This document shows, piece by piece, positions 1-64,000 of a stretch of 64,000 bases of DNA. Numbering within the stretch: position 1 is the first letter of the stretch; each line of letters starts with the position of its first letter. The notes beneath the pieces are model-generated. The model was not told the origin of the DNA and did not search any database. It saw only the letters and a list, made by a program, of their open reading frames with translations. The DNA is from an uncultured Methanosarcinales archaeon (GTDB taxonomy: Archaea; Nanobdellota; Nanobdellia; Woesearchaeales; UBA11576), in the NCBI GenBank assembly GCA_964406185.1, contig CAYOQS010000001.1, forward strand, positions 6,121 to 70,120. The letters run 5' to 3'. The translations under genes were made by a program, and so were the position numbers.

Positions 1-54
1 ACGGAGCGTCAGAAGCCGGAGAGCGAGCAGATCACCGAAGAGGAACGTCCGAAG

Positions 55-1410
55 ATGAAGGCGCGGCAGAAGAAGGGACCGATACATGAGAAGGGATCAG
101 AATATATCCTTCCGAGCGGTGACTTCATGATAGAGGATGTCAACAAGGATCCGAAGCTTCATTGCGCAAGCCCTTACGACGCAGGAAAAGTGGTGCATAT
201 CTTCGGAAAGTCTACAGGGCTGAAGGAGGACACACCGGTCTTTCGTCTGGTAAACGACGGAAGAAGAGATTCTGAGATTATAGGTAATGTTAGAGAGGCT
301 AAAGAGGGATCGGGGTATTTCGCGAGACCGGAACTGTCTGACAGGTTGAACCTTATAGGGTTGGGATCGTCCGGAGATGAAGTGTATGAGTCTGGTGTGT
401 ATGAGGTGATGTCTGATTCTGACATCATCGGGGACCTCAACCTTACCGCAGACGATGGCGTGCTGGAAGAGGAGGATTATGAGGAGATCGGTGATGACTG
501 TATCGTGGCGCGGCTTGACGAGTGCATCACGCCGGGACAGACAAGGAGGTTCCACGAGTCAAGCCTGTTCGAGAAGGTATTCTCGAAAAGGAAGGAGCTC
601 GGCATGAACATAGATTACTTCACACGCACGAACAAGGACGGCAGTACAAGGCATGACTTCAGGTACAGGAGACGGAAGCGTGATGGTTTGGCCGGCGGAT
701 GGGTGTCAAGGGCCTATGTCGGTGAGGCGATAGTCGCGCTGAGCAGTTACGACAAGCTGGTCGGGTTCGCCGAGGACAGGACGAACTGCAGCATGGATGA
801 CCTTGTCGAGGGCTGGCACGGCCTGAAGAAGGCGAAAGGTATCGCCGGGAAGTACTTCACCGACGAGGCAAGGGAGTCTGCTGATAAGAGGATCGAGGCA
901 GGGCTTGACCTTAAGGCTGGTGAGCTTGCAGAGTATGCGAGGACGTCTCAGCTGGACTACAGGACTGCGATCCAGGTCTTCTCGAGGCTGGCCAGGTCTG
1001 ATGAAACCACTGACCTGATCAAGGCGAGGGATATCGCGCAGAACTATCTCTGTGGTGATGCGCGGGTAGCACTTGCTGAAAGGCATTCTGGAAGGCAGAA
1101 GCAGGACTACCTGACTGGTAAGATAGGTAAGAAGATGGTCGACGCTCTGAACAGGAAGATATCCTCATCTCTTGGAGTCACACCTCTTGACGAGAAGTGT
1201 GTTCCTGAGGATGAGGGCACAAAGGACGTGAGGGTATGTGATGTGCCGCCGCCCGTGCTTCCGGCAAGGCCGCGGGTCATGTATTTTCCTCCGCCGGACC
1301 TGTCAGGGGCGCCTGCAGATCTGCCTGTGACCCTGCCGCAGATGCATGGGCCTATATTGACTTATGAGTACAGGCCGGATCCTGCGCCTGCAGTAAGGAT
1401 GCCTGCATAG
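55..1410 (+). CDS. hypothetical protein (no recognisable domain); may be 5'-truncated by the window edge
   Basis: 451-aa ORF with ATG at 55. The same frame is open from nt 1 (TERQKPESEQITEEERPK precedes the Met), so the gene may start upstream of the window. It has a Pro-rich C-terminus, ends in TAG and is followed by a T-rich tract. Confidence 0.55.
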   Translation: MKARQKKGPIHEKGSEYILPSGDFMIEDVNKDPKLHCASPYDAGKVVHIFGKSTGLKEDTPVFRLVNDGRRDSEIIGNVREAKEGSGYFARPELSDRLNLIGLGSSGDEVYESGVYEVMSDSDIIGDLNLTADDGVLEEEDYEEIGDDCIVARLDECITPGQTRRFHESSLFEKVFSKRKELGMNIDYFTRTNKDGSTRHDFRYRRRKRDGLAGGWVSRAYVGEAIVALSSYDKLVGFAEDRTNCSMDDLVEGWHGLKKAKGIAGKYFTDEARESADKRIEAGLDLKAGELAEYARTSQLDYRTAIQVFSRLARSDETTDLIKARDIAQNYLCGDARVALAERHSGRQKQDYLTGKIGKKMVDALNRKISSSLGVTPLDEKCVPEDEGTKDVRVCDVPPPVLPARPRVMYFPPPDLSGAPADLPVTLPQMHGPILTYEYRPDPAPAVRMPA

Positions 1411-1458
1411 GCCTGACCGTCGATACAAGAAACGATAAGGCTGGAAGCAACAAGACAA

Positions 1459-1507
1459 TTTTTATTTCTTCTTTTTTTTTGGGTTTTATTTTTTGCTTTT
1501 TTTCGCG
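1459..1507 (+). terminator. oligo-T tract downstream of the 55..1410 gene
   Basis: Several T5-T9 runs (for example T9 at 1472-1480) lie in the 100-nt gap between convergent genes. Archaeal termination typically uses oligo-T. Confidence 0.4.
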
Positions 1508-1510
1508 GGT

Positions 1511-3403
1511 TTATCGTCTTTCCTTTATCTCTTCCAGTATCTCTTTGAGGAATGTGTCCGGCTTCTTCTCTCCGTGCACGACATTATCGCGCGTGCGGAC
1601 GTTGACCGTCTCGTTCTCCTGCTCCTTGTCTCCTACGACAAGGATGTAGTTGACCTGCTGGAGCTGCGCTTCCCTGACTTTCTTGGGTATGGACTCTGCG
1701 CGTGAGTCGAGCTCGACCCTTATGCCTGCGTCGAAGAGTTTCTGCCTGAGCATCTCTGCGTACTCGTCGTGCCTGTCCGCCACCGTCAGTATGCGTGCCT
1801 GTACAGGGCTTAGCCATAAAGGGAACTTGCCTGCGTAATGTTCTATGAGCACTCCCAGGAATCTTTCCATCGAACCATAGATGACCCTGTGTATCATGAC
1901 CGGCCTGTGCTTCTTTCCGTCCTCCCCTTCGTAGGTGAGGTCGAAACGTTCAGGGAGGCTCATGTCGAGCTGTATGGTGCCGCACTGCCATGTTCTTCCT
2001 ATCGCGTCTTTTATGTGGAGGTCTATCTTCGGCCCGTAGAAAGCACCGTCGCCTTCGTTTATGTTGTATGCCCTGCCCTTCTCTTCTAGGGCTTTCTTCA
2101 GTCCTTCTGTCGCTTTCTCCCATTGCTCGTCCGTGCCTATTGATTTTTCCGGCCTTGTGGACAGCTCGAGGTGGTAGTCAAGGCCGAACATGGCGTAGAA
2201 TCTTTCGCACAGGTTAAGCACGCCCAAGACTTCCCTGGTTATCTGTTGTTCTGTCATGAATATGTGGGCGTCGTCCTGGTGGAAGCATCTGACACGGAAA
2301 AGTCCTGACAGTACGCCGCTGAGCTCGTGCCTGTGTACGAGTCCTATCTCCCCGACTCTCATCGGCAGTTCCCTGTACGAATGAACTTTCTCGTTGTACA
2401 TGAGCATTCCGCCAGGGCAGTTCATGGGTTTTATCGCATATTCCATATCGTCTATCTTTGTGGTATACATGTTTTCCTTGTAGTTCTGCCAGTGACCGCT
2501 GCGCTCCCATAGCAGCTTGTTGAGCATTATGGGTGTCTTGGATTCTGAGTATCCTGCTTTGCGGTGCTCTTCTCTCCAGAAGTCGATAAGCTGGTTCCAG
2601 ATGACCATACCGTTAGGCGTGAAGAAAGGCATTCCCGGCCCTTCTTCATGGAATGAGAAAAGTTCGAGCTTCTTCCCTATCTTCCTGTGGTCGCGTTTCT
2701 CTGCCTCTTCAAGGAATTTCAGGTGTTCCTTGAGCTCTTCCTTTGTAGGGAAGCTGATGCCGTATATTCTCTGGAGCTGTTTGTTCTTGGCGTCTCCTCT
2801 CCAGTAAGCTCCTGCTATCTTGGTGAGCTTGAATGCTTTTATCATTCCTGTGTTCGGGACGTGCGGTCCTCTGCAGAGGTCGGCGAAGCTTCCCTGCCGG
2901 TAGAGTGTGATCGTTCCTTCTTCGAGCTCTTCTATCATCTCTTTCTTATACTCGTTGTCCCTGAACATCTCGAGCGCGTCTTTTTTGGATACCTCTTCCC
3001 TGACGATGGGCTCTTTGCGTTTCATGATCTCGTGCATCTTCTTCTCTATCTTCTTGAGGTCTTCCGGCTTGAACGGGTCGTGGTCTACGTCGTAGTAGAA
3101 TCCTTCTTCGACGACAGGTCCTATTGTGAGCTTTGCGTAAGGGTAGAGTTCTGTGATCGCGTGCGCCATGAGGTGTGCTGTGCTGTGCCTGAAGACTTCC
3201 ATACCCGCAGGGTCTTTTGGTGTCAGTATCTTGACTTCTGAGTCTTCCGTCACCGGAAAGTCGAGGTCCATCACCTGTCCGTTGATCTTCATCGCCACTG
3301 CGTTCTGCGCAAGGTCTTTGGAAAGGTCTTCAGCTATCTTCGTGCCTTTGACTGTCTCTTTGTATTCTTTGGTAGAACCGTCGGGGAACTTCACTATTAC
3401 CAT
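1511..3403 (-). CDS. thrS: threonyl-tRNA synthetase, bacterial/eukaryal-type architecture (TGS + SAD + class II core + anticodon-binding domain)
   Basis: 630 aa. The N-terminal TGS-like segment is MVIVKFPDGSTKEY...KINGQVMDL. The SAD motif is HSTAHLMAHA. Class II core motifs include FRVRCFHQDDAHIF and GTIQLD, followed by a C-terminal anticodon-binding region. Confidence 0.95.
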   Translation of the reverse strand: MVIVKFPDGSTKEYKETVKGTKIAEDLSKDLAQNAVAMKINGQVMDLDFPVTEDSEVKILTPKDPAGMEVFRHSTAHLMAHAITELYPYAKLTIGPVVEEGFYYDVDHDPFKPEDLKKIEKKMHEIMKRKEPIVREEVSKKDALEMFRDNEYKKEMIEELEEGTITLYRQGSFADLCRGPHVPNTGMIKAFKLTKIAGAYWRGDAKNKQLQRIYGISFPTKEELKEHLKFLEEAEKRDHRKIGKKLELFSFHEEGPGMPFFTPNGMVIWNQLIDFWREEHRKAGYSESKTPIMLNKLLWERSGHWQNYKENMYTTKIDDMEYAIKPMNCPGGMLMYNEKVHSYRELPMRVGEIGLVHRHELSGVLSGLFRVRCFHQDDAHIFMTEQQITREVLGVLNLCERFYAMFGLDYHLELSTRPEKSIGTDEQWEKATEGLKKALEEKGRAYNINEGDGAFYGPKIDLHIKDAIGRTWQCGTIQLDMSLPERFDLTYEGEDGKKHRPVMIHRVIYGSMERFLGVLIEHYAGKFPLWLSPVQARILTVADRHDEYAEMLRQKLFDAGIRVELDSRAESIPKKVREAQLQQVNYILVVGDKEQENETVNVRTRDNVVHGEKKPDTFLKEILEEIKERR

Positions 3404-3509
3404 TTTTTATCCTCCTGATCTGCCCTACAACGGCAAATCATGCTTTGAATGTAGTCTGGAGAAAGGCATATTATTAAAATGTTGTGCTTGATTGGTCTCT
3501 GCTGGAGAT

Positions 3510-4454
3510 TCAGAGCATCTTTGCCTTCTTGAAATACAGGTATACCATGAGTATGGACAGTATCATGAGACCGAGCGAGAACGGGTAGCCCCATTTCCAT
3601 GGTATCTCTGGCATGTACCTGAAGTTCATGCCGTATATGCTCGCTATCAGCGTGGGTATGAGCACGTATGACGCGACCACTGTGAGCTTTTTTATGACCT
3701 GGTTCATCTGGTTGGAGACTTGTGACGTGTAGATGTCGAGCACTCCTGTCAGCACGTTGCGGAGGGTGTCTTCTGTGTCTATTAGCTGCATTATGTCTTC
3801 GCGTATGTCCTTGAAGTCGTTGATGTTCTTCTTTGCTATCCTGCTTAGGTGCTGTTTCTCTAAAGAGAGCAGAACTTCCCTGTTCGCCACGAGCGCCTTG
3901 TGGAGCATGAGTATTGATTTCCTTATCTTGAATGTCTCTTCGACCGCTTCTTTTCTTGGGTTCTTGAAGAGTGTGGCCTCTATCTTGTCTGCTGTCTCCT
4001 GGAATGTTTCGAAGTGTTCGAAGTAGATGTCGATGAGTTTCTCCATGAGTATCTGTATCGCCAGTGTGGGTGAGTCTAGGTATTTCGGGTTCTTTTCCTG
4101 GAGCTCTTTCTTGAACTTCTCTATGCTCTCCAGCTCTTCTGACCTGAGAGTGAGTATGTTGTCTCCTTTGAATATGAATATCGCCAGGGATGTCGCGTCC
4201 GCGCCTTTTTTCTTTATGACCGGTGCTCCGAGGACGATTAGAGAGAAATTCTCGTGCTCTATGGTCGTGGGCCTTTCATAGCTTACAGTGTGTTCTTTGA
4301 GGTGCCAGACAGGTATTCCTGAGAATTTTGACAGGCTCTCCATTTCCTGTGCAGATGGTTTGTAGCAGTCTACCCACAGGTTTTTCTTTTTTTTGACTGA
4401 TTCAAGCTTTTGGGATACTATCTTGTCTTTTTTTCGTCGGTATGTTGTTATCAT
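3510..4454 (-). CDS. corA: CorA-family magnesium/cobalt transporter
   Basis: 314 aa with the signature YGMNF followed by two C-terminal TM helices, and a typical CorA length and cytoplasmic domain. ATG at 4454. Confidence 0.9.
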   Translation of the reverse strand: MITTYRRKKDKIVSQKLESVKKKKNLWVDCYKPSAQEMESLSKFSGIPVWHLKEHTVSYERPTTIEHENFSLIVLGAPVIKKKGADATSLAIFIFKGDNILTLRSEELESIEKFKKELQEKNPKYLDSPTLAIQILMEKLIDIYFEHFETFQETADKIEATLFKNPRKEAVEETFKIRKSILMLHKALVANREVLLSLEKQHLSRIAKKNINDFKDIREDIMQLIDTEDTLRNVLTGVLDIYTSQVSNQMNQVIKKLTVVASYVLIPTLIASIYGMNFRYMPEIPWKWGYPFSLGLMILSILMVYLYFKKAKML

Positions 4455-4556
4455 GGCCTGATTTGGCTTTCCAGCGTATATAAACTTTTGTCTCTACTAT
4501 GGAGGGAGACAAAACAAGAAGGTTTATATATTTTTTACTGCCGATATTTATCTGAC

Positions 4557-5639
4557 ATGGACGACTTTTTCAGGCTGAGCAGGATCGATATCCATCTGCA
4601 GAGGATCATCAATCCTGTGAGCTTCTTTGATGTGAATCCTTTGAATATAGATACTGAGAAGGAGCTTGTGATGAAGGATCCTGATTACGATCCTTATTTC
4701 ATCTATCCTGAGCCGAAGTTCGATTTTGACAGGGTGCAGGACATGCTACATTCTGTCGAGGAACATGACTCCCCTCTTGGCGAGCTTATCCACAAGAAAA
4801 GGAACCTGTACATAGACAAGTGTGAGATGCTGAGGAGCCGAGGCTCCCCTAAGTTCACCGTGTTCGCGAAGAAGGTGTACGGCCTTCCTTCGATGGATGT
4901 CCTTGAGCGTGCCATCGGCTTCCTGTCTCTTGAGTCTGAGAGGTTCCCAAAGACTCTTAGCTCTTTGAAGACATCCCACATGTTGCAGGCTGAAGTGAAT
5001 CATTACGGTTTTGACTATTCCGTGCGGCTGAAGAACATGAGCGCGAGCGCGATGGTGCTTGTGGCTAAGAAGAGGATCTATGTGAAGGACAGGTTCACCT
5101 TCTCCGAGAATTTCGTCAAGCGTCTTGTGATCCATGAGATAGGCACCCATGTGCTTCGCGCTGAGAACGGCAGGGAGCAGCCGTTCATGATATTCTTCCA
5201 TGGACTGCCGAACTACCTGCCGACTGAGGAGGGTCTTGCTGTCGTGAATGAGGAGCGTTTCGGCCTGTTGAACAATGAGAACCTGAAGAATTATGCTGCT
5301 AGGGCGATAGCTGTGAGCATGGCGATGAGCAAGAGATTCTCTGAGATCTACAATTATTTTCTTGAGTTCTTCAGCCCTTCGACAGCTTTCAGGCTTGCGC
5401 TGAGGGCGAAGAGGGGCATCGCTGACACGTCCAGGCCTGGAGGTTGCCCAAAGGATTATGTTTACATCGACGGTTACGTGAGGGTGAAGGAATTTCTGGA
5501 GAAAGGGGGTGACATCAACCGCCTTTTTGTCGGCAAGATCGGTGTCGAGCACGTGCCTCTTGTGGACGAGATACACGGGCTTAGCAAGCCGCGTTACCTT
5601 CCGAAAAACCAAAGTTTTAAAAGTCTACTTAGTTTTTAA
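4557..5639 (+). CDS. DUF1704-family protein (QEGLA-motif / putative metallo-carboxypeptidase-like)
   Basis: It has the HEIGTHVLRAENG (HExxH-like) motif and TEEGLAV, resembling the QEGLA motif. I placed the start at ATG 4557 (MDDFFRL); the track start at 4410 overlaps corA. A TATA-like tttatatatttttt sits at about 4522-4535. Confidence 0.55.
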   Translation: MDDFFRLSRIDIHLQRIINPVSFFDVNPLNIDTEKELVMKDPDYDPYFIYPEPKFDFDRVQDMLHSVEEHDSPLGELIHKKRNLYIDKCEMLRSRGSPKFTVFAKKVYGLPSMDVLERAIGFLSLESERFPKTLSSLKTSHMLQAEVNHYGFDYSVRLKNMSASAMVLVAKKRIYVKDRFTFSENFVKRLVIHEIGTHVLRAENGREQPFMIFFHGLPNYLPTEEGLAVVNEERFGLLNNENLKNYAARAIAVSMAMSKRFSEIYNYFLEFFSPSTAFRLALRAKRGIADTSRPGGCPKDYVYIDGYVRVKEFLEKGGDINRLFVGKIGVEHVPLVDEIHGLSKPRYLPKNQSFKSLLSF

Positions 5640-5996
5640 ATGACCATGGTCATGGATATGAAAATGGTGATCCTTGTCAGGCAGGATCTTAAGCTTCCTA
5701 AGGGCAAGCTTGCTGTTCAGGCCGCCCATGCCGCTGTGGAGGCCACGCTCAGGTCTGGTAAAGTGAAGGTCAGTGCCTGGAGGGTACAGGGGCAGAAGAA
5801 GGTTGTGCTTAAGGTCAAGGATGAGAAGGAATTGCTTAAGTTCATGCAGATGGCCAAGGACGCTGGCCTGAAGACCGCGCTGATAACCGATGCTGGCAGG
5901 ACTGTCATCGCTCCGGGGACCAGGACTTGTGTCGGTATAGGGCCTGATTCAGAGCAGAGCATAGACAGCATCACTGGCGAGCTGCCGATGGTGTGA
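5640..5996 (+). CDS. pth2: peptidyl-tRNA hydrolase, archaeal/eukaryal Pth2 type
   Basis: 118 aa. KMVILVRQDLKLPKGKLAVQAAHAAVEA ... DAGRTVIAPGTRTCVGIGP is the typical Pth2 pattern. The ATG directly abuts the TAA of the previous gene. Confidence 0.85.
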   Translation: MTMVMDMKMVILVRQDLKLPKGKLAVQAAHAAVEATLRSGKVKVSAWRVQGQKKVVLKVKDEKELLKFMQMAKDAGLKTALITDAGRTVIAPGTRTCVGIGPDSEQSIDSITGELPMV

Positions 5997-6018
5997 GCTG
6001 GTTTGTGAGGTGTGTTTC

Positions 6019-6267
6019 ATGGTTAAGCCTGACAGGAAAAAGGTCGAGAAGCTCAAGAAGCAGGATGAGCTGCTTGATGATCTGCCGTCTATCGAGAAGG
6101 AGAAAAAAGTTTTCAGCAAGGGTGAGTCCAGGCTTGAGCATTGGGCAAAGAAGAGAAGTGTCAAGCCCCGGCGGGTGAAGACAGTGAAGAAGCGGGTGAA
6201 GGACGCGTTCAAGGGCATGAGTAAGATTAAGAAGAATTCCGGGAAGACCAAGTCTAAGAAGAGGTAG
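6019..6267 (+). CDS. small lysine/arginine-rich protein, function unknown
   Basis: 82 aa from ATG 6019 (MVKPDRKKVEKLKK...KTKSKKR), preceded by tgaggtg. It is highly basic and ends in TAG at 6265. Confidence 0.4.
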   Translation: MVKPDRKKVEKLKKQDELLDDLPSIEKEKKVFSKGESRLEHWAKKRSVKPRRVKTVKKRVKDAFKGMSKIKKNSGKTKSKKR

Positions 6268-6518
6268 AAATTGGCTAAGTTAAGGGAGTTTTTGAAGTGG
6301 TACTTACATGTTGACTGGAAGGACATAACAAACTGGATAGCGCTCCTTCTCGCGATACTTCTTTTCTGGTATGGCATCAAGAACATTCTTGCTGCTGTTT
6401 CTTGAGATTTGTATGCTTTGTATGCAAGTCTTTTTTAAAAGAGATATGCGAAACATTTAAAAGCTGGCTTCTTACTTGGTGCTGCACATATCATATACTA
6501 TTTTGTTAGGGGTGCTTT

Positions 6519-8345
6519 ATGATGGAAGACGATGATAAATCCGGGTCTCACGGGCACGATAAGCATAGTGGGAGCCACGGACGTGGCAGGAAGAGCCACA
6601 AAGGCCGTAAGAAGAGCGGAGAGAGGTCAGGTAGGAAGGATTACAAGCCGTACATTATCGGCGCGGTCCTTTTGATCGCCATAATAGCTTTTATAGTCAG
6701 CAGGTCTGGCGGGCAGGGTCCTGCTCCTGCTGTTGATGACCCCGGACAGTACGGGTCTGTTGATGTCACGTTCCACGTGATGAGCCAGTGCCCTTACGGT
6801 ATCCAGGTCGAGAATGCTATAGAGCCTGTGCTTGAGGAGCTTGGCGACAACATCAATTTCAGGCTTGAGTTCATAGCTGGCGAGACTGATTCAGGTTTCA
6901 GCAGTCTTCACGGCCAGCCCGAGGTTGAGGGTAACATGATCCAGCTTTGCGTCCAGGAGCTCTATCCTGAAGAGCTTATAGATTTTGTCGTGTGCCAGAA
7001 TGACAACCCACAGGACCTTAAGGGCAGTGTTGAGGACTGTGCTGAGGAGGCTGGAATCGATGATCATTCTGATATCAAAGCGTGTGCTGAGGGTGAGCAG
7101 GGTGCCGAACTCCTGAGGGAGTCCATAAGGAAGAGCCAGGAGGCTGGAGCTCAGGGAAGCCCTACTATGTACATCTCTGGTGAGCTTTACCAGGGGGCGA
7201 GGGATCCTGATTCTTTCAAGAGGGCTATATGCACAGGTCTTTCCGCGCATCCGTTGTGTGAGAGCCTGCCTGCGTGCAGTACTGACATGGACTGCATGGG
7301 GAAGCAGCCTGGCAAGATCGGAGTGTGTGAGAATCCTGGCGAGGCTGATGCTAAGTGCGTTTTCAGCGATGATGAGCCTGTCAAGCTTACGGTGGTAAAT
7401 GCTGAGGATTGTGACACTTGCGATCCGTCGCAGCTTCTCGCTTTGCTCAATCAGGTGTTCCTGAACATGGAGATTGAGCGGGTTGACGTTTCCAGCGTGA
7501 AAGGCAGGGCGTTCATAGAGAACCTGGGTGTTGAGCACGCCCCGTCTTATGTGTTCCAGGGAGATCTTGAGGAGACGTACGCCTGGAAGAACAATGAGCG
7601 TCTGCGCGGCGCTTTCAGGCATGTTGAGGATGGCAATTTCCATGTGATGCTTGACGAGGCGAGCGGTGCGAGTTACATCCTTGATGAGGAGAAGAGGGCT
7701 GAGTTCGAGGAGCTGACCGGCGTGACGAGGGGTGACAACAGGCCGCAGATAGACTTTTACGTGATGAGCTACTGTCCTTATGGTAATATCGCTGAGGAGG
7801 CTATCGAGCCTGCGTACCGTCTGCTCAAGGGCAAGGCTGATTTCAATCCTCATTATGTGATATACAGTGACTACCAGGGTGGCGGTCCGCAGTTCTGCCT
7901 TGATGACGGGGACAAGTACTGCTCGATGCATGGAGTCCAGGAGCTGAACCAGGGACTGCGCGAGTTGTGCGTCGCGAAGCACATGGGTATGGATGGGTAT
8001 TTTGATTTCGTGCTTGCGATGAACAGGGAGTGCACTTACCAGAACGCTGACCAGTGCTGGGAAGGTGTCGCTGAAGAGCTGGGTCTTGATACTGCGAAGA
8101 TTAGGGATTGCGAGGAGAACGAGTGGGATGATATCCTTTCTGCTGAGCTTGCCCTTAACCAGGCTCTTGGTGTGAGGGGCAGCCCGACTATTTTTGTGGA
8201 GGGCGCTGCTTACAGTGGTGCAAGGACTCCTGCTGCTTATGCGCAGGCCTTGTGCGGCGGTTTCGACACGCCCCCCACTGAGTGCAGCCCGTCGAGCATA
8301 TCGACACTGGATGATACGCAGGCAGGCGCTTCTGGCAGCTGCTGA
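6519..8345 (+). CDS. membrane-anchored exported protein with two DsbA/thioredoxin-like modules (single-Cys CPYG motif)
   Basis: 608 aa with a His/Lys-rich N-terminus and one TM helix (YIIGAVLLIAIIAFIV). There are two homologous halves, each with (V/Y)MS(Q/Y)CPYG ... GSPT(M/I) (a DsbA-like cis-Pro loop) ... C. A Cys-rich linker separates them. AGGGGTG precedes the ATG. Confidence 0.6.
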   Translation: MMEDDDKSGSHGHDKHSGSHGRGRKSHKGRKKSGERSGRKDYKPYIIGAVLLIAIIAFIVSRSGGQGPAPAVDDPGQYGSVDVTFHVMSQCPYGIQVENAIEPVLEELGDNINFRLEFIAGETDSGFSSLHGQPEVEGNMIQLCVQELYPEELIDFVVCQNDNPQDLKGSVEDCAEEAGIDDHSDIKACAEGEQGAELLRESIRKSQEAGAQGSPTMYISGELYQGARDPDSFKRAICTGLSAHPLCESLPACSTDMDCMGKQPGKIGVCENPGEADAKCVFSDDEPVKLTVVNAEDCDTCDPSQLLALLNQVFLNMEIERVDVSSVKGRAFIENLGVEHAPSYVFQGDLEETYAWKNNERLRGAFRHVEDGNFHVMLDEASGASYILDEEKRAEFEELTGVTRGDNRPQIDFYVMSYCPYGNIAEEAIEPAYRLLKGKADFNPHYVIYSDYQGGGPQFCLDDGDKYCSMHGVQELNQGLRELCVAKHMGMDGYFDFVLAMNRECTYQNADQCWEGVAEELGLDTAKIRDCEENEWDDILSAELALNQALGVRGSPTIFVEGAAYSGARTPAAYAQALCGGFDTPPTECSPSSISTLDDTQAGASGSC

Positions 8346-8400
8346 GAAGTTTTTTATTTTTTCTTTCTGTTTTTTTCTTTCTGTTTTTTCTTGTTTTGAA
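8346..8400 (+). terminator. T-rich tract after the DsbA-like gene
   Basis: The sequence gaagttttttattttttctttctgtttttttctttctgttttttc follows the TGA directly and lies between convergent genes. Confidence 0.4.
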
Positions 8401-8426
8401 CTCTGCTGGTTGTCCAGGGATCAGGA

Positions 8427-9227
8427 TTACATTCTCTTTTCCAGCTCTTTCTCGTCGACAAATACTTTTTTCCCTGTCTTGACGTCCGTGCCTGTGACGT
8501 TATTTCCGACAGAGGTTATCTTCACTTTCTTTCCTCTTGTCTTCACTATGTCACCTACCTTGTATGACCTCATCCTGAACAGGACGTTCGTGCGGTAGAC
8601 TTCCTTGCTGGTCTGCTTGTCTCTTGTGAAAAGCTTGACCGATTCTTTGAGCTCGCCGTTGAACCTTGCCTTAAGTCTCTTGCCGAGCTGTCTCATGTAC
8701 TTTGTCGAGGTGAGCTGGAAGTCCCTGTTCCTGCCTTTGCCTGTCTCTTTGGTGACGTGGACGCCTTCTTTCGCATGCTTTGCGATGTCATCCCTTACAA
8801 ACTGAAGCAGTTCAGGCGTCACGTTCCTGAGCTGGAGCGTGCCTTCGTAGTATTGGCTTCCTGCCTTGGAGCATTTGTCGCAGTAAGTGAACTGTATCTT
8901 CGCAGGTATTATGAATTCCTGGTCTTCTGCTGTTATGTGGAGTTCGATTTCCTGCTCCGCTCCTGGCTTGTCTTTTAGCTTGTCATGGACTGGCTCGATC
9001 CCGAGGGGGATGTTTTTGGGGTTGTTTATCTTTGTCTTTGCTGCATCGACGATCCCTTCTTGCGTGCTGCTGAATGCTTTCCATGCGTTGCGTATCATGA
9101 ACCGGTCGCAGTCTATGCATTTCTTTATCTCTATGTCCTTGAAGGCAAGGCCTAGCTCTTTCTCTGCGCATTCGTTGCAGAATTTGCTTTTGATGCCTTT
9201 CTTTCCGCACTTGGGACAGAATGCCAT
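8427..9227 (-). CDS. NMD3-family protein (ribosomal large-subunit associated), short form
   Basis: 266 aa. The N-terminal Cys clusters are MAFCPKCG...FCNECAEKE...CIDCDRF, then YCDKCSKAGSQYYEGTLQLRN, matching the NMD3 pattern C..C...yyeAilQlR. The C-terminus has a KOW-like YKVGDIV. Confidence 0.65.
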   Translation of the reverse strand: MAFCPKCGKKGIKSKFCNECAEKELGLAFKDIEIKKCIDCDRFMIRNAWKAFSSTQEGIVDAAKTKINNPKNIPLGIEPVHDKLKDKPGAEQEIELHITAEDQEFIIPAKIQFTYCDKCSKAGSQYYEGTLQLRNVTPELLQFVRDDIAKHAKEGVHVTKETGKGRNRDFQLTSTKYMRQLGKRLKARFNGELKESVKLFTRDKQTSKEVYRTNVLFRMRSYKVGDIVKTRGKKVKITSVGNNVTGTDVKTGKKVFVDEKELEKRM

Positions 9228-9447
9228 TTTATTGTTTCACCTGCTGCCGGATGCGTGACCGTAGCCGCCTGCTTCTTCGGTTCGCGAAGCGATATCAACC
9301 AAGCACGTACATAAGCGGTTTATTGGGTTGCGTGCTTCGGCGGCACGAGAGCATTTTCGAGTCTTGCGAGAAAATGCGGAGTAGGGTGCGCATTCGGTAT
9401 TTGATGCTGTATGAACCGAAACTTATTAAAAGCTTTCCTCAAAAAGG

Positions 9448-10080
9448 ATGTGCATGGACTGGAAGAAGGTTAAGCGGACCTGGAAGAAGGTTTGGTATTT
9501 CGTCTGGGAGGATGATTCCTGGGCTAGCTGGTTCGTGAACATCATCCTTGCTTTTGTGCTGATCAAGTGGGTGGTCTATCCTGTTCTGGGCCTTCTGCTT
9601 GCTACGTCTCATCCGATAGTGGCTGTGGTCTCGAGCAGCATGGAGCATGATGGCAGCTTTGATGACTGGTGGTCGAGCAGGGCTGTCTGTGGAGAGGGGT
9701 ATTCCTGTACCCAGTCCGAGTATTATTCTGCTCTTGGCATATCCAGGGATGAGTTCCGTGATTTTGATTTCAGGAACGGTTTCGACAGGGGGGATATCAT
9801 GGTTTTGCGCGGGACTGACCCTGATGATATCGAGATCGGTGATGTGATAGTTTTCATGGCGAACCGGCCTGAACCGGTCATACATCGTGTGACGCAGACT
9901 GTTCAGGATGATTCGCGGTACGCCTTCTCGACAAAAGGTGATCATAATGTGGCGTCTTTCTATTTTGAGAGCTACATACCTGAGGAGAATTATATCGGCA
10001 GGGCGGTGTTCCGTGTGCCTTTCCTTGGTTATATCAAGATAGGTTTTGTCAAGCTGCTTGATGTGGTGGGGATATTGTGA
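9448..10080 (+). CDS. signal peptidase I, archaeal/eukaryal Sec11 (S26B) type
   Basis: 210 aa with an N-terminal TM helix, then SSSMEH (catalytic Ser box), GDIMVLRG, GDVIVF, VIHRV (His box) and TKGDHN. Confidence 0.8.
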   Translation: MCMDWKKVKRTWKKVWYFVWEDDSWASWFVNIILAFVLIKWVVYPVLGLLLATSHPIVAVVSSSMEHDGSFDDWWSSRAVCGEGYSCTQSEYYSALGISRDEFRDFDFRNGFDRGDIMVLRGTDPDDIEIGDVIVFMANRPEPVIHRVTQTVQDDSRYAFSTKGDHNVASFYFESYIPEENYIGRAVFRVPFLGYIKIGFVKLLDVVGIL

Positions 10081-10120
10081 GTTGCATTAGATGCTTTTAT
10101 TGTCTGAGGAGGTCGTATGT

Positions 10121-10444
10121 ATGATCCTGTTTTGTCCTAAGTGCAGGGCTATCTTGAAGCCTGTTAAGGAGGATGGCAAGGTGGTTATGGTTTGCTCCTG
10201 CGGTTATAGGAATGATGCGAGCGACGCTGGCTCCCTGAAAGAGACCCGTAAGAAGAGGGAGAAAGAGGAAGTGGAGGTCGTGGAAAAAGAGATCGAGACA
10301 CTTCCGGTCACAAAAGCAGAGTGCCCGAAGTGCGGCAATGACGAGGCTTTCTACTGGACTGTCCAGACCCGTGCAGGCGACGAGGCTGAGACCCGTTTCC
10401 TGAAGTGCACCAAGTGCAAGAAGACCTGGCGGGAGTATGATTGA
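10121..10444 (+). CDS. tfs: transcription factor S / RNA polymerase subunit M-like
   Basis: It has two zinc ribbons: MILFCPKCRAIL...CSCGY and CPKCGNDEAFYWTVQTRAGDEAETRFLKCTKCKKTW, the latter with the acidic DE loop. I chose ATG 10121, preceded by GAGGAGG. Confidence 0.85.
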   Translation: MILFCPKCRAILKPVKEDGKVVMVCSCGYRNDASDAGSLKETRKKREKEEVEVVEKEIETLPVTKAECPKCGNDEAFYWTVQTRAGDEAETRFLKCTKCKKTWREYD

Positions 10445-10593
10445 GTTAAACGGCATTGCCACTGCCATATCCTGCGTCGCCGATACCGCCCAGCGACGCA
10501 TCAGGAAAAGAAGAAGTAAGAAGCTGCGTGGTCAGTTCATCCTGAAGATCATAACACAGGAGCGCTGTATTGGCGACGCTGCGCTGTGTCAAA

Positions 10594-10842
10594 ATGGACA
10601 TCAACAAATACATCACCGATGGAATTCTAAAAGTCATAGTAAAACCCAATTCTCCAGAGACCCGAATCATCAAATACGACCACACCAAGAATGCCCTGCG
10701 CATAGCTGTCGCTGCAGTGCCTGACAAAGACAAGGCAAACACTGAACTTCTCAAGTTCCTGAAAAAACAGACGGGCAGGAGATGCGAGATAGTCTCCGGC
10801 GCCAGGAACCGGGAGAAAAAGATTAGATTTATAACTACTTAA
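10594..10842 (+). CDS. DUF167 (YggU/UPF0235) family protein
   Basis: The sequence runs ILKVIVKPNSPETRII...ALRIAVAAVPDKDKANTELLKFLKKQTGRRCEIVSGARNREKKIRF, the typical DUF167 pattern. I used ATG 10594; the track start at 10570 is TTG. Confidence 0.65.
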   Translation: MDINKYITDGILKVIVKPNSPETRIIKYDHTKNALRIAVAAVPDKDKANTELLKFLKKQTGRRCEIVSGARNREKKIRFITT

Positions 10843-10881
10843 AAGTAAAAACTTATAAAGGATTTCTTGGTTACAGAGCGC

Positions 10882-12015
10882 ATGCCTATCTTGACAAAAA
10901 ATGACATAAATGCAGCGAGGTATCTTGGCCTTATCGAGATAGACGGGCTTACAGACATCAGCGCGACCTCTCTGGATGTGAGGATAGATAAGCTCCTGAC
11001 GCCTGGGATGGAAAGGGAGGACATGAAGGAAGTGCCTGTGGACCAAGACGGCTGCTGGGTCGTGGGTCCTGATGATTTTTACCTGTTCGAGACAGTGGAG
11101 AGTTTCAGGTTAGAGCCCGGCTTCCACGGCCATATAAACTCGCGGAGCAGCTGGGCCCGTTATGGCGTCGCTTCAAGGGAGGCTGACGACGGTTTCGCCT
11201 TGCCTGCCAGGACATGTTTTGAAGGTAAGGTTATCTGTATGCTTAAGACGCTGGGCACCGCCGTTAAGATAAGGCCTGGCGACGCGATTGCGCAGGCGCA
11301 TCTCGCTTATGATGGTTTCGTGCCTGTCAGGGATGATGAGCTTGAAACGCTTCTGAAGAACGGCATGCTGGAGATAACCCGCAGAGGGAAACATCTGAAG
11401 GGTCTTGTGCAGCCTCACATAAGGGATGACATGGTGGTCATCGGCGGCAAGAGGACAAGAGGTCGTAGGATGAATGGTGGTTTCACCCTCACACATGATC
11501 CTTTCATAAAGATTTATACAGGAAAGACGATAGATCCCCATGATATGGATCCTGACTGTTTCTACGAGAAGCGTCTTTCCAACAGGGGGAGCAGGATAGC
11601 TGGTGGGACGTTCTTCCTGTCTTGCAGTGCGGAGGAAGTGAAGATCGGCAGGCATTTTGTCGGCTGGGTTCATGAGATGAACCATCTGCTGATGGTTTCA
11701 GGGGATAAAGAAAGCCAGGCCATACATCCTGATGAGCAGTACTCGACCCTGCAGACGCATGCCAACGCGCCTAAGATCGATCCTTATCCCCGCTTCCATG
11801 GCAAGATAACGTTCGAGAACTATGCGGTGTGTGATGTGACTGTAAGGCCTGGGTCAAGGATAACTGAACTGTATCTTTTCCGTCTTAACAACCCTTATTT
11901 TTCGGAGAATGAGGAGGTCTCCCGCTTCAAAGGTCAGGATAAGGCCATGCGTGGGAGGGCGCATCTTGATGCAAGGATCTGCCAGCTGGAACTGCCGTTC
12001 GGGAAGAATTGCTGA
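10882..12015 (+). CDS. two-domain dCTP deaminase-like protein (DCD / tandem dUTPase fold)
   Basis: About 377 aa. The N-terminal half has SLDVRIDKL ... INSRSSWARYGV ... IRPGDAIAQAHL. The C-terminal half has HANAPKIDPYPRFHGKITFEN ... VRPGSRITELYLFRL. Both resemble dCTP deaminase/dUTPase motifs. ATG at 10882. Confidence 0.55.
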   Translation: MPILTKNDINAARYLGLIEIDGLTDISATSLDVRIDKLLTPGMEREDMKEVPVDQDGCWVVGPDDFYLFETVESFRLEPGFHGHINSRSSWARYGVASREADDGFALPARTCFEGKVICMLKTLGTAVKIRPGDAIAQAHLAYDGFVPVRDDELETLLKNGMLEITRRGKHLKGLVQPHIRDDMVVIGGKRTRGRRMNGGFTLTHDPFIKIYTGKTIDPHDMDPDCFYEKRLSNRGSRIAGGTFFLSCSAEEVKIGRHFVGWVHEMNHLLMVSGDKESQAIHPDEQYSTLQTHANAPKIDPYPRFHGKITFENYAVCDVTVRPGSRITELYLFRLNNPYFSENEEVSRFKGQDKAMRGRAHLDARICQLELPFGKNC

Positions 12016-12032
12016 GTTCTTGATCCTGGTTC

Positions 12033-12611
12033 TTAACCGTTTATCTCCTTGACTATGCCTTCTACTTTCTCCCTGAGCTGTTCCAGTGTGCCGTCATTCT
12101 GTATCATGTAGTCCGCCCGTTTCATGCAGGCATTGACTTCCTGTCCATGCCCGCCTTTGTTCTCCCTGTCGTCGACCTCTTTGAACTCCTCGAACGTCTC
12201 CAGGTCGCCGTGCCGTCTTCTTTTCTTCAGCCTTTCGAACCTCAGTTTCTGCGGCGCGTCTACAGCGACCAGTATGAAGCGCATCTTCTTGCTCTCCATC
12301 TCGTGCTTCCTGAAGAGGTCTATCTCGTCGATGTCTCTAAGTCCTTCGAGAACCCATTTGTTCTTTCCCTTCTCCGCTTCTTTCTTCACCTTTTCCAGGA
12401 GCCGCGTTCCCAGTATCGACTTGCCGGGGCTTTCCTTCCTTAGGTCGCGCCCGAGTTCGCTGAGGTTCTCCCTGTTCACTTCTATGCCTCTTTCCCTGGC
12501 CACCTGCCTGAGCTCTGCTGAGAATGAGTGATGAGTGAAGCCGTCGTCCCTGAACATCTCTGCCACCTTTCCTTTGCCTGCGCAGATCGGACCTGTTATC
12601 GCGACTATCAT
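12033..12611 (-). CDS. P-loop nucleoside/nucleotide kinase-like protein, paralog of the N-terminal half of the next gene
   Basis: 192 aa with Walker A GPICAGKGK at the extreme N-terminus. It aligns by eye with the neighbour: GFTHxSxS..lR...GIEVxRxNL ... RFxRxKKR ... GQ ... Nd.t. Confidence 0.6.
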   Translation of the reverse strand: MIVAITGPICAGKGKVAEMFRDDGFTHHSFSAELRQVARERGIEVNRENLSELGRDLRKESPGKSILGTRLLEKVKKEAEKGKNKWVLEGLRDIDEIDLFRKHEMESKKMRFILVAVDAPQKLRFERLKKRRRHGDLETFEEFKEVDDRENKGGHGQEVNACMKRADYMIQNDGTLEQLREKVEGIVKEING

Positions 12612-12654
12612 TATAGCCGAAGAAAAAGATTGTTGCGCTTATAAATCTATTTGT

Positions 12655-13701
12655 TCATTTCATGTCTGCGTATGTCTGCATCTCGTCTTTGAGGACGCGC
12701 AGTTTCACTCCTGCTTCCTTGAATACCCTTCTGGTCTCTTTGGCTCCGTGGTAGCGTTTTTCGCAGACCACTCTTTCGATGCCTGCATTTATTATCATCT
12801 TCGCGCAGACATAGCACGGCTCCATAGTGCAGTAAAGTGTCGCTCTGTATATCGGTATCCCATAGCGGGCCGCCTGGCATATGGCATTCTGTTCTGCGTG
12901 TGTTGTCCGGACGCAGTGCTTCGAGGTCGTGCCGTCCTCATGCATTGTCGTCTTCAGTTCGTGTCCGATCTCATCGCAATGTTTGATGCCGACAGGACTT
13001 CCGACGTATCCTGTTGTCATGATCCTCTTGTCTTTGACTATCACACATCCGCTCCTGCCCCTGTCGCATGTCCCTCTTTTGCCTATCTCTTTGACCAGGT
13101 TCATGAAGTACTCGTCCCAGGTGGGCCTGACATATACAGGCATCTTCTTGGCTTTCTTTCGCAGGTCTGCGAGGAGCTTGTCGACTTTCTTCCGTTGCTT
13201 CTGTTTGGTGCTGTCGTTGTTCAGGACGTACTTTGCCATCTTTATGACGTTGGTGAGCTGCTGTCCCGGTCCGCGTTCCTGGCATTCGAGCTTCTCTTTC
13301 TCCTTGAGTTCCTTGAGTGTTTTGGGGTCCTTTTCTCTGTTGCGTTTCTTTATGCGTTGGAACCGCATCTTGATGGGTGCTCTGACCTCGACGAGGAAGA
13401 AGTGGCCATGCTGCATCAGCGCTTTGGCCTCTGCAGGATGGCGTATGGATGTTATGACGTGGTCTCCTTCTTTCTCTTTCATGCGGTGTAAAGCTCTTTC
13501 CCCCAGCACGCCGTGACCGTGTTCGGCCCTCATCTCATTAGCTACTCTGATGAGATTATCCCTCGTCACCTCTATACCTCTTCTACCCAGCTCTTCTCTT
13601 ATAAGATCAGAAAGCGATATGTGTGTAAATCCTTTTTTGACCAGGTGCTCTGCGACAGTGTCTTTGCCGGAACAGTACATTCCTGTTATGCCTATTATCA
13701 C
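12655..13701 (-). CDS. fusion protein: P-loop kinase-like domain + dCMP (deoxycytidylate) deaminase domain
   Basis: The N-terminus has IIGITGMYCSGKD (P-loop). The C-terminus has the zinc-deaminase motifs HAEQNAI ... MEPCYVCAKMIINAGI. I prefer GTG 13701, which has GGAGG 9 nt upstream; the track start at 13725 is also GTG. Confidence 0.75.
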   Translation of the reverse strand: MIIGITGMYCSGKDTVAEHLVKKGFTHISLSDLIREELGRRGIEVTRDNLIRVANEMRAEHGHGVLGERALHRMKEKEGDHVITSIRHPAEAKALMQHGHFFLVEVRAPIKMRFQRIKKRNREKDPKTLKELKEKEKLECQERGPGQQLTNVIKMAKYVLNNDSTKQKQRKKVDKLLADLRKKAKKMPVYVRPTWDEYFMNLVKEIGKRGTCDRGRSGCVIVKDKRIMTTGYVGSPVGIKHCDEIGHELKTTMHEDGTTSKHCVRTTHAEQNAICQAARYGIPIYRATLYCTMEPCYVCAKMIINAGIERVVCEKRYHGAKETRRVFKEAGVKLRVLKDEMQTYADMK

Positions 13702-13858
13702 GTTTATTATCCTCCGCAACACCACCTCTTTGTTCCACCCCTTCCTATATCCGAAAATTTTTCTTTATTTATTTGTTGTGTTGTCAAGGATGTGGGACGA
13801 CGGAATCATGTTTATAAGTGTTTTAAAGATATTTGCTGGGAGATATTTGATGGATCTT

Positions 13859-13913
13859 GAATAGATGTTGAATAGATATTTAATAGATATTTAATAGATA
13901 TTGAATTAGAGAA
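13859..13913. repeat. about 4.5 tandem copies of an 11-nt unit (G/T)AATAGAT(A/G)TT in the divergent promoter region upstream of glyA
   Basis: Read directly: gaatagatgtt gaatagatatt taatagatatt taatagatatt gaattagagaa. It is followed by the TATA-like TTATTTATAT (13917-13926), about 25 nt before the glyA ATG. Confidence 0.85.
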
Positions 13914-13950
13914 AGTTATTTATATCTCGACGCGGAAATGCATCCTGAAA

Positions 13951-15231
13951 ATGATGAGGCATCTGAAAGACAGGGATCCGGAGATACATTCTGTCATCCT
14001 TGATGAGCATTCACGACAGCAGAAGGGCGCTGAGCTGATCGCTTCTGAGAATTATGTCTCACGCGCTGTGATGCAGGCGATGGGCTCGGTCCTGACGAAC
14101 AAGTACAGCGAGGGATATCCTGGCAAGCGTTATTATGGTGGCAATGAGCACGTTGACGTTTCGGAGCAGCTTGCTATCGACAGGGTGAAGAAGCTGTTTG
14201 GTGCTGAGCACGCCAATGTCCAGCCGCACGCGGGAAGCCAGGCGAACATGGAGGCTTACTTCGCGCTTCTGGAGCTTGGAGATAAGATACTTGGGATGGA
14301 CCTTGCCCATGGCGGCCACCTCACTCATGGCAGCAGGGTCAACTTCTCAGGCAGGTTCTACAATTTTGTCAGTTATGGGGTGGACAGGGAGACCATGACG
14401 CTTGACATGGATGAGGTGCGGAAGATAGCCCGGAGAGAGAAGCCGAAACTGATGCTTTCCGGCTTCAGCGCATACCCGGGAAAACTTGATTTCAGGGAGT
14501 TCCAGGATATTGCTGATGAGGTCGGTGCTTACCACATGGCTGACATAGCGCACATCGCGGGATTGTGCGCTGCAGGCCTTCATCAGAACCCTGTTCCTTT
14601 CTGTGATGTTGTCACGACGACGACGCACAAGACCTTGCGAGGGCCGAGGGGTGCCATCATACTCTCGAAGATAAAAGACCGTCTGCGTCCTGATGACAAG
14701 AAGGACCTTTCGCGCAGGATCGACAGTGCTGTGTTCCCAGGGATGCAGGGCGGGCCGCTTGACCATGTCATAGCTGCCAAGGCTGTCGCTTTCGGTGAGG
14801 CTTTGCAGCCCGATTTCAAGGAGTATCAGACGCAGGTGCTGAAGAACGCGCAGGTGCTTGCCGAGACATTGATGGACAACGGCATCAGTCTTGTCTCTGG
14901 CGGCACTGACAACCATCTCATGCTCATCGACCTGACCAGGACAGGGCTCGGCGGGAAGGAGGTTGAGAAGGCCCTCGACGAGGTATTCATATTCACCAAC
15001 AAGAACATGATTCCTTTTGATGTGCGAAGCCCTTTCGACCCTTCAGGTATCCGTCTGGGCACTCCTGCCCTGACCACGAGAGGGATGAAGGAGGGGGAGA
15101 TGCGTATGATAGGGGTTTGGATCTCCAGGATGATAAAGCGACCTAAGGATCCTTACCTTAAGTCTAAGGTTAAGGCTGAGGTTCTTGATCTCTGCAGGAA
15201 TTTTCCGATATACGAAGGTCTTCTGCGATGA
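13951..15231 (+). CDS. glyA: serine hydroxymethyltransferase
   Basis: 426 aa with [20 protein letters not shown], the [16 protein letters not shown]-lysine motif and the typical SHMT length. Confidence 0.95.
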
Positions 15232-15785
15232 CAATGAAGGTTCTTGCCGTCTGCGGAAGCCCGCGGAAGGGCAACACAGAGCAGATGCTGGACTGGGTTC
15301 TTGATTCCTGCAGGGCGGGAGGGGCTGACGTTGATATTGTCAACTTGCGCGAACTGAATATCGGGCACTGCACAGGCTGTGATGTGTGCTTCGGAACCGG
15401 CAGGCCGTGCGCTGTGGACGATGACATGGAAGGCCTGGTCACCAGGCTGTTGGAATGCGACGCCCTGATTCTCGGCACGCCGAATTACTTCACCAATGTC
15501 TCTGGCCTTATGAAGGTGTTCATTGACCGCACCAATCCTCTTTGCGACCCGCCTTTGCTCAAGGATAAGGTTTCCGCTTTTGTCTGTGTTGGAGCGCAGC
15601 CTGTCGGGAATTGGAAAGTGATAATTGAGAAGATATATCTGAATTATGTGAAAGGTATGGGTTTGGTCGATGCGGGTTCTGTCCTTGCCAAAGCGGAAGA
15701 CCCTGGCGAGATATCCAAGAAGGAGGATACGAAGCTGTCCTGTACCAATCTGGGCAACATGATCCTGGAAAAGGTCAGGGGCTAG
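15228..15785 (+). CDS. NAD(P)H-dependent FMN reductase / iron-sulfur flavoprotein-like
   Basis: It has [18 protein letters not shown], a CTGCDVC cluster and [20 protein letters not shown]. The ATG overlaps the glyA stop (ATGA), suggesting translational coupling. Confidence 0.75.
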
Positions 15786-16963
15786 TCATCCTCTGGCTGA
15801 TCCGTATCTGCCTGCGTCGCTGCCTTCACATCTCCTATGAGGAATATTGAGCCGCACACCACTATCAGGTCTTTCTCTCCTGCAAGCTCTTTTGCTCGGG
15901 AGAGTGCTTTGGACGGGTCGCGCACTTTCTCGCATTCTACCTCTTCTGGCACTTGGTCGATCGGCAGCCGCCTTGCGATGGTTGACTGTGTGAATATTAG
16001 CTTCTTGTGTTCGGGCAGGAGCTGCAGCATCCTGTTGTAGTCCTTGTTCTTGCTGACGCCGAAGACGATGTACAGGTTGTCATGACTCAGCGTCTCGAGA
16101 TACCTTACCAGGGCTTTTATGCCTGCGGGGTTGTGTGCGCAGTCGAGCAGCACGTTCTTCCCGATGAATTCTGCCCTGCCGGGCCATTTCACTTCAAGCA
16201 GTGACTCTTTTATTGTCTTGTCGTCGATGCCAAGCCCCTCTGCTGCCTTGACCGCGAGTCCTGCGTTCTCTTCCTGGAACTGTCCGTGAAGCGATGTCCT
16301 GTATTCTGATTTTCCCGTCTTAAGAAGTTTGGCATGCTTTTCTGCGGCTTGGTTCTCTATAACATCCATTGATTCTGCGTTGGATTCCGTGGTGATGACT
16401 TTCTGCTCTGGTTTTATCATCTCGCATTTGTCTTGTGCTATCTTCTGCACTGTGTCACCGAGTATGTGGGTGTGGTCAAGCGATATCCTTGTGATTATGG
16501 TCATCATCCCGTTGTTGAAGTTGGTCGCGTCGTATTTTCCGCCCAGTCCTGCCTCGAATATTGCGTAGTCGACTTTCTTCTTTGAGAAGTGCAGGACTGC
16601 CATGAGGGTGATGAGCTCGAAGAACGTGAGTTCTGTGAGCTTTGACTTCGCTTCAAGGAATGCTTGCCTGAACTCGTCTTTTGTTATGGGTTTGTTGTTG
16701 ACCTGTATCCTCTCGCGGACGTCGACGAGGTGTGGTGAAGTGAACATACCTGTCTTGTGTCCTGCTCTCTCAAGTATCTTGGAAAGCATGGCCGCGACAG
16801 ATCCTTTGCCGTTCGTGCCGACTATATTGATTATCTTCAGGTCTTTCTGCGGGTTGCGGAACAGCTTGAGCGCCTTGCGTATCCTGCCTATGCCGAGCTT
16901 CATGCCTGAGAATTCCATGCTGTTCATGTAATGGACTATGCTTTCGTATGTGACTGCCTGCAT
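15782..16963 (-). CDS. folC: folylpolyglutamate synthase / dihydrofolate synthase
   Basis: 393 aa in the Mur-ligase family, with VGTNGKGSV P-loop, FTSPHL and EAGLGGKYDATN. Confidence 0.85.
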   Translation of the reverse strand: MQAVTYESIVHYMNSMEFSGMKLGIGRIRKALKLFRNPQKDLKIINIVGTNGKGSVAAMLSKILERAGHKTGMFTSPHLVDVRERIQVNNKPITKDEFRQAFLEAKSKLTELTFFELITLMAVLHFSKKKVDYAIFEAGLGGKYDATNFNNGMMTIITRISLDHTHILGDTVQKIAQDKCEMIKPEQKVITTESNAESMDVIENQAAEKHAKLLKTGKSEYRTSLHGQFQEENAGLAVKAAEGLGIDDKTIKESLLEVKWPGRAEFIGKNVLLDCAHNPAGIKALVRYLETLSHDNLYIVFGVSKNKDYNRMLQLLPEHKKLIFTQSTIARRLPIDQVPEEVECEKVRDPSKALSRAKELAGEKDLIVVCGSIFLIGDVKAATQADTDQPEDD

Positions 16964-17262
16964 AAGAAGGCGAAGAAAAAAGAATCATTTAAAAGTGTTC
17001 CTACAGCTGACTCTATATGCTGCTGCCACGCCGCAGCCGTCCTGCGAGCATATTGAGGGGATGATTGCTCTCGACAGGTGATGGTTTGACAGGTTGTTGA
17101 TCGTATTGCTGGCTCGCGACGCTGCGGCGTGGCGATTATACTGGTGCTATTCCTAGCGGCTCTGTCCAGGATGAGACTGATTAAAGCAAGTTGCGATGCT
17201 GCTGGCGCCTGACAGTATCGCAGATGCAGATATAGATGATTCCTACTTTCTGGACAGAGCCA

Positions 17263-19047
17263 CTACAGCTTGCCTTTGGCTGCCTGGTTCCTGAAGTGTT
17301 CTGTCTCCATCCTGATCGTCTCAGGGAGCCTGCCCAGCTCGTGGTACTCGTTGTCGAACGGTATCAGTCCCTGGAATACAGGCATCAGCTCGAGCAGTTT
17401 GTTTATCTCCTGCTGTGCTATTGACCTGTATGAGTCTATGCCTGCGGGCTGTGTCCTGAGTCCTGCTTCGTAGAAGCACTGCACAGGGTCTTTTGTCGCT
17501 ACGTGCCGTATTACGTTGGCCATGACAGGGACGTATTCTGCTGCGGAGTGCATGCCTTCTTTCCTGAAAAGGTCATATACTTCCTTGACCTCGTGCATCA
17601 TGGCGACGAACTCGTCTTTCATGCCTATCTCTTCTATCTCTTTTGGCATGTTGTATCCTATGACTGAGTACCTGTTGGTCTGCTGCCTGTCGCCTCTCTG
17701 TCTCTGCAGGTCCCTGTACGCTCCGATGTCGTATATCCGTTCGAAGATTACTGATCCGATCTCTGGTGATTTGTTGAATATGTCGTATCTTGCTTTTCCT
17801 TCTGCGACTGCTCGTGCTATCTCCTGCTTGTCTTCCAGCTTGAGCTTGCCTGCCAGTTCTTTGAGTTCTGTCATGCTTGCCTTGCCGTCGCCTCCGTTGA
17901 GGAGTATGCTGGCTAGCACGAGGTTCTGGAGGTCGTCCGGCGCCTCGAGGAGGGTGGACCTGCAGTCGTAGTGCTGGTACCTGAAGTCTTTTCCTGCTCC
18001 TGCTGCCTGGACGTGTTTCCTGTGCAGCGCCCTCAGGGTAGTGGGTATTTTGGCATGGTATTCGCTCCTGCTGCCGTACTTCATGAGAGTCGGGCTTATC
18101 TTCCTTGCTTCCGCCTGTGCTACAACTCCCAGCACCTGCATCTCCATGATCTCTTCTGACTGCCATTGTGTGAGCTGGTCCTGGAACCGTCTGGTGTTGA
18201 GCGTCACGCCGAGTGATGTGGTCATGTTCTGGGGCAGGAGGTATCTTGCCACGTCGAATGCCTTGCTTTTTATTATGCCTTCCCATGCGCGGTCTCTCAT
18301 CTTGACGTCTGTCCTGCCCAGCGCTTTCTGTATCTGCTGGTCCGCTTCTGCTCTCTTGTGCGCGAATTTCTTGTCAAGGTGCTCGAGCAGGTTGTCGTAT
18401 ATCCTTTCGTAGAGCTCTATGAGTTTCATGTCGAGCTCGAGGAGCATCTTCTCGTATTCTTTGCCTTTCAGCTCGTAGGGTATGCCCAGGTTTTCCGCCC
18501 TGAACGGCAGGGCTCTTGTGGACTGTTCCTGGTATGCACCTTCCCTTGCTGACTCGAGGAATTTTGTCGCTCTCTGGCTGACGCCTTCGAAGCATATCCT
18601 TATTGTGCCCGAGTCCCTGAGGGATGCGTGGCCGTACTTGACTCCCCATACATCTATGAACTTTCCTGCTTTCTTGAGGTGTCCTTTGAGCATTGCTGAG
18701 ACGTCTTTTCCTTCCTGTATCATCTCTGCGAGTTTGCCGACGGACGCTTCTCCTTCTTTCTCGTGCATGTCATTGAAGAGCTTGAGCAGCCGGTCCCTTC
18801 CTGTGAGGTTGCTTCTTGCGTACTGTCCCATGACTAGGGCCCATAGCTCGTTGGGCATGTTGTCTGTCGCGCAGTACACGTTGGAGTGGGTGTTAGTGAA
18901 GAAGTGCTCGAGGACTGTCCTCTCGTCTTTGGTATAGTCGTCTCCGTTCTTTCCGCGGAGCCGCCCTATACCGTGGAAGCCTGGCTTGAGCTGGCCTTGA
19001 GAATCTAGTATCTGTTCGGTTATCTGTTCCAACGTCATTACCCCCAT
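17263..19047 (-). CDS. tandem-domain ThyX-like protein (putative flavin-dependent thymidylate synthase, divergent motifs)
   Basis: 594 aa with two regions alignable by eye to ThyX. Region 1 is YGHASLRDSGTIRICFEGVSQRATKFLESAREGAYQEQSTRA ... ARYLLPQNMTTSLGVTLNTRRF. Region 2 is VIFERIYDIGAYRDLQRQRGDRQQTNRYS ... AEYVPVMANVIRHV. The canonical RHRxxSxxxxSxRY motif is altered in both (ARE..., RQR...). Confidence 0.55.
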   Translation of the reverse strand: MGVMTLEQITEQILDSQGQLKPGFHGIGRLRGKNGDDYTKDERTVLEHFFTNTHSNVYCATDNMPNELWALVMGQYARSNLTGRDRLLKLFNDMHEKEGEASVGKLAEMIQEGKDVSAMLKGHLKKAGKFIDVWGVKYGHASLRDSGTIRICFEGVSQRATKFLESAREGAYQEQSTRALPFRAENLGIPYELKGKEYEKMLLELDMKLIELYERIYDNLLEHLDKKFAHKRAEADQQIQKALGRTDVKMRDRAWEGIIKSKAFDVARYLLPQNMTTSLGVTLNTRRFQDQLTQWQSEEIMEMQVLGVVAQAEARKISPTLMKYGSRSEYHAKIPTTLRALHRKHVQAAGAGKDFRYQHYDCRSTLLEAPDDLQNLVLASILLNGGDGKASMTELKELAGKLKLEDKQEIARAVAEGKARYDIFNKSPEIGSVIFERIYDIGAYRDLQRQRGDRQQTNRYSVIGYNMPKEIEEIGMKDEFVAMMHEVKEVYDLFRKEGMHSAAEYVPVMANVIRHVATKDPVQCFYEAGLRTQPAGIDSYRSIAQQEINKLLELMPVFQGLIPFDNEYHELGRLPETIRMETEHFRNQAAKGKL

Positions 19048-19202
19048 TTTTAGTGCCTTCTTTTTTACCTTCTTTTTGTTGCTGGGGATGATGAGGTATA
19101 ATATTTAAAGTATTGGGTTGGTTTAAAAGATTATTAAGATAGCTTCCCTATTGCGTAATGGATAATTATAAATAAGATTGTGATGACTTGCAGGGTATAA
19201 AA

Positions 19203-20078
19203 ATGGTGGTTGTGGATTTTGACAGCAGGACTGGGCTTTACCTTGTGGCGGAGTCTGTCGACTGCGGTGGCAAGGGCTCTATAGTGAGCGCTATCAAGAG
19301 GTCTGAGCTGGATGCAGGCAGCACTGTTGTGGACCTCCGTCTTCTATGGCCTTCGAATGAGAAGGATAAGATACCTGCGGGGCCTGGCAATCCTCTGTTC
19401 GATATCTACGGCACTGATGATGTCATCCCTGAGTATGAGAAGCTGAAGTTGCATTATCTTGAGAGGTACGGAGAGGGTATCGATGTTATCTTCGCCTGTG
19501 AGCCGACTTGGGCGAGGACCGGCCTGAAGATAAGGAACAAGCTCATCCATGAGGTGAAAGGAAAGGATTATACTGCGCGTGACGCTGCAGAGGCTTATGC
19601 TGAGGACCGCCAGGAGCTGATATCAAAGCTGATACGCCCGGCCATCCTTGATGGTGTTGATGTTTATTGCGAGCGCAACTTCTGTTCGAGTGTGGTGTAC
19701 CAGTCTTCTATGGACAACCCTCTTTCTGTGAAGCAGATCCTGGCTCTTGAGGGGAACAGGTATGCTGCTGAAAACTCTCCCCATCTTTACATCGTCTGTG
19801 ACGTGGGTGCGGATACTGCGATGGAGCGCAAGTCTGTGCGTGACAAGAAGGACTGCTGCAAGTTCGAGACTTTGGGGTTTCAGCGCAGGATCGAGGACAA
19901 GTACCGTTCCTCTTGGCTGGCCGATATTCTCAGGTCTTATGGTTCCTTTGTGGTGTATGTCAATACTGAGAAGCCGACCTCTCCTCGTGACACTTCTGCT
20001 GCCGCGCTGAGGATAGTGAGCATGTTCCGTGATAAGAAGTTGGATGACGGTGCAAGGTTCAACTTTGACTTGAAGTGA
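19203..20078 (+). CDS. thymidylate kinase-like P-loop protein (divergent)
   Basis: The P-loop-like ESVDCGGKGS compares with EGxDGxGKTT, and ERNFCSSVVYQS compares with the DRYxxSxxAYQ motif. ATG at 19203, with TATA-like aattataaata about 30 nt upstream; the track start is TTG. Confidence 0.45.
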   Translation: MVVVDFDSRTGLYLVAESVDCGGKGSIVSAIKRSELDAGSTVVDLRLLWPSNEKDKIPAGPGNPLFDIYGTDDVIPEYEKLKLHYLERYGEGIDVIFACEPTWARTGLKIRNKLIHEVKGKDYTARDAAEAYAEDRQELISKLIRPAILDGVDVYCERNFCSSVVYQSSMDNPLSVKQILALEGNRYAAENSPHLYIVCDVGADTAMERKSVRDKKDCCKFETLGFQRRIEDKYRSSWLADILRSYGSFVVYVNTEKPTSPRDTSAAALRIVSMFRDKKLDDGARFNFDLK

Positions 20079-20529
20079 GAATTAGGGATTTATTAAGGAT
20101 TTTTATGGGGTCATTCGCCTGATTCTTCTTCGTTCTCTTCTTCTGCGTCGTCGCTGCCCAGCCACCCGGTGAGTGCCTGGTTCTTCTTTATAGTGTTGTA
20201 GCTTATGTTGCTTTGCGGTATCAGGTTGCACACCTCCTTTTGTTTTCTTTGCCTTTACGTTTGCTTTACCTTTACTTTACTCTTTGGTTCTCGCGAAGGT
20301 TAAGGTTGGGGTGGTTCTGAAAATCTTTTTAGAAATCCAGAACCATGATTGTATGTTGGCATACGGGAACCTCATATTTAAATTAATTCAGACTGAAAAC
20401 TATCGTTAGCAAAATATAGTCTCGAGTGCGACATCCCTCGGGAGTGAAAATCGTGTTCACTACTCTGTGTGTTTTGTAAAATTTAAGAAAGGGTTTTTCT
20501 GGTTTCCTGCGGTAGACAGCTCTCCAGTA

Positions 20530-21030
20530 TTATCCGAAGCTGAATATCTGGTGGAGATCGTCCTCCACAACTTCTCCTGTCTCTGCGTCGACCTTGATAT
20601 TCAGTGTCTGGAAGGTCTTTGTGATGTATGTTATGTTCCATACCTGGCCTTGTTCAAGTTTCTGCAGTATCACCACTTCCTTTAGCGGTTCGTGCTTTGC
20701 GTATTTTTCCTGCTGCAGCTTCCTGCACGTCTCCATGGCTTGTTCGAAGGATGTCTTGACCTTGCTCATGTCCAGGGGGTTTATGCTTGCTGTGTCTTTG
20801 GTGAATATCTCTTTTGATTCTGATATCTCTATGTCTTTCATCTCCCCGTCTGCCACGAACGATGTCATGAGCTTCTTCTTCGGGTCGTAGAATCCGATGT
20901 CGTACTTTGTGTCTTTGCCTGGGTCCAGGAGCAGGAAAAGATGTACTATCTTCGCGTCAGGGTTTTTCTCCTTCCACTCCCTGAACGTCTCTGTCTCCTC
21001 CAGTGCAGGTATCAGTTCAGTCGGGTGCAT
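20530..21030 (-). CDS. hypothetical protein, possibly PepSY-like
   Basis: 166 aa. The C-terminal QVWNITYITKTFQTLNIKVDAETGEVV resembles the PepSY signature. Otherwise it is unassigned. Confidence 0.4.
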   Translation of the reverse strand: MHPTELIPALEETETFREWKEKNPDAKIVHLFLLLDPGKDTKYDIGFYDPKKKLMTSFVADGEMKDIEISESKEIFTKDTASINPLDMSKVKTSFEQAMETCRKLQQEKYAKHEPLKEVVILQKLEQGQVWNITYITKTFQTLNIKVDAETGEVVEDDLHQIFSFG

Positions 21031-21211
21031 ATTTTTTTAGTCATATTTCAACTTTATAAGTTTTACCCATGTAAGGGTCAGTACCATTCCCGCAGGCCTT
21101 TGACCTAATCATAAAGGCCGTTGCTAGGGGAAGCCTCCGAGCGTAGCGAAGCGTAGCAGGCCTCAATTCCCGACCAAAACCCTTAAAAAATCTCCCCCAC
21201 CAATTCTCGAC

Positions 21212-22144
21212 ATGGTCAAAGACGCATACAAAGCACTCCTTGAGAAGCAGCAGTATGAGTTCATCGGAAACCACTCTGCTGTCAAGGTCTGTACATGGAC
21301 TAAGAAGTCGTTGCGGGATGAGGGTGTATGCTACAAGGAGAGGTTCTACGGCATCAGGAGCCATCGCTGCTGCCAGCTCTCTGTGACTGTGAATTACTGT
21401 GACATGGACTGTGTGTACTGCTGGCGCGAGCATTACAACGAGCCTTTCACTGATATCGATGACCCGAAGGAACTGGTCAGCAGGGCTATAGCTGCCCAGC
21501 GCAAGCTCCTCTCCGGCTTCGGCGGTCTGGACAGGACAAACAGGGACAAGCTGAAACAGGCCCGGGACCCGGACCAGTTCGCGATATCGCTCACTGGCGA
21601 GACTCTTTACTATCCTCACCTTAGCGGTTTCATCAGGGAGATCAAGGCAAGGGGCTGGAGCTGTTTTGTCGTGACGAATGGCATGCTGCCTGATGTCATG
21701 GAGAAGCTGGAGCCGCCCACCCAGCTTTACCTTTCTGTTGACTCTCCGGACGCTGCACTCCAAAAAGAGCTCTGCAGGCCGGACCATCCTGATGCGTGGC
21801 AGCGGTTGCTGAAGAGCCTTGAAATACTTAAAGCGATCAGGGGTAAGACCCGCACCTGTCTGCGAATAACCTGCATCAAGGGTATGAACATGAAAGACCC
21901 TGAAGGCTACGCAGGACTCATAAGGCGCGCAGAGCCTCACTTCGTGGAGGTCAAGGCGTACATGTTCGTCGGAGCCTCAAGACTCAAGCTCAGCATGGAG
22001 AACATGCCGCGCCATGAAGAGGTGAAAGAGTTCGCAGGGAGGATCGCAGAAGCTGCGGGCTACAGGGTCATCGATGAGCACTCTCCCTCCCGTGTGGTGT
22101 TGCTGATGAAGGAAGACTTTCCCGGAAGAATCATGGGTTTGTGA
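21212..22144 (+). CDS. taw1: radical SAM 4-demethylwyosine synthase (Taw1/TYW1)
   Basis: 310 aa. The N-terminus LLEKQQYEFIGNHSAVKVCTWTKKSL is typical of Taw1, with the radical SAM cluster CDMDCVYCWR and a second Cys set. Confidence 0.85.
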   Translation: MVKDAYKALLEKQQYEFIGNHSAVKVCTWTKKSLRDEGVCYKERFYGIRSHRCCQLSVTVNYCDMDCVYCWREHYNEPFTDIDDPKELVSRAIAAQRKLLSGFGGLDRTNRDKLKQARDPDQFAISLTGETLYYPHLSGFIREIKARGWSCFVVTNGMLPDVMEKLEPPTQLYLSVDSPDAALQKELCRPDHPDAWQRLLKSLEILKAIRGKTRTCLRITCIKGMNMKDPEGYAGLIRRAEPHFVEVKAYMFVGASRLKLSMENMPRHEEVKEFAGRIAEAAGYRVIDEHSPSRVVLLMKEDFPGRIMGL

Positions 22145-22195
22145 GTTTTTTTCAGGTTCTATTAGTTTTTTCGGGTTCTATTTTCATATCACTTT

Positions 22196-22627
22196 TCATA
22201 TCACTTTCAGCTTCTTTAGCCAGTACTGCCATACAGGTTCGAGCTTCAGCTCTTTTATCTGCTCTGGCGCGTACCAGCCGATGGATTTCGTCTCGCGCTC
22301 GTTCCTCTCGATCTCTCCGGACACTGTGCATTGGTAGAGGTACCAGTGGTGTGCGTCTATGCCTTTGCTGCAGCGGTTCCATTCGAGCTCTTCCTCAAAA
22401 AGAAGGTTGTGGCTCTCGACATGCAGCCCTGTCTCTTCCCTGACCTCGCGCACCAGTGCCTCTATCTCGCTCTCGCCTTGATCGACATGCCCTGCGGGAC
22501 CTGCGAACCCGTATGGTTCTATCGCCCTGTCTATGAGGAGGTACTTGCCGTCCTTTTTTATCAGGGCGCCGACTGAGTAGTGCATTGGGTTGCCGTGCTT
22601 GGTAAGTCCTTGTTTGGGTTTCGGCAT
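22196..22627 (-). CDS. NUDIX hydrolase
   Basis: It has the Nudix box GPAGHVDQGESEIEALVREVREETGL (Gx5Ex7REVxEExGL). Confidence 0.85.
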   Translation of the reverse strand: MPKPKQGLTKHGNPMHYSVGALIKKDGKYLLIDRAIEPYGFAGPAGHVDQGESEIEALVREVREETGLHVESHNLLFEEELEWNRCSKGIDAHHWYLYQCTVSGEIERNERETKSIGWYAPEQIKELKLEPVWQYWLKKLKVI

Positions 22628-22639
22628 TTTTGGTGTATC

Positions 22640-23236
22640 TCATACTGTGAGTATCATTCCCCAGGGTCCTGGGTTGATTATCTTTGTCTTGTCTATCTTG
22701 TCTTTCATGCCTGCGTTCTCGTGCAGATGTCCTGATATCGCAAGCTTGGGCTGTACGAGCTTTATGAATTTCCTTATCGACTTGCTGCCCGCTGGCTGGT
22801 CGAGTATCATGTCTATCTTGGTGCCGTACGGCGGCGCGTGCGTGACGAGCAGTATCTTCTTGCTTTCGGGTATCTTTTTCATTGCCTCGTCCGCCCACTT
22901 CTCGAATTCCTTGTCTTTTGTGGAGAAGCCTCCTCCCCCGTAGAAAAGCATGACGCAGTCGCCGTGCTCCAGCGTCTCCTTGTGCAGGAACTTGACGTTC
23001 TTTGTCTTCCTGCAGAGCTTGCGGGTCTCTTCCTCGCTTTCGTGGTTTCCGTGCGTGAGCAGTACCGGCAGGCCTATGCTGTCGAACTGCTTTATTATGT
23101 CTTCATGGGAATCGCTGAATATGGTGTGGTCGCCTGCTGATATGACATAGTCGACCTTTTCTTTGCGTGCCAGCTGCGCTATCTTCTTTATCATCTTTGT
23201 AGAGCCGTGAAGGTCGACCAGCGCGAGTATCTTCAT
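22640..23236 (-). CDS. metallophosphoesterase (calcineurin-like)
   Basis: The motifs are MKILALVDLHGS, SAGDH, HGNHE, VTHAPP and SGHLHE. Confidence 0.8.
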   Translation of the reverse strand: MKILALVDLHGSTKMIKKIAQLARKEKVDYVISAGDHTIFSDSHEDIIKQFDSIGLPVLLTHGNHESEEETRKLCRKTKNVKFLHKETLEHGDCVMLFYGGGGFSTKDKEFEKWADEAMKKIPESKKILLVTHAPPYGTKIDMILDQPAGSKSIRKFIKLVQPKLAISGHLHENAGMKDKIDKTKIINPGPWGMILTV

Positions 23237-23346
23237 ACGCGCGGATAATTCCGCTTATCTTATAAATTTTGTTGTTAGGCCTGGTCGCGGGCTTATCAGA
23301 AAATATTAAAAATGCTGGAGGTTTCCGACCTTCCAGGTGATAGTGG

Positions 23347-23733
23347 ATGAGGGTTAAGGATATCATGAAGAAGGCGGTGACTGTGGATTCTGGGGTGTCG
23401 CTGAGGGACGCTGCTAAGCTGATGGTGAAGGAGAGGATCGGTTCGCTAATTGTTATGGATGGAGACAGTATTGGCGGGATAATAACTGAGAGGGACATGC
23501 TCAAGAGGGTGTGTGAGAGGAAAGATACTCTTGAGAAGAAGGTGGGTCTGTTCATGTCCAGGAAGCTTATTACTGTATCTTCGAACAGGTTCATCGACCA
23601 TGCTGCTACGGTGATGAGCGAGCACAACATCAAGAAGCTGCCGGTGGTGGATGACGGCAAGCTTAAAGGGATCATAACATCTACAGACATCGTCGCGCAT
23701 CATGATGAGCTTGACGACCTGAGTGTCTTCTAG
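23347..23733 (+). CDS. CBS domain pair protein
   Basis: 128 aa with two CBS repeats (VKDIMKK...IGSLIVMDG..IGGIITERDM and LFMSRKLITV...IKKLPVVDDGKLKGIITSTDI). Confidence 0.85.
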   Translation: MRVKDIMKKAVTVDSGVSLRDAAKLMVKERIGSLIVMDGDSIGGIITERDMLKRVCERKDTLEKKVGLFMSRKLITVSSNRFIDHAATVMSEHNIKKLPVVDDGKLKGIITSTDIVAHHDELDDLSVF

Positions 23734-23788
23734 TATTGCGCGTTTGCCTGCCTAAAGATTTATAAATGGTCATGGCTTGGATAGTAGC

Positions 23789-24361
23789 ATGCATAAGCTG
23801 AAGGAAAAGAGAGGGAAGAAGACGGTCACGCATCATTTCAGCCACGTGACTGATAATGATGGTTCTAAGAAGCATGTCTATCTGGGCACCAGTCCGAAGA
23901 AGGCACGGAACAAGCTCACAAAGCTGCGCGTGGAGCGTGTCCGCTCGCAGGACAGGCTGGTCAGGGAGATGGATAAGGTCCAGTCAGAGCTCAAGAGGCT
24001 GGGCCATCATGAACGTTCTTATGATGAGGTCATGTCCGACCTCAGGAAGCGCCATTACAGGGAGAAGCACATCGACCGTATGTTTGGCGATGACCTGAAG
24101 TACGCTTTTCCCACCAATGCTTTCGTGATCACCTTGGCGGTCGTGCTTTTCGTGGGCGGCCTTGTGTATGTTGCGTATTCTGATCCTGAGGTCACTGGCG
24201 CTGCCGTGAGCATCACGAGCTCTCTTGCCGCGCGCCAGCTCATGGCGACTTCTGCCGGCATGCTCGTGATAATCCTTGTCCTCGGGGCGGTGATGCATTA
24301 TGCTGACCACAGGCACCGCCACAGGCATGACAGGTACAAGCATCCCAAGATGCTGGAGTGA
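23789..24361 (+). CDS. hypothetical membrane protein with a basic N-terminal region, two TM helices and a His/Arg-rich tail
   Basis: I chose ATG 23789 (MHKLKEKRGKK), with TATA-like tttataaat about 25 nt upstream; the track start is TTG. The TM segments are FVITLAVVLFVGGLVYV and SAGMLVIILVLGAVM, and the tail is HRHRHRHDRYKH. Confidence 0.5.
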   Translation: MHKLKEKRGKKTVTHHFSHVTDNDGSKKHVYLGTSPKKARNKLTKLRVERVRSQDRLVREMDKVQSELKRLGHHERSYDEVMSDLRKRHYREKHIDRMFGDDLKYAFPTNAFVITLAVVLFVGGLVYVAYSDPEVTGAAVSITSSLAARQLMATSAGMLVIILVLGAVMHYADHRHRHRHDRYKHPKMLE

Positions 24362-24377
24362 CAGGAACAGCAGAAGA

Positions 24378-25529
24378 TCACATCACACTGTAATAATCCT
24401 CGAGCACTATCTTGTCTATCTCTTTGAGGTCCTTTACGATGTAGAGCTTTCCCCGCCCTATCTGGACGACCTTCTCGGCGAGCTTGGTCCCTTTGTTGTC
24501 AAGGTTTATCCCTATGACCGATATGGTTATGCCTGCGGCTTTTGCCATGGACGCTGCTTCGAGTGTGGCTTTCTCAGGGTCTTCTCCTTTTGTGGGCAGT
24601 GCGTCTGACAGCAGCAGCAGGTGCTTGGTGACTTCCCTGCTGGGAAACATTGTTATCGCTCTCCTGATGGTGGCTGCTATGTCTGTCTCTGCCGACGCCC
24701 TGACTCTTGTTATAGCGTTGAGTATGGTGGGAAAGTCTTTGGTAGGCTCTATCACGTCTTTGATCTCTGTGCCGAAGACTATCAGCCCGACCCTGTCTTT
24801 CTCCTGTATCGCCTTGTATGCCAGCGCGACTCCTGCTTTCTTGCACGTGCCTATCTTGTCTCCTTTCATGCTTCCGCTGGAGTCGAGTGCGTATACCATG
24901 TACACCTCTCCTTTGCTCTGCCGCTCGTGTGTCTTCAGGTCTTCCATATGTATCCATAAGTGCCCTCGCCGTATCGCTGTCTTCGCTGATTTCTTGACCG
25001 CGATGTCCTTGTACCTGTCGCCTTTCCTGTAGCTGCGCGCGTACTGCCTGTCTCCGTAGTGGGATTCTTTCTTGTGTATCTTCTCTCCGCTTATCCCGCG
25101 GGGCACGATATTGTCCAGTTCCTGGATATACAGTATCAAGGATGCCAGTTCTATGCCTTTTTCTGTTATCGCGCCCTGCCTGTCGAGCACTCCGTCCTTC
25201 TTGAACCTTTCCAGTCTCTCGTCGAGCTTTTTCTTGAGCTCTCTCTGGAATTCAGGTATGCCTATGTTCTTCTCGATATAGTCAGGATCATACCCTGAGA
25301 CTGCCCGTATCAGAGCCTCTCCGAACAGGCTTTTCGTCATGCTGTAGTTCTTGACGAGCTTCTCGAACATCATGTCAGGTGTGAATGCCCCGACTCCCCT
25401 GTTCAGCGCTTCTTCTATCATCATGCCTTCATCTATCTTCTCCTTGTCGTTCTCGAGGACTGAATGCATGAGCTTCTCATCTATGTCGTCCATCCGGAGA
25501 CTGCCGTCCAGCTCTTCGACCCTGGACAT
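24378..25529 (-). CDS. VWA domain protein (ChlD-like C-terminal half)
   Basis: 383 aa. The C-terminal VWA has the MIDAS motif YALDSSGSM ... T ... LLSDALPT. The N-terminal roughly 190 aa are helical. Confidence 0.8.
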   Translation of the reverse strand: MSRVEELDGSLRMDDIDEKLMHSVLENDKEKIDEGMMIEEALNRGVGAFTPDMMFEKLVKNYSMTKSLFGEALIRAVSGYDPDYIEKNIGIPEFQRELKKKLDERLERFKKDGVLDRQGAITEKGIELASLILYIQELDNIVPRGISGEKIHKKESHYGDRQYARSYRKGDRYKDIAVKKSAKTAIRRGHLWIHMEDLKTHERQSKGEVYMVYALDSSGSMKGDKIGTCKKAGVALAYKAIQEKDRVGLIVFGTEIKDVIEPTKDFPTILNAITRVRASAETDIAATIRRAITMFPSREVTKHLLLLSDALPTKGEDPEKATLEAASMAKAAGITISVIGINLDNKGTKLAEKVVQIGRGKLYIVKDLKEIDKIVLEDYYSVM

Positions 25530-25575
25530 GTCAGAAATATGTGCTTGTCCTTCCTTCTTCTCTTCAGCGCCTATG

Positions 25576-26607
25576 CTAGGGGCCTTCGCCTTCTTCTGTC
25601 TCTTTCTCGAGGCCCTGCTGCTCCCTGAAATCCTGGAGCTTCTCCTTGACGAGATCCTGCGGTGACTGCAGGTATTGTGCTGAGGGTTTGAGACGTATCC
25701 TGTGGCTCAACACAGAGACTATGACATCCTCTATGTCTTTCCATCCGACCTGTTGCTTGTTTTTGAGTAGCGCGTTGGTCTGTGCCCTTTCGCACAGACC
25801 TATTGTCGCCCTTACGCTTGGGAGTTTCTCGAGCTTGTCGCTCTCCCTGAGAAGTCTTACGAACATGACCGCGAGTTTCTTCGTCGGTTCGGGAAAGTCA
25901 ATGAACTTCTGTGCTTCCTGGTCGACTATCTGCTCTTCATGCTCTTGGGTCTCAGGATATTGCATGTATGCTATGTCAAACCGGTCCATGAGCACGTCTG
26001 AGAGCGTCTCTGTGCTTGTGTCTTCAGGATTCATGGTCGCTATGAATATGAAGTTGGCTTCAAGGTCTACATCATAAGAACCGATCGTGACTGTCTTCTC
26101 CTGCAGCGCCTGCAAGAGTGCGTTCTGGAGCTTCTCGGGAGCCCTGTTTAGCTCGTCGAAGAAAAGTATTCCGTTGTTTGCCTTGAATATCTTTCCTGGT
26201 GTGAATGCCTCTATGGATAGCGGTCCGAACTTTATCGCTTTTGCAGGGTCTATGTCTCCTATCAGGTCTTCTGCTGTCAGGTCAGGGCTTCCCTGTACCC
26301 TGACGAACCTGTCAGCTCCGGTCACCGTCTTCCTGCCCTGTGTCTTGCCTGCCCTGCATTCAGGACATACTGGGCTGTCCGGGCTGCAGTGGTATGGGCA
26401 GTCGTTTACCTCGACCTCGGGCAGTGTGCTGGCGATGTTCTTTGCCAGGGTTGTCTTGCCTATGCCTGGCGGCCCTATTATCAGGACGTTCCTGCCTGCG
26501 AGGAGTGCTGACTTTACCTGTCTCTTGACCTCGTCCTGGCCTATTATGTGTGCGAATCCTCTGTCCTGTTCGAGGAATGATTGCCTTAGCTGTTCTGCAA
26601 GTCTCAT
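25576..26607 (-). CDS. AAA+ ATPase of the ChlI/BchI (Mg-chelatase subunit I-like) family with a Cys-rich insert
   Basis: 343 aa with IIGQDEVK, Walker A GPPGIGKTT, the insert NDCPYHCSPDSPVCPECRAG, Walker B ILFFDELNRA and sensor IFIATMNPED. Confidence 0.85.
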   Translation of the reverse strand: MRLAEQLRQSFLEQDRGFAHIIGQDEVKRQVKSALLAGRNVLIIGPPGIGKTTLAKNIASTLPEVEVNDCPYHCSPDSPVCPECRAGKTQGRKTVTGADRFVRVQGSPDLTAEDLIGDIDPAKAIKFGPLSIEAFTPGKIFKANNGILFFDELNRAPEKLQNALLQALQEKTVTIGSYDVDLEANFIFIATMNPEDTSTETLSDVLMDRFDIAYMQYPETQEHEEQIVDQEAQKFIDFPEPTKKLAVMFVRLLRESDKLEKLPSVRATIGLCERAQTNALLKNKQQVGWKDIEDVIVSVLSHRIRLKPSAQYLQSPQDLVKEKLQDFREQQGLEKETEEGEGP

Positions 26608-26678
26608 ATTGTGTCAGAAATGAGGAATGTTGTTTATATACCTTTTCGGATAGGTTTTTATATGTTCCTGTCTTGGCT

Positions 26679-27383
26679 TCAACGTTTTGTCTTCTGTCCT
26701 GGCGTCTTCTTTTTCTTTCTCTGTTTCTTTCTCTGTTTCTTTCTCTGTTTCTTTCTCTGTTTCTTTGTCTTTGCAGTCCTCTTTTGCTTTGTGCCTGTAG
26801 CTGTCCTGCGCCGCCTTTTCTTTCGCATAAACAGGTCAGGATACTCCCTCTTCAGTCTCTTGTTGAGTTTTTCGAGGAAAGGGCAGTCAAGCCTCAGCTT
26901 GAGTATGCGCTCGCTATCATCATCGCACTTGTACGCCTTCAGCATGATGTACGTATCGTCGTCGATAGTGCCCTTTATGCACTTGTCTTTCTTGTCATAC
27001 TCCCATCTCGTCTGCTTCTCTGCCGGCTCTATGGAGATTATGACAGATATTCCCGGGCCTGATTCTTTCATGTCCTTGATGTCGTGCCTGCTAAGCTTGC
27101 AGTACGAGTCAGGGTGGGAATGGAACTCACCTATGTACCTGTACCCCTTGAAGAAGTTGATGGTCTGTATGAGCTTCTGTTCTCTTTTCTTGGTGACCTG
27201 CACGCCGTAAGAGTACCTGTATGCAGACTGGTGGGACACTGCGTACTGGATGTAGTAGTCCTTCTTCCTCCTGCGTCCCAGGATGAATCCGTACGTCTCC
27301 TTGTCGTAAACTTCAGCCGCGCTTGCGACCATCATGACTAAGGCTTCTTCGCTGATTATTGCTTTTGGCACGTGTCTGGCCAT
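26679..27383 (-). CDS. JAB/MPN+ (JAMM) metalloprotease-like protein with a poly-(KKQR) tail
   Basis: It has the conserved Glu (KETYGFILG) and an exact JAMM motif HSHPDSYCKLSRHD (HxHx7Sx2D). The C-terminal tail is KKQRKKQRKKQRKKQRKKKK. Confidence 0.8.
   Translation of the reverse strand: MARHVPKAIISEEALVMMVASAAEVYDKETYGFILGRRRKKDYYIQYAVSHQSAYRYSYGVQVTKKREQKLIQTINFFKGYRYIGEFHSHPDSYCKLSRHDIKDMKESGPGISVIISIEPAEKQTRWEYDKKDKCIKGTIDDDTYIMLKAYKCDDDSERILKLRLDCPFLEKLNKRLKREYPDLFMRKKRRRRTATGTKQKRTAKTKKQRKKQRKKQRKKQRKKKKTPGQKTKR
26712..26771. repeat. 12-nt tandem repeat tttctttctctg, 4 perfect copies plus 1 degenerate, inside the JAB gene
   Basis: Read directly at 26712-26759, with a degenerate copy to 26771. 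It is in frame and encodes (KKQR)n on the minus strand. Confidence 0.9.
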
Positions 27384-27386
27384 GGA

Positions 27387-28130
27387 TCATCCTCTTCTGT
27401 TGAATATCTCTCTCGCTTCCTCGAGCTGCTCATGGCTTCCGATATCGTACCAATGCTCTTCGAAGGGATACGCGAAAACATCCCTGACTGTCATGAGGTG
27501 CTTGACGAAATCCCCTGTGTTGTCAGGCATGCCCACTTCCTTTATGTGTTTCTCGAGCTCTTCTATGTCCTGCTTCGTGTACATGTACACGCATGTGGAC
27601 GCGAGGGATGATCGGGGCTTTTCGGGCTTTTCCTCAAAGCTGATTATCTTGTTTCCTTCATCTATCTCTACCGTTCCGAATTTCTTGGCGAGCTTGGCAG
27701 GGTCTCCCAGGTCTCTTGCCGCGTTGACAGGGCCTTTCTTTGCGGTGAACAGGGAGTACATCCCGAGAAGGCTGAAGTCGAAGAGGTTGTCCCCGCCCAC
27801 TATGACTATATCGTCGTCGATGCCCGCGTTCTTTATCACAAAGTGTATGTCACCTACCGCGCCGAGCCGGTCATCGTTGGTCTTGGTGCCGTCGTTGTGT
27901 ATGACGATGTTCTTGTTGCAGGAGAACCCGTTCCTCCATTCGAGGAAGTTGTCGTAGAACTTCTCGTTCGTGACTATATGTATCTCATCTATGGGGTCGA
28001 GATCCTCAAGCTTGTGTATGATGTGCTCGACCATCTTCTTCTTCCCCACCTCGAGCAGTGGCTTCGGGGTGTTCAGGGTCAGAGGGTAAAGCCTTGTTGC
28101 ATACCCTGCCGCAAGTATTATCGCTTTCAT
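27387..28130 (-). CDS. sugar-phosphate nucleotidyltransferase (glucose-1-phosphate thymidylyl/uridylyltransferase-like)
   Basis: MKAIILAAGYATRLYPLTLNTPKPLLEV matches the GxGTRLxPLTxxxPK signature. 247 aa. Confidence 0.8.
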   Translation of the reverse strand: MKAIILAAGYATRLYPLTLNTPKPLLEVGKKKMVEHIIHKLEDLDPIDEIHIVTNEKFYDNFLEWRNGFSCNKNIVIHNDGTKTNDDRLGAVGDIHFVIKNAGIDDDIVIVGGDNLFDFSLLGMYSLFTAKKGPVNAARDLGDPAKLAKKFGTVEIDEGNKIISFEEKPEKPRSSLASTCVYMYTKQDIEELEKHIKEVGMPDNTGDFVKHLMTVRDVFAYPFEEHWYDIGSHEQLEEAREIFNRRG

Positions 28131-29365
28131 CTTCTCACCACCTTCTTCACCTTCTCATACAGGTGTTCGCTGTTCCTGATTATGTCGTCTATGAGCTGTT
28201 CTGCCTTGATGTATCTTCTCTTCACGTATGTGCAGACCCGTCCTTTCTCTATGAATGTCTTGCCGTGCTTATTCCTGAAGTTCTTCACCCTTTCCTTCTC
28301 TCTTAGGGGAGGCCCTATCCATTTTTTTATCGGGACCAGGTCCTTTGGCTCCACTATGTACCAGAATACCGCTTTCCTCTTCTTGTTCCATTTCCACCCT
28401 GCGTCGATGACTTCAAAGTCGTAGAATTTGAGCTGGTTCCTTATCTGCTGGTATGCCTTGAGAAGCTTTGCGCCTACCACATCTTCCTTGCCTGTCGGAG
28501 CTGTCACGTCAAGTATCATCAGCTTGTTCTTGCCTGCCTCTTCTTTGATGTCCTTCTCTGTCTTTTCCGTCACGACAAAGAAGTCTTTAGATGGGCTGGT
28601 CAGGAATTCCTTTGCTGCTTTCCTGAATATCTCTAGCTTTTCATAAGATAGGGCGGCGGCTGCGTTCCTCTCCGGCAGGACAGGATCTATGATTATGATC
28701 GGGCTGTCTGTCTTTGACCTGTTGAGCTTTTTCAGCGCATCCCGCCTGTAGTGCTTTTCCGGGTCGATGACCTGCTTGTCCTTCCACCCTTGTGATGCCC
28801 TCAGGAGCTTCATGAATCCCTTGTGATGTATGACTAGTATGTCGAGCACGTGCCCTGAGAATCCCTTGATGTAGGATTCTGCCCCGTAGACGTGCGCGGC
28901 CTTGCAGAATTGTTTGGCAAGCCTTATGTCGTCGTTGAACCCGGGGTGCTTCTTGACCCATTTTACATGGAAAGGGCTCATGTCGGTTACGTTCACGGCT
29001 TCTTCCGGCCGCTTGATGTCGAGGACAGGGACTATTTCGTAGTTTATCCTGTTCCTGATCATGTAGTAGTCCCTGCTGCCGTGGACCTTTTCAGGCCTGA
29101 ACAGCCTGAGAGCTTTTGCGAGGAGCGACGAGATGTCTTTGTCCTTGTAGGTCTTGCTGAACTTGACGAACATATCGCAGTCGTGGTCGCCTTTTAGGTA
29201 TGTGTCTTTCGCTATGGATCCGCCCAGCACTGCTTTTGCCTTGAGCCCTTTCTTCTTTATTTCAGAATTCAGTTTATGCTGGAAATCCTTGACTTCCTTG
29301 AGAAGAGTCTTGTCTGTGGGCTTTATCTCTTTTATCACGTCGTCCAGTATGTTCTTGGCGCTCAT
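28127..29365 (-). CDS. cca: CCA-adding tRNA nucleotidyltransferase, archaeal class I
   Basis: 412 aa. LGGSIAKDTYLKGDHDCDMFVKF matches the class I GSxxxGTxLxGxxDIDxF motif, and the length is typical. It overlaps the downstream gene by 4 nt. Confidence 0.8.
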   Translation of the reverse strand: MSAKNILDDVIKEIKPTDKTLLKEVKDFQHKLNSEIKKKGLKAKAVLGGSIAKDTYLKGDHDCDMFVKFSKTYKDKDISSLLAKALRLFRPEKVHGSRDYYMIRNRINYEIVPVLDIKRPEEAVNVTDMSPFHVKWVKKHPGFNDDIRLAKQFCKAAHVYGAESYIKGFSGHVLDILVIHHKGFMKLLRASQGWKDKQVIDPEKHYRRDALKKLNRSKTDSPIIIIDPVLPERNAAAALSYEKLEIFRKAAKEFLTSPSKDFFVVTEKTEKDIKEEAGKNKLMILDVTAPTGKEDVVGAKLLKAYQQIRNQLKFYDFEVIDAGWKWNKKRKAVFWYIVEPKDLVPIKKWIGPPLREKERVKNFRNKHGKTFIEKGRVCTYVKRRYIKAEQLIDDIIRNSEHLYEKVKKVVRR

Positions 29366-29430
29366 ACTGCCGACTGTGAGATATTCTTTTTATAAAGGTT
29401 ATGCTTGTTTTTTGTGCATCTGTGCGAATT

Positions 29431-30156
29431 TTAAGCGCCTGCCGGCGCACCAGCATAATCTGTATCTGTCAGGTATCTTGCTGGTGGCCTTCCTTTGTCA
29501 GCAGGTCTTTCATTTACGATGCCCTTTTCGGCCTCCTGTTTCTCTCTCGTCGGGGGAAGCCTTTCGGCTGCTTCCCAGCGCATCTGTCTTCCTGCGCTGT
29601 TGTACAGCCTGTCGCCACAGTAGTAGAGGTTTATCTGCCCTTTTGTTTCGCCCGGATGGTTTTCGCCCAATGTAAGGATTGCGACTGAGTCGCCTATCAG
29701 TTCTGATGAGCATAGTGCGCTTATGGTCCTTCCGCCAGGCCCGTCCTCTTCCTGTGTGAAGTCCATGAACTCCGATATGTCGCAGTCGATGCCGTGCCTT
29801 TCCTGGTATGCGACGTCGTCTGCCGGCAGGTAAACTCCTGCTCCGACGATGCGCCCGTCGGAATTGACTATGGTTGCGAGGTCGCGTTCGCGCTTGGAAG
29901 CTACCACGTCTGCGATGTCCTCTTCGTGTATGTTGTGCGTCCTTCCGTTGTATGGCTTGGCGTTCCTGAGGTGCTTGTCAAGCCGGGATAGCTCTTCATC
30001 GCGTCTTATGACGAAAGTTATGCCATGACCGTCTGTCCTGTCGCGTACATTCGTGAGGATGTCATACACCCTGCATATGTTGTTGTAAAAATTGCTTCCC
30101 TCTGTGACATATCCTGTGAGGGCCTGTCTGAATCCGTTTACCTCGGTATTTGTCAT
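29431..30156 (-). CDS. hypothetical protein; only weak resemblance to the DisA_N (diadenylate cyclase) fold, with catalytic motifs not conserved
   Basis: I chose ATG 30156, with AGGTG 6 nt upstream; the track start at 30165 is GTG. The segments HGITFVI, NSDGRIVGAGVYLP and GGRTISALCSSELIGDSVAILTLGE loosely parallel GALIVI / DGAVII..AgcyLP / GTRHRAAlGiSE..vvVSEE. The DGA and RHR motifs are absent. Confidence 0.45.
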   Translation of the reverse strand: MTNTEVNGFRQALTGYVTEGSNFYNNICRVYDILTNVRDRTDGHGITFVIRRDEELSRLDKHLRNAKPYNGRTHNIHEEDIADVVASKRERDLATIVNSDGRIVGAGVYLPADDVAYQERHGIDCDISEFMDFTQEEDGPGGRTISALCSSELIGDSVAILTLGENHPGETKGQINLYYCGDRLYNSAGRQMRWEAAERLPPTREKQEAEKGIVNERPADKGRPPARYLTDTDYAGAPAGA

Positions 30157-30594
30157 CTCTGGCACCTGCTTATTTGTTGATATTTAAGTCTCTGAATCGC
30201 ATTTAAACGATTATTTTGACTTTTCGAAAGACATAAAAGGTATAAAAGAGCTCAGATAATTTTTAAAGAACCTAAAATGGCCTCTTTTTTATTTTAAATC
30301 TTCCAATAATTATTATATTAGTCCTAATATTTAAAATTTACCTTTCAATATTACGAGAAATCGCAAAAACCTGATTTTAAGCCATTTTGAAGGACAAAAA
30401 CAACGTTTGATCTCAGAATGACAAAATTAATAAGAGACCAGGCAATCACAAAAAACCATAGCAGGGAGCTTCTGGAGAGTATTTAAACCACGTATCCGGG
30501 CGATAGTCCATTTTGGCCTGGACGCGAAATAAACGAAAGCTTTAAATATAACTTCGATTTTGTTACTACTAATCTGAGGTAAATTAACTTTAAA

Positions 30595-32229
30595 ATGGCA
30601 TCTGCTGACAAGGTAAAAAGGCTGATAGCGAAGATAAGGTCCCAGTCCACAAGACTGCAGGTCCTGAACGAGCTGATAGAGATAGAGACCTCGACCAAGG
30701 ATGTCTACCAGATGCTCAAGGAGATGCTCCTTCTGACCGTCAAGGCGATAGGTGTAGAGCATGGTTTCATAATCCTATACAGGAAGGACTCGCAGAACCC
30801 TTTTGAGTACGGTGCGACCAACACTTCTGATCAGTTCGAGGACAAGACCCTTGTCAGGGACATCTGCAACAACATAATCAAGACGCACAAGCCGGTCATC
30901 ATAAATGATACGCGCATGCATAGGCGCCTCAGGCGGTGCAAGATCAAGAACATGCTTGCCCTTCCGCTCATGTCAGGCAAGATACCTGTTGGCTTGTTCC
31001 TGGTGATGAACAAGAACAAGCATCTTTTCAAGAAACGCGACCTCATACTTTTCAGGATGATATGCAAGTTCGTAGCTGGTGCTGTCGAGCACGCGAAGGA
31101 CACGCAGGACCTTGAGGAAAAGGACAAGGAGCTTGCCACTATCTATGCCATCGATAGGATAAGGGATACTATCAAGGATTTCAACACGATGATGGAAGCC
31201 GTGCTCCAGGAGCTGACGCAGGTAATCGACGCTAAGCTCGCTTTCTTCCTTTTGTACAACAAGAAGACCAACAAGACAGAGCTGAAGATCTCAGGCCAGC
31301 TCAAGTCGTCCAGCTTCGTGCATAACAATGCCAATTATATATATGAGATATCAAGATCTACGCTGAACAACGGCGAGCTCATCGAGTTCAATGATGTCAG
31401 CAAGGAGATAAAGTCCGCGATATGCACACCCATAGTCGTGAGTGATGATACGATGGGTGTCTTCGGCGTGATAAACGCTAACTCCCCGGGCGGGTTCACC
31501 AGGGTGGACAAGAAACTGCTCAACGCGATCGCGAAGCAGTCCGACTCGGCTGTGTTCGAGGATCTTGAGAAGAACGAGATCAAGCAGGCGTTCGGGCGTT
31601 ATGTGAGCCCTGATGTCATCGAGGAGATCCTTTCCGATCCTGAGAAGAACTATATGAAGACAGACAAACGCGAGATCACTGTGCTGTTCTCTGACATAAG
31701 GGGCTTCACGTCCATGTCTGAGAACCTGAAGCCTGAGCAGGTGGTAGAGATGCTGAACGAGCATTTCGAGGTTATGTCTGAGATCATCATGAGGAACCGC
31801 GGGACTCTCGACAAGTTCGTCGGGGATGAGATTATGGCTCTTTTCGGCGCCCCGGTATACAGCGAGTCCCATGCGCTGAAGGCGATCAAGACCGCGCTTG
31901 AGATGCAGAAGGCGCAGACAGAGCTTTCCAGGAAGTGGAAGAAGAAGTTCGGCAGGGATGTTGACATAGGCATCGGAATCAATACGGGCGAGATGATCGT
32001 CGGGAACATAGGCTGCAAGCAGATGATGGACTACACTGTCATCGGCGACAGCGTCAACACAGCGGCAAGGCTCTGCGGCGCTGCCAAGGCAGGGCAGATA
32101 CTGATAACTGAGAACACCAAGGCCGAGGTGAAGAAGCTCGTCAAGACGAGCGAGATTGAGCCGATCAAGGCGAAGGGCAAGTCCAAGCCGCTGTCAGTCT
32201 ACAGCGTGACAGGATTGGTCAAGCAGTAA
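30595..32229 (+). CDS. class III adenylate/guanylate cyclase with two N-terminal GAF-like domains
   Basis: 544 aa. The cyclase core has ITVLFSDIRGFTSMSE, KFVGDEIMALFGAP, GINTGEMIVGNIG and YTVIGDSVNTAARL. The Lys before FVGD suggests ATP specificity. The N-terminal roughly 330 aa have two GAF-like repeats. Confidence 0.85.
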   Translation: MASADKVKRLIAKIRSQSTRLQVLNELIEIETSTKDVYQMLKEMLLLTVKAIGVEHGFIILYRKDSQNPFEYGATNTSDQFEDKTLVRDICNNIIKTHKPVIINDTRMHRRLRRCKIKNMLALPLMSGKIPVGLFLVMNKNKHLFKKRDLILFRMICKFVAGAVEHAKDTQDLEEKDKELATIYAIDRIRDTIKDFNTMMEAVLQELTQVIDAKLAFFLLYNKKTNKTELKISGQLKSSSFVHNNANYIYEISRSTLNNGELIEFNDVSKEIKSAICTPIVVSDDTMGVFGVINANSPGGFTRVDKKLLNAIAKQSDSAVFEDLEKNEIKQAFGRYVSPDVIEEILSDPEKNYMKTDKREITVLFSDIRGFTSMSENLKPEQVVEMLNEHFEVMSEIIMRNRGTLDKFVGDEIMALFGAPVYSESHALKAIKTALEMQKAQTELSRKWKKKFGRDVDIGIGINTGEMIVGNIGCKQMMDYTVIGDSVNTAARLCGAAKAGQILITENTKAEVKKLVKTSEIEPIKAKGKSKPLSVYSVTGLVKQ

Positions 32230-32252
32230 TACATTCTTTTTTATTGTGCAGT

Positions 32253-32648
32253 CTAGAGCACTATTACCAGCACTATGCCTGCTATGAACATGAGATGTCC
32301 CAGCGCTAGCACGCCGTATGAGATCTGTTCATCCTGGGGTAGTCTGTTCCACCACGCAGGAGCTCCCTTTAGAACAGGCCCCATGTTCTTGAAGAAGTAT
32401 GGCAGTTTCTTGGTGAAGAAGTCCTGGAAGAACATCTGCACAGCTTTCATGTAGAGCTTTATGTCGAATGCTTTCTTCTGGCCTGGTGTTGAGGGAGCTT
32501 TTGGTGTCTCCCCTTTCTTGGGCGCTCCTGATTCCCCGCCCTGAGCTGCCTGAGTCCCCTGCTTGCCTGCCTGCGGAGCAGACGGTTTCTTCAGGAAAAG
32601 TCCTTTGACCTTGTTGATTATGTCCTGGAATCCTGGCATGATATACAC
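32253..32648 (-). CDS. hypothetical tail-anchored membrane protein with a P/G/A/Q-rich segment
   Basis: 131 aa with PSAPQAGKQGTQAAQGGESGAPKKGETPKAPSTPGQ and the C-terminal TM helix VLALGHLMFIAGIVLVIVL. Confidence 0.5.
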   Translation of the reverse strand: MYIMPGFQDIINKVKGLFLKKPSAPQAGKQGTQAAQGGESGAPKKGETPKAPSTPGQKKAFDIKLYMKAVQMFFQDFFTKKLPYFFKNMGPVLKGAPAWWNRLPQDEQISYGVLALGHLMFIAGIVLVIVL

Positions 32649-32751
32649 CTTTTTTTACTGACGGGGTATGCCTTCACCGCATACTGGAAAACACATGGGA
32701 AAGGATATTGACTGCGGCGATCTGATGGCAAATCTATGGGCTGGACGGAAG

Positions 32752-35088
32752 TCAATAGCTCAACCCATAGGGATTGAACTCTGTTTTGCCTTTATTAACT
32801 TTTCTTTTCTTAAGTTCTCTCTCAAGCCAGTTGAGCCATCTGCGTTTTATTTCTGCAGGGTCTAGCTTGCCTTTGGATGATTTCACTTCCTCTGATATTA
32901 TGTGGAACCTGTCGTTGCTCTTTATGACGAAAGGTGCTTCGAGGATGTCCATGTCGTCGAGCTCTTCGGCTTTCTTGACTAGCTCCTCCTTGAGCTGTCC
33001 GCGGAGCTCTATGTTCTCCCATAAGGCGTCCCAGTCGCCTGCGAAGTCAGGGACATTGGCGGCTATCGCCTTGAGTATCTCTGAGTCGCCGTCGAGCAGT
33101 TCGTCTGTGGGTGCGAGATCGTCTGTCTTGGAGTCGTATTTCATGAGGTCGACGAAACCATGCTCGAGCATGGGGTCTTCCTGCCAGGTCTTTCTGACCT
33201 CTGTTATCTGCGTCACCCTCCTGAACCTGTGCAGGCCATCCGCTGACTTTATGGGTGTCGCGACTATGATTATGTCTGTCGCCTTGAAGCTTGTCTTGGG
33301 TATCCCTATGTCGTTGACCACCCTGTCGAAGAGCCCGAACGGTGAGTCTGCGTGTATCGTGCCTGCCACCACATTGGCTGCCGCGCCGACCCTCATCGCT
33401 TCGTATAGCGCTACTGCCTCCTTGCTCCTGACCTCTCCCACGATGAGTGCGCTGTCTCCCAGCCGCAGAGTGCTGCGTATGCCGTCTGCTGCGTTCATCT
33501 CGCTGCTGCCTTTGGCGAGAGCCGACGCCACTTTCATCGGCTGGACATTGAACCCTAGACGCCTCATAGCTGCGGTGGGCAGCTCGAGCGTGTCCTCGAC
33601 AGTGATTATCCTGTACCTTCTCATTATCTCTATGAGGAGTGATGAGAGGAAGCTTGATTTTCCGCTTGACCTTGTCCCGCAGACCATGGTGCTTCTTGTC
33701 CCGTCGACAAGGAAGCTCAGCAGGCCTGCAGCCAATGGGTTGATCATCTTGTATTTTATGAAGAGCGGCAGGGTCCATGGCTTGTCCCTGTGCCTCCTGA
33801 ACGAGAACGCGAGCCCATCCGGATCCAGCGGCCTGGTTATTGTGGACACCCTTACCGAGGCTCCGGGCAGTTCCAGCTCTGTGTCGAGTATCATGTTGGC
33901 CTCGTCGAGGGGCCTTCCTGATATCATCCTGAGCTTGGTGGCCCAGCTTTCAGCCTCTGTGACGGTTGGTATGATATTGGTGACGCAGTCTGCGTAGTCT
34001 CCGTGCACTATGAATATCGGTAGCCTTCCCTGTGGGCTGTTGACCGATATGTCCTGTATTTTCTCATCCTGGAGCAGCACTTCTACGAGGCCGAAACCTA
34101 TTGTGTACCTTACGAGTATCTTGGCGAGGTCGTCCATCTCTTCTTCTGAGACTTTCATGTTCTTGTAGGCGACGAGCTCTGCGATCAGGTCCCTTCCGAC
34201 GTTGACGAACACCTCCCTCATCCTTTCGGGATCAGTGAATTCCTGTTTTGTGGGCTTGTGTTCTGCGAGTATGTTCCTTGCCAGGTCTAGAATCTCGTAC
34301 TTCTCCTCGGAAAGCTTGAATTCTGGAGGGGTCATGTGGTATATGTACTGGACAGAGTCGGGAAGTTTGAAGACAGTTATCTCTGTTTCCTCCCCTATCG
34401 TATAGCTGTCCATCTCCTCTCCTTCAGGCGGGTAGTTGGCCATGAGCTTTGTCCACATGAAGTCAGGCTTTATCATTGGGTGGAAGAAGTTGCGGTATAT
34501 GTCCCTCTCACCGACCTTGTATCCTGCGAGAAAGGGCTTTGCTATCGTTACAAGCCGGGTCTTCTCCATAAGGTCTAGCAGGTATGCGAGCACCTTTGTG
34601 TAGTTCTCTATGCCAGGCTTTAGCTTATCGTCCACGACCTTTAGGTAGTTGACCCTCTCTTCTCTCAGCGTGCGCTTGAGCTGGACGTACATGCCTATAG
34701 GGTCTGACCTGAGCTGCTGGAAGATCATGTTCTGCAGTTCTGTGAACCATTTGTTGGCGAACTGCTTTGATGCCTGGTCTATCTGCAACGCGTTTAGTGA
34801 GAATAGGTCTTTCTGTCTTGTGAGCTTATCGTAGAGGAGGGCTATCTCCTTGAGAAGGGCTGTCTGGTTGTAGTCGTATTCATACTCCCTTTTCTGTATA
34901 AATATTATCTTGGTAACGTTCTTGGACTCTATCAGGTTGTCGCACGTCCTTGCCATGACCCGTGGATTGTCCTCTATCGATGGGACCATAGGTGCGCCTT
35001 CGTAATTGACGCGCATGACATTATCCTCTCCCTCTCTCGTCACTTCATATCCGTATATGGGGAGTTTCGCCCCTCCGAAGAGTGCCAT
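32752..35088 (-). CDS. type II/IV secretion / type IV pilus family ATPase (FlaI/VirB11/GspE-like), long form
   Basis: 778 aa with Walker A VCGTRSSGKSSFL and Walker B-like ITVEDTLEL, then GDSALIVGEVRSKEA and AGTIHA. The large N-terminal extension is typical of archaeal members. Confidence 0.85.
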   Translation of the reverse strand: MALFGGAKLPIYGYEVTREGEDNVMRVNYEGAPMVPSIEDNPRVMARTCDNLIESKNVTKIIFIQKREYEYDYNQTALLKEIALLYDKLTRQKDLFSLNALQIDQASKQFANKWFTELQNMIFQQLRSDPIGMYVQLKRTLREERVNYLKVVDDKLKPGIENYTKVLAYLLDLMEKTRLVTIAKPFLAGYKVGERDIYRNFFHPMIKPDFMWTKLMANYPPEGEEMDSYTIGEETEITVFKLPDSVQYIYHMTPPEFKLSEEKYEILDLARNILAEHKPTKQEFTDPERMREVFVNVGRDLIAELVAYKNMKVSEEEMDDLAKILVRYTIGFGLVEVLLQDEKIQDISVNSPQGRLPIFIVHGDYADCVTNIIPTVTEAESWATKLRMISGRPLDEANMILDTELELPGASVRVSTITRPLDPDGLAFSFRRHRDKPWTLPLFIKYKMINPLAAGLLSFLVDGTRSTMVCGTRSSGKSSFLSSLLIEIMRRYRIITVEDTLELPTAAMRRLGFNVQPMKVASALAKGSSEMNAADGIRSTLRLGDSALIVGEVRSKEAVALYEAMRVGAAANVVAGTIHADSPFGLFDRVVNDIGIPKTSFKATDIIIVATPIKSADGLHRFRRVTQITEVRKTWQEDPMLEHGFVDLMKYDSKTDDLAPTDELLDGDSEILKAIAANVPDFAGDWDALWENIELRGQLKEELVKKAEELDDMDILEAPFVIKSNDRFHIISEEVKSSKGKLDPAEIKRRWLNWLERELKKRKVNKGKTEFNPYGLSY

Positions 35089-35311
35089 CCATTCACCTTT
35101 TTGTTTTCTTTTTTCTGTTCGTGCTGCACCTGTGGTCCTTACGGCAGGAGCACGATTATTTAATCACATTTATATACCACTATCACATGCTAACATAAAC
35201 TTTAATACCTCAGTATCGACATTGATTGTTAAATCTTTTTATAGATTGTGATGGATTATTAAACCTTGATATTCGAGGTTTAAAAAAGGATTGGAAAAAG
35301 AGTTGTTTGTA

Positions 35312-35911
35312 ATGGCTGATCAACCTGCTGCACCGCCTGGAATGCCTCCGCAGGGAGGCGCTTCTCCTGGAGCAGGTGGTGCTCCATCACCCGGCGGCAG
35401 TCCTCCACCTCCGAAGAAGAAAGGAGGGCTTTTCGCCCCGAAGCCGAAGGAAGGTGCGGACCTTACAAAATCTGTCTCTGAACTGGCAGGGGAGCTGAAC
35501 AACATCAGCAGGAGGCTGATGGTCCTTGAGGAACGTTACACCAACCTCCGGAAGAAGACGCAGGTTACTGACCAGAACATGCTCAGCAGCAACAAGAAGG
35601 TGATGGCTGAGATCCAGACTGTCCATGAGCAGATGGATGAGCGTAAGAAGGAGATCGATGACATCAATGATAAGATGAGGATCATCGTTCGCGAGCTCAA
35701 GGAGTGCGCAAAGAGACAGGACGTGGAGGTCCTGCAGAAGTACATCAATATCTGGGAGCCTGTGAATTTCGTGACGCGTGATACTGTCGTGAAGATGGTG
35801 GCTGACCAGGTGGAGTCACAGTTCAAGGACCTTAACATCCGCCTTCAGCAGGAGGATTATATCAAGGAGCAGATCCGGCTCGCTTTGCAGGACATGAAGC
35901 TCGAGAAGTGA
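35312..35911 (+). CDS. hypothetical coiled-coil protein with a P/G/A-rich N-terminus
   Basis: ATG at 35312 (MADQPAAPPGMPPQGGASPGAGGAPSPGGSPPPPKKK); the track start is TTG. The remaining 130 aa or so have heptad-like E/K/L composition. Confidence 0.55.
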   Translation: MADQPAAPPGMPPQGGASPGAGGAPSPGGSPPPPKKKGGLFAPKPKEGADLTKSVSELAGELNNISRRLMVLEERYTNLRKKTQVTDQNMLSSNKKVMAEIQTVHEQMDERKKEIDDINDKMRIIVRELKECAKRQDVEVLQKYINIWEPVNFVTRDTVVKMVADQVESQFKDLNIRLQQEDYIKEQIRLALQDMKLEK

Positions 35912-35944
35912 ATCGGTGTCATATCGGCACTGCCCGCGTCTATC

Positions 35945-36391
35945 TCATTCTTTTTTTGCGAGAAATATTCCTGCGAACAGGAGTATTGCTGCGACAAGGT
36001 ATATTATCTGGTTGACCATGCCAGGATATTCTGGTATGGTGAAGGTGAGCGCTCCAAGCTCGTAAAGTGTTGGCACAAGCGCCAGCACTGCTATTACTAT
36101 GCCTGCCGTGATCGTCACCCATCTGAGCGTGTGTTCTTCTTTGATGCCTTCAGCTATGAGGCTTTTTGCAGCGAAGATGACCACGACTGTGACTACGTAT
36201 TTGATTATGCCTGCCTCTCCGAATGTGAAGGGCAGCACTCCCAGGTCGTGCAGGAGGGGTATCCCTCCGAGAAGCAGGAGGAGAATGCCGTTGAAGCCGT
36301 AGTTCATCCTTTTCGGCATGATTGCTGTCGACAGGAGTGCTATGACGACGACCGCAGTGACTATGTTGGTGAGCGCCGCTTCAGATACCAT
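35945..36391 (-). CDS. hypothetical integral membrane protein (about 4-5 TM)
   Basis: 148 aa, almost entirely hydrophobic helices. It lies 40 nt downstream of the DUF87 ATPase gene on the same strand. Confidence 0.6.
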   Translation of the reverse strand: MVSEAALTNIVTAVVVIALLSTAIMPKRMNYGFNGILLLLLGGIPLLHDLGVLPFTFGEAGIIKYVVTVVVIFAAKSLIAEGIKEEHTLRWVTITAGIVIAVLALVPTLYELGALTFTIPEYPGMVNQIIYLVAAILLFAGIFLAKKE

Positions 36392-36431
36392 CTATATCAC
36401 ATGTGATTTCATTCGGGCAGGATTGAGGGTT

Positions 36432-37799
36432 TCAGTCTCCTTTTATGGCTGTTGGACTCGCGCCGCCGTGCCAGGTGAACCTGGGCCTGACCCTGATCAT
36501 CATTATCTTCTCGTTCAGGTCGTCGAAAACCACGGCTGTTCCTTTCACTGTGGGCAGGTTGTTCATCGCGCGCTCTATCCCGTGCTCCATGTAGCTCTGC
36601 GCTAGCAGTCCGAGCGCCTGCACGTCGAGCCTCGCGGTTATCCTGTGCGAGAGCACGATGTCTGACTGTGTCATGACATCTGTGTGTATCTTTCCTGGCT
36701 GCTGGGTCGCTACTACGAGGCATGTGCCGGGCTGCCTTCCTTCTCTCATGACTATCTTGAGTGGCTCTGTTGCCGCGTTGGCATCCTTCTCGTCTTTCGG
36801 GAGGAATTCGTGTGCTTCGTCTATTACAAGCCATACGAGGGGCATGTCCTGCTTCTGGGCATCTGCCTGGCTCTTCTCCTCGAAGTACTGTTCGAGGTAT
36901 TTTATCTCTGAAAGCTCTTCCTCTTTCCTGAATGCCATCCTTGTGACGAAGAGATGTCTTGATACTATGCCCACTACCAGTGCCTTGACATCCCATCCTC
37001 CAGGCATGGTGGCGTAGCAGCTGACGTCGAGCACGCTTATCTGCCCGCCTTTGGCAAGCTCTTCTATCGGGGTACCTTTCTCTGAGAACACCCCCCAGCC
37101 TTCTGCTGTCTGGAACATGTTCCTGACTGCAGCTCTTGTCAGCTTGTCTGTATCCTTGTCGTGTTCTATGTACCCTAGTATGTCTTTCATGAAGAACCTG
37201 TTATTATTTTCGCTGAGCTGCTCGACGATCTTCTGTATGTACAGTCCGTTGGCAGAGTACTTGTCCTGCTTGAAGGCGACACACCAGTCCTCACCTGTTA
37301 TCATGTGCGGCTCTAGAGAGAATGGCACGTCTGTCCTTATGCCTTTCTTCTTGTAGATATAGTAGTATTTTTCAGGCGTGAATATCTTGACATCGACCGG
37401 GTGCGGATCCAGGCCGTATGGGTCGAGGAGGTGCTTCTCTTTCTGGTTCGCGTGGCCCATAGTCCAGTATATTCCCATCGTGTCCAGGAGGATTATGCTG
37501 AGGTTCTGCTTGACGCTGGGCTCAAGCATTGAAAGCCCTTCTGCTATCACGCCCATGGTGTAGCTCTTTCCTCCGCCCCTCTTTCCGCAGATGAGCATGA
37601 CGTGCGCTCCTGCCACGTCCATGTAGATGTTGTTCTCCAGGAACATCCTGTCAAGTTTCTCTATGTATTGCTTGCCCAGAAGTATCGCGCCCTTGGTGCC
37701 CCATTTCTCGACGTCTTTTTCGCTCCTGCCTATGACTACGGGCAGCTTTTTCTGCTCTGCTGCCTGTTTTCTATCTTCACCTTCTTTTTCTTCGGGCAT
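36432..37799 (-). CDS. HerA/FtsK-superfamily (DUF87-like) P-loop ATPase
   Basis: 455 aa with Walker A ICGKRGGGKSYTMG and Walker B LVWLVIDEAHEFLP, and the typical ATQQPGKI late motif. Confidence 0.75.
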   Translation of the reverse strand: MPEEKEGEDRKQAAEQKKLPVVIGRSEKDVEKWGTKGAILLGKQYIEKLDRMFLENNIYMDVAGAHVMLICGKRGGGKSYTMGVIAEGLSMLEPSVKQNLSIILLDTMGIYWTMGHANQKEKHLLDPYGLDPHPVDVKIFTPEKYYYIYKKKGIRTDVPFSLEPHMITGEDWCVAFKQDKYSANGLYIQKIVEQLSENNNRFFMKDILGYIEHDKDTDKLTRAAVRNMFQTAEGWGVFSEKGTPIEELAKGGQISVLDVSCYATMPGGWDVKALVVGIVSRHLFVTRMAFRKEEELSEIKYLEQYFEEKSQADAQKQDMPLVWLVIDEAHEFLPKDEKDANAATEPLKIVMREGRQPGTCLVVATQQPGKIHTDVMTQSDIVLSHRITARLDVQALGLLAQSYMEHGIERAMNNLPTVKGTAVVFDDLNEKIMMIRVRPRFTWHGGASPTAIKGD

Positions 37800-37947
37800 G
37801 GGTGTGGCCTTATGTTCGGTTGTCTGCTGTTGTTGACTTTCGCTTTTTGTTGACTTTCACCTGTTATTGTTTATTGTCGTTTATTTAAATGTTTTTGCCG
37901 TCTTGGGGGTCGAAAGATTTAAAAACACTGTTCGCTATGGTCGGAGC

Positions 37948-38586
37948 ATGCCTGAAGATACTCCTACTGAAGCTGTGTTGAGCATGAAACAGCAGGGTCT
38001 GACGAACAATCAGATCGTTTCCGCGCTTCAGAGGCAGGGCTACAACACGAATCAGATTCTTGATGCTATGAATCAGGCAGATATGCGAATGCAAACGAAG
38101 AGGCCGTTTGATGTTGAAGGTGGTAATATGGCGGATCCGAATGCTCCTCCTGAACAGGCGGGCGGTGCTTATCCTGGCGCCCCTGTTGGTGCTCCCGGTG
38201 CGGGGATGGGTGCTGGTGAAGAGCTGCCCATGGATGTAGGTGGTGGTGTTGAGACAGAGCGTATTGAGGAGATAGCTGAGGCTATAATCGAGGAGAAATG
38301 GACTGACTTGATGGCTAACATCAACAGGATTGTCGAGTGGAAAGAGAAGACAGAGACGCGCATTACACAGCTTGAGACGACCATGAAATCGATGAAGGAT
38401 GATTTCGACAAGATGCACAGCTCTGTGCTTGAGAAAGTGGGCGAGTATGACAGGCATATCGGTGATGTGGGTACTGAGGTCAAGGCTCTTGAGAAAGTTT
38501 TCCAGAAGGTGCTGCCCGGCTTCATCGAGAACGTTTCAGAGCTTTCCAGGATAACTGACGACCTGAAGAAGCAGAGCCCGAAATAG
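37948..38586 (+). CDS. hypothetical protein: small helical N-domain + G/A/P-rich linker + coiled coil
   Basis: ATG at 37948, with TATA-like atttaaaaa about 25 nt upstream; the track start is not ATG. The domains are AVLSMKQQGLTNNQIVSALQRQGYNTNQILDAMNQA, the linker PGAPVGAPGAGMGAG, and a helical C-terminal half. Confidence 0.55.
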   Translation: MPEDTPTEAVLSMKQQGLTNNQIVSALQRQGYNTNQILDAMNQADMRMQTKRPFDVEGGNMADPNAPPEQAGGAYPGAPVGAPGAGMGAGEELPMDVGGGVETERIEEIAEAIIEEKWTDLMANINRIVEWKEKTETRITQLETTMKSMKDDFDKMHSSVLEKVGEYDRHIGDVGTEVKALEKVFQKVLPGFIENVSELSRITDDLKKQSPK

Positions 38587-38652
38587 TTTTTGCTGGTTTT
38601 TTTTGTCTTTTGTGTTCTTATCTTTATATTATCGTTCTGTATGCTGTCTGCC

Positions 38653-39222
38653 CTACTGTTTTGTGGAGGCAAGAAGCCTTACTGTCAATGCGCCTATCAT
38701 CATCAGGAAGAAGAAGCCCAGTGTCTTCGGGTGGAAGATGACCCTTCCTACGTTCTGGTTGAAGTCTCCTGTGTCTGTTGTTGTATCTACTTCTGCTGTG
38801 ACGTTTGCCTCGCCCGGCTCTGCAGAGTACGGCAGCATCGCCCCTCCGTAAACGCTTCCTAGCGCTCCTATGAATATTATTAGCCCTATTATGAGGAAGA
38901 ACCAGTGGGGTGTCTGCCATACTGCGGCTACCTTGACTATCTTCTCCATCGGCGTGCCCAGGGAGAGCAGCAGAAGGAAGAAGAACAGTATGAGTATGAA
39001 CAGGAGCACGAACCATGGAGCCATTATGCCGATGACCTGGACCACGCCGGGCACGAAGAGCATCATTATGGCTATGCACAGCGCTATGAGCGAATGGAGG
39101 CCTTTGTTGTCTCCGAGTATCTTTGATTTCTCCAGGAGCGCGAATACGATCACGAATACGAGAAGGACTGGGAATATGACGTTGAAATGCTGTGCTAGTC
39201 CTATGTCCAAAAATGTTGCCAT
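38653..39222 (-). CDS. uncharacterised polytopic membrane protein, paralog 1 of 3
   Basis: 189 aa. It shares the N-terminal motif ...(V/I)(I/F)(L/F)P(F/V)(L/I)LVF(T/V)(I/V)(V/M)FA(L/I)(L/M)(E/Q)K... with the next two genes and has 4-5 TM helices. Confidence 0.6.
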   Translation of the reverse strand: MATFLDIGLAQHFNVIFPVLLVFVIVFALLEKSKILGDNKGLHSLIALCIAIMMLFVPGVVQVIGIMAPWFVLLFILILFFFLLLLSLGTPMEKIVKVAAVWQTPHWFFLIIGLIIFIGALGSVYGGAMLPYSAEPGEANVTAEVDTTTDTGDFNQNVGRVIFHPKTLGFFFLMMIGALTVRLLASTKQ

Positions 39223-39278
39223 CGATATACCTCTTTTTCAGCAAGGATTGAAATATAAGATGAAAAAAGATAAAAGGA

Positions 39279-39917
39279 TTATTTGTTCTTGGCTCCCCCG
39301 AACAGATCGCCCCATGAGTCCCTGAACTTCTCGAGGCTGGTAGCTGTTCCCTTCTCTTTCGGCTCTTTCGTGATGTACCATATGATTATGGCAAATATCG
39401 CCACCACTATGAGCATGGCCTGCGTGTCAGGGTTGTCCAGCCAGTAGAGCCAGTTGGGCAGGTAGTAGAACCATCCTGCTGCTCGTCCGAAGATGTAAAC
39501 GACGAGTATGAATGCGAAGAACGCTATCCAGCCTGATAGTGCGCCACCCCATTCTGCCTTGCCTCCGAACAGGCCTACGATCAGCAGGACCATCAGGATC
39601 GCGACGAGCACTATGGATACCTGTGGAAGCGCTGCGTTTATTATGTTGACTATATCCGCGTCAGGAGGGTAGTATCCCATCACGTGTGGTATCACTACGG
39701 CCAGCGCCATGACTAGTGCTATGACCACGTTGAATGACTTGTTCTGTGGCGTGCCCTGTCCCAGGGGCTTGACTTTCTGCATTATTGCGAACACTATCGT
39801 GAATACTAGTATGAAAGGGAGTATGACGTCAGAGAGGCCCCATTCCTGCATCCTGTAGAGTACGTCGTAGAAATAACCGCCTCCACCTCCATAGCCGGTA
39901 GCGTAATGATTTGCCAT
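39279..39917 (-). CDS. uncharacterised polytopic membrane protein, paralog 2 of 3
   Basis: 212 aa with GLSDVILPFILVFTIVFAIMQKVKPLG and a Gly-rich N-terminus (GYGGGGGYFY). Confidence 0.6.
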   Translation of the reverse strand: MANHYATGYGGGGGYFYDVLYRMQEWGLSDVILPFILVFTIVFAIMQKVKPLGQGTPQNKSFNVVIALVMALAVVIPHVMGYYPPDADIVNIINAALPQVSIVLVAILMVLLIVGLFGGKAEWGGALSGWIAFFAFILVVYIFGRAAGWFYYLPNWLYWLDNPDTQAMLIVVAIFAIIIWYITKEPKEKGTATSLEKFRDSWGDLFGGAKNK

Positions 39918-40084
39918 TTTTCTTTAACCTCCTTTTTGAGCGTTTGTTTCGGGTGTGTCTTTTTTAGTATGATTTAGTATGATTTGATATGCTTTGGTAT
40001 TATTGGTTTATTATGGTTTGTCTGACATAAATTTCCTTTATTATTAAAATTTATGCTATTATATGCTTACGCAGGTATTATTGT

Positions 40085-40639
40085 TTAGGTTTCTGTGTCT
40101 GTTTTCTTCGGGCTGGGCTCCCTGACTATCCAGTATACGAAGCCGACCATCGCTGCCACGAGCAGTATCGATGCGACGACTGTGCTGTCATAATGCTGCA
40201 CGATCCACAGCCATGCAGGTTCGAGCCATCCGAGGGCGTTCATGAATATGAGTACTATGCCCAGGAACATGATGATCGTGAAGAACTTTGCCCATCCGCC
40301 CTGCAGGAAGACTCCCTCTTTTGTCTCTTTCATGAAGCTTCCGATGAGTATGAGGAAGCATATGCTCATCATGAGAAGCAGCACCATGTTGGCCATGGTC
40401 TCGTTTATAACTGCGACAAGCCTTGATGATGCCACTACAAGGAATGCCGTGACGAACGCTACCATGGCGTTGAGGTTCTTTCTTGTGAACTCCCCGTCTG
40501 CTGTCTTCTCTGTTCCGAAGACCCTTGTCTTTTCCATTATCGCGAACATCACTGTAAAGACGAGAAGGAAAGGCAGCACTACATCGTAGATTCCCAGCCT
40601 GACGAAAAATTCGATTACACCTCTAAATGTGCTGACCAT
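40085..40639 (-). CDS. uncharacterised polytopic membrane protein, paralog 3 of 3
   Basis: 184 aa with GIYDVVLPFLLVFTVMFAIMEKTRVFG and the same TM layout. Confidence 0.6.
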   Translation of the reverse strand: MVSTFRGVIEFFVRLGIYDVVLPFLLVFTVMFAIMEKTRVFGTEKTADGEFTRKNLNAMVAFVTAFLVVASSRLVAVINETMANMVLLLMMSICFLILIGSFMKETKEGVFLQGGWAKFFTIIMFLGIVLIFMNALGWLEPAWLWIVQHYDSTVVASILLVAAMVGFVYWIVREPSPKKTDTET

Positions 40640-40766
40640 ATAAGCGCCATAAGGTTAAAAAGAGTATATAAATCTTTCGCTTGGTTTTGGACGCCGAAAT
40701 GACGAATCAAGCCATAAAACGGAAGATTTATATGAATATGGCTTTATCTGCGTTTTGGTGTTATTC

Positions 40767-41345
40767 ATGCTTGACAAAAAGGACTTGGAAAAGATTAAGG
40801 GCCGTATCGAGGCGTTTGAGGCGCAGCGTGATTCTGTGATAAAGCAGTCGCGCGAGATCGTGAAGCTCAGCAAGAAGGTCATCTACGCGGTCCACAGGAA
40901 TGATATGAAGTCCGCTGAGAAGGCAGTATCTGAGATGAAGTCTGGTATGGAGAAGCTGGAGGGTTTTGTAGATCACCCCAAGCTGATGAGTTCCGGCTCT
41001 TTCAAGGTCGCTGTGCAGGAGTACGTGGAGGCTCTCTGTTTCTTTGAGCTGATGAAGAACAATCACATCCCTCCGAACTCTGAGCTCGGTCTCGATCCTG
41101 AGTTCTACCTTATGGGCCTGATAGACCTTACAGGTGAGCTTGTCAGGAAAGCGATAAATTCCGCGATAAATGATGATTATGACACGAGCGTCAAGCTCAA
41201 GGGTCTGGTCTCTGACCTGTATGATGAGCTTATGCTGTTCGACTTCGCGGGGGGTGAGCTGCGCAAGAAGTTCGATTCGATCAAGTACGACCTCAAGAAG
41301 CTTGACGACCTTGTCCTTAGCCTGAAGCTCAGCAAGAAGATTTAA
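40767..41345 (+). CDS. translin-family protein
   Basis: About 192 aa. It has QEYVEALCF ... EFYLMGLIDLTGELVRKAI ... LYDELMLFD...GELRKKFDSIKYDLKKL, the translin/TRAX pattern. ATG at 40767. Confidence 0.7.
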   Translation: MLDKKDLEKIKGRIEAFEAQRDSVIKQSREIVKLSKKVIYAVHRNDMKSAEKAVSEMKSGMEKLEGFVDHPKLMSSGSFKVAVQEYVEALCFFELMKNNHIPPNSELGLDPEFYLMGLIDLTGELVRKAINSAINDDYDTSVKLKGLVSDLYDELMLFDFAGGELRKKFDSIKYDLKKLDDLVLSLKLSKKI

Positions 41346-41371
41346 TAAAGCCAGGATTTTTCTTTGTTGGC

Positions 41372-42523
41372 ATGGAACCTGAAGATTTCATCGAAGGGCG
41401 CAGGAAGCTTTACACTGACATTCTCTGTGACCTTATCAAGGCAAAGACGGTCAACCCGCCAGGAAATGAGTACCTCGCCGCAAAGATAATCAAGAAGCGG
41501 CTGTCCAGGATAGGTGCCAAGTACAAGCTGTATGAGAAGAAAAAGAAGCGGACCAATATCGTCGCCAGGGTCGGCAGCAAGAAAGGCACGAAGGTTCTTT
41601 TCTCTGCGCATCTTGACGTCGTTCCTGCCGGGGACGGCTGGGACTCTGACCCTTTCAAGCCGGTCATCAAGGACGATGTCCTTTACGGTAGGGGTGCGTG
41701 CGACAATAAGGGGCAGGCTGCTGCGATCCTGCTTGTCCTGGACTACCTTAAGAGTATAGAAAAACAATTACAGAACCAGTATATCTTTGTCTTTGCCGCT
41801 GATGAGGAGATGGGTTCCGGGCTAGGACTGAAATACCTTGTGAATGAAGGTATCATAGGACCGGATTATGCTATAATCCCTGATGTGAGCGGGAGCATGA
41901 AGAAGATCGACGTGGCTGAGAAGGGCGTGCTCAATCTCAGGATGACTGCCAAGGGGAAGCAGGCTCACGGCTCGACTCCGCATAAGGGCATAAGCGCGAT
42001 TGCGTGCATGGCGAAGTTCATCAGCAAGCTTGACCATTACATCCTTAAGCATGAGCTTCATAAGTACCTGAGCCGTCCTACGATAAATTTCGGCACCATC
42101 AGGGGAGGTGCTGCTCCGAACATGGTCGCTGCACATTGTGAGTGTGTCATCAACATCCGTTACCTGCCGTCGCAGACTCCTGATGGTATTGTCGGGGAGT
42201 TGAAGTCGCTTTCCGAGCGTTTCGGGGATTTCAGTTTCGATATCATCGCTCAGGTCCCACCTACCGAGGTCGATGACAGGAACGTGCTGGTTGAGACCAT
42301 CAGGGAAGTTGCTGAGAAGCACGGCATAAAGGCAAAGCCTAAGGGTCTGAGCGGGGCGACTGACACGAAGACTTTCGTCCTGAACGACATCCCTGCTGTG
42401 GGCTTTGACTTCGGCGATGATTACGTGGCTCACAACGCGAACGAGTACTGCAGGCTGGATAACCTGTTCAGGTTCTGCAACGTGCTGATTGATGTCTGCA
42501 TGGAGCTGGAGACAAAGTTTTGA
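41372..42523 (+). CDS. M20-family metallopeptidase (ArgE/DapE/acetylornithine deacetylase-like)
   Basis: 383 aa with FSAHLDVVPAGDGWDSDPF, LYGRGACDNKGQ, FAADEEMGS and HGSTPHKG. Confidence 0.85.
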   Translation: MEPEDFIEGRRKLYTDILCDLIKAKTVNPPGNEYLAAKIIKKRLSRIGAKYKLYEKKKKRTNIVARVGSKKGTKVLFSAHLDVVPAGDGWDSDPFKPVIKDDVLYGRGACDNKGQAAAILLVLDYLKSIEKQLQNQYIFVFAADEEMGSGLGLKYLVNEGIIGPDYAIIPDVSGSMKKIDVAEKGVLNLRMTAKGKQAHGSTPHKGISAIACMAKFISKLDHYILKHELHKYLSRPTINFGTIRGGAAPNMVAAHCECVINIRYLPSQTPDGIVGELKSLSERFGDFSFDIIAQVPPTEVDDRNVLVETIREVAEKHGIKAKPKGLSGATDTKTFVLNDIPAVGFDFGDDYVAHNANEYCRLDNLFRFCNVLIDVCMELETKF

Positions 42524-42641
42524 TGTTGCTTAATTAAAATCTGGCAGCGTGGCAGCTGCCTTGAAGCACTCGGATTTATCCATTTCTGCACCTAAAAGTT
42601 TATATTCTCAGAGGGATTAGTATAGTCTATAGGGGGTGCTT

Positions 42642-43289
42642 ATGATGCGTGTCGGTAATGTTGAGATTACGTGGCTTGGCCATTCTGGTTTCAGGATCAA
42701 GGATGTCATCGATAACAGGGTGATTTACATCGACCCTTATCAGCTGGAAGAGGGTGAGGTGGCTGATGCTGTTCTCATCACCCATTCGCATTACGATCAT
42801 TGTTCTGTTGAGGACCTGAAGAAGGTGTGCAGGCCGAAGACTGTTCTTTTGGCTCCTGCTGACTGCCAGAGCAAGTTTCAGGGCAAGGTGGATTTCAGGG
42901 ATTGCGTGATAATGGAGGCTGGCCGTTCTATAATGATGGGCAATATCAACGTCGAGGCTGTGCCTGCTTACAATACTGACAAGGAGTTCCACACAAAGGA
43001 CAGCGGCTGGGTGGGTTATGTGCTTGACATGAACAGCAAGCGCATCTATCATTCCGGCGATACTGACCTGATACCTGAGATGGAGGGGCTGAAAAAGATA
43101 GACATCGCCCTGCTTCCTGTGTCAGGCACTTATGTGATGACTGCTGAGGAGGCTGCAGAGGCTGTTGCTGAGTTTGAGCCGAAGCTTGCCATCCCTATGC
43201 ATTACGGAGCTATCGTGGGTGACAAGAATGACGCTGAGCGGTTCAAGGAGCTCAGCAAGGTCCCTGTGGAGATACTGGAGAAAAGCTGA
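42642..43289 (+). CDS. MBL-fold metallo-hydrolase (UPF0173-like)
   Basis: It has ITWLGHSGF, VLITHSHYDH, YHSGDT and LLPVSG. ATG at 42642 follows AGGGGG; the track start is GTG. Confidence 0.8.
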   Translation: MMRVGNVEITWLGHSGFRIKDVIDNRVIYIDPYQLEEGEVADAVLITHSHYDHCSVEDLKKVCRPKTVLLAPADCQSKFQGKVDFRDCVIMEAGRSIMMGNINVEAVPAYNTDKEFHTKDSGWVGYVLDMNSKRIYHSGDTDLIPEMEGLKKIDIALLPVSGTYVMTAEEAAEAVAEFEPKLAIPMHYGAIVGDKNDAERFKELSKVPVEILEKS

Positions 43290-43310
43290 TAAACTGTTGC
43301 AGCAGAATTT

Positions 43311-44450
<1,140 letters not shown>

Positions 44451-44541
44451 TCAGGGTAGCCGTGGCCTGTTTAAAAAACTACGCCCGTGCGCCTGGTTAC
44501 AACAAAAAACTATATAAATACAAGTCCAGGCATTGTCTGTC

Positions 44542-46296
44542 ATGAAACGCACTCATACTTGTGGTGAGCTGAGGAAGAAGGACGCGGGCAAGCCTGCCAT
44601 TCTCCAGGGCTGGGTTGACAAGAACCGCGATCATGGCGGTGTGATATTCATCAACCTGCGTGACCGTTATGGGATCGCCCAATTGGTGATCAAGCCTGAG
44701 AGCGGCTTCTTCAAGACAGCTGAGGGCATCAGGCGCGAGTCTGTTCTTGAGGCTTCTGGAAGTGTGGTTGAGCGTGAACAGAAGAATCCTGACATGCCGA
44801 CCGGTGATGTGGAGCTTGCCGTGGAGGAGCTGAATGTCCTGTCGATGGCTGACCCTTTGCCTGTCGAATATAAGGATATCGACAACATTACAGAGGATAA
44901 TCGTCTGAAGTTCAGGTATCTTGACCTTCGCCGTGCTGGGATGCAGCAGAACCTTCTCATGAGGCACAGGATCTGCAAGACAGCCAGGGATTTCATGGAC
45001 TGTCAGGGTTTTGTCGAGGTGGAGACTCCTGTGCTTGCGAAATCCACTCCAGAGGGTGCTCGTGATTATCTTGTTCCCAGCAGGGTGCATCCAGGGGATT
45101 TTTTTGCCCTGCCGCAGAGCCCGCAGCAGTACAAGCAGCTGCTGATGGTGTCCGGTCTTGACAGGTATTTCCAGATCGTGAAGTGTTTCAGGGATGAGGA
45201 TCTGCGCGCTGACCGTCAGCCGGAGTTCACGCAGATCGATATCGAGGCGAGCTTCCTGGCTCCTGATGATTTTTTCGGTATCATCGAGGGGCTGATGAAG
45301 AGGCTGTTCAGTGAAGTGAAAGGTGTTGATATAAAGACGCCTTTCCCGAGGATGACTTATCATGAGGCGATGGACCGGTTCGGAATTGACCGTCCTGACA
45401 CACGTTTCGGTCTTGAGATTGAGGACGTGTCTGAAGTGCTTGGAAAGTGTGATTTCAAGATTTTTCAGTCTGCTGTGGACAGCGGGGGGTGCATCAAGTG
45501 CATAGTAGTTGAGGATGCGGATTTCTCGAGGAAGGATATCGATGAGTTCGAGAATGTCGTGAAGACCTACGGCGCCAAGGGTCTTGCCTGGCTTCGCGTT
45601 GGCGATGAGCTTGAGGGTGGCGTTTCAAAGTTCATCAATGATGAGGCTGCTGAGAAGCTGAAGAATGTGGCAGGCCTTAAGAAAGGGTGTATGGTCTTTA
45701 TCGTCGCGGACCATAAGCATTATACTGCACAGACCGCTTTGGGCCAGCTCCGCCTTCTGCTGGGTAAGAGGCTTGGCCTTATCGATGGGAAGCAGGATGA
45801 CCTGTTGTGGGTCGTGGATTTTCCTCTTCTTGAGTTCGACGAGGATGAGCAGAGGCATGTCGCTGTGCATCATCCTTTTACCGCTCCGAAGCAGGAGCAT
45901 CTTAAGTATCTTGAGAATGAGCCTGAGAAGGCTTTGGCTGACGCTTACGATCTTGTCTGGAACGGTGTGGAGATCGCTGGCGGGAGCAGGAGGATACATG
46001 AGCGTGAGGTGCAGGAGAAGGTGTTCTCTCTTCTCGGGATCAGCAGGGAGGATGCTGAGGTGAAGTTCAGCATGCTGCTTGAGGCTTTCCGTTACGGCGC
46101 TCCTCCGCACGGAGGTATCGCTTTCGGCCTGGACAGGCTTGTGGCTCTTTTCACAGGCAATGAGTCCATCCGTGAGGTCATCGCGTTCCCTAAGAACAAG
46201 ATGTGTCATGCGCTCATGGAGGGCGCGCCGAGCGGTGTGGATGAGAGCCAGCTCGAGGAGCTTCATATCAGGTTGCGCGACAGGAAGACAGGTTAG
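44542..46296 (+). CDS. aspS: aspartyl-tRNA synthetase, bacterial-type (long form with insertion domain)
   Basis: About 584 aa from ATG 44542 (MKRTHTCGELR). It has FINLRDRYG, FFALPQSPQQYKQLLM, FRDEDLRADRQPEFTQID, an insertion of about 130 aa between motifs 2 and 3, and GGIAFGLDRL. Confidence 0.95.
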   Translation: MKRTHTCGELRKKDAGKPAILQGWVDKNRDHGGVIFINLRDRYGIAQLVIKPESGFFKTAEGIRRESVLEASGSVVEREQKNPDMPTGDVELAVEELNVLSMADPLPVEYKDIDNITEDNRLKFRYLDLRRAGMQQNLLMRHRICKTARDFMDCQGFVEVETPVLAKSTPEGARDYLVPSRVHPGDFFALPQSPQQYKQLLMVSGLDRYFQIVKCFRDEDLRADRQPEFTQIDIEASFLAPDDFFGIIEGLMKRLFSEVKGVDIKTPFPRMTYHEAMDRFGIDRPDTRFGLEIEDVSEVLGKCDFKIFQSAVDSGGCIKCIVVEDADFSRKDIDEFENVVKTYGAKGLAWLRVGDELEGGVSKFINDEAAEKLKNVAGLKKGCMVFIVADHKHYTAQTALGQLRLLLGKRLGLIDGKQDDLLWVVDFPLLEFDEDEQRHVAVHHPFTAPKQEHLKYLENEPEKALADAYDLVWNGVEIAGGSRRIHEREVQEKVFSLLGISREDAEVKFSMLLEAFRYGAPPHGGIAFGLDRLVALFTGNESIREVIAFPKNKMCHALMEGAPSGVDESQLEELHIRLRDRKTG

Positions 46297-46369
46297 ATAA
46301 GAGACTGGCGGATAGTCACAAAGTTTTATAAACTGAAATAAGTTATATGGTTTATCAGGGGTAATCGTC

Positions 46370-46723
46370 ATGGGTTTGTTTTCGAAAAAAGAGGACACGC
46401 GTTACATAAAGGAGTTTGATGAGGCTCTTGCCAATATCAACTCGCTCGCTAAGGATTTCAGGGAGAAGCATTTCGAGTCGATTTCTCTGTTCCAGAAGAA
46501 TTTCGAGAAGAAGAAGTCTGGTTCTGATCTTGAGAAGGAGCGCGAGGTTTTCGAGGACCATCTTGAAGTCCTTCAGAAGCTGAAGTTCAACGCTGATAAT
46601 CTTATCGATGAGGCTGTGAAGCTGGTGAGGAATGAGACTGCCTTGACCGAGAAGGACCGTGCTGAGCTCAGGAAGCTGTTGGAGAGGAAGAGCCCGACGA
46701 ATATCCAGGTGAAGAAGAAGTAG
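46370..46723 (+). CDS. hypothetical small helical protein
   Basis: 117 aa, K/E-rich helical, starting MGLFSKK. The 3' end overlaps the convergent 46668..47288 ORF by 56 nt, so one of the two ends is uncertain. Confidence 0.45.
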   Translation: MGLFSKKEDTRYIKEFDEALANINSLAKDFREKHFESISLFQKNFEKKKSGSDLEKEREVFEDHLEVLQKLKFNADNLIDEAVKLVRNETALTEKDRAELRKLLERKSPTNIQVKKK

Positions 46724-47288
46724 TTCTCTGTACTTTGTGGAATTCTGCGCCTGTTTCGAGTGCCGTGTGCATGGCTCCTAGTTGTAGGTTGACTAGTTCC
46801 CTGTTGACTTTCCTTTCTTTCAGCCAGTATGACATCTTTCCGAGGACTGTCTTCCTGTATTTGTTTATCTCTTCCGGCTTGAACAATGATGGTAGTCCTT
46901 GCTGGTATCTGAACAGGTGGAGTGCGACTGAGCATATCTTGTCTGCTTTTGCCTGGTTCGCTTCGTAAGTATACGTGTATAGTAATGATTGATTGAGAAA
47001 GCTGCCGTACTTGTCTGCGTTTAGGTTTCCGAAGTCGAGGTATCCTTTCTTGTGCAGGTCGTTGCCGAGTCGTGCCGAGACTTCTGTTACGAGCCTGGGT
47101 TGCTCATTGATTGGCGTGGTCGTTTCTGCCTCTTGTGCTATCAGCTCCAGGAATGACTCTGCTTCTTCTGTCTCTCCGAATAATTCTTTTTCAAGCTCCT
47201 TGAGCCGTCGGTATTCTGCTGACTTCCTCTTGTCAGGATTTCTCTGCAGATACTCGTTTAAGCTGACCACTACATCCCCCATGTTCAT
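46668..47288 (-). CDS. hypothetical protein
   Basis: 206 aa with no recognisable motif. The S-rich C-terminal tail lies in the overlap with the convergent gene. Confidence 0.45.
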   Translation of the reverse strand: MNMGDVVVSLNEYLQRNPDKRKSAEYRRLKELEKELFGETEEAESFLELIAQEAETTTPINEQPRLVTEVSARLGNDLHKKGYLDFGNLNADKYGSFLNQSLLYTYTYEANQAKADKICSVALHLFRYQQGLPSLFKPEEINKYRKTVLGKMSYWLKERKVNRELVNLQLGAMHTALETGAEFHKVQRTTSSSPGYSSGSSSPTAS

Positions 47289-47464
47289 TATCAGGCAGTG
47301 ATGATTTTTATATGTTTCTGATTGGGATCTTTTTTTTCCCGGCTTTTATGGAAAAGTTTTTAAATCGGCATGGCGTCTTATAAGCACATCGGATATCATA
47401 TGCATTTATCCACATCATATGCATTTATCCTTGTCTATACTAAAAGGTCAAAAGAGGTAACAAG

Positions 47465-48379
47465 ATGGGACTGCTCAACTGGATTTCTACTATGTTCCAG
47501 CCCAAGGAGGTCAGGGACGCTGTCAAGGCAGGCCAGAAGGCGATCAATGAAGCCCGCAAGAAGGAACGCGCAGAAGCTCTCAGCAAGACCCAGTTCCGGG
47601 AGGAGATGCGCAGGGGCGAGCGGGAGATACTTTCGCATTCAGGTGACGCGACCCATTATAAGAAAGAGGCGGACGCTGAGCTCAGGGCTTTGAGGAAGAT
47701 ACCGAAGGACGCGAGCAAGATTACAGCCAAGGATGAGAAATGGTTCACGAGCAAGGTCAAGTCTGAGGCGCAGAAGGAGTCTGAGCTTGCCAAGCAGCTC
47801 CAGAAAGGTTTCAAGGCGATGAAGACCGATGCTTTCGAAAGGCAGGCAGTCACGATATCTAAGTTCCTTGCGACTATGAGCAGGTCTTTGAAGGACGCTG
47901 AGAAGGTTTCGACAAGGCTGACCCGGCAGGTTGCGGACCAGCAGCAGGAGATCCTGCGTCTTGGGCAGATGCTTGAGGAAAGAGCGTCTCTCGTCAGCAG
48001 GATTGATGAGGTGAGAGAGCAGAGGCTGCAGAGCTTCAAGCCTGAGCTTGCGCGCGAGGAGATGAACCTGCTCCAGCAGCTCAACAGCAAGGATCAGGAT
48101 ATAGTCAGGTCCTATCAGAGGGTAACCGCTCTTGCGGCTTCGGGTTCTGCCATCCTCGAGAATGCTGAGATGATACTCCAGACCCTGGCTCCTGTCGAGT
48201 TCGACTCGAAAGAGCTTGTCAAGAGGGTCAAGGACGAGATAAGCTACGCCCGGTCCATAGTTAAGTTCGAGGGCAGCATAATGTCTGCTATGAAGGCTGG
48301 TGAGAAGGCTCAGAAGGAGGAGATGGAAGCGATCAGTCTGTTCACTGAGCGGCTCACAAAAGAGAAGAAGGCTGCCTGA
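47465..48379 (+). CDS. hypothetical long helical / coiled-coil protein
   Basis: 304 aa, E/K/Q/L-rich throughout. It starts MGLLNW and ends ...EKKAA, the same KKAA end as the 53204..54172 product. Confidence 0.55.
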   Translation: MGLLNWISTMFQPKEVRDAVKAGQKAINEARKKERAEALSKTQFREEMRRGEREILSHSGDATHYKKEADAELRALRKIPKDASKITAKDEKWFTSKVKSEAQKESELAKQLQKGFKAMKTDAFERQAVTISKFLATMSRSLKDAEKVSTRLTRQVADQQQEILRLGQMLEERASLVSRIDEVREQRLQSFKPELAREEMNLLQQLNSKDQDIVRSYQRVTALAASGSAILENAEMILQTLAPVEFDSKELVKRVKDEISYARSIVKFEGSIMSAMKAGEKAQKEEMEAISLFTERLTKEKKAA

Positions 48380-48486
48380 AGTCCTTTCATCTGTCTTTTC
48401 CTTTTTATCCTCTTTAAGTCCTCAGATTTCTTTTAGACGGTACAGACCCGTTAAATTTTTAAACAAAGACTTCATCTGGATGTTTG

Positions 48487-48867
48487 ATGTCTACATTACT
48501 GCTGTCTGGTTGTGCTATCCTTGAAGGTTCGAAGCTTGTGCTTCTACGCAAGGAAGGCAAGGATTTCTGGGAGTTGCCGGGAGGTATCGTCAGTACCAAG
48601 AAGGATATCGAACAGGCTGCTGTGGAGAAGACGCAGAGTCAGATCGGCCTGGAACCGCAGGTCGTGCAGCAGTTCACGATACTGGAGTACCAGAAGGATG
48701 GTGATAATGTTGAGGCATACATCTTCGAATGCACCTTGGATGACCCTGATAAGGCTTTTGTCCGCGGTGAGAATGTGGATGAAGTGAAGTGGTTCGATAT
48801 CAAGGAGCTTGGGAAGGAGAGCACAGGTGATGACGTTAAGGTCGTGCTTGAGGAGCTCCAGTCATAA
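48487..48867 (+). CDS. NUDIX-fold protein with a degenerate Nudix box
   Basis: WELPGGIVSTKKDIEQAAVEKTQSQIGL keeps GGx5(D/E)x7 but has EKTQSQ in place of REVxEE. ATG at 48487; the track start is TTG. Confidence 0.55.
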   Translation: MSTLLLSGCAILEGSKLVLLRKEGKDFWELPGGIVSTKKDIEQAAVEKTQSQIGLEPQVVQQFTILEYQKDGDNVEAYIFECTLDDPDKAFVRGENVDEVKWFDIKELGKESTGDDVKVVLEELQS

Positions 48868-48873
48868 TATGGT

Positions 48874-50085
48874 TTATTTCTCGAAGATTTTTTTCGCATC
48901 TGATATTATCCTGTCTTCGTAGTCGGATTGCTTCTCCCCTTCGTCTTTTTCCTTGTCAAGTGAGAGCATCAGGCTGTTTATGAGATCTTTTTCCTGTTCC
49001 CTGCTAAGGTCCATGCACTTGATCTGGCCGATGTGCTCTTCGACGACGAGCTTCTCTGCATCTTCTGTTGTGTCTGCTTTCACCTTGATCTCTTCGAAAT
49101 CTTTGGATCTTAGTTTGCCTGTGTTCTTGAGTATGGTGAGCGCGTCTTTCTCCTGTATGAGTTCTGATATCCTGCGCGTGTCTATCTCCGATGTCTTCCC
49201 TGCCTCCAGCGTGCCCGAAAGTCGGAGAAGGACTATCGCTCCTTTCAGGTCTTTCCTGTTGATCTCTTCGGTGAGTTCTTGGGTGACCTGCTGTGGTGTC
49301 TTGTGGTCGCAGTCCATGGGTATCGTAACGACCTGCGCGGGCTCGATCCTGCGGCATTCTGTTTTGCCGTCATCGTATATGTAGAATGATCCGCCTTTTA
49401 GCTTTTCCATCTCAGAGAAGCTGTTCGGGAATGTGGGTCCGGGATATACTATGTTCCTGTATCCTTCGATGCTGGCTTCCCTGACTATATGGACGTGTCC
49501 GCCTGCGTAGTAGTCCATGCCGCGTGGCAGCACGGAGACCGGCGCTGATTCCATCTTTTCAAGCTCTTCAGGCTTTAGCTCTGACAGTGCTGTGTGGAAC
49601 ATGAATATCCTGAAACCTTCCTCGCTCTCCAGGTTGTCCCTTATCAGTCCTTCGTAGTATTTTTTCTCGAGCATGCCTTTCTTTCCTATCATACCTGTTA
49701 TCTTGGCCCCTGTCTTCAGGTCTTTTGTGAAGTGAAGCTTTAGCTTCTCGCCCACCACTTCTCCTTTGCATACGTTGATGACCAGCTCTGCCTCTTCGAG
49801 GACTTCGAGCATCGTCTTTCCTGACGGTGAGAAATCGTGGCTGCCTGCTATCGTATAGACAGGTATGTCTTTCCTCTTGAGCTTCTTAAGCTCAGACACT
49901 GCGAGCTTGATGCTGTCTATTGATGGGAGGCTTGTGTTGAAAAGGTCTCCTGATATCAGCACGAAGTCTACCTTTTCTGCCAGGCTGATGTCGATCGCGG
50001 TGGCGAAGCTCTTTTCGCTGAGCTCTCTCAGCTTGGACTCTTTCCAGCTTCCGAGATGTATGTCTGCCATGTGTGAGAACTTCAC
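48874..50085 (-). CDS. Mre11/SbcD-like calcineurin-fold nuclease
   Basis: 403 aa with the motifs MKFSHMADIHLGSW, SGDLFN, AGSHD, MFHTAL and GGHVH. The C-terminal roughly 150 aa are unassigned. No Rad50 gene is adjacent. Confidence 0.7.
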   Translation of the reverse strand: MKFSHMADIHLGSWKESKLRELSEKSFATAIDISLAEKVDFVLISGDLFNTSLPSIDSIKLAVSELKKLKRKDIPVYTIAGSHDFSPSGKTMLEVLEEAELVINVCKGEVVGEKLKLHFTKDLKTGAKITGMIGKKGMLEKKYYEGLIRDNLESEEGFRIFMFHTALSELKPEELEKMESAPVSVLPRGMDYYAGGHVHIVREASIEGYRNIVYPGPTFPNSFSEMEKLKGGSFYIYDDGKTECRRIEPAQVVTIPMDCDHKTPQQVTQELTEEINRKDLKGAIVLLRLSGTLEAGKTSEIDTRRISELIQEKDALTILKNTGKLRSKDFEEIKVKADTTEDAEKLVVEEHIGQIKCMDLSREQEKDLINSLMLSLDKEKDEGEKQSDYEDRIISDAKKIFEK

Positions 50086-50177
50086 GATGTCTACCCCTTA
50101 TGGGCTGGAAAGAAGGCGTGGTTAAAATGTTTTTTGTTATGGTCTTTATGGTCTGGTTGATTCTTAAGCTGGCTTGT

Positions 50178-50633
50178 TCATTCTGCAGGCAGGTTCCTTG
50201 ATTCCTGTTGGACATATTGGTAGAAGAGTCTCATGAACTGGATGTTGTATGGGTCTTTGCCTATCCTTGATATCTGAGCAGTGGGTTCTTCATCCTTGCC
50301 CGTTATCCTTGGGTCTATCTCTGCGATCTTGTCTAGTGCTGATTTGAGGAGTCTGATCTGTTGTGTTCCGGGCAGCATAGCTTCAAGCCCTGCAACAGAG
50401 AGCCTCTTGAGGTTGAAATAGCCGTGTACAGGCTCTCCTCTGTCATCCTCTTCTGTGGTGAGCATCATGAGATAAGAACGGGTTTCAAAACCTTCTTCAG
50501 AGCTGAATCTGAGCCAATAATCTGCTTTATAGCCTCCATTGCCAGGTATATGGTCTAATTCCTCTTCTAAAGAGACTCTGACCGTTTTTACGGCTTCTGA
50601 ACGCAATGCGCGGATTAGTTCACTACCCCCCAT
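50178..50633 (-). CDS. hypothetical small protein (P3 of the cluster)
   Basis: 151 aa with no recognisable motif, lying between the GGDEF gene and the Mre11-like gene on the same strand. Confidence 0.55.
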   Translation of the reverse strand: MGGSELIRALRSEAVKTVRVSLEEELDHIPGNGGYKADYWLRFSSEEGFETRSYLMMLTTEEDDRGEPVHGYFNLKRLSVAGLEAMLPGTQQIRLLKSALDKIAEIDPRITGKDEEPTAQISRIGKDPYNIQFMRLFYQYVQQESRNLPAE

Positions 50634-50681
50634 CTTAAAAATTATTGTGCAAGAGAACTATTTAAACCTTTCATTTTTTTA

Positions 50682-52208
50682 CTACTCTGTGGTGGGTGTG
50701 AAGATTGAGCTTTTGACCTGGTTCCTGCCGCTTTCCTTTGCCTCGTAGAGCTTGTTGTCCGCCTGCTTGATCATCTTCTTCTTGATCTGTCCTGCGTCCA
50801 GACCCATCGCGTCTGCCATGTTGTAGTCTTCCAGAGCCACAACTCCCAGGCTTATCGTGACCTGTTGTATCTGTTCACCATCGTAGTTGGTCATGGGATG
50901 CTGTTCGATAGATATTCTCATCTTCTCTGCCGCTTTCTCGGCCCCCTCTATCTTTGTGTTGGGCAGCGCGACCATTATCTCTTCGCCGCCGACACGGTAT
51001 ATCTCATCATGGGATTGCCTTATGACTTTCTTGAGGACAGATGCTACTTCCTTGAGAACCTTGTCGCCTATATCGTGACCGTATGTGTCGTTGAACTGCT
51101 TGAAATGGTCTATGTCTATCATCACCAAAGACAGGGGCTTCTTGTCCTTTATCATCTGCTTGAGTTCCTGCTCGAAAGAATGCCTGTTCTTTACCCCCAT
51201 CAGTATGTCGTGCGTGGCTTTGAGCTTTACCAGCTTCATGTCTTTCTTTGCCTTCTTCCAGAGGTAGGGTGCAGAAGCCACCACATCTTCAGTAAAAGCG
51301 TCAGGATTGCTCTTGATCGCTGACACGAGCATCTGCCATTCGTCCGGCTCGGTCATAGTGTCGAATATACTGTCCACGTCTGCCATATCTATCTTCGTAC
51401 CCTCTGATCTCTTCTCTGACATCATTTCGCAGAGGCTGTCTATCGGCGTGACTTCCTGTCTCGCGAGCTCGTTGAACGGGTCGTAGAATGCTTTCTTCTC
51501 CTGGATGAGCAGCGAGTTCACCTGCTTGATGAGCTGCTCGAGATATTTCTCGAGCTGCTCCCGTCTGACCGGGTCGAATTTCTGTCCTTCTTTAAAGCTG
51601 AACTTCTCAAGTGTATCTTCCTCCTGCTTGATGAAGTATTGGAGCCTGACTATTATGGGATGCTGTTTCCTGATAAGCTCTATGAGCTTGTCATGCACCG
51701 CCATTATGACTGATTCTTTTTCAAGCTCTTCCTTTAGGTATTCCTCACGCGTCGCAAGTTTCTGCTTTGCGACTGAATAGAATGCGCTGTATTCGTGCTC
51801 TTCCAGCTCCAGCTCCTCCATCTCGATTTGTTCAAGCTGCTCAAGGCTGGCTTTGCCGATGGTGAGGAGCCTCAGCGATAGCTTGTCTTCCTGGATCTCT
51901 ATCTCCAGGGATTTCATCACACGGGTTATGTCTTTCTTTATCTTTTTCGCGAGCTTTGCGCATTTCTTGCCGTGGCTTTCCCACGAGGATGTTTGACCTT
52001 TGTTCCAGGCATCTCTCTGGAAACTGCTCTCACTTTTAAGCTGGATAAGAAGCTTTTCATGATCATATACTGTCCTTATCCTTTTCTCGAAGTCCTGGGC
52101 GACAAGCGTCAGGAACTTGACTATATCCTGTATCTGTTCGACCAGCTCTTTTCTTGAGGCAGTCTTCGGGTCGTGCAGTTTTGCCTTGAACAGGGGTCCT
52201 TTGTCCAT
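50682..52208 (-). CDS. diguanylate cyclase (GGDEF domain, GGEEI variant) with a roughly 330-aa helical N-terminal region
   Basis: The C-terminal 170 aa are VKNRHSFEQEL...LVMIDIDHFKQFNDTYGHDIGDKVLKEV...IYRVGGEEIMVAL...VTISLGVVAL...ADNKLYEAKESGRNQV, a near-textbook GGDEF pattern. No TM helix or known sensor domain precedes it, only coiled-coil-like sequence. Confidence 0.85.
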   Translation of the reverse strand: MDKGPLFKAKLHDPKTASRKELVEQIQDIVKFLTLVAQDFEKRIRTVYDHEKLLIQLKSESSFQRDAWNKGQTSSWESHGKKCAKLAKKIKKDITRVMKSLEIEIQEDKLSLRLLTIGKASLEQLEQIEMEELELEEHEYSAFYSVAKQKLATREEYLKEELEKESVIMAVHDKLIELIRKQHPIIVRLQYFIKQEEDTLEKFSFKEGQKFDPVRREQLEKYLEQLIKQVNSLLIQEKKAFYDPFNELARQEVTPIDSLCEMMSEKRSEGTKIDMADVDSIFDTMTEPDEWQMLVSAIKSNPDAFTEDVVASAPYLWKKAKKDMKLVKLKATHDILMGVKNRHSFEQELKQMIKDKKPLSLVMIDIDHFKQFNDTYGHDIGDKVLKEVASVLKKVIRQSHDEIYRVGGEEIMVALPNTKIEGAEKAAEKMRISIEQHPMTNYDGEQIQQVTISLGVVALEDYNMADAMGLDAGQIKKKMIKQADNKLYEAKESGRNQVKSSIFTPTTE

Positions 52209-52292
52209 GGGTGAAGAAGACTGTCAGCAGGTATTTAAAATTTTGTAAATATGGCGTGGAGTCTGCGTAGAAAATGTTGTGAAGCGGAATCG

Positions 52293-53078
52293 TCACGCGT
52301 ACTTCTGTATCTTCTCTGCCCACTGCCTGAATTCCTGTGCACCGGAGTTGTACGTGTGGTAATATGGTCTGAAGCTGACCAGCGAAAGTGATTCGGCAGG
52401 CATGTCGAAGAAATAATCGAGTCCATCTACGCTCGCGTCCATCACGAAGAGGTTGTTTTCTACTGCCTGTTGGCATCTCTCGACGACCGCGTTCGCGGCC
52501 CTTGCTATGTCTCCCATGTCTGCGGTGAGTCTTCTCTTGGAGAATCTCTTTTCCAAAAGCATGTCTGCTGCCATCACATAGTTGTCGAGCTCTCCTGAAA
52601 GGATTATCTCTGCCCTGCCTTTGTCTGTTATCGGTGATGCAGGGTCAAGCATGCCTGACATCAACTGGACGTACAATGATCTCGCAGTCTTGGGATCTTC
52701 TATCCTGTTTCCTTCGATATCGACAAGACTTTCGAGCATCGAGGAGCCTATAAGATGTTTGAGCGGTTTGTGGAAGTTTCTCGGCGATCTTGCTGTGGAA
52801 GTGCTGTACCTGACGTCACAAAGGTGTAGCCCCTTGTCATAGCCCAGGTGGGCGAGATACACCTCCCGCATCACTTTCGCAAGGTCCTTCTCCTGCTTTG
52901 TCTCTTCTGACAGGTCAAGTTTTAGCCTGTGCACTATGTCTGTTCCGTCGATCATAATGTCAAAGTCCAGTTCCAGACGTATGTCTGCCAGAAGTATGTT
53001 CCGTTTCAGTTCCTGTTCTGATCCTTGCCCCCTGTCGTGTCTCGGATCGAAAAAGTCTCTCCCCAGTTCAATGACCAA
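52293..53078 (-). CDS. hypothetical protein (P2 of the cluster)
   Basis: 261 aa with a TTG start preceded by GGTGAT 5 nt upstream. It shares a short motif with P1 (PKTARSLYVQLMSG...P...GRAE versus AEAARTLYSRLTGE...P.GNAE). Confidence 0.5.
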   Translation of the reverse strand: MVIELGRDFFDPRHDRGQGSEQELKRNILLADIRLELDFDIMIDGTDIVHRLKLDLSEETKQEKDLAKVMREVYLAHLGYDKGLHLCDVRYSTSTARSPRNFHKPLKHLIGSSMLESLVDIEGNRIEDPKTARSLYVQLMSGMLDPASPITDKGRAEIILSGELDNYVMAADMLLEKRFSKRRLTADMGDIARAANAVVERCQQAVENNLFVMDASVDGLDYFFDMPAESLSLVSFRPYYHTYNSGAQEFRQWAEKIQKYA

Positions 53079-53203
53079 AAATAATCACCAAACAGTGGTA
53101 TAAATCCAACATTTATATAATTTTCCCATAGTAAATGGTGGCTCCAGAGTCTTTAAAAGAAAAAATAAGAGCTATAAAGTCTTAAAAAGAAGAAATAAAG
53201 GCT

Positions 53204-54172
53204 TTAAGCCGCTTTTTTGACTTCTGAAAAGCCTTTCTGGATAGATGGAGAATTTTCAGCCTTTTCCTGCATCCTATCAAGGAATTGCCATATCGCTTTT
53301 TCCCTGACAAATATCTGCCTCACGTATTCATGGACATCTTCCTTTTTACGCAGTATTGCGGGCACAGTCACTTCCTTCATCTTGTTCGCTGTTATCTCCA
53401 TCCCTTTAAGCTTGTTCATGTCAGATGGTGTGATGTATATCTTTCCTGCCTTGATGTGCTTGTCGATATCTTTGGCTTTGACATCCTCTATCTTGACCGC
53501 CTTCGGATTGATGCGTTTCCTTCCGAAGATCGTCCATTTTGTCCTTGTAGCGGCTGCTACGCAGTCCAGTTCCCATGTCTGTGTGAAGAGCTGGTTGAGC
53601 CTGTTGTTGTATTCTGCGAAGAGCTTGTCAAGTGTGGATGTCTTATCCTTAAGTTGGGCGTACATGTCCCGGAGGGTCTCGACCGCATTCTCCAGCCGTT
53701 TCTTGCCTTCTGCGTCCAGCAGTATGTATGAGGGCTTGTTTATCTCGAAGAGCGTTCTCTTGTATAGCCTCTTCCTGTTCGTTATCTGGACGTCCATCGC
53801 CTGGAATCCTGCCCTGTTGTATGCTATGTGCGTGTTGAGGATGTTCAGGAAATGCTCGAATGATTCCTCGAGAAGGTCTGCGACAGCAGCCATCGAGAAA
53901 AGCCTCTTCTCGACGAGCTTGTCGAGCTTCTCCTCTGCGGATGCCTCTTTCCTCTTTTCAGCGTGCCAGTCACGCCGCACGTTCTCCATGGTCTTTATCA
54001 GTTCTTCCCTTACCTTGAATGTTTTCCAGACTTCCTTGATGAACAGGACTTTGTCTTTGGGCTTTATCTTGTTGCCTGCTTTCTCCAGAACTTCTGACTG
54101 TTCGCCTATCGTCTTCATCTCGTCGTTGAGATGCGTGAATGCCTTGTTGATCTGTTTAGCGCTGACCGTCAT
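53204..54172 (-). CDS. hypothetical long helical protein (CC2 of the cluster)
   Basis: 322 aa with an ATG start and K/E/L-rich helical composition, ending ...EVKKAA. The 365-aa ORF on the opposite strand is S/L/F-rich, typical of antisense. Confidence 0.55.
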   Translation of the reverse strand: MTVSAKQINKAFTHLNDEMKTIGEQSEVLEKAGNKIKPKDKVLFIKEVWKTFKVREELIKTMENVRRDWHAEKRKEASAEEKLDKLVEKRLFSMAAVADLLEESFEHFLNILNTHIAYNRAGFQAMDVQITNRKRLYKRTLFEINKPSYILLDAEGKKRLENAVETLRDMYAQLKDKTSTLDKLFAEYNNRLNQLFTQTWELDCVAAATRTKWTIFGRKRINPKAVKIEDVKAKDIDKHIKAGKIYITPSDMNKLKGMEITANKMKEVTVPAILRKKEDVHEYVRQIFVREKAIWQFLDRMQEKAENSPSIQKGFSEVKKAA

Positions 54173-54280
54173 GTGCTCACCTTTTTTTGTTATGGTGCTA
54201 TTGGATACTGCTATGTCGAGAATATGGGTGGTGCTTTATTTAAAGTTTTGTTTTTCGTATGAAGAAAATGAGAAATTGTT

Positions 54281-54775
54281 TCACTGCTCCGATGGAAACT
54301 GCTGCACGAGATAAAGGGGACCCTCTGTCTTACGCATAGGGTCTGAATGGACTATTGCCAGTATCGCCTGCTCTGTGTCAAGACCTTCAAGGCAGCCCAT
54401 CTCATCGAAAAGACCTGATGAATCATGTGTTATCATGACTCTCGCCCCCCTTTTAGCGAGGTAATCAAAGAAATGGATGAGATTAGATACTGCTTCTGCA
54501 TTTCCTTCGGGTGCGTATGTCTCATGCGGTTCTCCCGTCAATCTTGAATAAAGTGTCCTTGCGGCTTCTGCCCTTACAGGCTCCTGTCTTCCGGGTATGT
54601 ATGCCTCAACCATGTAGACACGCCATTGCACGTAGGAGTTATGGATCCTTTTCCCTTCAGGGTCTGTTGTGCTGTCCCATGTTTCCTGTCTGATCTCAAG
54701 CTCCAGTTCGCTGCCCTGCAGGGAAATGTCTGAGAATCTTGATGTTATGTGTGATATGTCCCCCATTATGACCAC
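54281..54775 (-). CDS. hypothetical small protein (P1 of the cluster)
   Basis: 164 aa. The start is uncertain: GTG 54775 or ATG 54766. No recognisable domain. Confidence 0.5.
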   Translation of the reverse strand: MVIMGDISHITSRFSDISLQGSELELEIRQETWDSTTDPEGKRIHNSYVQWRVYMVEAYIPGRQEPVRAEAARTLYSRLTGEPHETYAPEGNAEAVSNLIHFFDYLAKRGARVMITHDSSGLFDEMGCLEGLDTEQAILAIVHSDPMRKTEGPLYLVQQFPSEQ

Positions 54776-54846
54776 ATAACCACCAAGAAGTGATTACAGA
54801 TATATAAAGATTTTGGTGATTGAAAGTCTGGATCTGCGCGGCAGTA

Positions 54847-55650
54847 TCAGAGCCTCTTGACAGATTTCGGCTCTCTCTCCAGCATCTTGCCGATGACCAC
54901 TTCCATGAGCTTCGCATCTCTCTTGGCGACTTTCTCAAGCTTGGCCTCCTGCTCTGCCTTGTCCACCAGCTCTTCTATCTTTCCCTGGACATATTTGATG
55001 TGTTCTAGTATTGGCTTGAAGTTTATGTCTGCCGCTTCATGCCCTTTCAGCTTATCCTCAACCTTCTTCTGCTCCTCATCGAGCATCCGCTCTATCTCTA
55101 CAGAGTCCTGTTCGTAGGCTGTGGATATCGCCTCGAAAAGCGGCTTGATCTTGTGTATAGCCCCCTGCATGTTGGTGGCTGTGTGCATGAGCTGCGTGAC
55201 TCCGGGCTTCACAGACACCAGGCCTTTTTCTTTCATGTTAGTATACAGCTCATCGACCAGGCCGAGTATCCTCCTCTCGTCATTGTAGAAAGCGCTCAAC
55301 TGCCCCCCCATCTCCGTAAGCAGGTGTTTGCCCTTGTCAAGATCCTCCAGCACATCTCCCCTCAGCTTCTCTATCTCAAAGGTCATCTTGCTGAGCCTGT
55401 CCAGCTCTTCCTCATGGCTCTTGTCAGGGTGCGCCCGTATCTCTTCAGCGATCTGCCAGCTTTCCTTGAGGAGATCGTGTATCTTCGCAAGCTTTTCCAT
55501 CATGGTCTTGCCGAAGAGCTTGTGCTTCTTAAGGAACTTGAGAAATATCTTCACATCGAGTTCCTTCGCCTCCTCAACGGTCTTTTTCGCGAGTGGAAAC
55601 GCTTCTTTCAGTGTCTTTTCAAAACCAGGATATTCAGAGAGATCGCCCAT
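54847..55650 (-). CDS. hypothetical helical / coiled-coil protein (CC1 of the cluster)
   Basis: 267 aa, with its ATG 26 nt downstream of the HerA-like stop. E/K/L-rich. Confidence 0.55.
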   Translation of the reverse strand: MGDLSEYPGFEKTLKEAFPLAKKTVEEAKELDVKIFLKFLKKHKLFGKTMMEKLAKIHDLLKESWQIAEEIRAHPDKSHEEELDRLSKMTFEIEKLRGDVLEDLDKGKHLLTEMGGQLSAFYNDERRILGLVDELYTNMKEKGLVSVKPGVTQLMHTATNMQGAIHKIKPLFEAISTAYEQDSVEIERMLDEEQKKVEDKLKGHEAADINFKPILEHIKYVQGKIEELVDKAEQEAKLEKVAKRDAKLMEVVIGKMLEREPKSVKRL

Positions 55651-55676
55651 CTTTTTCGCCTCTTTCTTTGGGTAAG

Positions 55677-57272
55677 CTACTGGAGCCTCACCCCTTCAAA
55701 TGTTGTTGTAGCCCGTCCTTCTTTATTATGCTTTCGCATCCCGACAAAATCGTCAGCGGACTCTCGCGCGTATCTCTCGAACAGGGGGATCTTGATGGGT
55801 GTCGCGAACTTGACGAAGTTGCTCGTGACTATCGCCTCTCCCTTGTCAAGGGATGCTATGCTCCTGTCATCTGTGGACAGGTCCTGTGATGCCGACTCGA
55901 TTATCGCCTGCCTTTCCGGTTTCATTTCCATACCCAGCACTATCTTGGTGTTCATGTTGGCCAATACCTCGCGGGGTATGAGTGACGGGAGCTGTGTTAT
56001 GGCGCAGAGGCCTACCTTGAACTTCCTGCCTTCGCGCGCTATGGTGCTGAATATGTTCGGGCCTGACTCGAGCACCTCTTTGCCAAGCACGCGCGGAGCC
56101 TCTTCCAGCACGACGGAGACGACCGGCTTTGCCTCCAGTGTCCCGCTTCGTTTGTATCTCTTGTAACGCCTGAAGACCTCTGTTATCATCATGCTTCCTA
56201 TCATTATCTCGACAGCTCCGCCGAATCCTGAAGTGTCCACCACGACTGTCTTGCCTCTTTCGACCTCTCCGGCTATGTCCTTGATGGTGCTCTCCCCTGC
56301 TGCGTAGTCGAACACTCCCCTGCAGCTGACCTGTCCTGAATCTACTGTGATGTCGAGGAGCTGCATCAGCCTCCGCCTGAGAACGCTGACTGTGGCTTCG
56401 TGGAAATCGACATTGAGCGGCTTCTCGAGCACGACTGCCTCCACCCATCTGCTGCCGTGTTCGCGGTAGTATGCGTTCATCGCCTGCTTCTGCGGATCAG
56501 AGAAAGCCACAGCTCCCCTGAAATGATCAGGCCTTATCTGGTTGATGTTTATCTTGAGGGAGTACGCTCCTGGCGGCGGATCACGGGGGGTGTAGTATGA
56601 CAGCCTTCCGCTTTCGGGATGGTCTTTCAGCCCTGTGCTGTTCCTTCCGTAGTACTCGTCATGGGGGTCGAGCACTATGGTACCGCAGTAGTCCCTGTCC
56701 ATGAGGCTCCACAGCATGACTTTCACTAGGTTGCTCTTGCCTCGTCCTGTGGTGGCAGCTATGAGCACGTGGTGAGGGAAGACCTTCCTGCCGGGCAGGC
56801 TTATGGGCACGTCAAGCATCTTTGATCCTGATCTGAGTTTGCCGAGGAAGAGCGGGTTTGGAGGTGCCACCATGAAATTGAGGTCTTGCTCCTGCACGCC
56901 TCTCAGCTCGGAGAAGAATCGGGGCAGCCTCTTGCAGAGCTGCATGTCTTTTCCCTTTATTATCGCGATGGGTTTTGAGAAAGCTATGGTGTAGTTGCGC
57001 ACGTTCTCATCGAAGAAGGATACATCGGTTCCGTCCTCAAGCTTCATCCCGGATATGAGCTCGAGGTTCTGCTGTGATATCTGGCTTCCGTACGTCAGGT
57101 CATAGACCTGGAGGAGTATCTTATGCTCGGTTTCCTTGTCTTCGGATATGAGGAGCTCTCCTATCTCCATTGGCTGGTCGGATTTCTGCCTTATGCATAC
57201 TTTTCCCAGCTCTCCTCCTACTACCTGCCCTTTAGTATATCCTTCCATCTCTTCTTCTGCCTCTTCTTCCAT
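55677..57272 (-). CDS. herA: HerA-like hexameric ATPase/helicase (HAS-barrel + DUF87 P-loop)
   Basis: 531 aa. The N-terminal barrel-like region is [15 protein letters not shown]...IGELLISED. Walker A is [14 protein letters not shown] and Walker B is [14 protein letters not shown], with a late motif [14 protein letters not shown]-like ctttaaataat lies about 25 nt upstream of the ATG on the minus strand. Confidence 0.8.
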
Positions 57273-57389
57273 CTCATTGGCAGGTAACCTTGAGTATTAT
57301 TTAAAGTTGTATTGTCAAGCACGGGTGACGATAGCTGTAAGGGATGTATTGGAAGAAAAAGAGGTGAAAGGATAGAAAGAAAAGATAGG

Positions 57390-57408
57390 AAAAAAAAAGA
57401 AAAAAAAA
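57390..57408 (-). terminator. oligo-T (T9-C-T9 on the minus strand) after the lysine-rich gene
   Basis: The plus strand reads aaaaaaaaagaaaaaaaaa, 16 nt beyond the TAA at 57424-57426. Confidence 0.45.
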
Positions 57409-57423
57409 TGTGTCGTGAAGGGC

Positions 57424-57852
57424 TTATTTCTTCTTGGCCTTTTTCTTGGCTTTCTTCTTGGTCGTCTTGGCCTTCTTCTTCACTTTCTTCTTGGCCTTCT
57501 TGACCTTCTTCTTGGCCTTCTTCGTGGCTTTCTTGGCCTTCTTCTTCACTTTCTTCTTGGCCTTCTTGACCTTCTTCTTCGCCTTCTTCGTGGCTTTCTT
57601 GGCCTTCTTCTTTCCCTTCTTTTTCTTGCCGCCTCTCACCATCTTTGCACAGGATATGTCTCCCTTCTTGTCGATGAAGTAGAGGAAGCCCGGCTTCTTC
57701 TTGACTCCGACCTTGGCGACTTTCTTCGGTTTGCCTGCCTTGCCTCCTCGGCCGCGGGCCATCTTCGCGCAGGATACGTCTCCATTCTTGTCGACGAAAT
57801 AGAGATATCCTGGCTCTTTCTTAACACCAACCTTTGCAACTTTTTGTGCCAT
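57424..57852 (-). CDS. lysine-rich protein with a duplicated roughly 35-aa N-terminal module and a histone-H1-like KKAKK repeat tail (putative nucleic-acid binding)
   Basis: 142 aa. The module VAKVGVKK(E/K)PG(Y/F)LYF(V/I)DK(N/K)GD(V/I)SCAKM(A/V)RG occurs twice. The tail is (KKAKKATKKAKKKVKKAKKKVK)x2 plus more. Confidence 0.65.
   Translation of the reverse strand: MAQKVAKVGVKKEPGYLYFVDKNGDVSCAKMARGRGGKAGKPKKVAKVGVKKKPGFLYFIDKKGDISCAKMVRGGKKKKGKKKAKKATKKAKKKVKKAKKKVKKKAKKATKKAKKKVKKAKKKVKKKAKTTKKKAKKKAKKK
57469..57612. repeat. 66-nt direct tandem repeat, 2 copies (1 mismatch) plus a 12-nt partial third copy, inside the lysine-rich gene
   Basis: Units at 57469-57534 and 57535-57600 differ only G/C at one position. 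The period is in frame (22 aa). Confidence 0.9.
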
Positions 57853-57974
57853 TTTGGACCTCCGTTTTTCTCTGGGGAAAAACCACCTTTACCCCACGAA
57901 GACTAGTATTTAAATGTTTTGATTTGACCGTCGAGGTCTCGACCAGAAAAAGGGTTTGTCTCGTCGGGAAAGCC

Positions 57975-58682
57975 TTATCCGCCGGCTTGCGGAGACACCT
58001 CGAGCTCTACCAGCTCGTCTATCTCCTGGCGGGATATCGCGCACCCGTGCAGCTTTATGCCCCAGAGCAGGGACTCGACAAGGGTCTTCCTCGCGTCGTC
58101 TGTCTTGAGCAGGTACTTGTCGAGGAAGCCTTTCTCGTAGGCCACCATGACCAGCTCGACGGACCGGAGTATCTTGACGCCCTTCAGCCATCCCTGTATC
58201 TTCTTCAGGTTCTGCTTGTTCATGGTTATCTTGTATCTTGTCTTCTTGGCCAGCCTGCCCGATATGTCTTCAGGGTTCTCGACCAGCATCTTGGTGATCC
58301 TCTCATCGACGACCAGAGCTGACGAGTTGAGGACTATTGCTGCTGCGAGGGCCTCCATCTCTGCGTATTGGACTATCTTTATCCAGTTCCCGCTTGCCTT
58401 GAAGAGGTGGTTCGCCAGTTCAAGGAGCTCTTCTGCCAATGCCTTGATCTTGGGTGTGTCGACGACGGTCAGGACTGCCTTGTTTATCCTGTGGCTTACC
58501 TGGAGCGCCTCGAACTTGAACTTCTTTGACTTGAGGGGGTTGTCTACCAGCTCCGACTTGACCGCGCGGGGTATGTAGAAGTCTCCTTCGAAAGATTCCT
58601 TGAGGTAGTCGAGCACCCAGAGCAGGTTGTTTGTAGTCAGGCTTATCACCGGTCCCGCATCGAATACTATTGATCTCATCAT
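57975..58682 (-). CDS. PIN-like (DUF3368-like) putative nuclease
   Basis: From ATG 58682: MMRSIVFDAGPVISLTTNNLL..., the typical N-terminal strand plus Asp of PIN-like proteins. The start lies 1 nt after the TAA of the upstream gene; the track start at 58754 overlaps that gene. Confidence 0.45.
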   Translation of the reverse strand: MMRSIVFDAGPVISLTTNNLLWVLDYLKESFEGDFYIPRAVKSELVDNPLKSKKFKFEALQVSHRINKAVLTVVDTPKIKALAEELLELANHLFKASGNWIKIVQYAEMEALAAAIVLNSSALVVDERITKMLVENPEDISGRLAKKTRYKITMNKQNLKKIQGWLKGVKILRSVELVMVAYEKGFLDKYLLKTDDARKTLVESLLWGIKLHGCAISRQEIDELVELEVSPQAGG

Positions 58683-58683
58683 A

Positions 58684-59250
58684 TTATCCCTGTCCGAAGA
58701 GCGATCTTGCGAGGTTGAGCCTCCTCTCGACATGGCTGACCTTGCCGTCCTCATCGTGTATCCTGGTCTTGCCTATGTAGCTCATGAGCTCCCATCTGCC
58801 TATGCCGAGAAGGTCTGCAGCCCTTGCCGCGCTTATGCCGTGCTCGTACAGCCTGCTGCCCTTCTTTATCTGGGCCTTATCCAGGACGCGCTCTACATAT
58901 AACCGGTATTTCTTGTCTAGTGTAGCTGTGAAGTCGGATATCCTCTTCATCTTCTCCTTGTATTCTTCCAGCTTGTCATGCTCGAGTGATTCCTGTGCGC
59001 TGCCGAGCATGTTCCTTACCTGCTCTGAGTATTCTGAGTCGAAGCCCCATCTCTCGAGCAGTTTGGATATGGCGTATATCAGGACGGCGACCGTCAGGGA
59101 GTCAGGATCCTGGTATATGCTTGCATTGTCTATGGTGTGGTCGCTGAGATGCTTCAGCTTTTTCGAATCTTTCCTGTTGATGTACCGCTGGCCCTTCTTG
59201 AGAACTTGGATGATGCTCTTTTTTGCGGGTTTGGGGATGTTGATTTCCAT
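58684..59250 (-). CDS. helical protein with a C-terminal UPF0175-like HTH (antitoxin-like)
   Basis: 188 aa. The C-terminal LYEHGISAARAADLLGIGRWELMSYIGKTRI resembles UPF0175 HTH antitoxins. It is tightly coupled to the PIN-like gene. Confidence 0.45.
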   Translation of the reverse strand: MEINIPKPAKKSIIQVLKKGQRYINRKDSKKLKHLSDHTIDNASIYQDPDSLTVAVLIYAISKLLERWGFDSEYSEQVRNMLGSAQESLEHDKLEEYKEKMKRISDFTATLDKKYRLYVERVLDKAQIKKGSRLYEHGISAARAADLLGIGRWELMSYIGKTRIHDEDGKVSHVERRLNLARSLFGQG

Positions 59251-59392
59251 GCTCCTGACGCTGTTTTGTGCGTATTTAAAATTTTCGCAGTTTTTCGGTC
59301 CGTAAGGAGGTTATGGAGGTTTAAAAGGTGGTCCGGCCTGCAAGGCAAAGTTTTTTAAACATATCTTATATTTTTTATCGGCAGGTGATTGT

Positions 59393-59869
59393 ATGTTGAT
59401 AAAAGATCTTCAGCCCCGTCAGACCAATGTTGATGTCGAGGGGGAAGTGCTGGAAGTGAGCGATGTCAGGGAGTTCACCAAGTTCGGCAGGCAGGGCCGT
59501 GTAGCGAGCGCGATTATCACGGACGGTTCGGGCAAGGTCAAGCTTTCTCTGTGGAATGAGCAGATCGAGCAGGTGAAGCCCGGCGATACTGTCAGGATCA
59601 TGAAGGGTTATGTCAGCGAGTTCCAGGGTGAGCTCCAGCTTACCACGGGCAAGTTCGGCACTCTTGAGGTCGTGAAGGGTGACGGGAAGGAAGGAGTAGC
59701 TGCTGAGGAGGAAAAGCCACCTGAGCCGGAACCAGAGCCAGAGCAGCAGGCGGCGTCTTCTGAAGGATCTGCTCCTGAGAAAAATCCTTTGCCTGAAGAG
59801 GCGGAGCCTGAGAAGAAGGTGACCGCTCCGCAGGAATCTCTTGATGTTGAGGAGGAAGACTTCTCCTGA
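59393..59869 (+). CDS. single OB-fold ssDNA-binding protein (SSB/RPA-like) with an acidic flexible tail
   Basis: 158 aa. The OB-fold pattern is VDVEGEVLEVSDVREF...GRVASAIITDGSGKVKLSLWNEQ...GDTVRI..GYVSEFQGELQL, then a PE-rich linker and an acidic end LDVEEEDFS. AGGTGAT lies 4 nt before the ATG. Confidence 0.6.
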   Translation: MLIKDLQPRQTNVDVEGEVLEVSDVREFTKFGRQGRVASAIITDGSGKVKLSLWNEQIEQVKPGDTVRIMKGYVSEFQGELQLTTGKFGTLEVVKGDGKEGVAAEEEKPPEPEPEPEQQAASSEGSAPEKNPLPEEAEPEKKVTAPQESLDVEEEDFS

Positions 59870-59957
59870 ACAAAAGTTATATAAAGAGAAAATAATCTTC
59901 GTTCTGCACTTAGATTGTCAGGGCTTTGGCCGATGAGATGTTATTTGAGTACCAAAT

Positions 59958-60168
59958 GGGGCGGTAGCTCAATCTGGGACCTGCTGAGCTTGTGAAGCTG
60001 GCGGCAGGAAAGAGCACACAGTGCAAAACACTGGCTTAAACGGCTGAAGATTTTTCAGTGCAGATTGGAGTAGTATCTTATCGGATACCGTGGTGTTCCG
60101 GGTTCAAATTTAAAGCTACGCTTTAAAGCTGAAAATGCGGAGTTTTTTTGGAAGTCCCGGCCGTCCCA
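59958..60168 (+). tRNA. tRNA-Phe (anticodon GAA) with four putative BHB introns
   Basis: The exons are 59958-59978, 60011-60017, 60040-60049, 60087-60108 and 60155-60168. Joined, they give the 74-nt GGGGCGGTAGCTCAATCTGGGAGAGCACACGGCTGAAGACCGTGGTGTTCCGGGTTCAAATCCCGGCCGTCCCA. This folds as a full cloverleaf with anticodon loop CTGAAGA and T-loop TTCAAAT. No CCA is encoded, and TTTT follows at 60169. Confidence 0.8.
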
Positions 60169-60180
60169 TTTTAGAAATGC

Positions 60181-60253
60181 AAAATCCCGATGAAGTCGGG
60201 ATTTTGTGTTTTCAAATGCTCGATGATCCCAGACGACCGAAGGGAGTCGGGAT
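60181..60253. repeat. two related hairpins sharing the arm TCGGGAT between the convergent tRNA and Zn-ribbon operon
   Basis: H1 is AAAATCCCGA-tgaag-TCGGGATTTT (60181-60205, 10 bp perfect). H2 is ATCCCaGAC-gaccgaaggga-GTCGGGAT (60226-60253, 8 bp with one bulge). Confidence 0.6.
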
Positions 60254-60300
60254 TATCTTTGTATTTGAGAAATGTCTAATACCTTACCGGTTCTTAAGAA

Positions 60301-60696
60301 CTAATCCTTCTTCTCCCTGAACTCGCTCCTTCTCTGGAATGTCTCTGCGACGTCTATCATGTACTTGCCTTCTGCGAGCTTGAACACTACTGGTTTTTCC
60401 TTGTTGAACAGCTGCACCAGGTCGAGCTCGAACTTGCCCGGCTCTGTTATGCGTATAGACTCAAGATCAAGCACTACTGCTTCGTCTGTGTCTTCCACAC
60501 CTATTATCTCCTTGACGTCCTCTTCTATCTGGTCTTTCTGCTCTTCGGTCAGTGTGGTGGTTATGGTCTTCGCTTTCTCCAGCGAGTCTTTCTTGACATA
60601 GAACCAGAGTCTTGAACCGCATCCGCAGCCTTTGAGCAGGAGCTGTGAGTCTCCGTCATCGTGGAGCTTTCCGCATCTTACGCATTGGTGGGGCAT
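60301..60696 (-). CDS. Zn-ribbon-containing protein (conserved archaeal, COG3364-like)
   Basis: 131 aa with MPHQCVRCGKLHDDGDSQLLLKGCGCGSRLWFYV. The ATG overlaps the stop of the upstream gene (TAATG). Confidence 0.7.
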   Translation of the reverse strand: MPHQCVRCGKLHDDGDSQLLLKGCGCGSRLWFYVKKDSLEKAKTITTTLTEEQKDQIEEDVKEIIGVEDTDEAVVLDLESIRITEPGKFELDLVQLFNKEKPVVFKLAEGKYMIDVAETFQRRSEFREKKD

Positions 60697-61112
60697 TATG
60701 TTTTACCTTTCTTCTTTCGCTTCCTGGGCCTGCTCTTCTTTTTCGTGTCCTGTGTGAAAAGCTGTATCTTGTTGGGGTCTTTCTTTATCTCTTTGACTAT
60801 GGAAGCCGGTCCGATTATGGTGAGTCCCTGCCTGTCTCCGAGGAGCATGTTGATGAAGCCCTGCTTGACCTTGCCAAGCGCTGCAGCTTTTTGGGCTTCA
60901 GGGTATATGACGGCGAGCTCTATGCCTTTGAACTCTGCGTTTATCTCTTCCATGGTGGTCTTGATGAGCTCGGTCTCCTCTTCCTTTCGCAGCCTTCCTT
61001 CGAGAAGGACTATCTTGTCTTCTTTCACTGCGTTGAGCAGCTTGCGTATCCTTCCGAGGGAGCTGAGGCTCTCGATTTCCCCGTACGGTATGAATTGTAG
61101 TGTCAGTCCCAT
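60696..61112 (-). CDS. DUF2073-like protein
   Basis: 138 aa. LQFIPYGEIESLSSLGRIRKLLNAVKEDKIVLLEGRLRKEEETELIKTTMEEINAEFKGIEL matches my recollection of the DUF2073 pattern. It has a basic tail. Confidence 0.6.
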   Translation of the reverse strand: MGLTLQFIPYGEIESLSSLGRIRKLLNAVKEDKIVLLEGRLRKEEETELIKTTMEEINAEFKGIELAVIYPEAQKAAALGKVKQGFINMLLGDRQGLTIIGPASIVKEIKKDPNKIQLFTQDTKKKSRPRKRKKKGKT

Positions 61113-61118
61113 CTCTGC

Positions 61119-61751
61119 TCACCTGGCTATCTCGAAGAGCTTCTCGTAGAACTCTTCCATGTTGGTCCCTTTCTTTGCTGATATGCCTATGACTTCGTAT
61201 TGCGGGAAGGCTGCCTTGACTTTCTTGAGCTTTGACCTCTTGAGGTCCGTCTTGTTGCCGAGCACGAGCACGGGTATGTCCCTTGCTGCGAGGTTCCCTA
61301 TGATTGTTATGTTGACCTGTGAGAATGGGTCTTTTGTGGAGTCGAGCACTACTATGACCACGTCCATGTTGTCAAGCCATTTTATGGCGTCGATGACTCC
61401 TTTTGTCGCTTCTTTCGCACGCCTCTTGGCATCTGCTGCTTTCATCCCTTTCTTCAGGAAGTCTTCATAGTCTATCTTGGTGGCTATGCCCGGCGTGTCG
61501 ACGAGGCTGAATGAGAGCTCCTTGTTGTCTTTCTTGACCGATATCTTCTCTTTTATCTGGACCTCTCTGGTCTCGTGTTCGATGTTAGAAACAGATCCCA
61601 TCTCTTCGCCGAGCCAGTCCATGCATAGGCGGTTGGCGAGTGTGGTCTTGCCTCCGTTTGGGGGGCCGTAAAGTCCTATCTTGAGTGATTTTCTTTTCCT
61701 GAAGATGTCTTTGAACATCTTTTTTATGAATTTCTTCACAAGCCTTATCAT
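61119..61751 (-). CDS. small GTP-binding protein (Era/HSR1-like TRAFAC GTPase)
   Basis: 210 aa with G1 GPPNGGKTT, G3 DTPG, G4 GNKTD and G5 SAKKG. Confidence 0.85.
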   Translation of the reverse strand: MIRLVKKFIKKMFKDIFRKRKSLKIGLYGPPNGGKTTLANRLCMDWLGEEMGSVSNIEHETREVQIKEKISVKKDNKELSFSLVDTPGIATKIDYEDFLKKGMKAADAKRRAKEATKGVIDAIKWLDNMDVVIVVLDSTKDPFSQVNITIIGNLAARDIPVLVLGNKTDLKRSKLKKVKAAFPQYEVIGISAKKGTNMEEFYEKLFEIAR

Positions 61752-61936
61752 CAGGTCACCGTCTTTGTTTTCAGTCTCTTTTTTAAGTATTTATGTATGT
61801 TTTGCGTGGACCGTGCGGGGTATCTGTGGTTCTTGACGCGGCCTGTCCAGAAAATTTTTGGGGCGTTTATATACCTTTCGGTCGGTTCGGCCGGGATTGT
61901 TTCGGCGGTTTTTCTGGCTTTAGGTCTATTACAGAA

Positions 61937-63121
61937 TCATTGTTTTGATGTCTTCAGGCTTTCGCGGACTATGCTCTTGACGAGTGCAACATCCTTTTCA
62001 CATACTTCTTTCCTCAGTTCCATCCGCGCCGCCGCTTTTGCCATCCTGGAGAAACCGACGACCATCCTCGGCGATATCTCGACGAGGTATTTCTTCTCGT
62101 TCTCCTTGATGTCTGCTATGAAATCGACGATCTCCTGCTCGAACCTTTTCGGCAGCTTTATTTCTCCGAGGGAGTGAGCTTTCCTTACGTATTCCTTGAG
62201 GAATTCGTTCTCTTTCTGTGTGAGCGACTGCTTTTTCTTGTTTAGCAGCGCTTTCGTTATCTGCTTGAACTCTTCTATGTCATGTTTCCTTACGAGGAAT
62301 GTGAGGTGGAACCGGGAGAGCAGGGCCGCGTCGAACGGGAGCTGTTTCTTGAGTTCGCCGACCTTTTCACCGACGAACTTGTCGCCTTTGGGGTTTGCTG
62401 TGGCAAGGACCGATATGCGCGCGTCGAACTTGTAGGAGTGGCCTCCTTTGTCGTATGACACGAAGCCTTTTTCCATCGCGTTGTACAGCGATGCTCTTGA
62501 TTCCTCTTTCATGAGGTTGAGCTCGTCTATCGCGCAGAGCCCGTTGTCTGCCATGGGTAGCAGGCCTTTCACGACTTCCTTGCCTTTTACCGTGACTGCA
62601 AGACCGACGCCTGACGTACCTGACCCTAGTCCCATAGATGAGACTGGTGCAAGCTCTGTGGCTGCGCTGAGTATCTGTGTCTTTCCTGTGCCCGGATCTC
62701 CCAACAGAAGTATATGTATGTGTTCAGGTGAGAACAGCTGGAGCGCGACGGCTTTTTTCACCGTCTCGAAACCTACGATGTTTGGGGCTATCATCTGCGA
62801 GCATTTGTCAAGGACTGTCTTGGAGAACTCTTCTGATATTGTCTCGTCTGTCTTCTCTTTTATCCTGTCGTTCACTTCCCTGACGATCTCCTTCGTCTCT
62901 GGACAGGGGGATTTGGCTGACAGCTTTGGTATGGTGAGGTTGTCGACAAGCCCTGCGAGGGAGAAGTTCTCCTTCTCTATCGTTATCTTCCTTTCTTTCA
63001 GAAGTCCCTTTATCGCGCGTCTCTGTCTTGGGGATGTGTACCACTCAAGAGAGTCAAGGGCTTTCTCCTCTTCCTGCGATAGCTTCCGCATGCGTCTGAT
63101 GATGTCAATGAATTCTGCCAT
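61937..63121 (-). CDS. MCM-family AAA+ protein lacking the canonical N-terminal OB/Zn domain
   Basis: 394 aa with Walker A LLLGDPGTGKTQ, Walker B CAIDELNLM, NAMEKGFVSYDKGG...ARISVLATANP and the Arg finger LLSRFHLTFLV. Only about 130 aa precede the AAA+ core, versus about 250 in canonical MCM. Confidence 0.8.
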   Translation of the reverse strand: MAEFIDIIRRMRKLSQEEEKALDSLEWYTSPRQRRAIKGLLKERKITIEKENFSLAGLVDNLTIPKLSAKSPCPETKEIVREVNDRIKEKTDETISEEFSKTVLDKCSQMIAPNIVGFETVKKAVALQLFSPEHIHILLLGDPGTGKTQILSAATELAPVSSMGLGSGTSGVGLAVTVKGKEVVKGLLPMADNGLCAIDELNLMKEESRASLYNAMEKGFVSYDKGGHSYKFDARISVLATANPKGDKFVGEKVGELKKQLPFDAALLSRFHLTFLVRKHDIEEFKQITKALLNKKKQSLTQKENEFLKEYVRKAHSLGEIKLPKRFEQEIVDFIADIKENEKKYLVEISPRMVVGFSRMAKAAARMELRKEVCEKDVALVKSIVRESLKTSKQ

Positions 63122-63265
63122 GTTCAGCCCCCTGAGTTGGATACTTGCCTGGAAATATATATGGTATGTAACAGTATATCGTATGCTATCTTGTATGGTT
63201 TCTGTCTGTCAGGAATAGTATAAAAAGCTTGTCATGCTTTTTTTATTGTATGGCTGTAAATGTCG

Positions 63266-64000
63266 CTATTGCCCTTGCTGTAACTCCTGCTGTGCCTGCT
63301 GGTACGCTTCTCTTATGACTTTGTCTGCGGTGTCTGGTTCCCATCCTATCTGGAGCAGGTGTCCGCGTATCTCGTCCGGGGCGTATCCTTCTTTAAGGAC
63401 CTGCTTGACGTAGTTGCGGAGTTCTGTCACCTGGGGGCTTTCCGCCTGCGCTGCTGCTCCTGTATGCGCTGTAGGTGTTTGCATCGTGGGCTGTGCAGCT
63501 CCTGCTGGTGGCGTGCCTGCTCCTGCTACTGTCTGCCCGGCACCTGGTGCTCCCGCGCCCGGCATGCCTGCGCCCTGCGTTACTCCTGGTGTTATTCCTG
63601 GCTTGCCTGTTGGCGGTTTCTTTCCCGCTTCGGCAGGGGGTTTCGGTCCTTTGCCTTTGAGCATGACTCCTGCTACCACTCCGACAACTACCAGCACGAT
63701 GACTCCGAGGATTATTATGCTTGTTGTCATGCTCATGCCTGCCATGCCGCTGGGCTCTTGAAGTATGCCTATCTCGTCTTCGTATGTTCCCTGCTGGAGG
63801 TGTTCCTCAAGCAGCTGCCTCTGCGACCTGGTGAGCTTGTCTATGCAGCATGCGAGGTCGCCTTCTATCAGCTGCTCTGGTGTGGCCATAGTCTTCAGCG
63901 CGGGGCAGTATTTGACCTTGAACGCTGCGTCGCATATGACATTTCCGCCGAGCTCTACATATTTTGATTTGAGTATCTGGTAGTCCTGGTCTATAGCTCC
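63266..64000 (-). CDS. single-pass membrane protein with a G/A/P-rich linker and a small helical C-terminal domain; 5' end beyond the window
   Basis: The frame is open from 63889 up to the window end (…VICDAAFKVKYCPALKT precedes the first Met), so the gene probably starts beyond 64000. It has the TM helix SIIILGVIVLVVVGVVAGVML, the linker GAGMPGAGAPGAGQTVAGAG, and the C-terminus LRNYVKQVLKEGYAPDEIRGHLLQIGWEPDTADKVIREA. Confidence 0.5.
   Translation of the reverse strand, partial: GAIDQDYQILKSKYVELGGNVICDAAFKVKYCPALKTMATPEQLIEGDLACCIDKLTRSQRQLLEEHLQQGTYEDEIGILQEPSGMAGMSMTTSIIILGVIVLVVVGVVAGVMLKGKGPKPPAEAGKKPPTGKPGITPGVTQGAGMPGAGAPGAGQTVAGAGTPPAGAAQPTMQTPTAHTGAAAQAESPQVTELRNYVKQVLKEGYAPDEIRGHLLQIGWEPDTADKVIREAYQQAQQELQQGQ

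Follow-up and report, generated by a model that had tools for sequence, protein, structure and literature searches.

Among archaeal type-IV-filament (TFF) systems, the ATPases of clade 2 and subclade 4F have extended termini, some of them with a coiled-coil partner, and no pilins were identifiable for the nanoarchaeal 4F members (Makarova, Koonin & Albers 2016, PMC4858521). We examined a cluster of ATPase, small membrane protein, and coiled-coil protein genes in a 64,000-nt stretch of DNA, the whole of which we call the window, and compared the locus with 160 related loci. A survey centered on the T2SSE ATPase gene covered 80 metagenome loci, with presence counts taken only from loci with enough flank. 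All nine open reading frames listed by the initial annotation exist at their coordinates between 32253 and 40639 (Table 1). The region is probably a lineage-specific rearrangement of a TFF (pilus-type) assembly cluster found widely in Woesearchaeota, to which new accessory proteins and a second ATPase have been added.

Table 1. Genes of the cluster and the adjoining Translin-family gene, in window positions.
Feature	Position	Strand	Description
TA131	32253..32648	-	Small tail-anchored protein; likely start 32639, giving 128 aa
T2SSE778	32752..35088	-	Secretion/type-IV-filament ATPase (PilB/CpaF/GspE/FlaI family); the cluster's core motor
CCb	35291..35911	+	Cytoplasmic; P/G-rich N-terminus and ~150-aa predicted coiled-coil domain; likely start 35312
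TM148	35945..36391	-	Small 4-5-TM protein; five hydrophobic segments
DUF87_455	36432..37799	-	HerA-clade P-loop ATPase, gene between those of CCa and CCb
CCa	37867..38586	+	Cytoplasmic; likely start 37945
M189	38653..39222	-	Third M paralogue; paralogy by blastp E=3e-12 and 9e-9
M212	39279..39917	-	Second M paralogue; 32% identity to M184, blastp E=7e-25
M184	40085..40639	-	First of three tandem paralogous ~190-aa, ~5-TM membrane proteins
Translin-family gene	40755..41345	+	PF01997, E=2.8e-27; divergent from the M triplet; putative system member

The motor ATPase, described initially as a 778-aa member of the FlaI/VirB11 family, matches the T2SSE profile (PF00437, E=8e-17), and among solved structures it is closest to CpaF (1.5e-28), A. 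fulgidus GspE (2e-27), and FlaI (2.4e-16). Its Walker A, Asp box, Walker B, and His box residues do not vary across 11 orthologues, and more than 571 metagenome relatives were found. Extensions of ~300 aa at the N-terminus and ~120 aa at the C-terminus flank the core, and a PDB search with the N-terminal 300 aa gave no match. Archaeal TFF systems also have T2SSE ATPases whose N-terminal extension varies, a likeness that is one of features and not of placement in a named clade. The cluster also resembles the Tad/Flp pilus, both in its ATPase core, for which CpaF is the closest solved structure, and in the logic of motor plus platform (TadB/TadC), but it belongs to an archaeal envelope and contains no TadZ, RcpA, or other Tad parts. 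In addition, T2SSE778 is ~350 aa longer than its Tad counterpart and scores 123 bits with the NCBIfam TadA model against a cut-off of 373.

The survey revealed a usual Woesearchaeal layout in which three M genes are followed by CCa and CCb on the opposite strand and then, in the direction of the M genes, by the T2SSE gene and a gene for a platform-like protein of ~735 aa, with no DUF87 gene. At least three M genes were detected in 20 of the 32 T2SSE loci with enough flank. In 41 loci CCb is the gene immediately upstream of T2SSE, at a median gap of 142 bp, with the two on opposite strands and divergently transcribed in each of the 21 loci with strand recorded; CCa adjoins CCb in 21 relatives, with a shared strand in 20. 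Median gaps within the CCa-CCb and T2SSE-platform pairs are operon-like, at 64 and 17.5 bp. The initial annotation had pointed to synteny in related genomes as a check, and the genes do co-occur in dozens of independent genomes, a recurrence far beyond chance. These data support a conserved, membrane-associated, ATPase-driven apparatus with uncharacterized small membrane and coiled-coil parts.

Conserved gene order without joint function is a highly improbable explanation of this grouping. Plainly unrelated neighbors, namely the Translin, M20 peptidase, GAF-cyclase, and CCA enzyme genes, have likewise been kept by close relatives, so synteny by itself overstates how far the genes are functionally linked; in 16 of 35 loci, rearranged ones included, the Translin gene adjoins the M triplet. 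However, the M/CCa/CCb/T2SSE/platform order holds down to 55% ATPase identity, where the flanking genes are entirely different, the gaps within it are operon-like, and the block survives inversion intact in two loci (L010 and L011).

The small proteins are much as first described: TM and linker predictions agree with a 4-5-TM protein, a tail-anchored protein, and two coiled-coil proteins with disordered segments, and blastp confirms the three tandem membrane paralogues (Table 1). M184, M212, and M189 align as a single family (alignment A2), in which an N-terminal amphipathic helix precedes the motif G-I-Y-D-V-V-L-P-F-L-L-V-F. M184 has 1228 homologues, all unannotated and from Woesearchaeota or Nanoarchaeota, and the M family as a whole comprises 2217 representative clusters, nearly all of stand-alone ~190-aa proteins, along with one tandem fusion. 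A PDB fold search with the AF2 model of M184 (pLDDT 77) gave no match. Nor did the membrane proteins of the cluster match any family in Pfam or NCBIfam, known transporter families included, which had been raised as an alternative identity for them. In CCa, a helical N-terminal domain of ~45 aa is joined by a P/G/A-rich linker, of the kind also present in CCb, to a predicted coiled-coil domain of ~110 aa. PDB and Pfam searches with CCa returned nothing significant, while CCb has no TM segment and only weak coiled-coil family matches in Pfam and NCBIfam, and homology between the two was not demonstrable (hhalign probability 0.4%). A cytoplasmic coiled-coil accessory protein is a further likeness to archaeal TFF systems, in which, however, no counterpart was detected for the three 5-TM paralogues, CCa, CCb, or the tail-anchored protein. 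We detected no relative of known function for any M, CC, or TA protein, so the roles suggested for them below are guesses.

The initial annotation also reported no pilin, platform, or archaellum genes and concluded that this was not a standard archaellum or pilus locus. The absences hold for the window, in which we found no archaellum genes and, by tblastn with the relatives' protein, no platform-like gene, but the conclusion drawn from them fares less well, since in most relatives the ATPase directly precedes the ~735-aa T2SSF-like protein. The gene for this protein lies downstream of the T2SSE gene in 40 of the 46 loci with enough flank, and immediately after it in 40 loci when all fetched loci are counted. 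The protein has about 8-9 TM segments and two large soluble domains, and both of its halves match T2SSF (PF00482) across nearly the full profile (E=0.0014-0.005), although these matches fall below threshold (the best at 19 bits, cut-off 25.2) and were obtained for only 4 of 39 full-length members. PDB and NCBIfam searches gave no match, and hhalign found no significant internal repeat. A single-gene polytopic platform with two T2SSF-like domains next to the ATPase is again as in archaeal TFF systems; the window differs from these in its unlinked platform gene and in the HerA-like ATPase inside the cluster.

In the closest genomes to the window, the platform-like gene was detected on other contigs (locus-tag prefixes KY359, JW898, KKD17, and HY772, and CAZLYC contig 5), and it sits away from the cluster in all three close relatives with context checked. 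The slot that it holds in most relatives is filled here by the TA131 gene, whose orthologues (100-143 aa) follow the T2SSE gene in one subclade only. TA131 has a P/K/G-rich N-terminus, a conserved amphipathic segment, and a single C-terminal TM segment at residues 113-131. We considered TA131 as a homologue of the platform-like protein and ruled this out (hhalign probability 0.4%).

A crude screen of the window for class III signal-peptide pilins returned shadow ORFs only. Neither a pilin nor a prepilin peptidase was found there or in the majority of related loci, so filament formation is a putative function. The T2SSE/platform pair and the M/CC proteins might instead drive a bindosome-like surface organization, protein secretion, or a host-contact structure, with the M proteins as its specific working parts. 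Such a system would fit the lack of pilins in nearly all loci, the long unique extensions at both ends of the ATPase, and the large M family, of constant ~190-aa length, which resembles no solved fold. We nevertheless think it quite unlikely, given that archaea often encode pilins apart from the ATPase/platform operon (PMC4858521), that a few relatives (L109, L146, L148, and L154) carry pilin-like genes with class III-type N-termini close to the platform gene, and that positive evidence for another substrate is absent. Pilins unlinked from the locus are one more feature shared with archaeal TFF systems.

HerA-NurA is a DNA end-resection helicase, and Sir2-HerA and DUF4297-HerA are defense ATPases. 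The second ATPase of the cluster, DUF87_455, matches PF01935 (DUF87, E=1e-9), as first annotated, and the best 50 PDB fold hits of its AF2 model (pLDDT 78.9) are all HerA-clade ATPases, mostly HerA itself (Foldseek E=4e-17, TMq 0.5-0.6 and up to 0.61); none of the 50 is a VirB4, VirD4, or FtsK structure. Its Walker A (GKRGGGKS), Walker B (DEAHE), and QQP motifs are invariant. In contrast to HerA, it is shorter, at 455 aa, has a small N-terminal beta element instead of a full HAS barrel, is without a NurA, Sir2, or nuclease partner, and scores 36 bits with the HerA equivalog against a cut-off of 970. The window also encodes a better HerA candidate, of 531 aa, ~5.6 kb from an Mre11-like gene.

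DUF87_455 belongs to class 1 of a short HerA-like family found throughout Woesearchaeota. This class is monophyletic, coincides with the TFF context, and is restricted to one part of the T2SSE tree; a paralogous class normally adjoins genes for DnaG and a PrsA-like foldase. We detected the DUF87 gene in just 4 of 32 T2SSE loci of the survey, and it is a late insertion between CCa and CCb in one subclade only. The membrane and coiled-coil proteins had been grouped with both ATPases, a grouping that we revise: the partner of the three M proteins and of both coiled-coil proteins is T2SSE, and most loci have them without a DUF87 gene. Where the gene occurs, its position inside the cluster is retained across relatives of 62% to 86% identity and through rearrangements, and in one relative the three M genes, CCa, DUF87, and CCb are apparently together, with the T2SSE gene more than 10 kb away. 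The TM148 gene follows 41 bp downstream on the same strand. It is a recent addition to the cluster, limited to the window and four relatives at least 84% identical (L005, L006, L007, and L086), and Pfam and NCBIfam searches gave it no family match. The HerA-like ATPase may work with the cluster machine, a tentative suggestion and the least secure step of our reading.

Crenarchaeal Ced DNA import uses the CedB ATPase with CedA, CedA1, and CedA2. An analogy with this system, drawn at the outset, extends to architecture only, in that a HerA/FtsK-superfamily ATPase lies near small polytopic membrane proteins. DUF87_455 has a HerA-like fold and reaches E=0.066 and 11.8 bits with the CedB model (cut-off 700), and its match to the CedD model (E=6e-6) is confined to the P-loop half. 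The membrane proteins match no NCBIfam model and have T2SSE, not DUF87, as their conserved partner. Type IV secretion (VirB11, VirB4, and VirD4) and Gram-positive competence (ComGA with ComFA/ComEC) likewise join membrane proteins and a secretion ATPase to another P-loop motor of separate family, a functional analogy that applies to the DUF87 subclade. Unlike in those systems, however, the cluster has no VirB4, VirD4, ComEC, or ComFA homology, T2SSE778 scores 60 bits with the VirB11 equivalog against a cut-off of 250, and the pairing of two ATPases is limited to one Woesearchaeal subclade.

It is unlikely that the pilus-type machine of this subclade has taken on a hexameric HerA-type translocase and a small membrane protein that together import or export DNA or another macromolecule across the envelope. 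The retained position of the DUF87 gene, the co-directional 4-5-TM gene behind it in the closest relatives, and its apparent persistence with M, CCa, and CCb where T2SSE has moved would all suit such a machine. So would its HerA-clade fold, since ATPases of this clade are DNA translocases, the recurrent neighborhood of a gene for the nucleic-acid-binding Translin, and the foldase beside the sister class, an extracytoplasmic protein that hints at an envelope role for the family. Against this, the cluster contains no nuclease, DNA-binding receptor, or channel of known type, DUF87_455 lacks TM segments and any known domain for membrane binding, its homology to CedB and VirB4 is limited to the shared P-loop, VirB4, VirD4, and FtsK are missing from its best fold hits, most T2SSE/M/CC clusters do without it, and TM148 is very recent.

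We return to the probable rearranged pilus-type cluster, whose ancestral layout has three transcription units: M1-M3, a CCb-CCa operon, and T2SSE with the platform-like gene. By analogy with PilB/PilC and CpaF/TadBC, the T2SSE hexamer may dock on the platform protein, with ATP-driven movement pulling pilin-like subunits encoded elsewhere out of the membrane and into a filament. The M proteins could form a lineage-specific membrane sub-complex, and the CC proteins a cytoplasmic scaffold or stator surrounding the motor. In the sublineage of the window, the platform gene has left the cluster, being encoded elsewhere in the three close relatives checked, and the small tail-anchored gene is now behind the ATPase gene; the HerA-fold ATPase gene was inserted between CCa and CCb, and, in the closest relatives, the small 4-5-TM gene was added behind it. 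The data show the gene families, the folds, the layouts that are conserved, and the order in which these changes came, whereas the building of a filament and the parts played by M, CC, and TA are inferred. The apparatus would thus be a rearranged form of a known pilus-type machine with an extra HerA-like motor, rather than a wholly new one.

Around the 778-aa secretion ATPase (T2SSE778), JGI metagenomes scanned with an alignment of 11 sequences yielded at least 571 relatives, of which 80 loci were fetched (53-85% identity). The commonest layout comprised three genes for paralogous ~190-aa membrane proteins (M), two coiled-coil genes (CCa and CCb) on the opposite strand, and then, on the same strand as the M genes, T2SSE followed by a gene for a ~735-aa polytopic protein; the gene for the short HerA-like ATPase (DUF87_455 in the window) was absent from it. 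The ~735-aa protein was present in 40 of the 46 loci with at least 3 kb downstream of T2SSE, and a tail-anchored protein in 2 of the 46; among the 32 loci with at least 5.5 kb upstream, we detected CCa in 22, CCb in 20 and three or more M genes in 20. Spacing was operon-like between T2SSE and the ~735-aa gene (median gap 17.5 bp) and between CCa and CCb (median 64 bp, same strand in 20/21 loci), and CCb lay directly 5' of T2SSE in 41 loci, on the opposite strand in all 21 with strand recorded. In the T2SSE tree, DUF87-bearing clusters were confined to one region, and loci in which a tail-anchored gene replaces the ~735-aa gene grouped with the window in a single clade on a long stem. These layouts, gaps and phylogeny argue that the M triplet and both coiled-coil proteins are partners of the T2SSE ATPase, and that the DUF87 gene was inserted later, in one subclade only, splitting the CCb-CCa operon. 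The initial annotation, all nine of whose listed open reading frames are present in the window, had grouped these genes as one possible translocation apparatus; M, CC and T2SSE genes do recur together in relatives, but the DUF87 gene joins them in only 4 of the 32 loci. That the neighborhood is mere synteny we consider very improbable. A Translin-family gene is divergent from the M triplet in the window and in 16 of 35 related loci, rearranged ones included, which could reflect synteny or a link to nucleic-acid handling.

Coordinates of the ATPases and accompanying features, counted within the window unless a locus is named
Feature	Position	Strand	Remarks
Disulfide oxidoreductase-like protein	6519-8345	+	608 aa; basic N-terminus, one TM, several DsbA/GILT/thioredoxin-like domains
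MoxR AAA+ and DUF58/VWA gene pair	24378-26607	-	
DisA_N/DAC-like protein	29431-30165	-	244 aa; weak match, E=0.009
Double-GAF adenylate/guanylate cyclase	30595-32229	+	Convergent with the tail-anchored gene
T2SSE778, secretion ATPase	32752-35088	-	778 aa
DUF87_455, short HerA-like ATPase	36432-37799	-	455 aa
Translin-family gene	40755-41345	+	
Mre11/SbcD-like phosphoesterase	48874-50085	-	
GGDEF diguanylate cyclase	50682-52208	-	PF00990, E=1.6e-39
Gene beside second HerA-like ATPase	54847-55650	-	267 aa; no annotation obtained
Second HerA-like ATPase	55677-57272	-	531 aa; PF01935, E=1.5e-21
T2SSE ORF, locus L010	678-4514	-	1278 aa
Larger-class HerA-like loci (examples)	L023:8826-9881; L021:8708-9874; L038:8519-9868		Class comprises L014, L016-L084
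HerA-like gene, locus L085	116089-117258		389 aa; Haloplanus sp. HW8-1 plasmid NZ_CP098519.1

T2SSE778 matched PF00437 in a Pfam profile search (E=8e-17; 61 bits against a cut-off of 24.9), and among solved structures the nearest to it are CpaF (1.5e-28), A. fulgidus GspE (2e-27) and FlaI (2.4e-16). The NCBIfam FlaI and TadA models also matched at E ~1e-35, each far under its equivalog cut-off. The catalytic boxes are intact and the catalytic residues invariant among orthologues in the 11-sequence alignment, as in the PilB/GspE/CpaF/FlaI-family ATPases that drive type-IV-filament (TFF) systems, while a sequence search of the N-terminal 300 aa against the PDB gave nothing informative. Archaeal secretion ATPases with variable N-terminal domains have been described previously (Makarova et al. 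2016, PMC4858521); their subclade 4F has a coiled-coil partner, and the pilins of its nanoarchaeal members could not be identified (PMC4858521). At one related locus, L010, the T2SSE ORF was called at well over the usual ~777 aa, possibly a fusion or an artefact of the simple ORF caller.

We did not find the gene for the ~735-aa protein within the 64-kb window. Some 8-9 TM segments and two sizeable soluble domains make up this protein, which at full length matched Pfam T2SSF weakly (E=0.008, 4/39 members). When the soluble regions were scanned apart, both halves of one member matched PF00482 over almost the whole profile, as did the first half in two of four further members tested, at E=0.0014-0.027; these matches are sub-threshold, both halves scoring 17-19 bits against a gathering cut-off of 25.2. 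Two T2SSF domains are the architecture of the PilC, TadC and FlaJ platforms. The profile of the ~735-aa protein matched nothing in the PDB or NCBIfam, and an internal repeat sought with hhalign was not significant. The nearest genomes with a tail-anchored gene after T2SSE still encode the ~735-aa protein on other contigs, linked to the same genome by shared locus-tag prefixes (KY359, JW898, KKD17, HY772) and also on CAZLYC contig 5, so the platform gene appears to have been relocated, not lost. In the three cases inspected, the unlinked gene was preceded by a MoxR-DUF58-VWA group and a giant Big_9 surface protein, and no second T2SSE gene was nearby. The window carries a MoxR and DUF58/VWA pair of its own, which resembles the MoxR-DUF58-VWA/BatA group that, along with the giant Big_9 protein, immediately precedes the relocated gene in close relatives (L166-L168). 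The earlier statement that FlaJ/TadC genes are missing thus holds within the window, but it is not a property of the system, as close relatives encode the platform gene elsewhere.

The M proteins are true paralogues, matching one another at E=7e-25 to 9e-9 and aligning together, and hydropathy indicated that all three are polytopic, that the 131-aa protein after T2SSE (TA131) is tail-anchored and that the 148-aa protein after DUF87_455 (TM148) has five segments. The M family is large (1228 word-indexed homologues and 2217 representative clusters), nearly all of its members being stand-alone proteins of ~190 aa. The sole tandem fusion seen was P0367, a 365-aa representative with two M-family domains, which is consistent with M paralogues standing side by side in one complex. 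M proteins had no match in Pfam or NCBIfam, known transporter families included, and an AlphaFold2 model (pLDDT 77) had no match among PDB folds. They do not resemble pilins, having five TM segments, a conserved amphipathic helix as leader and no conserved K/R before the conserved Gly preceding TM1; nor prepilin peptidases, as the GxGD motif is absent from these five-TM proteins; and their alignment with the platform TM region is limited to a 10-residue motif, so an origin from that region was rejected. CCa and CCb both have P/G/A-rich linkers. The two gave a blastp match of E=2e-5, but profile comparison of their coiled-coil cores returned a probability of 0.4%, so the blastp signal is compositional and paralogy was rejected; searches of both cores and of the CCa N-terminal domain against the PDB were uninformative. 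TA131 as a remnant of the platform protein was likewise rejected, the two being unrelated (hhalign probability 0.4%).

By their defining features, these genes are not an archaellum, Ced, type IV secretion, HerA-NurA or HerA defense system. T2SSE778 scored 124 bits against the FlaI equivalog model (cut-off 550), and no KaiC-like ArlH, archaellin or ArlF/G was found in the window or related loci. The VirB11 model gave 60 bits (cut-off 250) and the VirB4-type model E=0.026. The initial annotation had drawn an architectural analogy to Ced, which homology does not support: DUF87_455 scored 11.8 bits against the CedB model (cut-off 700, E=0.066), and the window's membrane proteins match no NCBIfam model. 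Against the HerA equivalog model DUF87_455 reached 36 bits (cut-off 970), and its neighbors are coiled-coil and membrane proteins, not NurA/Mre11/Rad50. The PADLOC HerA and mad8 models match it generically (E ~1e-18), and the window's other HerA-like protein equally well; no effector gene of the Sir2-HerA, DUF4297-HerA or MADS type is next to it, and unlike defense islands its family is near-universal and single-locus in Woesearchaeota. We found no paper that describes the cluster, nor is it described in a 2026 preprint on archaeal TFF diversity (10.64898/2026.04.22.720090).

Membership in the TFF superfamily is only partly demonstrated: the ATPase is of the expected kind, while the platform-like protein of relatives is sub-threshold for T2SSF and unlinked from the window, and pilins were not found in the window. 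A motif screen detected no class III signal-peptide proteins there, no A24 prepilin peptidase was among the scanned window proteins, and candidate class III filament-subunit genes were nearby in only 4 related loci. We nevertheless favor, with moderate confidence, a derived type-IV-filament-like cluster, in which the T2SSE hexamer and the now-unlinked platform would build a filament whose subunits are encoded at other loci. By analogy with PilMNO, GspLM and ArlX-type parts, the M proteins may form a lineage-specific membrane sub-complex and the CC proteins a lineage-specific cytoplasmic scaffold. A secretion or contact system that works independently of pilins would also suit the sparse subunit candidates; we judge it quite unlikely.

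DUF87_455 matched PF01935, the DUF87/HerA central domain (E=1e-9), and the HerA, CedD and CedB models matched it weakly, over the C-terminal P-loop half only. Its AlphaFold2 model (pLDDT 78.9, pTM 0.79) has a predicted HerA fold with a RecA-like core, as for a short HerA-like ATPase: in Foldseek, the 50 best PDB matches were all ATPases of the HerA clade, HerA itself for the most part (lowest E=4e-17, TMq 0.5-0.61). Among them were HerA-NurA of T. kodakarensis (E=4e-17), HerA of S. solfataricus (TMq 0.61) and the complexes Sir2-HerA and DUF4297-HerA, whereas VirB4, VirD4 and FtsK structures were missing from these 50. Short beta strands alone precede Walker A in the model, so the full HAS barrel seems absent; the catalytic motifs are invariant in 34 homologues. 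A viral packaging ATPase was rejected, as phage HerA-like proteins head the viral fold matches, packaging ATPases reach TMq <=0.35, and a phage DNA collection gave one short match. A plasmid conjugation ATPase was likewise rejected, plasmid matches being weak bar one 31%-identical Haloplanus gene (E=6e-57), the nearest relative of DUF87_455 from a cultivated organism. That 389-aa gene overlaps an upstream 380-aa gene with a weak PglZ-like match as a two-gene cassette, near genes annotated as a BREX ATP-binding-domain protein and a PD-(D/E)XK nuclease. The second HerA-like ATPase of the window matched the HerA equivalog model at E=8e-27, far under cut-off, and the adjoining 267-aa gene might be a NurA analogue. 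As this more canonical protein lies ~5.6 kb from an Mre11/SbcD-like gene, the repair HerA of the cell is not the 455-aa protein.

A scan of GTDB species representatives detected at least 536 loci with the short HerA-like ATPase, 80 of which were fetched for ORF calling and HMM labeling; identity across them was 50-86%, and many genomes bear two copies. Context and a neighbor-joining tree separated two classes. Class 1, which includes the window's gene (62-86% identity), is monophyletic and was invariably found with M, CC and T2SSE genes, in the order M-M-M, CCa, DUF87, CCb, T2SSE, with TM148 between DUF87 and CCb in the closest relatives only and either a small tail-anchored protein or the ~735-aa polytopic protein as the final gene; the inversions seen at L010 and L011 leave the block intact. 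The larger class (50-62% identity) almost always adjoins an archaeal DnaG gene and, in ~40 loci, also a divergent, N-terminally membrane-anchored parvulin/SurA/PrsA-like foldase. Some of these foldases bear a C-terminal thioredoxin-like part, and an LspA-like signal peptidase II gene is just downstream at two loci (L045, L076). The tie between this class and an extracytoplasmic, PrsA-like foldase raises the speculative and improbable idea that the family as a whole works at the envelope, not at chromosomal DNA ends. In a search for expression data, the sequence occurred in DNA metagenomes only. The names carried by homologues assign the organism to Woesearchaeota/Nanoarchaeota, within DPANN. 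Many MAGs (L005, L008, L016, L019 and others) are titled 'uncultured Methanosarcinales archaeon' although their genes are Woesearchaeota-type, and single homologues (P0065, P0031, P0345) are labeled Patescibacteria, Thermoproteota or Armatimonadota; misbinning or the use of placeholder names is the probable cause.

Within the favored filament-like cluster, the HerA-like ATPase, joined by TM148 in the nearest relatives, would be an accreted gene. Its functional coupling to the T2SSE machine is possible but tentative, and we lean slightly against it: the gene is stably positioned within the cluster, TM148 is co-directional 41 bp downstream, one relative keeps M/CCa/DUF87/CCb together without T2SSE, and the sister class adjoins an envelope foldase, yet most clusters lack the gene, the protein has no membrane anchor and it shows no homology to CedB or VirB4. 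The two-motor DNA or macromolecule translocator, the idea put forward initially, we consider unlikely; the underlying observation is confirmed and its interpretation supported in part. A bolder version, distinctly improbable, is that the pilus-type machine of one Woesearchaeal subclade was remodeled into a two-motor envelope translocator with a HerA-type hexameric pump and its own small membrane partner. The pump would have been grafted between scaffold genes while the platform gene moved away, and the result would be an independently evolved archaeal analogue of competence or type IV secretion by which a host-dependent cell takes up DNA or other macromolecules.

We also detected genes of other functions in the window. 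The double-GAF cyclase, kept in place in close relatives, and the GGDEF protein are two enzymes of nucleotide second-messenger signaling, encoded by an archaeon whose genome is small. Close relatives have an ORF of 232-256 aa, matched by size and position, where the window encodes its DisA_N-like (c-di-AMP synthase) protein. The 608-aa protein probably acts as a disulfide oxidoreductase outside the cytoplasm.

Woesearchaeota and other DPANN archaea rely on cell-cell contact, and to our knowledge their surface machinery is almost entirely uncharacterized. Here we delimit a widespread, conserved Woesearchaeal cluster of a secretion ATPase, a platform-like protein, three 5-TM paralogues and two coiled-coil proteins; four of its five protein families are without known relatives and four are of unknown function. 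It is probably a major type-IV-filament-like machine of Woesearchaeota. The uncoupling of the platform gene, the gain of a tail-anchored protein and the insertion of a HerA-like ATPase and of a small membrane protein are ordered steps that yield testable hypotheses on how such machines gain new motors. A highly conserved family of short HerA-like ATPases, unstudied so far and associated with DnaG and a PrsA-like foldase, is also brought to notice. Recruitment of the second motor is interesting and unproven; if that motor is truly coupled, it would bear on how genome-reduced archaea obtain nucleic acids or proteins from their hosts.

Follow-up and report, generated by a model that had tools for sequence, protein, structure and literature searches.

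The window, a 64,000-nucleotide stretch of DNA from a Woesearchaeota (DPANN) archaeon, has eight neighboring genes on the minus strand. The gene herA (55677..57272) encodes a 531-aa HerA-type hexameric ATPase/translocase with a DUF87 domain and forms one conserved flank of an island. The other conserved flank, mre11 (48874..50085), encodes a 403-aa Mre11-type nuclease with a Metallophos domain. The six genes between them are CC1 (54847..55650; 267 aa, charged and helical), P1 (54281..54775; 164 aa, small and acidic), CC2 (53204..54172; 322 aa, basic and helical with a KKAA end), P2 (52293..53078; acidic, 261 aa if the TTG start is used), CC3-GGDEF (50682..52208; 508 aa, a helical N-terminal domain and a diguanylate cyclase) and P3 (50178..50633; 151 aa, small and acidic with a conserved DPRIxG motif). 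P1 is the partner of CC1 and P2 the partner of CC2. Two identical Logan contigs, analyzed with an independent gene caller, carry almost the same eight genes. The gene coordinates and lengths given in a preliminary description of the window were all correct. Its identification of HerA, GGDEF and Mre11 proteins is borne out by DUF87, Pfam GGDEF and Metallophos/Mre11_Pyroc matches. As it had also stated, the helical proteins contain no Walker A motif; all six inner proteins lack this motif and any match to a Rad50 or NurA family. CC1, P1, CC2, P2 and P3 are ORFans that match no known family.

The octamer TTTAAATA occurs 12 times in the window compared with 0.79 expected (15-fold enriched), and TATA octamers are located 22-25 nt upstream of several gene starts. 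On the minus strand, this octamer is a candidate TATA box 25 nt upstream of herA (57298..57305), 64 nt upstream of CC2 (54237-54244) and 25 nt upstream of P3 (50659-50666). The TATA-box-like motif TTTATATA is 25 nt upstream of the P1 start (54801-54808, minus strand), and minus-strand motifs equivalent to that of herA are found for P2 (53113-53120) and CC3-GGDEF (52232-52239). The motifs of herA, P1 and CC2 are found again in relatives. CC1 starts 26 nt past herA, has a GAGG Shine-Dalgarno-like motif and has no predicted promoter. Judging by these motifs, most of the inner genes probably have a TATA box of their own and CC1 rides on the herA transcript.

The herA and mre11 genes

Both herA and mre11 are archaeal DNA-end-processing genes. 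HerA has a Pfam DUF87 score of 78 bits, with Walker A at G176-S180 and Walker B at V388-A392, and among PDB entries it matches Sulfolobus HerA best (4D2I, 5.8e-25). Its homologues in at least 573 Woesearchaeota/Nanoarchaeota genomes share 60-79% identity. Mre11 matches Metallophos (4.6e-13) and Mre11_Pyroc (1.1e-29), and its best PDB match is P. furiosus Mre11 (4HD0/1II7, about 1e-24). It contains the motifs DIHLG (8-12), GDLF (46-49), GSHD (81-84) and GGHVH (195-199). Motif III is GSHD in place of GNHD in 85/87 family members.

In 81 fetched loci, herA is followed downstream by mre11; these comprise 32 metagenome loci and 49 of the 56 genome loci with enough sequence to judge the position of mre11. 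The distance between the two genes varies between -29 nt and 8.7 kb, and in about 12 of the 81 loci they overlap by 4 nt. The window and all of the fetched loci lack both rad50 and nurA, and the flanks of loci L001-L086 (~1.2 Mb) contain no Rad50-like ORF. The pair resembles the herA-mre11-rad50-nurA double-strand-break repair operon of Sulfolobus and Pyrococcus in that HerA is closest to the Sulfolobus protein, Mre11 is closest to that of P. furiosus, and herA and mre11 are ancestral neighbors in this phylum, with translational coupling. It differs from that operon in the absence of rad50 and nurA, in the GSHD motif of Mre11, in HerA and Mre11 scores that are far below the NCBIfam equivalog cut-offs, and in a junction that serves as a cargo hotspot. 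The herA and mre11 genes are best described, with reasonable though not high confidence, as an ancestral, tightly coupled and conserved pair whose junction is hypervariable.

The CC1/P1 and CC2/P2 pairs

The helical proteins were described as such beforehand, and their composition fits (4-8% P+G and 34-38% charged residues). CC1 has no family match in Pfam, NCBIfam, PADLOC, PHROGs or the PDB. Just 4 further genomes have a homologue of it, always as the gene immediately behind herA (gap of -4 to 30 nt) and ahead of P1; CC1 and P1 are together in 5/5 genomes. P1 has no family match; its single-sequence AlphaFold model is poor (pLDDT 47) and a Foldseek search with this model returned nothing. CC2 also has no family match. 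Its homologues in L003, L010, L012 and L088 are 17-34% identical and always have P2 next to them. P2 matches no family model and no PDB entry, and in a search of 5.8 billion proteins the sole match was P2 itself. Weak homologues of P2 in the same four loci are 186-212 aa long; therefore, the TTG start that results in 261 aa is uncertain.

The three pairs had been suggested to be paralogues that arose by tandem duplication. BLASTP, jackhmmer and hhalign comparisons of family alignments found nothing of this kind, with all probabilities <1%. A motif thought to be common to P1 and P2 is located in a window-specific stretch of P2 and is not kept in the P2 homologues. The KKAA end that CC2 shares with the protein encoded at 47465..48379 does have a counterpart in relatives, since [KR]xAA ends 3/4 of the CC2 homologues and AA ends 3/3 homologues of the other protein, but beyond this there is no relation between the two families. 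The proposed two-gene module has no sequence or profile support as a product of duplication, although its two genes are gained and lost together.

The CC3-GGDEF and P3 genes

The GGDEF domain of CC3-GGDEF covers approximately residues 331-497 (window 50718-51218) and is matched by Pfam (1.6e-39) and TIGR00254 (1.1e-42). The family conserves D365-I-D367, N373, D382 and G407-GEEI, and its catalytic and guanine-binding residues are invariant; the active site of the cyclase is intact. A 2022 review describes archaea as almost completely without GGDEF proteins (PMC10086821). A Foldseek search with CC3-GGDEF returned only diguanylate cyclases, including SiaD-SiaC (7e6g). The N-terminal 330 aa are all-helical in the AlphaFold model (pLDDT 70). 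In a search of 1.84 billion, this domain found eight representative clusters of ~510-525 aa (E<=1e-10) and one weak repeat-type match besides. Five of the eight clusters were tested and 5/5 have a GGDEF domain; the helical domain has no relatives outside of the helical-GGDEF family.

The helical-GGDEF family is found solely at this locus; its 12 distinct contexts fall in three separate HerA clades. In 11/11 contexts for which downstream sequence is available, mre11 follows, in most cases behind a small P3-like gene, and P3 itself follows the GGDEF gene in L005, L006, L010, L087, L088, L170 and L173. The helical-GGDEF gene overlaps the herA stop codon in L092 and L103, by 4 nt in the latter. 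In other clade members the same slot is filled by a divergent relative of 905-991 aa with degenerate GGDEF-like domains. Two genomes that lack herA at the locus retain CC3-GGDEF, P3 and mre11. P3 has no family or PDB match, and its profile matches neither SiaC nor any other protein of solved structure. The analysis identified neither a receptor nor a phosphodiesterase for c-di-GMP.

SiaD is a coiled-coil cyclase and SiaC is its small activator. As in the cyclases with a coiled coil or stalk and small regulators (P. aeruginosa SiaD-SiaC, C. crescentus DgcB, WspR), CC3 has a canonical GGDEF domain after a long helical region and its gene is adjoined by a gene for a small protein. Unlike in those systems, the 330-aa helical domain is family-specific, the motif is GGEEI with no RxxD I-site in the window protein, no similarity of P3 to SiaC is detectable and the host is an archaeon. 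The CC3-GGDEF/P3 cassette may be a signalling unit that produces c-di-GMP, in which the helical domain would dimerise or sense and thereby control the GGDEF domain. Purely by analogy with SiaC and SiaD, P3 might be the protein partner of CC3-GGDEF.

Cargo of the herA-mre11 junction

The eight-gene neighbourhood is largely not conserved in relatives, which the preliminary description had itself named as an outcome that would speak against its reading: herA and mre11 are kept, and the six inner genes of the window are confined to a small clade. Other lineages have a LysX/Y/Z/J/K lysine-biosynthesis operon, a complete BsaWI-type type II restriction-modification system, DNA methylases, a 1697-aa Laminin_G/MopE giant surface protein, a NAGPA-phosphatase or many ORFans in the junction. 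No relation among the junction cargo families was found by hhalign, and no integrase, tRNA or flanking repeat is present at the island borders. Among the relatives of the window, the set of cassettes varies but the order is fixed and whole pairs are always involved; the members of CC1/P1, CC2/P2 and CC3-GGDEF/P3 are never found apart. One helical and one small protein thus do form a real unit that is gained and lost together. In L090, the nearest relative, another pair of a helical and a small protein is at the locus.

The inner genes also diverge several times faster than the flanks. Between L088 and L010 the identity is 82% for HerA, 78% for Mre11 and 79% for Nudix, compared with 36% for CC2, 28% for P2, 26% for CC3-GGDEF and 27% for P3. 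Similarly, L092 and L103 are 86% identical in HerA, 84% in Mre11 and only 30% in the GGDEF protein. Conserved flanks, lineage-specific cargo that includes restriction-modification and cargo divergence discordant with the flanks are also features of bacterial integration and defence hotspots. In contrast to those, both flanking genes here belong to a single repair operon, the borders lack integrase, tRNA and repeats, and the cargo consists mainly of cytoplasmic ORFans.

The most plausible explanation is that the herA-mre11 junction is a hotspot, here holding three cassettes of a charged helical and a small acidic protein, which would be gained, lost and replaced pairwise. The six inner genes look like swappable cargo rather than parts of one eight-gene machine, and CC1/P1 and CC2/P2 in particular would not be subunits of HerA-Mre11. 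Several points run counter to this explanation. The promoters are predictions from motifs, the cyclase has no identified receptor or phosphodiesterase as a counterpart, and the role given to P3 is an analogy. CC1 appears from its position to be always co-transcribed or translationally coupled with herA. The helical-GGDEF family is exclusive to this locus, which could mean functional coupling instead of passive residence, so the cyclase may have a functional link to the repair genes.

Such a link could take the form of a checkpoint of the DisA type that uses c-di-GMP to report or control how Mre11 (and HerA) process DNA ends, with only CC1/P1 and CC2/P2 as unrelated cargo. The 12/12 contexts at this site, the presence of mre11 downstream in 11/11 with sequence available, the spread over three HerA clades, the overlap with herA in L103 and the degenerate relative in the same slot are consistent with it. 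However, vertical inheritance or recombination in the flanks would equally hold cargo at one site, the family is absent from most herA-mre11 pairs, and extreme divergence among close relatives fits a conflict or accessory locus better than a housekeeping checkpoint; the checkpoint is therefore unlikely.

It is slightly more doubtful that the inner genes are conflict modules for anti-virus defence or symbiont-host interaction, with helical domains that sense an invader and a cyclase that signals to an effector. The restriction-modification system and methylases of other lineages, the deeply divergent alleles and the swapping of pairs as units, as in L090, point in this direction. Against this, PADLOC, which had been proposed as a check for a defence system, and PHROGs found nothing for the six inner genes, these genes have no recognisable effector domain or transmembrane segment, integrase and flanking repeats are missing, and plainly metabolic genes share the hotspot. 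HerA resembles the HerA anti-phage systems (HerA-Sir2, HerA-DUF4297 and other defence HerA) as a HerA-family ATPase beside variable partners with a weak PADLOC match. Unlike those, it is a near-universal conserved core gene of its phylum with no known effector present, and defence-type structures match it at 1e-9 or weaker while repair HerA matches far better.

A single repair, processing or defence system, as first proposed, with helical and small proteins as structural or adaptor subunits that replace Rad50 and NurA and the cyclase as a signalling arm, is the least probable reading and mostly not supported: it would account for the tight co-directional spacing, the lack of Rad50-like ORFs in the L001-L086 flanks, the confinement of the cassettes in fixed order between herA and mre11 (for the GGDEF family, to this locus alone) and, in some genomes, the translational coupling of herA with either CC1 or the GGDEF gene, but most Woesearchaeota herA-mre11 pairs lack these genes and often overlap by 4 nt, every cassette is dispensable, metabolic, restriction-modification and surface genes fill the slot elsewhere, cassettes persist where herA is missing, and the inner genes have separate predicted TATA boxes, lack ATPase and nuclease motifs and are not matched by PADLOC.

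Two genes upstream of herA on the same strand are syntenic with it. They encode a PIN-like protein of about 230 aa (57975-58664, minus strand) and a 188-aa protein with an HTH-like C-terminus (58684-59250, minus strand), and are present in 46 and 43 of 70 loci, respectively. The DUF3368 matches of this pair are weak or faint, and the 188-aa family has HTH-like similarity to PDB 8vd6 (4e-5).

The herA-mre11 pair and the genes between

The best-supported reading of the cluster is that a conserved herA-mre11 pair is split by a hypervariable island, whose cargo here consists of three cassettes, each made of a long helical protein (CC) and a small partner (P). The eight co-directional genes of the preliminary description were reproduced exactly by the ORF listing, all on the minus strand: herA (55677-57272, 531 aa), CC1 (54847-55650, 267 aa), P1 (54281-54775, 164 aa), CC2 (53204-54172, 322 aa), P2 (52293-53078, 261 aa), CC3-GGDEF (50682-52208, 508 aa; GGDEF domain at residues 331-497), P3 (50178-50633, 151 aa) and mre11 (48874-50085, 403 aa). 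The intergenic gaps are 26-125 nt, and the same genes result from independent calls on two Logan contigs with 100% identity to the window. Family scans bore out the HerA, GGDEF and Mre11 identities of three of the eight proteins.

HerA matches PF01935 (DUF87) with 78 bits against a cut-off of 23.2 and has a Walker A motif (GRGKS, 176-180) and a Walker B motif (VLEEA, 388-392). The best PDB match is the Sulfolobus repair HerA 4D2I. The protein scores below the NCBIfam equivalog cut-offs (NF040819, 94 bits versus 970; NF040937, 91 versus 800), and Mre11 is likewise far below its own. HerA homologues number more than 3000, the best of which are 60-79% identical and named Woesearchaeota or Nanoarchaeota; at least 573 species-representative genomes were found to carry one. 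Mre11 matches PF00149 (Metallophos) with 50.5 bits (cut-off 21.5), contains the phosphoesterase motifs DIHLG, GDLF, GSHD and GGHVH, and has P. furiosus Mre11 as its closest solved structure (1e-24). Motif III of canonical Mre11/SbcD is GNHD; GSHD, with Ser for Asn, is found in 85 of 87 Woesearchaeal homologues in the loci.

ORFs were called in 80 genome and 80 metagenome loci and labelled by jackhmmer with the window proteins as queries. The mre11 gene lies downstream of herA in 49 of the 56 genome loci with enough sequence and in a further 32 metagenome loci. The space separating the two genes ranges from -29 nt to 8.7 kb, and in about a dozen loci they overlap by exactly 4 nt. This overlap is the signature of an old pair that is predicted to be translationally coupled. 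The observation that rad50 and nurA are not beside herA and mre11 held: no Rad50-like ORF (at least 450 aa, with an N-terminal GxNGxGK[ST]) occurs in the 1.2 Mb of flanks of the first 86 loci (L001-L086), no Rad50-type ORF is present among the large ORFs of the window, and no NurA family was found among the neighbours in the gene tables of the window contigs and of the relatives' loci examined. That Woesearchaeota retain the pair with neither rad50 nor nurA adjacent bears on break repair in archaea with reduced genomes. A second, shorter DUF87/HerA-like ATPase (36432-37799, minus strand, 455 aa; DUF87 1.1e-09) lies in a context unrelated to the pair.

Motif prediction contradicts a single promoter for the cluster, with exact or near-exact TATA octamers before herA, P1, CC2, P2, CC3-GGDEF and P3. 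The sequence TTTAAATA occurs 12 times in the window versus 0.79 expected. Its end lies 22-25 nt before the starts of herA, CC3-GGDEF, P3 and the 188-aa gene upstream of herA, a spacing that is the geometry of leaderless archaeal transcripts, and 64 nt upstream of CC2. P1 is preceded by TTTATATA at 25 nt and P2 by TTATATAA at 34 nt. CC1 is without a TATA-type motif; its start lies 26 nt past herA and is preceded by GAGG. The promoter motifs of herA, P1 and CC2 recur in relatives, where CC1 overlaps or abuts herA.

CC1, CC2, P1, P2, P3 and the N-terminus of CC3 have no significant match in Pfam, NCBIfam, PADLOC or PHROGs, and the family profiles of CC1, CC2, P1, P2 and P3, run against PDB sequences, had no match below E 0.03. 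The CC proteins are rich in charged residues and contain little Pro and Gly, the P proteins are acidic, and no membrane segment was found in any protein of the cluster. The AlphaFold model of P1, made from a single sequence (pLDDT 47), was unusable and its Foldseek search uninformative. The alternation of helical and small proteins had suggested tandem duplication of a two-gene module, which sequence and profile comparisons between the copies do not support. An all-against-all BLASTP of the CC and P proteins gave no relevant match, jackhmmer gave no cross-labelling between CC families or between P families, and all hhalign probabilities for CC/CC and P/P alignments were below 1%, from shallow alignments of 4-5 sequences that may miss very remote homology. 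The motif proposed as common to P1 and P2 is conserved in P1 (T74-L75-Y76), but the P2 copy is in a window-specific stretch that its homologues lack.

Helical-GGDEF cyclases

CC3-GGDEF matches PF00990 with 135.7 bits (cut-off 23.8) and TIGR00254 with 145.6 bits (cut-off 37.4). The active-site motif is GGEEI at 407-411, with Ile as the final residue in place of Phe (GGEEF in locus L006). Residues D365/D367, N373 and D382 are invariant in eight helical-GGDEF sequences, as is GGEE in the family. The window protein is without an RxxD inhibitory site. Its AlphaFold model (pLDDT 70) has an N-terminus of long helices. A Foldseek search with this model returned diguanylate cyclases only (TM up to 0.81), including the SiaD-SiaC complex; all matches were to the GGDEF domain and none was informative on the N-terminal domain. 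The third cassette would provide a c-di-GMP synthase under the control of its helical domain, and CC3-GGDEF is very probably active and controlled in this way. P3 may perhaps be its partner, by analogy with SiaD-SiaC.

The family is small. Full-length homologues number only seven among 5.8 billion clustered proteins. An exhaustive search of 1.84 billion proteins, in which the query was the N-terminal 326 aa, yielded eight representative clusters at E<=1e-10, all of 511-525 aa, and one weak repeat-type match to an unrelated 580-aa protein. A GGDEF domain is present in all five tested of the eight (P0127-P0129, P0242, P0244). Further members are found in L006 and in a second HerA clade (L092, L096, L103, L105), with a 1- or 4-nt overlap between the gene and the herA stop codon in that clade. 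All 12 helical-GGDEF contexts are at the herA/mre11 locus, with mre11 downstream in each of the 11 that have downstream sequence. A functional link between the cyclase and the repair genes stays alive as a rival explanation, because the cyclase family resides exclusively beside mre11. Known only from this position, the family is a testable candidate link between cyclic-dinucleotide signalling and DNA-end processing. The herA gene is absent from the locus in two genomes that retain helical-GGDEF, P3 and mre11. These loci (L087, GCA_019323395.1; L170, GCA_042576705.1) read PIN-like gene, small gene(s), helical-GGDEF, P3, mre11, and tblastn found no HerA remnant in either.

The cyclase slot is filled in sister genomes by a family of 905-991 aa, paired with a reverse-strand gene of ~158 aa (L003, 15020-17737; L008, 13036-15753; L011, 4156-6930; L090, 3773-6748). 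This family has no Pfam match. It contains a degenerate GGDEF-like domain with the motif QGDEIW (hhalign 75%, E 2.6e-5) and a second, more weakly detectable one. The 905-aa protein was also considered as a divergent Rad50, which was ruled out, as it has no Walker A and has the degenerate GGDEF-like domain instead.

According to a 2022 review, archaea lack GGDEF proteins almost completely, and the archaeal contigs on which they occur still need confirmation (PMC10086821). The neighbours of CC3-GGDEF are archaeal housekeeping genes (archaeosine TGT, AspRS and an SSB-like OB-fold protein), joined in relatives by MCM and RFC. The loci examined confirm the archaeal residence of GGDEF genes for Woesearchaeota. 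In several DPANN genomes, bona fide GGDEF diguanylate cyclases with active sites predicted to be intact stand in a chromosomal context that is clearly archaeal. Full-text literature searches found no description of the herA-cassettes-mre11 arrangement or of DPANN GGDEF systems.

Two further observations concern cyclases in the phylum and the window. Locus L006, from a more distant Woesearchaeote, encodes a PocR-GAF-GGDEF protein and a 259-aa GGDEF protein (1-2011) ~8-10 kb upstream of herA; therefore GGDEF genes in the phylum are not confined to the herA-mre11 gap. The window also encodes a 544-aa protein (30595-32229, plus strand) with two GAF domains and a class III adenylate/guanylate cyclase (Guanylate_cyc, 3.2e-33), so that at least two kinds of nucleotide-second-messenger cyclase are found within 64 kb.

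Cargo of the herA-mre11 junction

The eight genes are largely not conserved as a neighbourhood in relatives. The six inner genes are confined to a small clade in which HerA shares at least 70% identity with that of the window, where they are always paired and in constant order, in varied combinations. All three pairs are present in L010, CC2-P2 with CC3G-P3 (the CC3-GGDEF pair) in L088, CC3G-P3 alone in L005 and CC2-P2 alone in L012. L003 has CC1-P1, CC2-P2, the 905-aa protein and the reverse-strand 158-aa gene; L008 has CC1-P1 and the 905/158 pair, and L011 that pair alone (924 and 166 aa). In L013 herA is followed by the same pair (918 and 159 aa) and the contig ends before mre11. The nearest relative, L090, has an unrelated helical 159-aa protein with a 170-aa partner and a 991/155 form of the 905/158 pair.

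Other lineages' gaps hold unrelated cargo, which varies by lineage. It includes a LysX/LysY/LysZ/LysJ/LysK-type operon with an AsnC regulator (L017), a methylase/BsaWI-like endonuclease/methylase system (L058), other methylases (L059, L077), a 1697-aa Laminin_G/MopE protein (L062) and a NAGPA-phosphatase fusion (L070). Many gap genes elsewhere are singleton ORFans, and hhalign found no mutual relation among ORFan families from the hotspots of other lineages. Since the cargo is lineage-specific and unrelated, gene order alone says little about shared function here. A mobile-element origin of the island was considered and rejected: it has no integrase, no PHROG match and no flanking repeats beyond shared promoter motifs. 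The GC3 of the CC genes is host-like, and that of P1 and P3 is somewhat lower.

The flanks and the cargo also differ in divergence. Within the clade, identity to the window copy is 70-76% for HerA and 64-68% for Mre11, whereas it is 36-58% for CC1, 34-46% for P1, 21-32% for CC2, 26-38% for P2, 24-48% for the CC3 N-terminus and 26-43% for P3. L088 and L010 are 82% identical in HerA, 78% in Mre11 and 79% in the Nudix protein, but only 36% in CC2, 28% in P2, 26% in CC3-GGDEF and 27% in P3. Similarly, L092 and L103 share 86% and 84% identity in the flanks and only 30% in the GGDEF protein. Judged from these identities, the contrast is not clock-like and points to in-situ replacement of cargo alleles or to strong diversification. 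Because the cargo alleles diverge and restriction-modification cargo is present at the junction, the explanation that the junction is a conflict locus also stays alive as another rival. Comparison with PADLOC-DB 2.0 gave no match to known anti-phage systems for CC1, P1, P2, CC3-GGDEF or P3, and CC2 had matches only at E above 0.04. A single eight-gene repair, processing or defence module, as the preliminary description proposed, is an attractive but misleading reading and the least supported, as the co-directional clustering reflects a cargo hotspot within the conserved repair pair.

A bolder proposal, which seems unlikely, is that the junction is a diversifying conflict/signalling locus in which the cyclases and their small partners would couple c-di-GMP signalling to the HerA/Mre11 DNA-end machinery. 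The result would be a DisA-like checkpoint for DNA damage or else a new cyclic-dinucleotide defence system, and the helical and small pairs next to it would belong to the same undescribed kind as additional modules. If true, this would be the first c-di-GMP-linked system with an assigned role in archaea.

Genes next to the cluster

Two proteins are encoded upstream of herA (57975-59250, minus strand), one of 188 aa that has an HTH-like C-terminus and one of ~230 aa that is PIN-like. Their synteny with herA extends to 43-46 of 70 loci, with an occasional overlap between herA and the PIN-like gene. The PIN-like protein has the motif FDAGPIISL at its N-terminus and IDERT later; Pfam and PDB profile searches did not confirm its PIN identity. 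The two resemble a COG2886/COG2405-type pair. Between the PIN-like gene and herA lies a gene for a 142-aa protein (57424-57852, minus strand), with homologues at the same position in 16 loci. It is built from a 40-aa unit present twice, with ~80% DNA identity between the copies, and a long Lys/Ala-rich tail after them, and may be a small DNA-binding protein.

Two helical proteins are encoded outside the cluster on the plus strand (47465-48379, 304 aa; 46370-46723, 117 aa), neither with a Pfam match. Both start with MGL[LF], an N-terminus resembling those of PspA/Vipp1/ESCRT-III-type proteins. An AA ending is frequent in the 304-aa family as well as in that of CC2. Conservation of the 117-aa protein is high (65-72%), in contrast to the cargo of the cluster.

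Follow-up and report, generated by a model that had tools for sequence, protein, structure and literature searches.

A Woesearchaeota (DPANN) tRNA-Phe(GAA) gene that very probably carries four bulge-helix-bulge introns

Archaeal tRNA genes have been reported to carry three introns at most (PMC8450103, PMC4033280), which agrees with the maximum given in the first-pass annotation of the present DNA, and our full-text literature searches returned no report of a four-intron tRNA. The nearest described precedents are found in the Thermoproteales (Pyrobaculum, Thermofilum). In these genes (Sugahara et al. 2007/2008, cited in PMC4033280 and PMC8450103), several short introns with bulge-helix-bulge (BHB) motifs occupy canonical and non-canonical sites of a colinear gene, the motifs are relaxed (HBh′, hBH), standard tRNA finders miss the genes, and introns lie so close together that one must leave before the motif of the next can form. 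The locus described here is similar in these respects, but it differs in having four introns against the published maximum of three, and in belonging to a mesophile-type DPANN host rather than to hyperthermophilic crenarchaea. The splicing endonuclease would differ as well: the Thermoproteales possess an (αβ)2 EndA with a crenarchaeal loop, while an α4 enzyme with an L3 loop would be expected here from the description of DPANN enzymes (PMC5829648). That study, the only one returned by our literature search on disrupted tRNAs in DPANN, linked the α4-type EndA with its L3 loop to increased tRNA disruption and attributed incomplete DPANN tRNA sets to disrupted genes that had gone undetected.

Outside the archaea, nuclear tRNA genes of the red alga Cyanidioschyzon merolae are disrupted by BHB-type introns, three at most, whose sites are the D-arm, 37/38 and the T-loop, and its tRNA-Phe(GAA) is interrupted in the D-stem and at 37/38 (PMC3728597). 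Ordered removal has been demonstrated experimentally in this alga, with the outer introns leaving before the one at 37/38; in contrast to the present locus, some of its genes are permuted (PMC3728597). The two systems are unrelated by descent. The canonical archaeal 37/38 intron, of the hBHBh′ type, is matched exactly by the third intron of the present gene in that the anticodon stem serves as the outer helix, anticodon-loop nucleotides 32–35 are paired to the intron and the cuts fall after nucleotide 2 of the bulges, although the inner helix is weak here and three non-canonical introns lie alongside. Recognition of a BHB by EndA is likewise required by split and permuted tRNA genes (Nanoarchaeum equitans, Caldivirga, Thermofilum), which are also known from both DPANN and TACK archaea. 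The gene described here is neither split nor permuted: its five exons lie in colinear order on a single strand, within 211 nt, and can be joined without trans-splicing or permutation.

Positions 59958–60168 (+ strand) of the window, by which we mean the whole 64-kb stretch of DNA that was analysed, very probably constitute a functional tRNA-Phe(GAA) gene with four BHB introns, as judged from its sequence (Table 1). Removal of the four insertions from a precursor body of 211 nt joins five exons into the 74-mer GGGGCGGTAGCTCAATCTGGGAGAGCACACGGCTGAAGACCGTGGTGTTCCGGGTTCAAATCCCGGCCGTCCCA. The first-pass annotation had proposed these exon and insertion boundaries, and they proved exact, a MAFFT alignment with orthologues opening a clean indel at each of the four proposed sites. 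Its identification of the product as tRNA-Phe was also upheld: ARAGORN calls tRNA-Phe(GAA) with a 7/4/5/5 cloverleaf, and the spliced sequence matches, at 74 of 74 nucleotides, the uninterrupted tRNA-Phe (L006) that a related genome, also of Woesearchaeota, carries at this syntenic position. Because of this identity, the score of the intact L006 gene against the Rfam tRNA model RF00005 (65.5 bits against a threshold of 29; E = 3e-14) is also the covariance score of the spliced product, which lies above the tRNA threshold. The identity elements of tRNA-Phe are G20, G34 A35 A36 and A73, and the spliced sequence contains all of them, together with the wyosine site G37. Four freely chosen deletions do offer many degrees of freedom, and five short segments might be made to form a cloverleaf by chance. 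The identity to an intact orthologous tRNA, the Rfam score of that orthologue, the clean indels and the presence of the same introns in relatives refute this explanation, to which we assign a virtually nil probability.

The expectation that automatic finders would overlook such a gene was also borne out. Run on the unspliced window, ARAGORN missed the gene whether or not its intron option was used and reported no other tRNA, and Rfam/Infernal found none at the gathering threshold, at E up to 0.5 across the window or at E up to 10 locally. No further hidden tRNA was recovered in the window by a regular expression for an intact T-arm and acceptor or by inspection of all eight intergenic gaps exceeding 200 nt.

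Table 1. Features of the four-intron tRNA-Phe locus and related genes of the window. Intron rows give the position in the tRNA, the central helix (exon:intron) and the two bulges, with ^ marking the cut.
Feature	Coordinates	Strand	Length (nt)	Description
Taw1	21212..22144	+		Pfam Wyosine_form (3.5e-26) and Radical_SAM; wyosine synthesis on m1G37; context only
CCA-adding enzyme, archaeal	28127..29365	-		Pfam tRNA_NucTransf2 (6.7e-35) and CAA_C (1.9e-15); context only
BRE/TATA-like promoter	59872..59885	+		AAAAG-TTATATAAA; motif read directly, putative function
5′-leader element	59910..59938	+		TTAGATTG, TCAG, hairpin GGC-TTTG-GCC, GATGAGA (K-turn-like)
Exon 1	59958..59978	+	21	Positions 1–20; acceptor and D-stem 5′ strands, most of D-loop; 3′ end is identity element G20
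Intron 1 (I1)	59979..60010	+	32	20/21; UCUG:CAGG; GG^A, AA^A
Exon 2	60011..60017	+	7	Positions 21–27; A21, D-stem 3′ strand GAGC, A26, C27
Intron 2 (I2)	60018..60039	+	22	27/28; GAGC:GCUU; AC^A, AA^A
Exon 3	60040..60049	+	10	Positions 28–37; anticodon-stem 5′ strand, C32 U33, anticodon GAA, G37
Intron 3 (I3)	60050..60086	+	37	Canonical 37/38; CUGA:UCGG; AG^A, AU^A
Exon 4	60087..60108	+	22	Positions 38–59; anticodon-stem 3′ strand, variable loop, T-stem 5′ strand, T-loop to A59
Intron 4 (I4)	60109..60154	+	46	59/60; UUCA:UGGA; AA^U, AG^U
Exon 5	60155..60168	+	14	Positions 60–73; U60, T-stem and acceptor 3′ strands, discriminator A73
T4 tract	60169..60172	+	4	Directly after A73; likely transcription stop and start of 3′ trailer

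The geometry of the BHB motif derives from the canonical 37/38 case. It was applied to all four sites as a rule in which the 4 exon nucleotides 5′ of the first bulge pair with the 4 intron nucleotides 5′ of the second, and both strands are cut after nucleotide 2 of each 3-nt bulge. Each site possesses a 4-bp central helix flanked by two 3-nt bulges, and the four central pairings quoted in the first-pass annotation are correct and fit this cleavage geometry. One pair in each central helix is G-U, and these pairs are Watson-Crick instead in orthologues. The intron strand of I1 reads CAGA in L004 and CAGU in L003, that of I2 changes from GCUU to GCUC in L009 and L212, and that of I4 changes from UGGA to UGAA in L004 and L005 with pairing kept. 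Sequence alone would allow the junctions to slide in the 3′ direction, by 1 nt for I1, I3 and I4 and by 2 nt for I2, but the BHB geometry is satisfied only at the junctions given in Table 1. Moving the I1 junction to 21/22 was ruled out, as the shifted central helix (CUGG:AGGA) is unpaired. An internal 3′ site for I4 (UGAA, 60131–34), which is favoured in the MFE fold, was likewise rejected, since it lacks an outer helix and its use would keep 19 nt of intron within the T-loop.

The flanking helices set the four sites apart. I2 is of the HBh′ type, with a perfect 5-bp inner helix (CAGUG/CACUG) and no outer helix, and the inner helix of the corresponding intron in L008 is CAGCG/CGCUG, a compensatory double change. 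The perfect inner helix of I2 had been recognized in the first-pass annotation, which had, however, described the outer helices of the other three introns as weak, and for I3 and I4 this was wrong. The outer helix of I3 is the anticodon stem (CACGG/CCGUG) and that of I4 is the T stem (CCGGG/CCCGG), each with 5 perfect base pairs, so that these two introns are not relaxed on the outer side and represent hBHB motifs with perfect outer helices. The inner helix of I3 is weak, and I4 contains an internal hairpin (UUAAAGC/GCUUUAA). I1 is the weakest BHB of the four, with flanking helices that are only partial: its outer helix is the D stem, offset by the 2 nt A14 A15, its inner helix consists of 2 bp (CC/GG), and the intron holds a hairpin of its own (CCUGC/GCAGG) that competes with the central helix.

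The reading of four separate introns is strongly supported by a comparison set of 21 orthologous tRNA-Phe loci, in which each intron is either present or absent at the identical site. The orthologues display patterns from none to three introns, and all four occur together only in the window. There is no intron in L006, L012 and L013. I1 stands alone in L215, I3 in L010 and I4 in L208 and L211. I2 and I3 are combined in L007, L008, L009 and L212, and I3 and I4 in L005 and in L214, whose 5′ end is truncated. I1, I3 and I4 occur together in L003, L004, L209/L210 and L216, and L014 has introns at 30/31, 37/38 and 59/60. Every intron of the window is thus attested at exactly the same position in other relatives: I1 in L003, L004, L209/210, L215 and L216 and missing elsewhere; I2 in L007, L008, L009 and L212; the 37/38 intron in 15 of the 21 orthologues, among which its sequence is of at least three types; and the 59/60 intron in L003, L004, L005, L014, L208, L209, L211, L214 and L216. 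K-turn hairpins are present in I3 of relatives, and att-like duplications of the 3′ exon were seen in L005 and L008.

After splicing, the orthologues all measure 74 nt. Pairing in their cloverleaf is complete (100%), 9 of the 21 pairs have changed on both sides, and none of 500 shuffles scored as high. Because exons of the window and its relatives are 95–100% identical while homologous introns share only 35–92% identity, purifying selection acts on the exons, and far less on the introns. The exons of the window carry no private substitution and are identical to those of L006, L209 and L216.

How four introns came together may be approached by comparing the alleles with the genes around them. 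In a neighbour-joining tree computed without support values from 480 columns of the concatenated proteins GTPase, OapB and OapC, the neighbours of the window were L215, which has I1 only, L214 (I3 and I4), L212 (I2 and I3) and L211 (I4 only). The intron pattern does not track this tree of flanking genes, which implies that introns are often precisely lost or gained or that alleles often recombine. I1 of the window, which ends in ...CAGGAA, and its long I4 are similar to their counterparts in L216, and I2 and the 37-nt type-A I3 resemble those of L007, with 92% and 78% identity, respectively. Recombination between an L216-like allele contributing I1 and I4 and an L007-like allele contributing I2 and I3 would therefore be a simple route to four introns, as far as sequence resemblance allows one to say, and the allele looks like the end point of a process in which introns of this clade have been gained, lost and recombined rapidly. 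A metagenome scan with AAAGAGCACACAGYG, which spans the end of I1, exon 2 and the start of I2, gave at least 120 chance matches, with no tRNA-Phe among them, the pattern being too short; GGCAGNAAAGAGCACACAGYG is an example of a longer pattern for alleles with both I1 and I2.

The same mosaic structure would be produced if assembly or binning had joined the intron-bearing alleles of co-occurring strains into a chimera present in no cell, and the Logan contigs do break just downstream of the gene, at 60185–60208. Two separate read-set assemblies (Logan SRR15425351 and SRR15425350), however, hold the whole 211-nt locus with its flanks in identical form. In addition, the exons that separate the introns are only 7–22 nt long and typical assembly k-mers are longer than this, making a chimeric join inside the exons unlikely. 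We therefore consider an artefact of this kind highly improbable, and favour an allele that exists in the organism.

Computed folding of the precursor suggests that the introns do not become available to the endonuclease at the same time. Ensemble probabilities of the central helices were calculated for all sixteen splicing intermediates. In the full precursor the probability was 0.95 for I2, whose motif is also formed in the MFE fold of the 211-nt precursor, and no higher than 0.03 for each of I1, I3 and I4; once I2 was gone, the values for I3 and I4 were 0.57 and 0.37. The I1 central helix remained near 0 across the ensembles of the window, because the intron hairpin CCUGC/GCAGG competes with it; in relatives this motif is populated, at 0.63–0.95 for L003, L004 and L209 as full precursors. 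The I4 central helix was thinly populated (0.03–0.09), because the internal UGAA competes. The I2 central helix uses G22–C25, the D-stem bases of the I1 outer helix, and the motifs of I1 and I2 are for this reason mutually exclusive, so that I2 should leave before I1. Together, the modelled ensembles suggest an order in which I2 would be removed first, I3 and I4 would follow, and I1 would be last or would need protein-assisted refolding. A segment of I3, CAGATTGGAG (60061–70), is antisense to D-arm positions 10–18, and its pairing with the D-arm is present in the MFE fold.

The self-pairing of I1 and the thinly populated BHB helices of I1 and I4 could also be taken as signs of a recently disabled gene, in which the exons are still intact, the insertions block formation of the mature tRNA and the cell relies on another tRNA-Phe gene elsewhere. 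But all four central helices are intact, and control orthologues that have a single intron and must be spliced gave similarly low values (L010, 0.02; L215, 0.07; L208, 0.11), so that a low ensemble probability is weak evidence against splicing.

A second set of observations relevant to this possibility concerns transcription. Oligo-T tracts terminate archaeal RNA polymerase, and I4 contains a sense-strand T7 tract (60143–60149) located 5 nt before the last exon, while I3 contains a T5 run (60051–55). Sense-strand runs of at least 7 T residues occur only once in the 56.7 kb of ORFs in the window, and several lie directly after + strand genes. Because such runs are rare in genes and found at gene ends, the T7 tract of I4 may stop transcription early, and some transcripts may end there, before exon 5. 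In L216, the long I4 that is homologous to this intron reads GCTTTGA at this site and lacks the T7, and the tract in the window is therefore a recent change. On the other hand, the 30/31 intron of L014 contains a T7 and its I3 a T6, so that such tracts seem to be tolerated.

The possibility of a disabled gene also draws on the fact that the portion of the genome examined is the 64-kb window. Against it, besides the tolerated T runs and the helices discussed above, stand exons that have acquired no substitution of their own and the location of the gene at the conserved syntenic tRNA-Phe site of its relatives. DPANN genomes, moreover, are small and usually hold single tRNA copies. On this balance we regard a disabled gene as improbable; a functional gene remains our preferred interpretation, and the locus is most likely the sole tRNA-Phe gene of its archaeon.

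The genomic setting supports assignment of the locus to DPANN. The closest relatives of the neighbouring OapC protein (60301–60696, − strand) are 55–81% identical and come from MAGs labelled Woesearchaeota, Nanoarchaeota or Nanoarchaeia. Gene order is conserved in relatives, with an OB-fold protein (59393–59869 in the window), tRNA-Phe and convergent OapC-OapB-GTPase-MCM-like genes. The upstream box is likewise shared, as AAAAG(T/G/C)TATATAAA is also found 5′ of the tRNA-Phe gene in orthologues. A sigma-70 and intrinsic-terminator scan rests on models that are not applicable to archaea. Hairpin modules lie downstream of the tRNA gene.

The leader of the transcript would include an element whose first segment, TTAGATTG, is antisense to the D-loop. 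A consensus for this element, CCAGATTG-YYGA-GGC..GCC-RATGA, is present in L003, L004, L007–9, L208, L211, L212 and L215, and its 8-nt antisense sequence covaries with exon position 16 in L008 and L009; the copies in the window and in L216 are degraded. Box C/D guides possess a C box (RUGAUGA), a D box (CUGA), K-turns and a 10–12-nt guide ending at D or D′. Comparison of the leader element with this architecture revealed a D′-like box (CUGA/YYGA), a hairpin and a C′-like GAUGA, and no convincing terminal C or D box. A connection of the leader element with introns of the D-arm was ruled out, as L208 and L211 carry the leader with I4 alone. Other copies of the leader K-turn hairpin or of the downstream hairpin repeat were not found in the window beyond chance expectation. 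These elements could be drawn together in a self-chaperoning processing cascade: the mutual exclusion of I1 and I2 would force ordered splicing, the D-arm-antisense leader and CAGAUUGGAG in I3 would steer refolding or guide 2′-O-methylation of C17 in cis (C/D-type), and the allele would have arisen by recombination. We offer this scheme as speculation and think it rather unlikely to hold as a whole.

For the functional gene that we favour, a pathway of maturation can be proposed. Transcription from the BRE/TATA box would produce a leader of approximately 50 nt followed by the 211-nt body. EndA, the archaeal splicing endonuclease, would cut after nucleotide 2 of the eight 3-nt bulges, an RtcB-type ligase would join the five exons, and the flanks would be removed by RNase P and 3′ trimming. 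Because the gene sequence ends at A73 and does not encode CCA, a CCA-adding enzyme is needed and would complete the 3′ end; G37, the last base of exon 3, would be converted to a wyosine derivative via Trm5 and Taw1. The first-pass annotation had placed Taw1 and the CCA-adding enzyme in the same window as the tRNA gene, and Pfam matches confirm both. No match to tRNA_int_endo was obtained in a Pfam scan of 60 of the 66 ORFs of the window; the remaining ORFs other than 63266–63889 carry precomputed Pfam annotations, none of which is EndA.

The four introns exceed the two or three per gene known so far and represent a new extreme in a lineage where such disruption had been anticipated, not shown. 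The largest number of BHB introns known from a single tRNA gene thereby rises from three to four, and the extreme case falls in DPANN, where incomplete tRNA sets have been reported and put down to disrupted genes that escaped detection (PMC5829648). In such genomes tRNAs will therefore be undercounted, and completeness misjudged, by standard annotation. As a natural series, the 21 orthologues show most of the possible combinations of the four introns at a single locus, a snapshot of intron gain and loss of the kind requested by reviewers of the field (PMC4033280). Finally, the mutually exclusive motifs of I1 and I2 provide a concrete substrate with which ordered splicing and the substrate range of the DPANN endonuclease may be addressed.

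A leader module conserved among relatives lies upstream of the tRNA-Phe(GAA) gene (see the table) and is also found at the orthologous tRNA-Phe genes of the related Woesearchaeota loci L003, L004, L007, L008, L009, L208, L211, L212 and L215. It begins with CCAGATTG, which is antisense to D-loop nucleotides 13-19, followed by a D′-like YYGA/CUGA, by GGC and GCC separated by 4 to about 70 nt, and by a C′-like RATGA, and its GA-stem-GAU-GA arrangement has K-turn geometry. The antisense covaries with the exon, as L008 and L009 have CAACCTGG in the exon and CAGGTTG/TAGGTTG in the leader. The copy in the window is degraded (TTAGATTG-TCAG), as is that of L216. Because L208 and L211, which have only the 59/60 intron, carry the module, it is independent of the D-arm introns. 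Its role is possibly that of a cis C/D-like guide with C17 as target, or of a folding chaperone.

A second antisense against the D-arm region targeted by the leader module is located in intron 3, where CAGATTGGAG (60061-60070) is complementary to exon 1 at D-arm positions 10-18, with which it pairs in the MFE fold of the precursor. The L007 counterpart in intron 3, CAGATTGA, is complementary to the same positions. A different type of intron, 45-51 nt long, occupies site 37/38 in L003, L004, L008, L009, L010, L212, L214 and L216. A hairpin conserved in this type, ATGATGA-CCC-GCAA-GGG-GATGA(T/C)T, combines K-turn geometry with a C-box-like sequence, and a CUGA is supplied by the anticodon loop itself.

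Within intron 4, an internal UGAA (60131-60134) pairs better with the T-loop UUCA than does the terminal UGGA, and the MFE fold prefers the internal motif. Intron 4 resembles a short ancestral intron at 59/60 extended by a 19-nt tail in which the 3′ splice motif is repeated. Introns 3 and 4 also contain T tracts, which may act as premature terminators within the pre-tRNA. The sense strand of 56.7 kb of coding sequence has a single T run of at least 7; several such runs are located immediately 3′ of plus-strand genes.

Features of the tRNA-Phe locus and tRNA-related genes of the window
Feature	Position	Location	Remark
ThrRS	1511-3403		
Pth2	5640-5996		
Taw1	21212-22144		
CCA-adding enzyme	28127-29365		
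archaeosine TGT	43311-44447		
AspRS	44542-46296		
leader module	59910-59938	upstream of tRNA-Phe	conserved among relatives
T5 run	60051-60055	intron 3	sense strand
T7 tract	60143-60149	intron 4	sense strand
hairpin module AAAATCCCGA-TGAAG-TCGGGATTTT	60181-60205	between tRNA and OapC	T-rich sequence after
hairpin module GATGATCCC...GGGATTATC	60222-60257	between tRNA and OapC	T-rich sequence after

The two hairpin modules between the tRNA and the convergent OapC gene have similar counterparts, in 2-3 repeats, in L003, L004 and L216, and no further copies elsewhere in the window; possible readings are terminator modules and a family of repeats. Logan contigs, from independent read-set assemblies, end at 60185-60208. 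The 3′ flanks of other loci contain additional copies of the 3′ end of the tRNA, GTCCCCGCCGTCCCA in L005, about 200 nt downstream of the gene, and tandem GCGTCCCATTTTTATT repeats in L008, adjoined in both by a shared element, GGGGCCAGC(A/G)CCTACGGGGAAA. These copies look like att-site remnants of elements integrating at tRNA-Phe.

ARAGORN, Rfam and a T-arm/acceptor regex found no tRNA in the 64 kb beyond the tRNA-Phe gene, and many tRNA-related enzymes are encoded there. Two intergenic regions, 9228-9447 and 16964-17262, are GC-rich and structured in appearance, the latter with a long inverted repeat (TGCCACGCCGCAGC / GCTGCGGCGTGGCGA). Rfam gives no match for either region, and both could be unannotated RNAs.

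In L014, a more distant Woesearchaeota locus, the tRNA-Phe gene (plus strand, about 4067-4270) has three introns, one of them at a fifth position, 30/31, with a T7 run as its loop. This gene shows the tRNA-Phe locus to be a hotspot for introns, which have inserted at no fewer than five sites.
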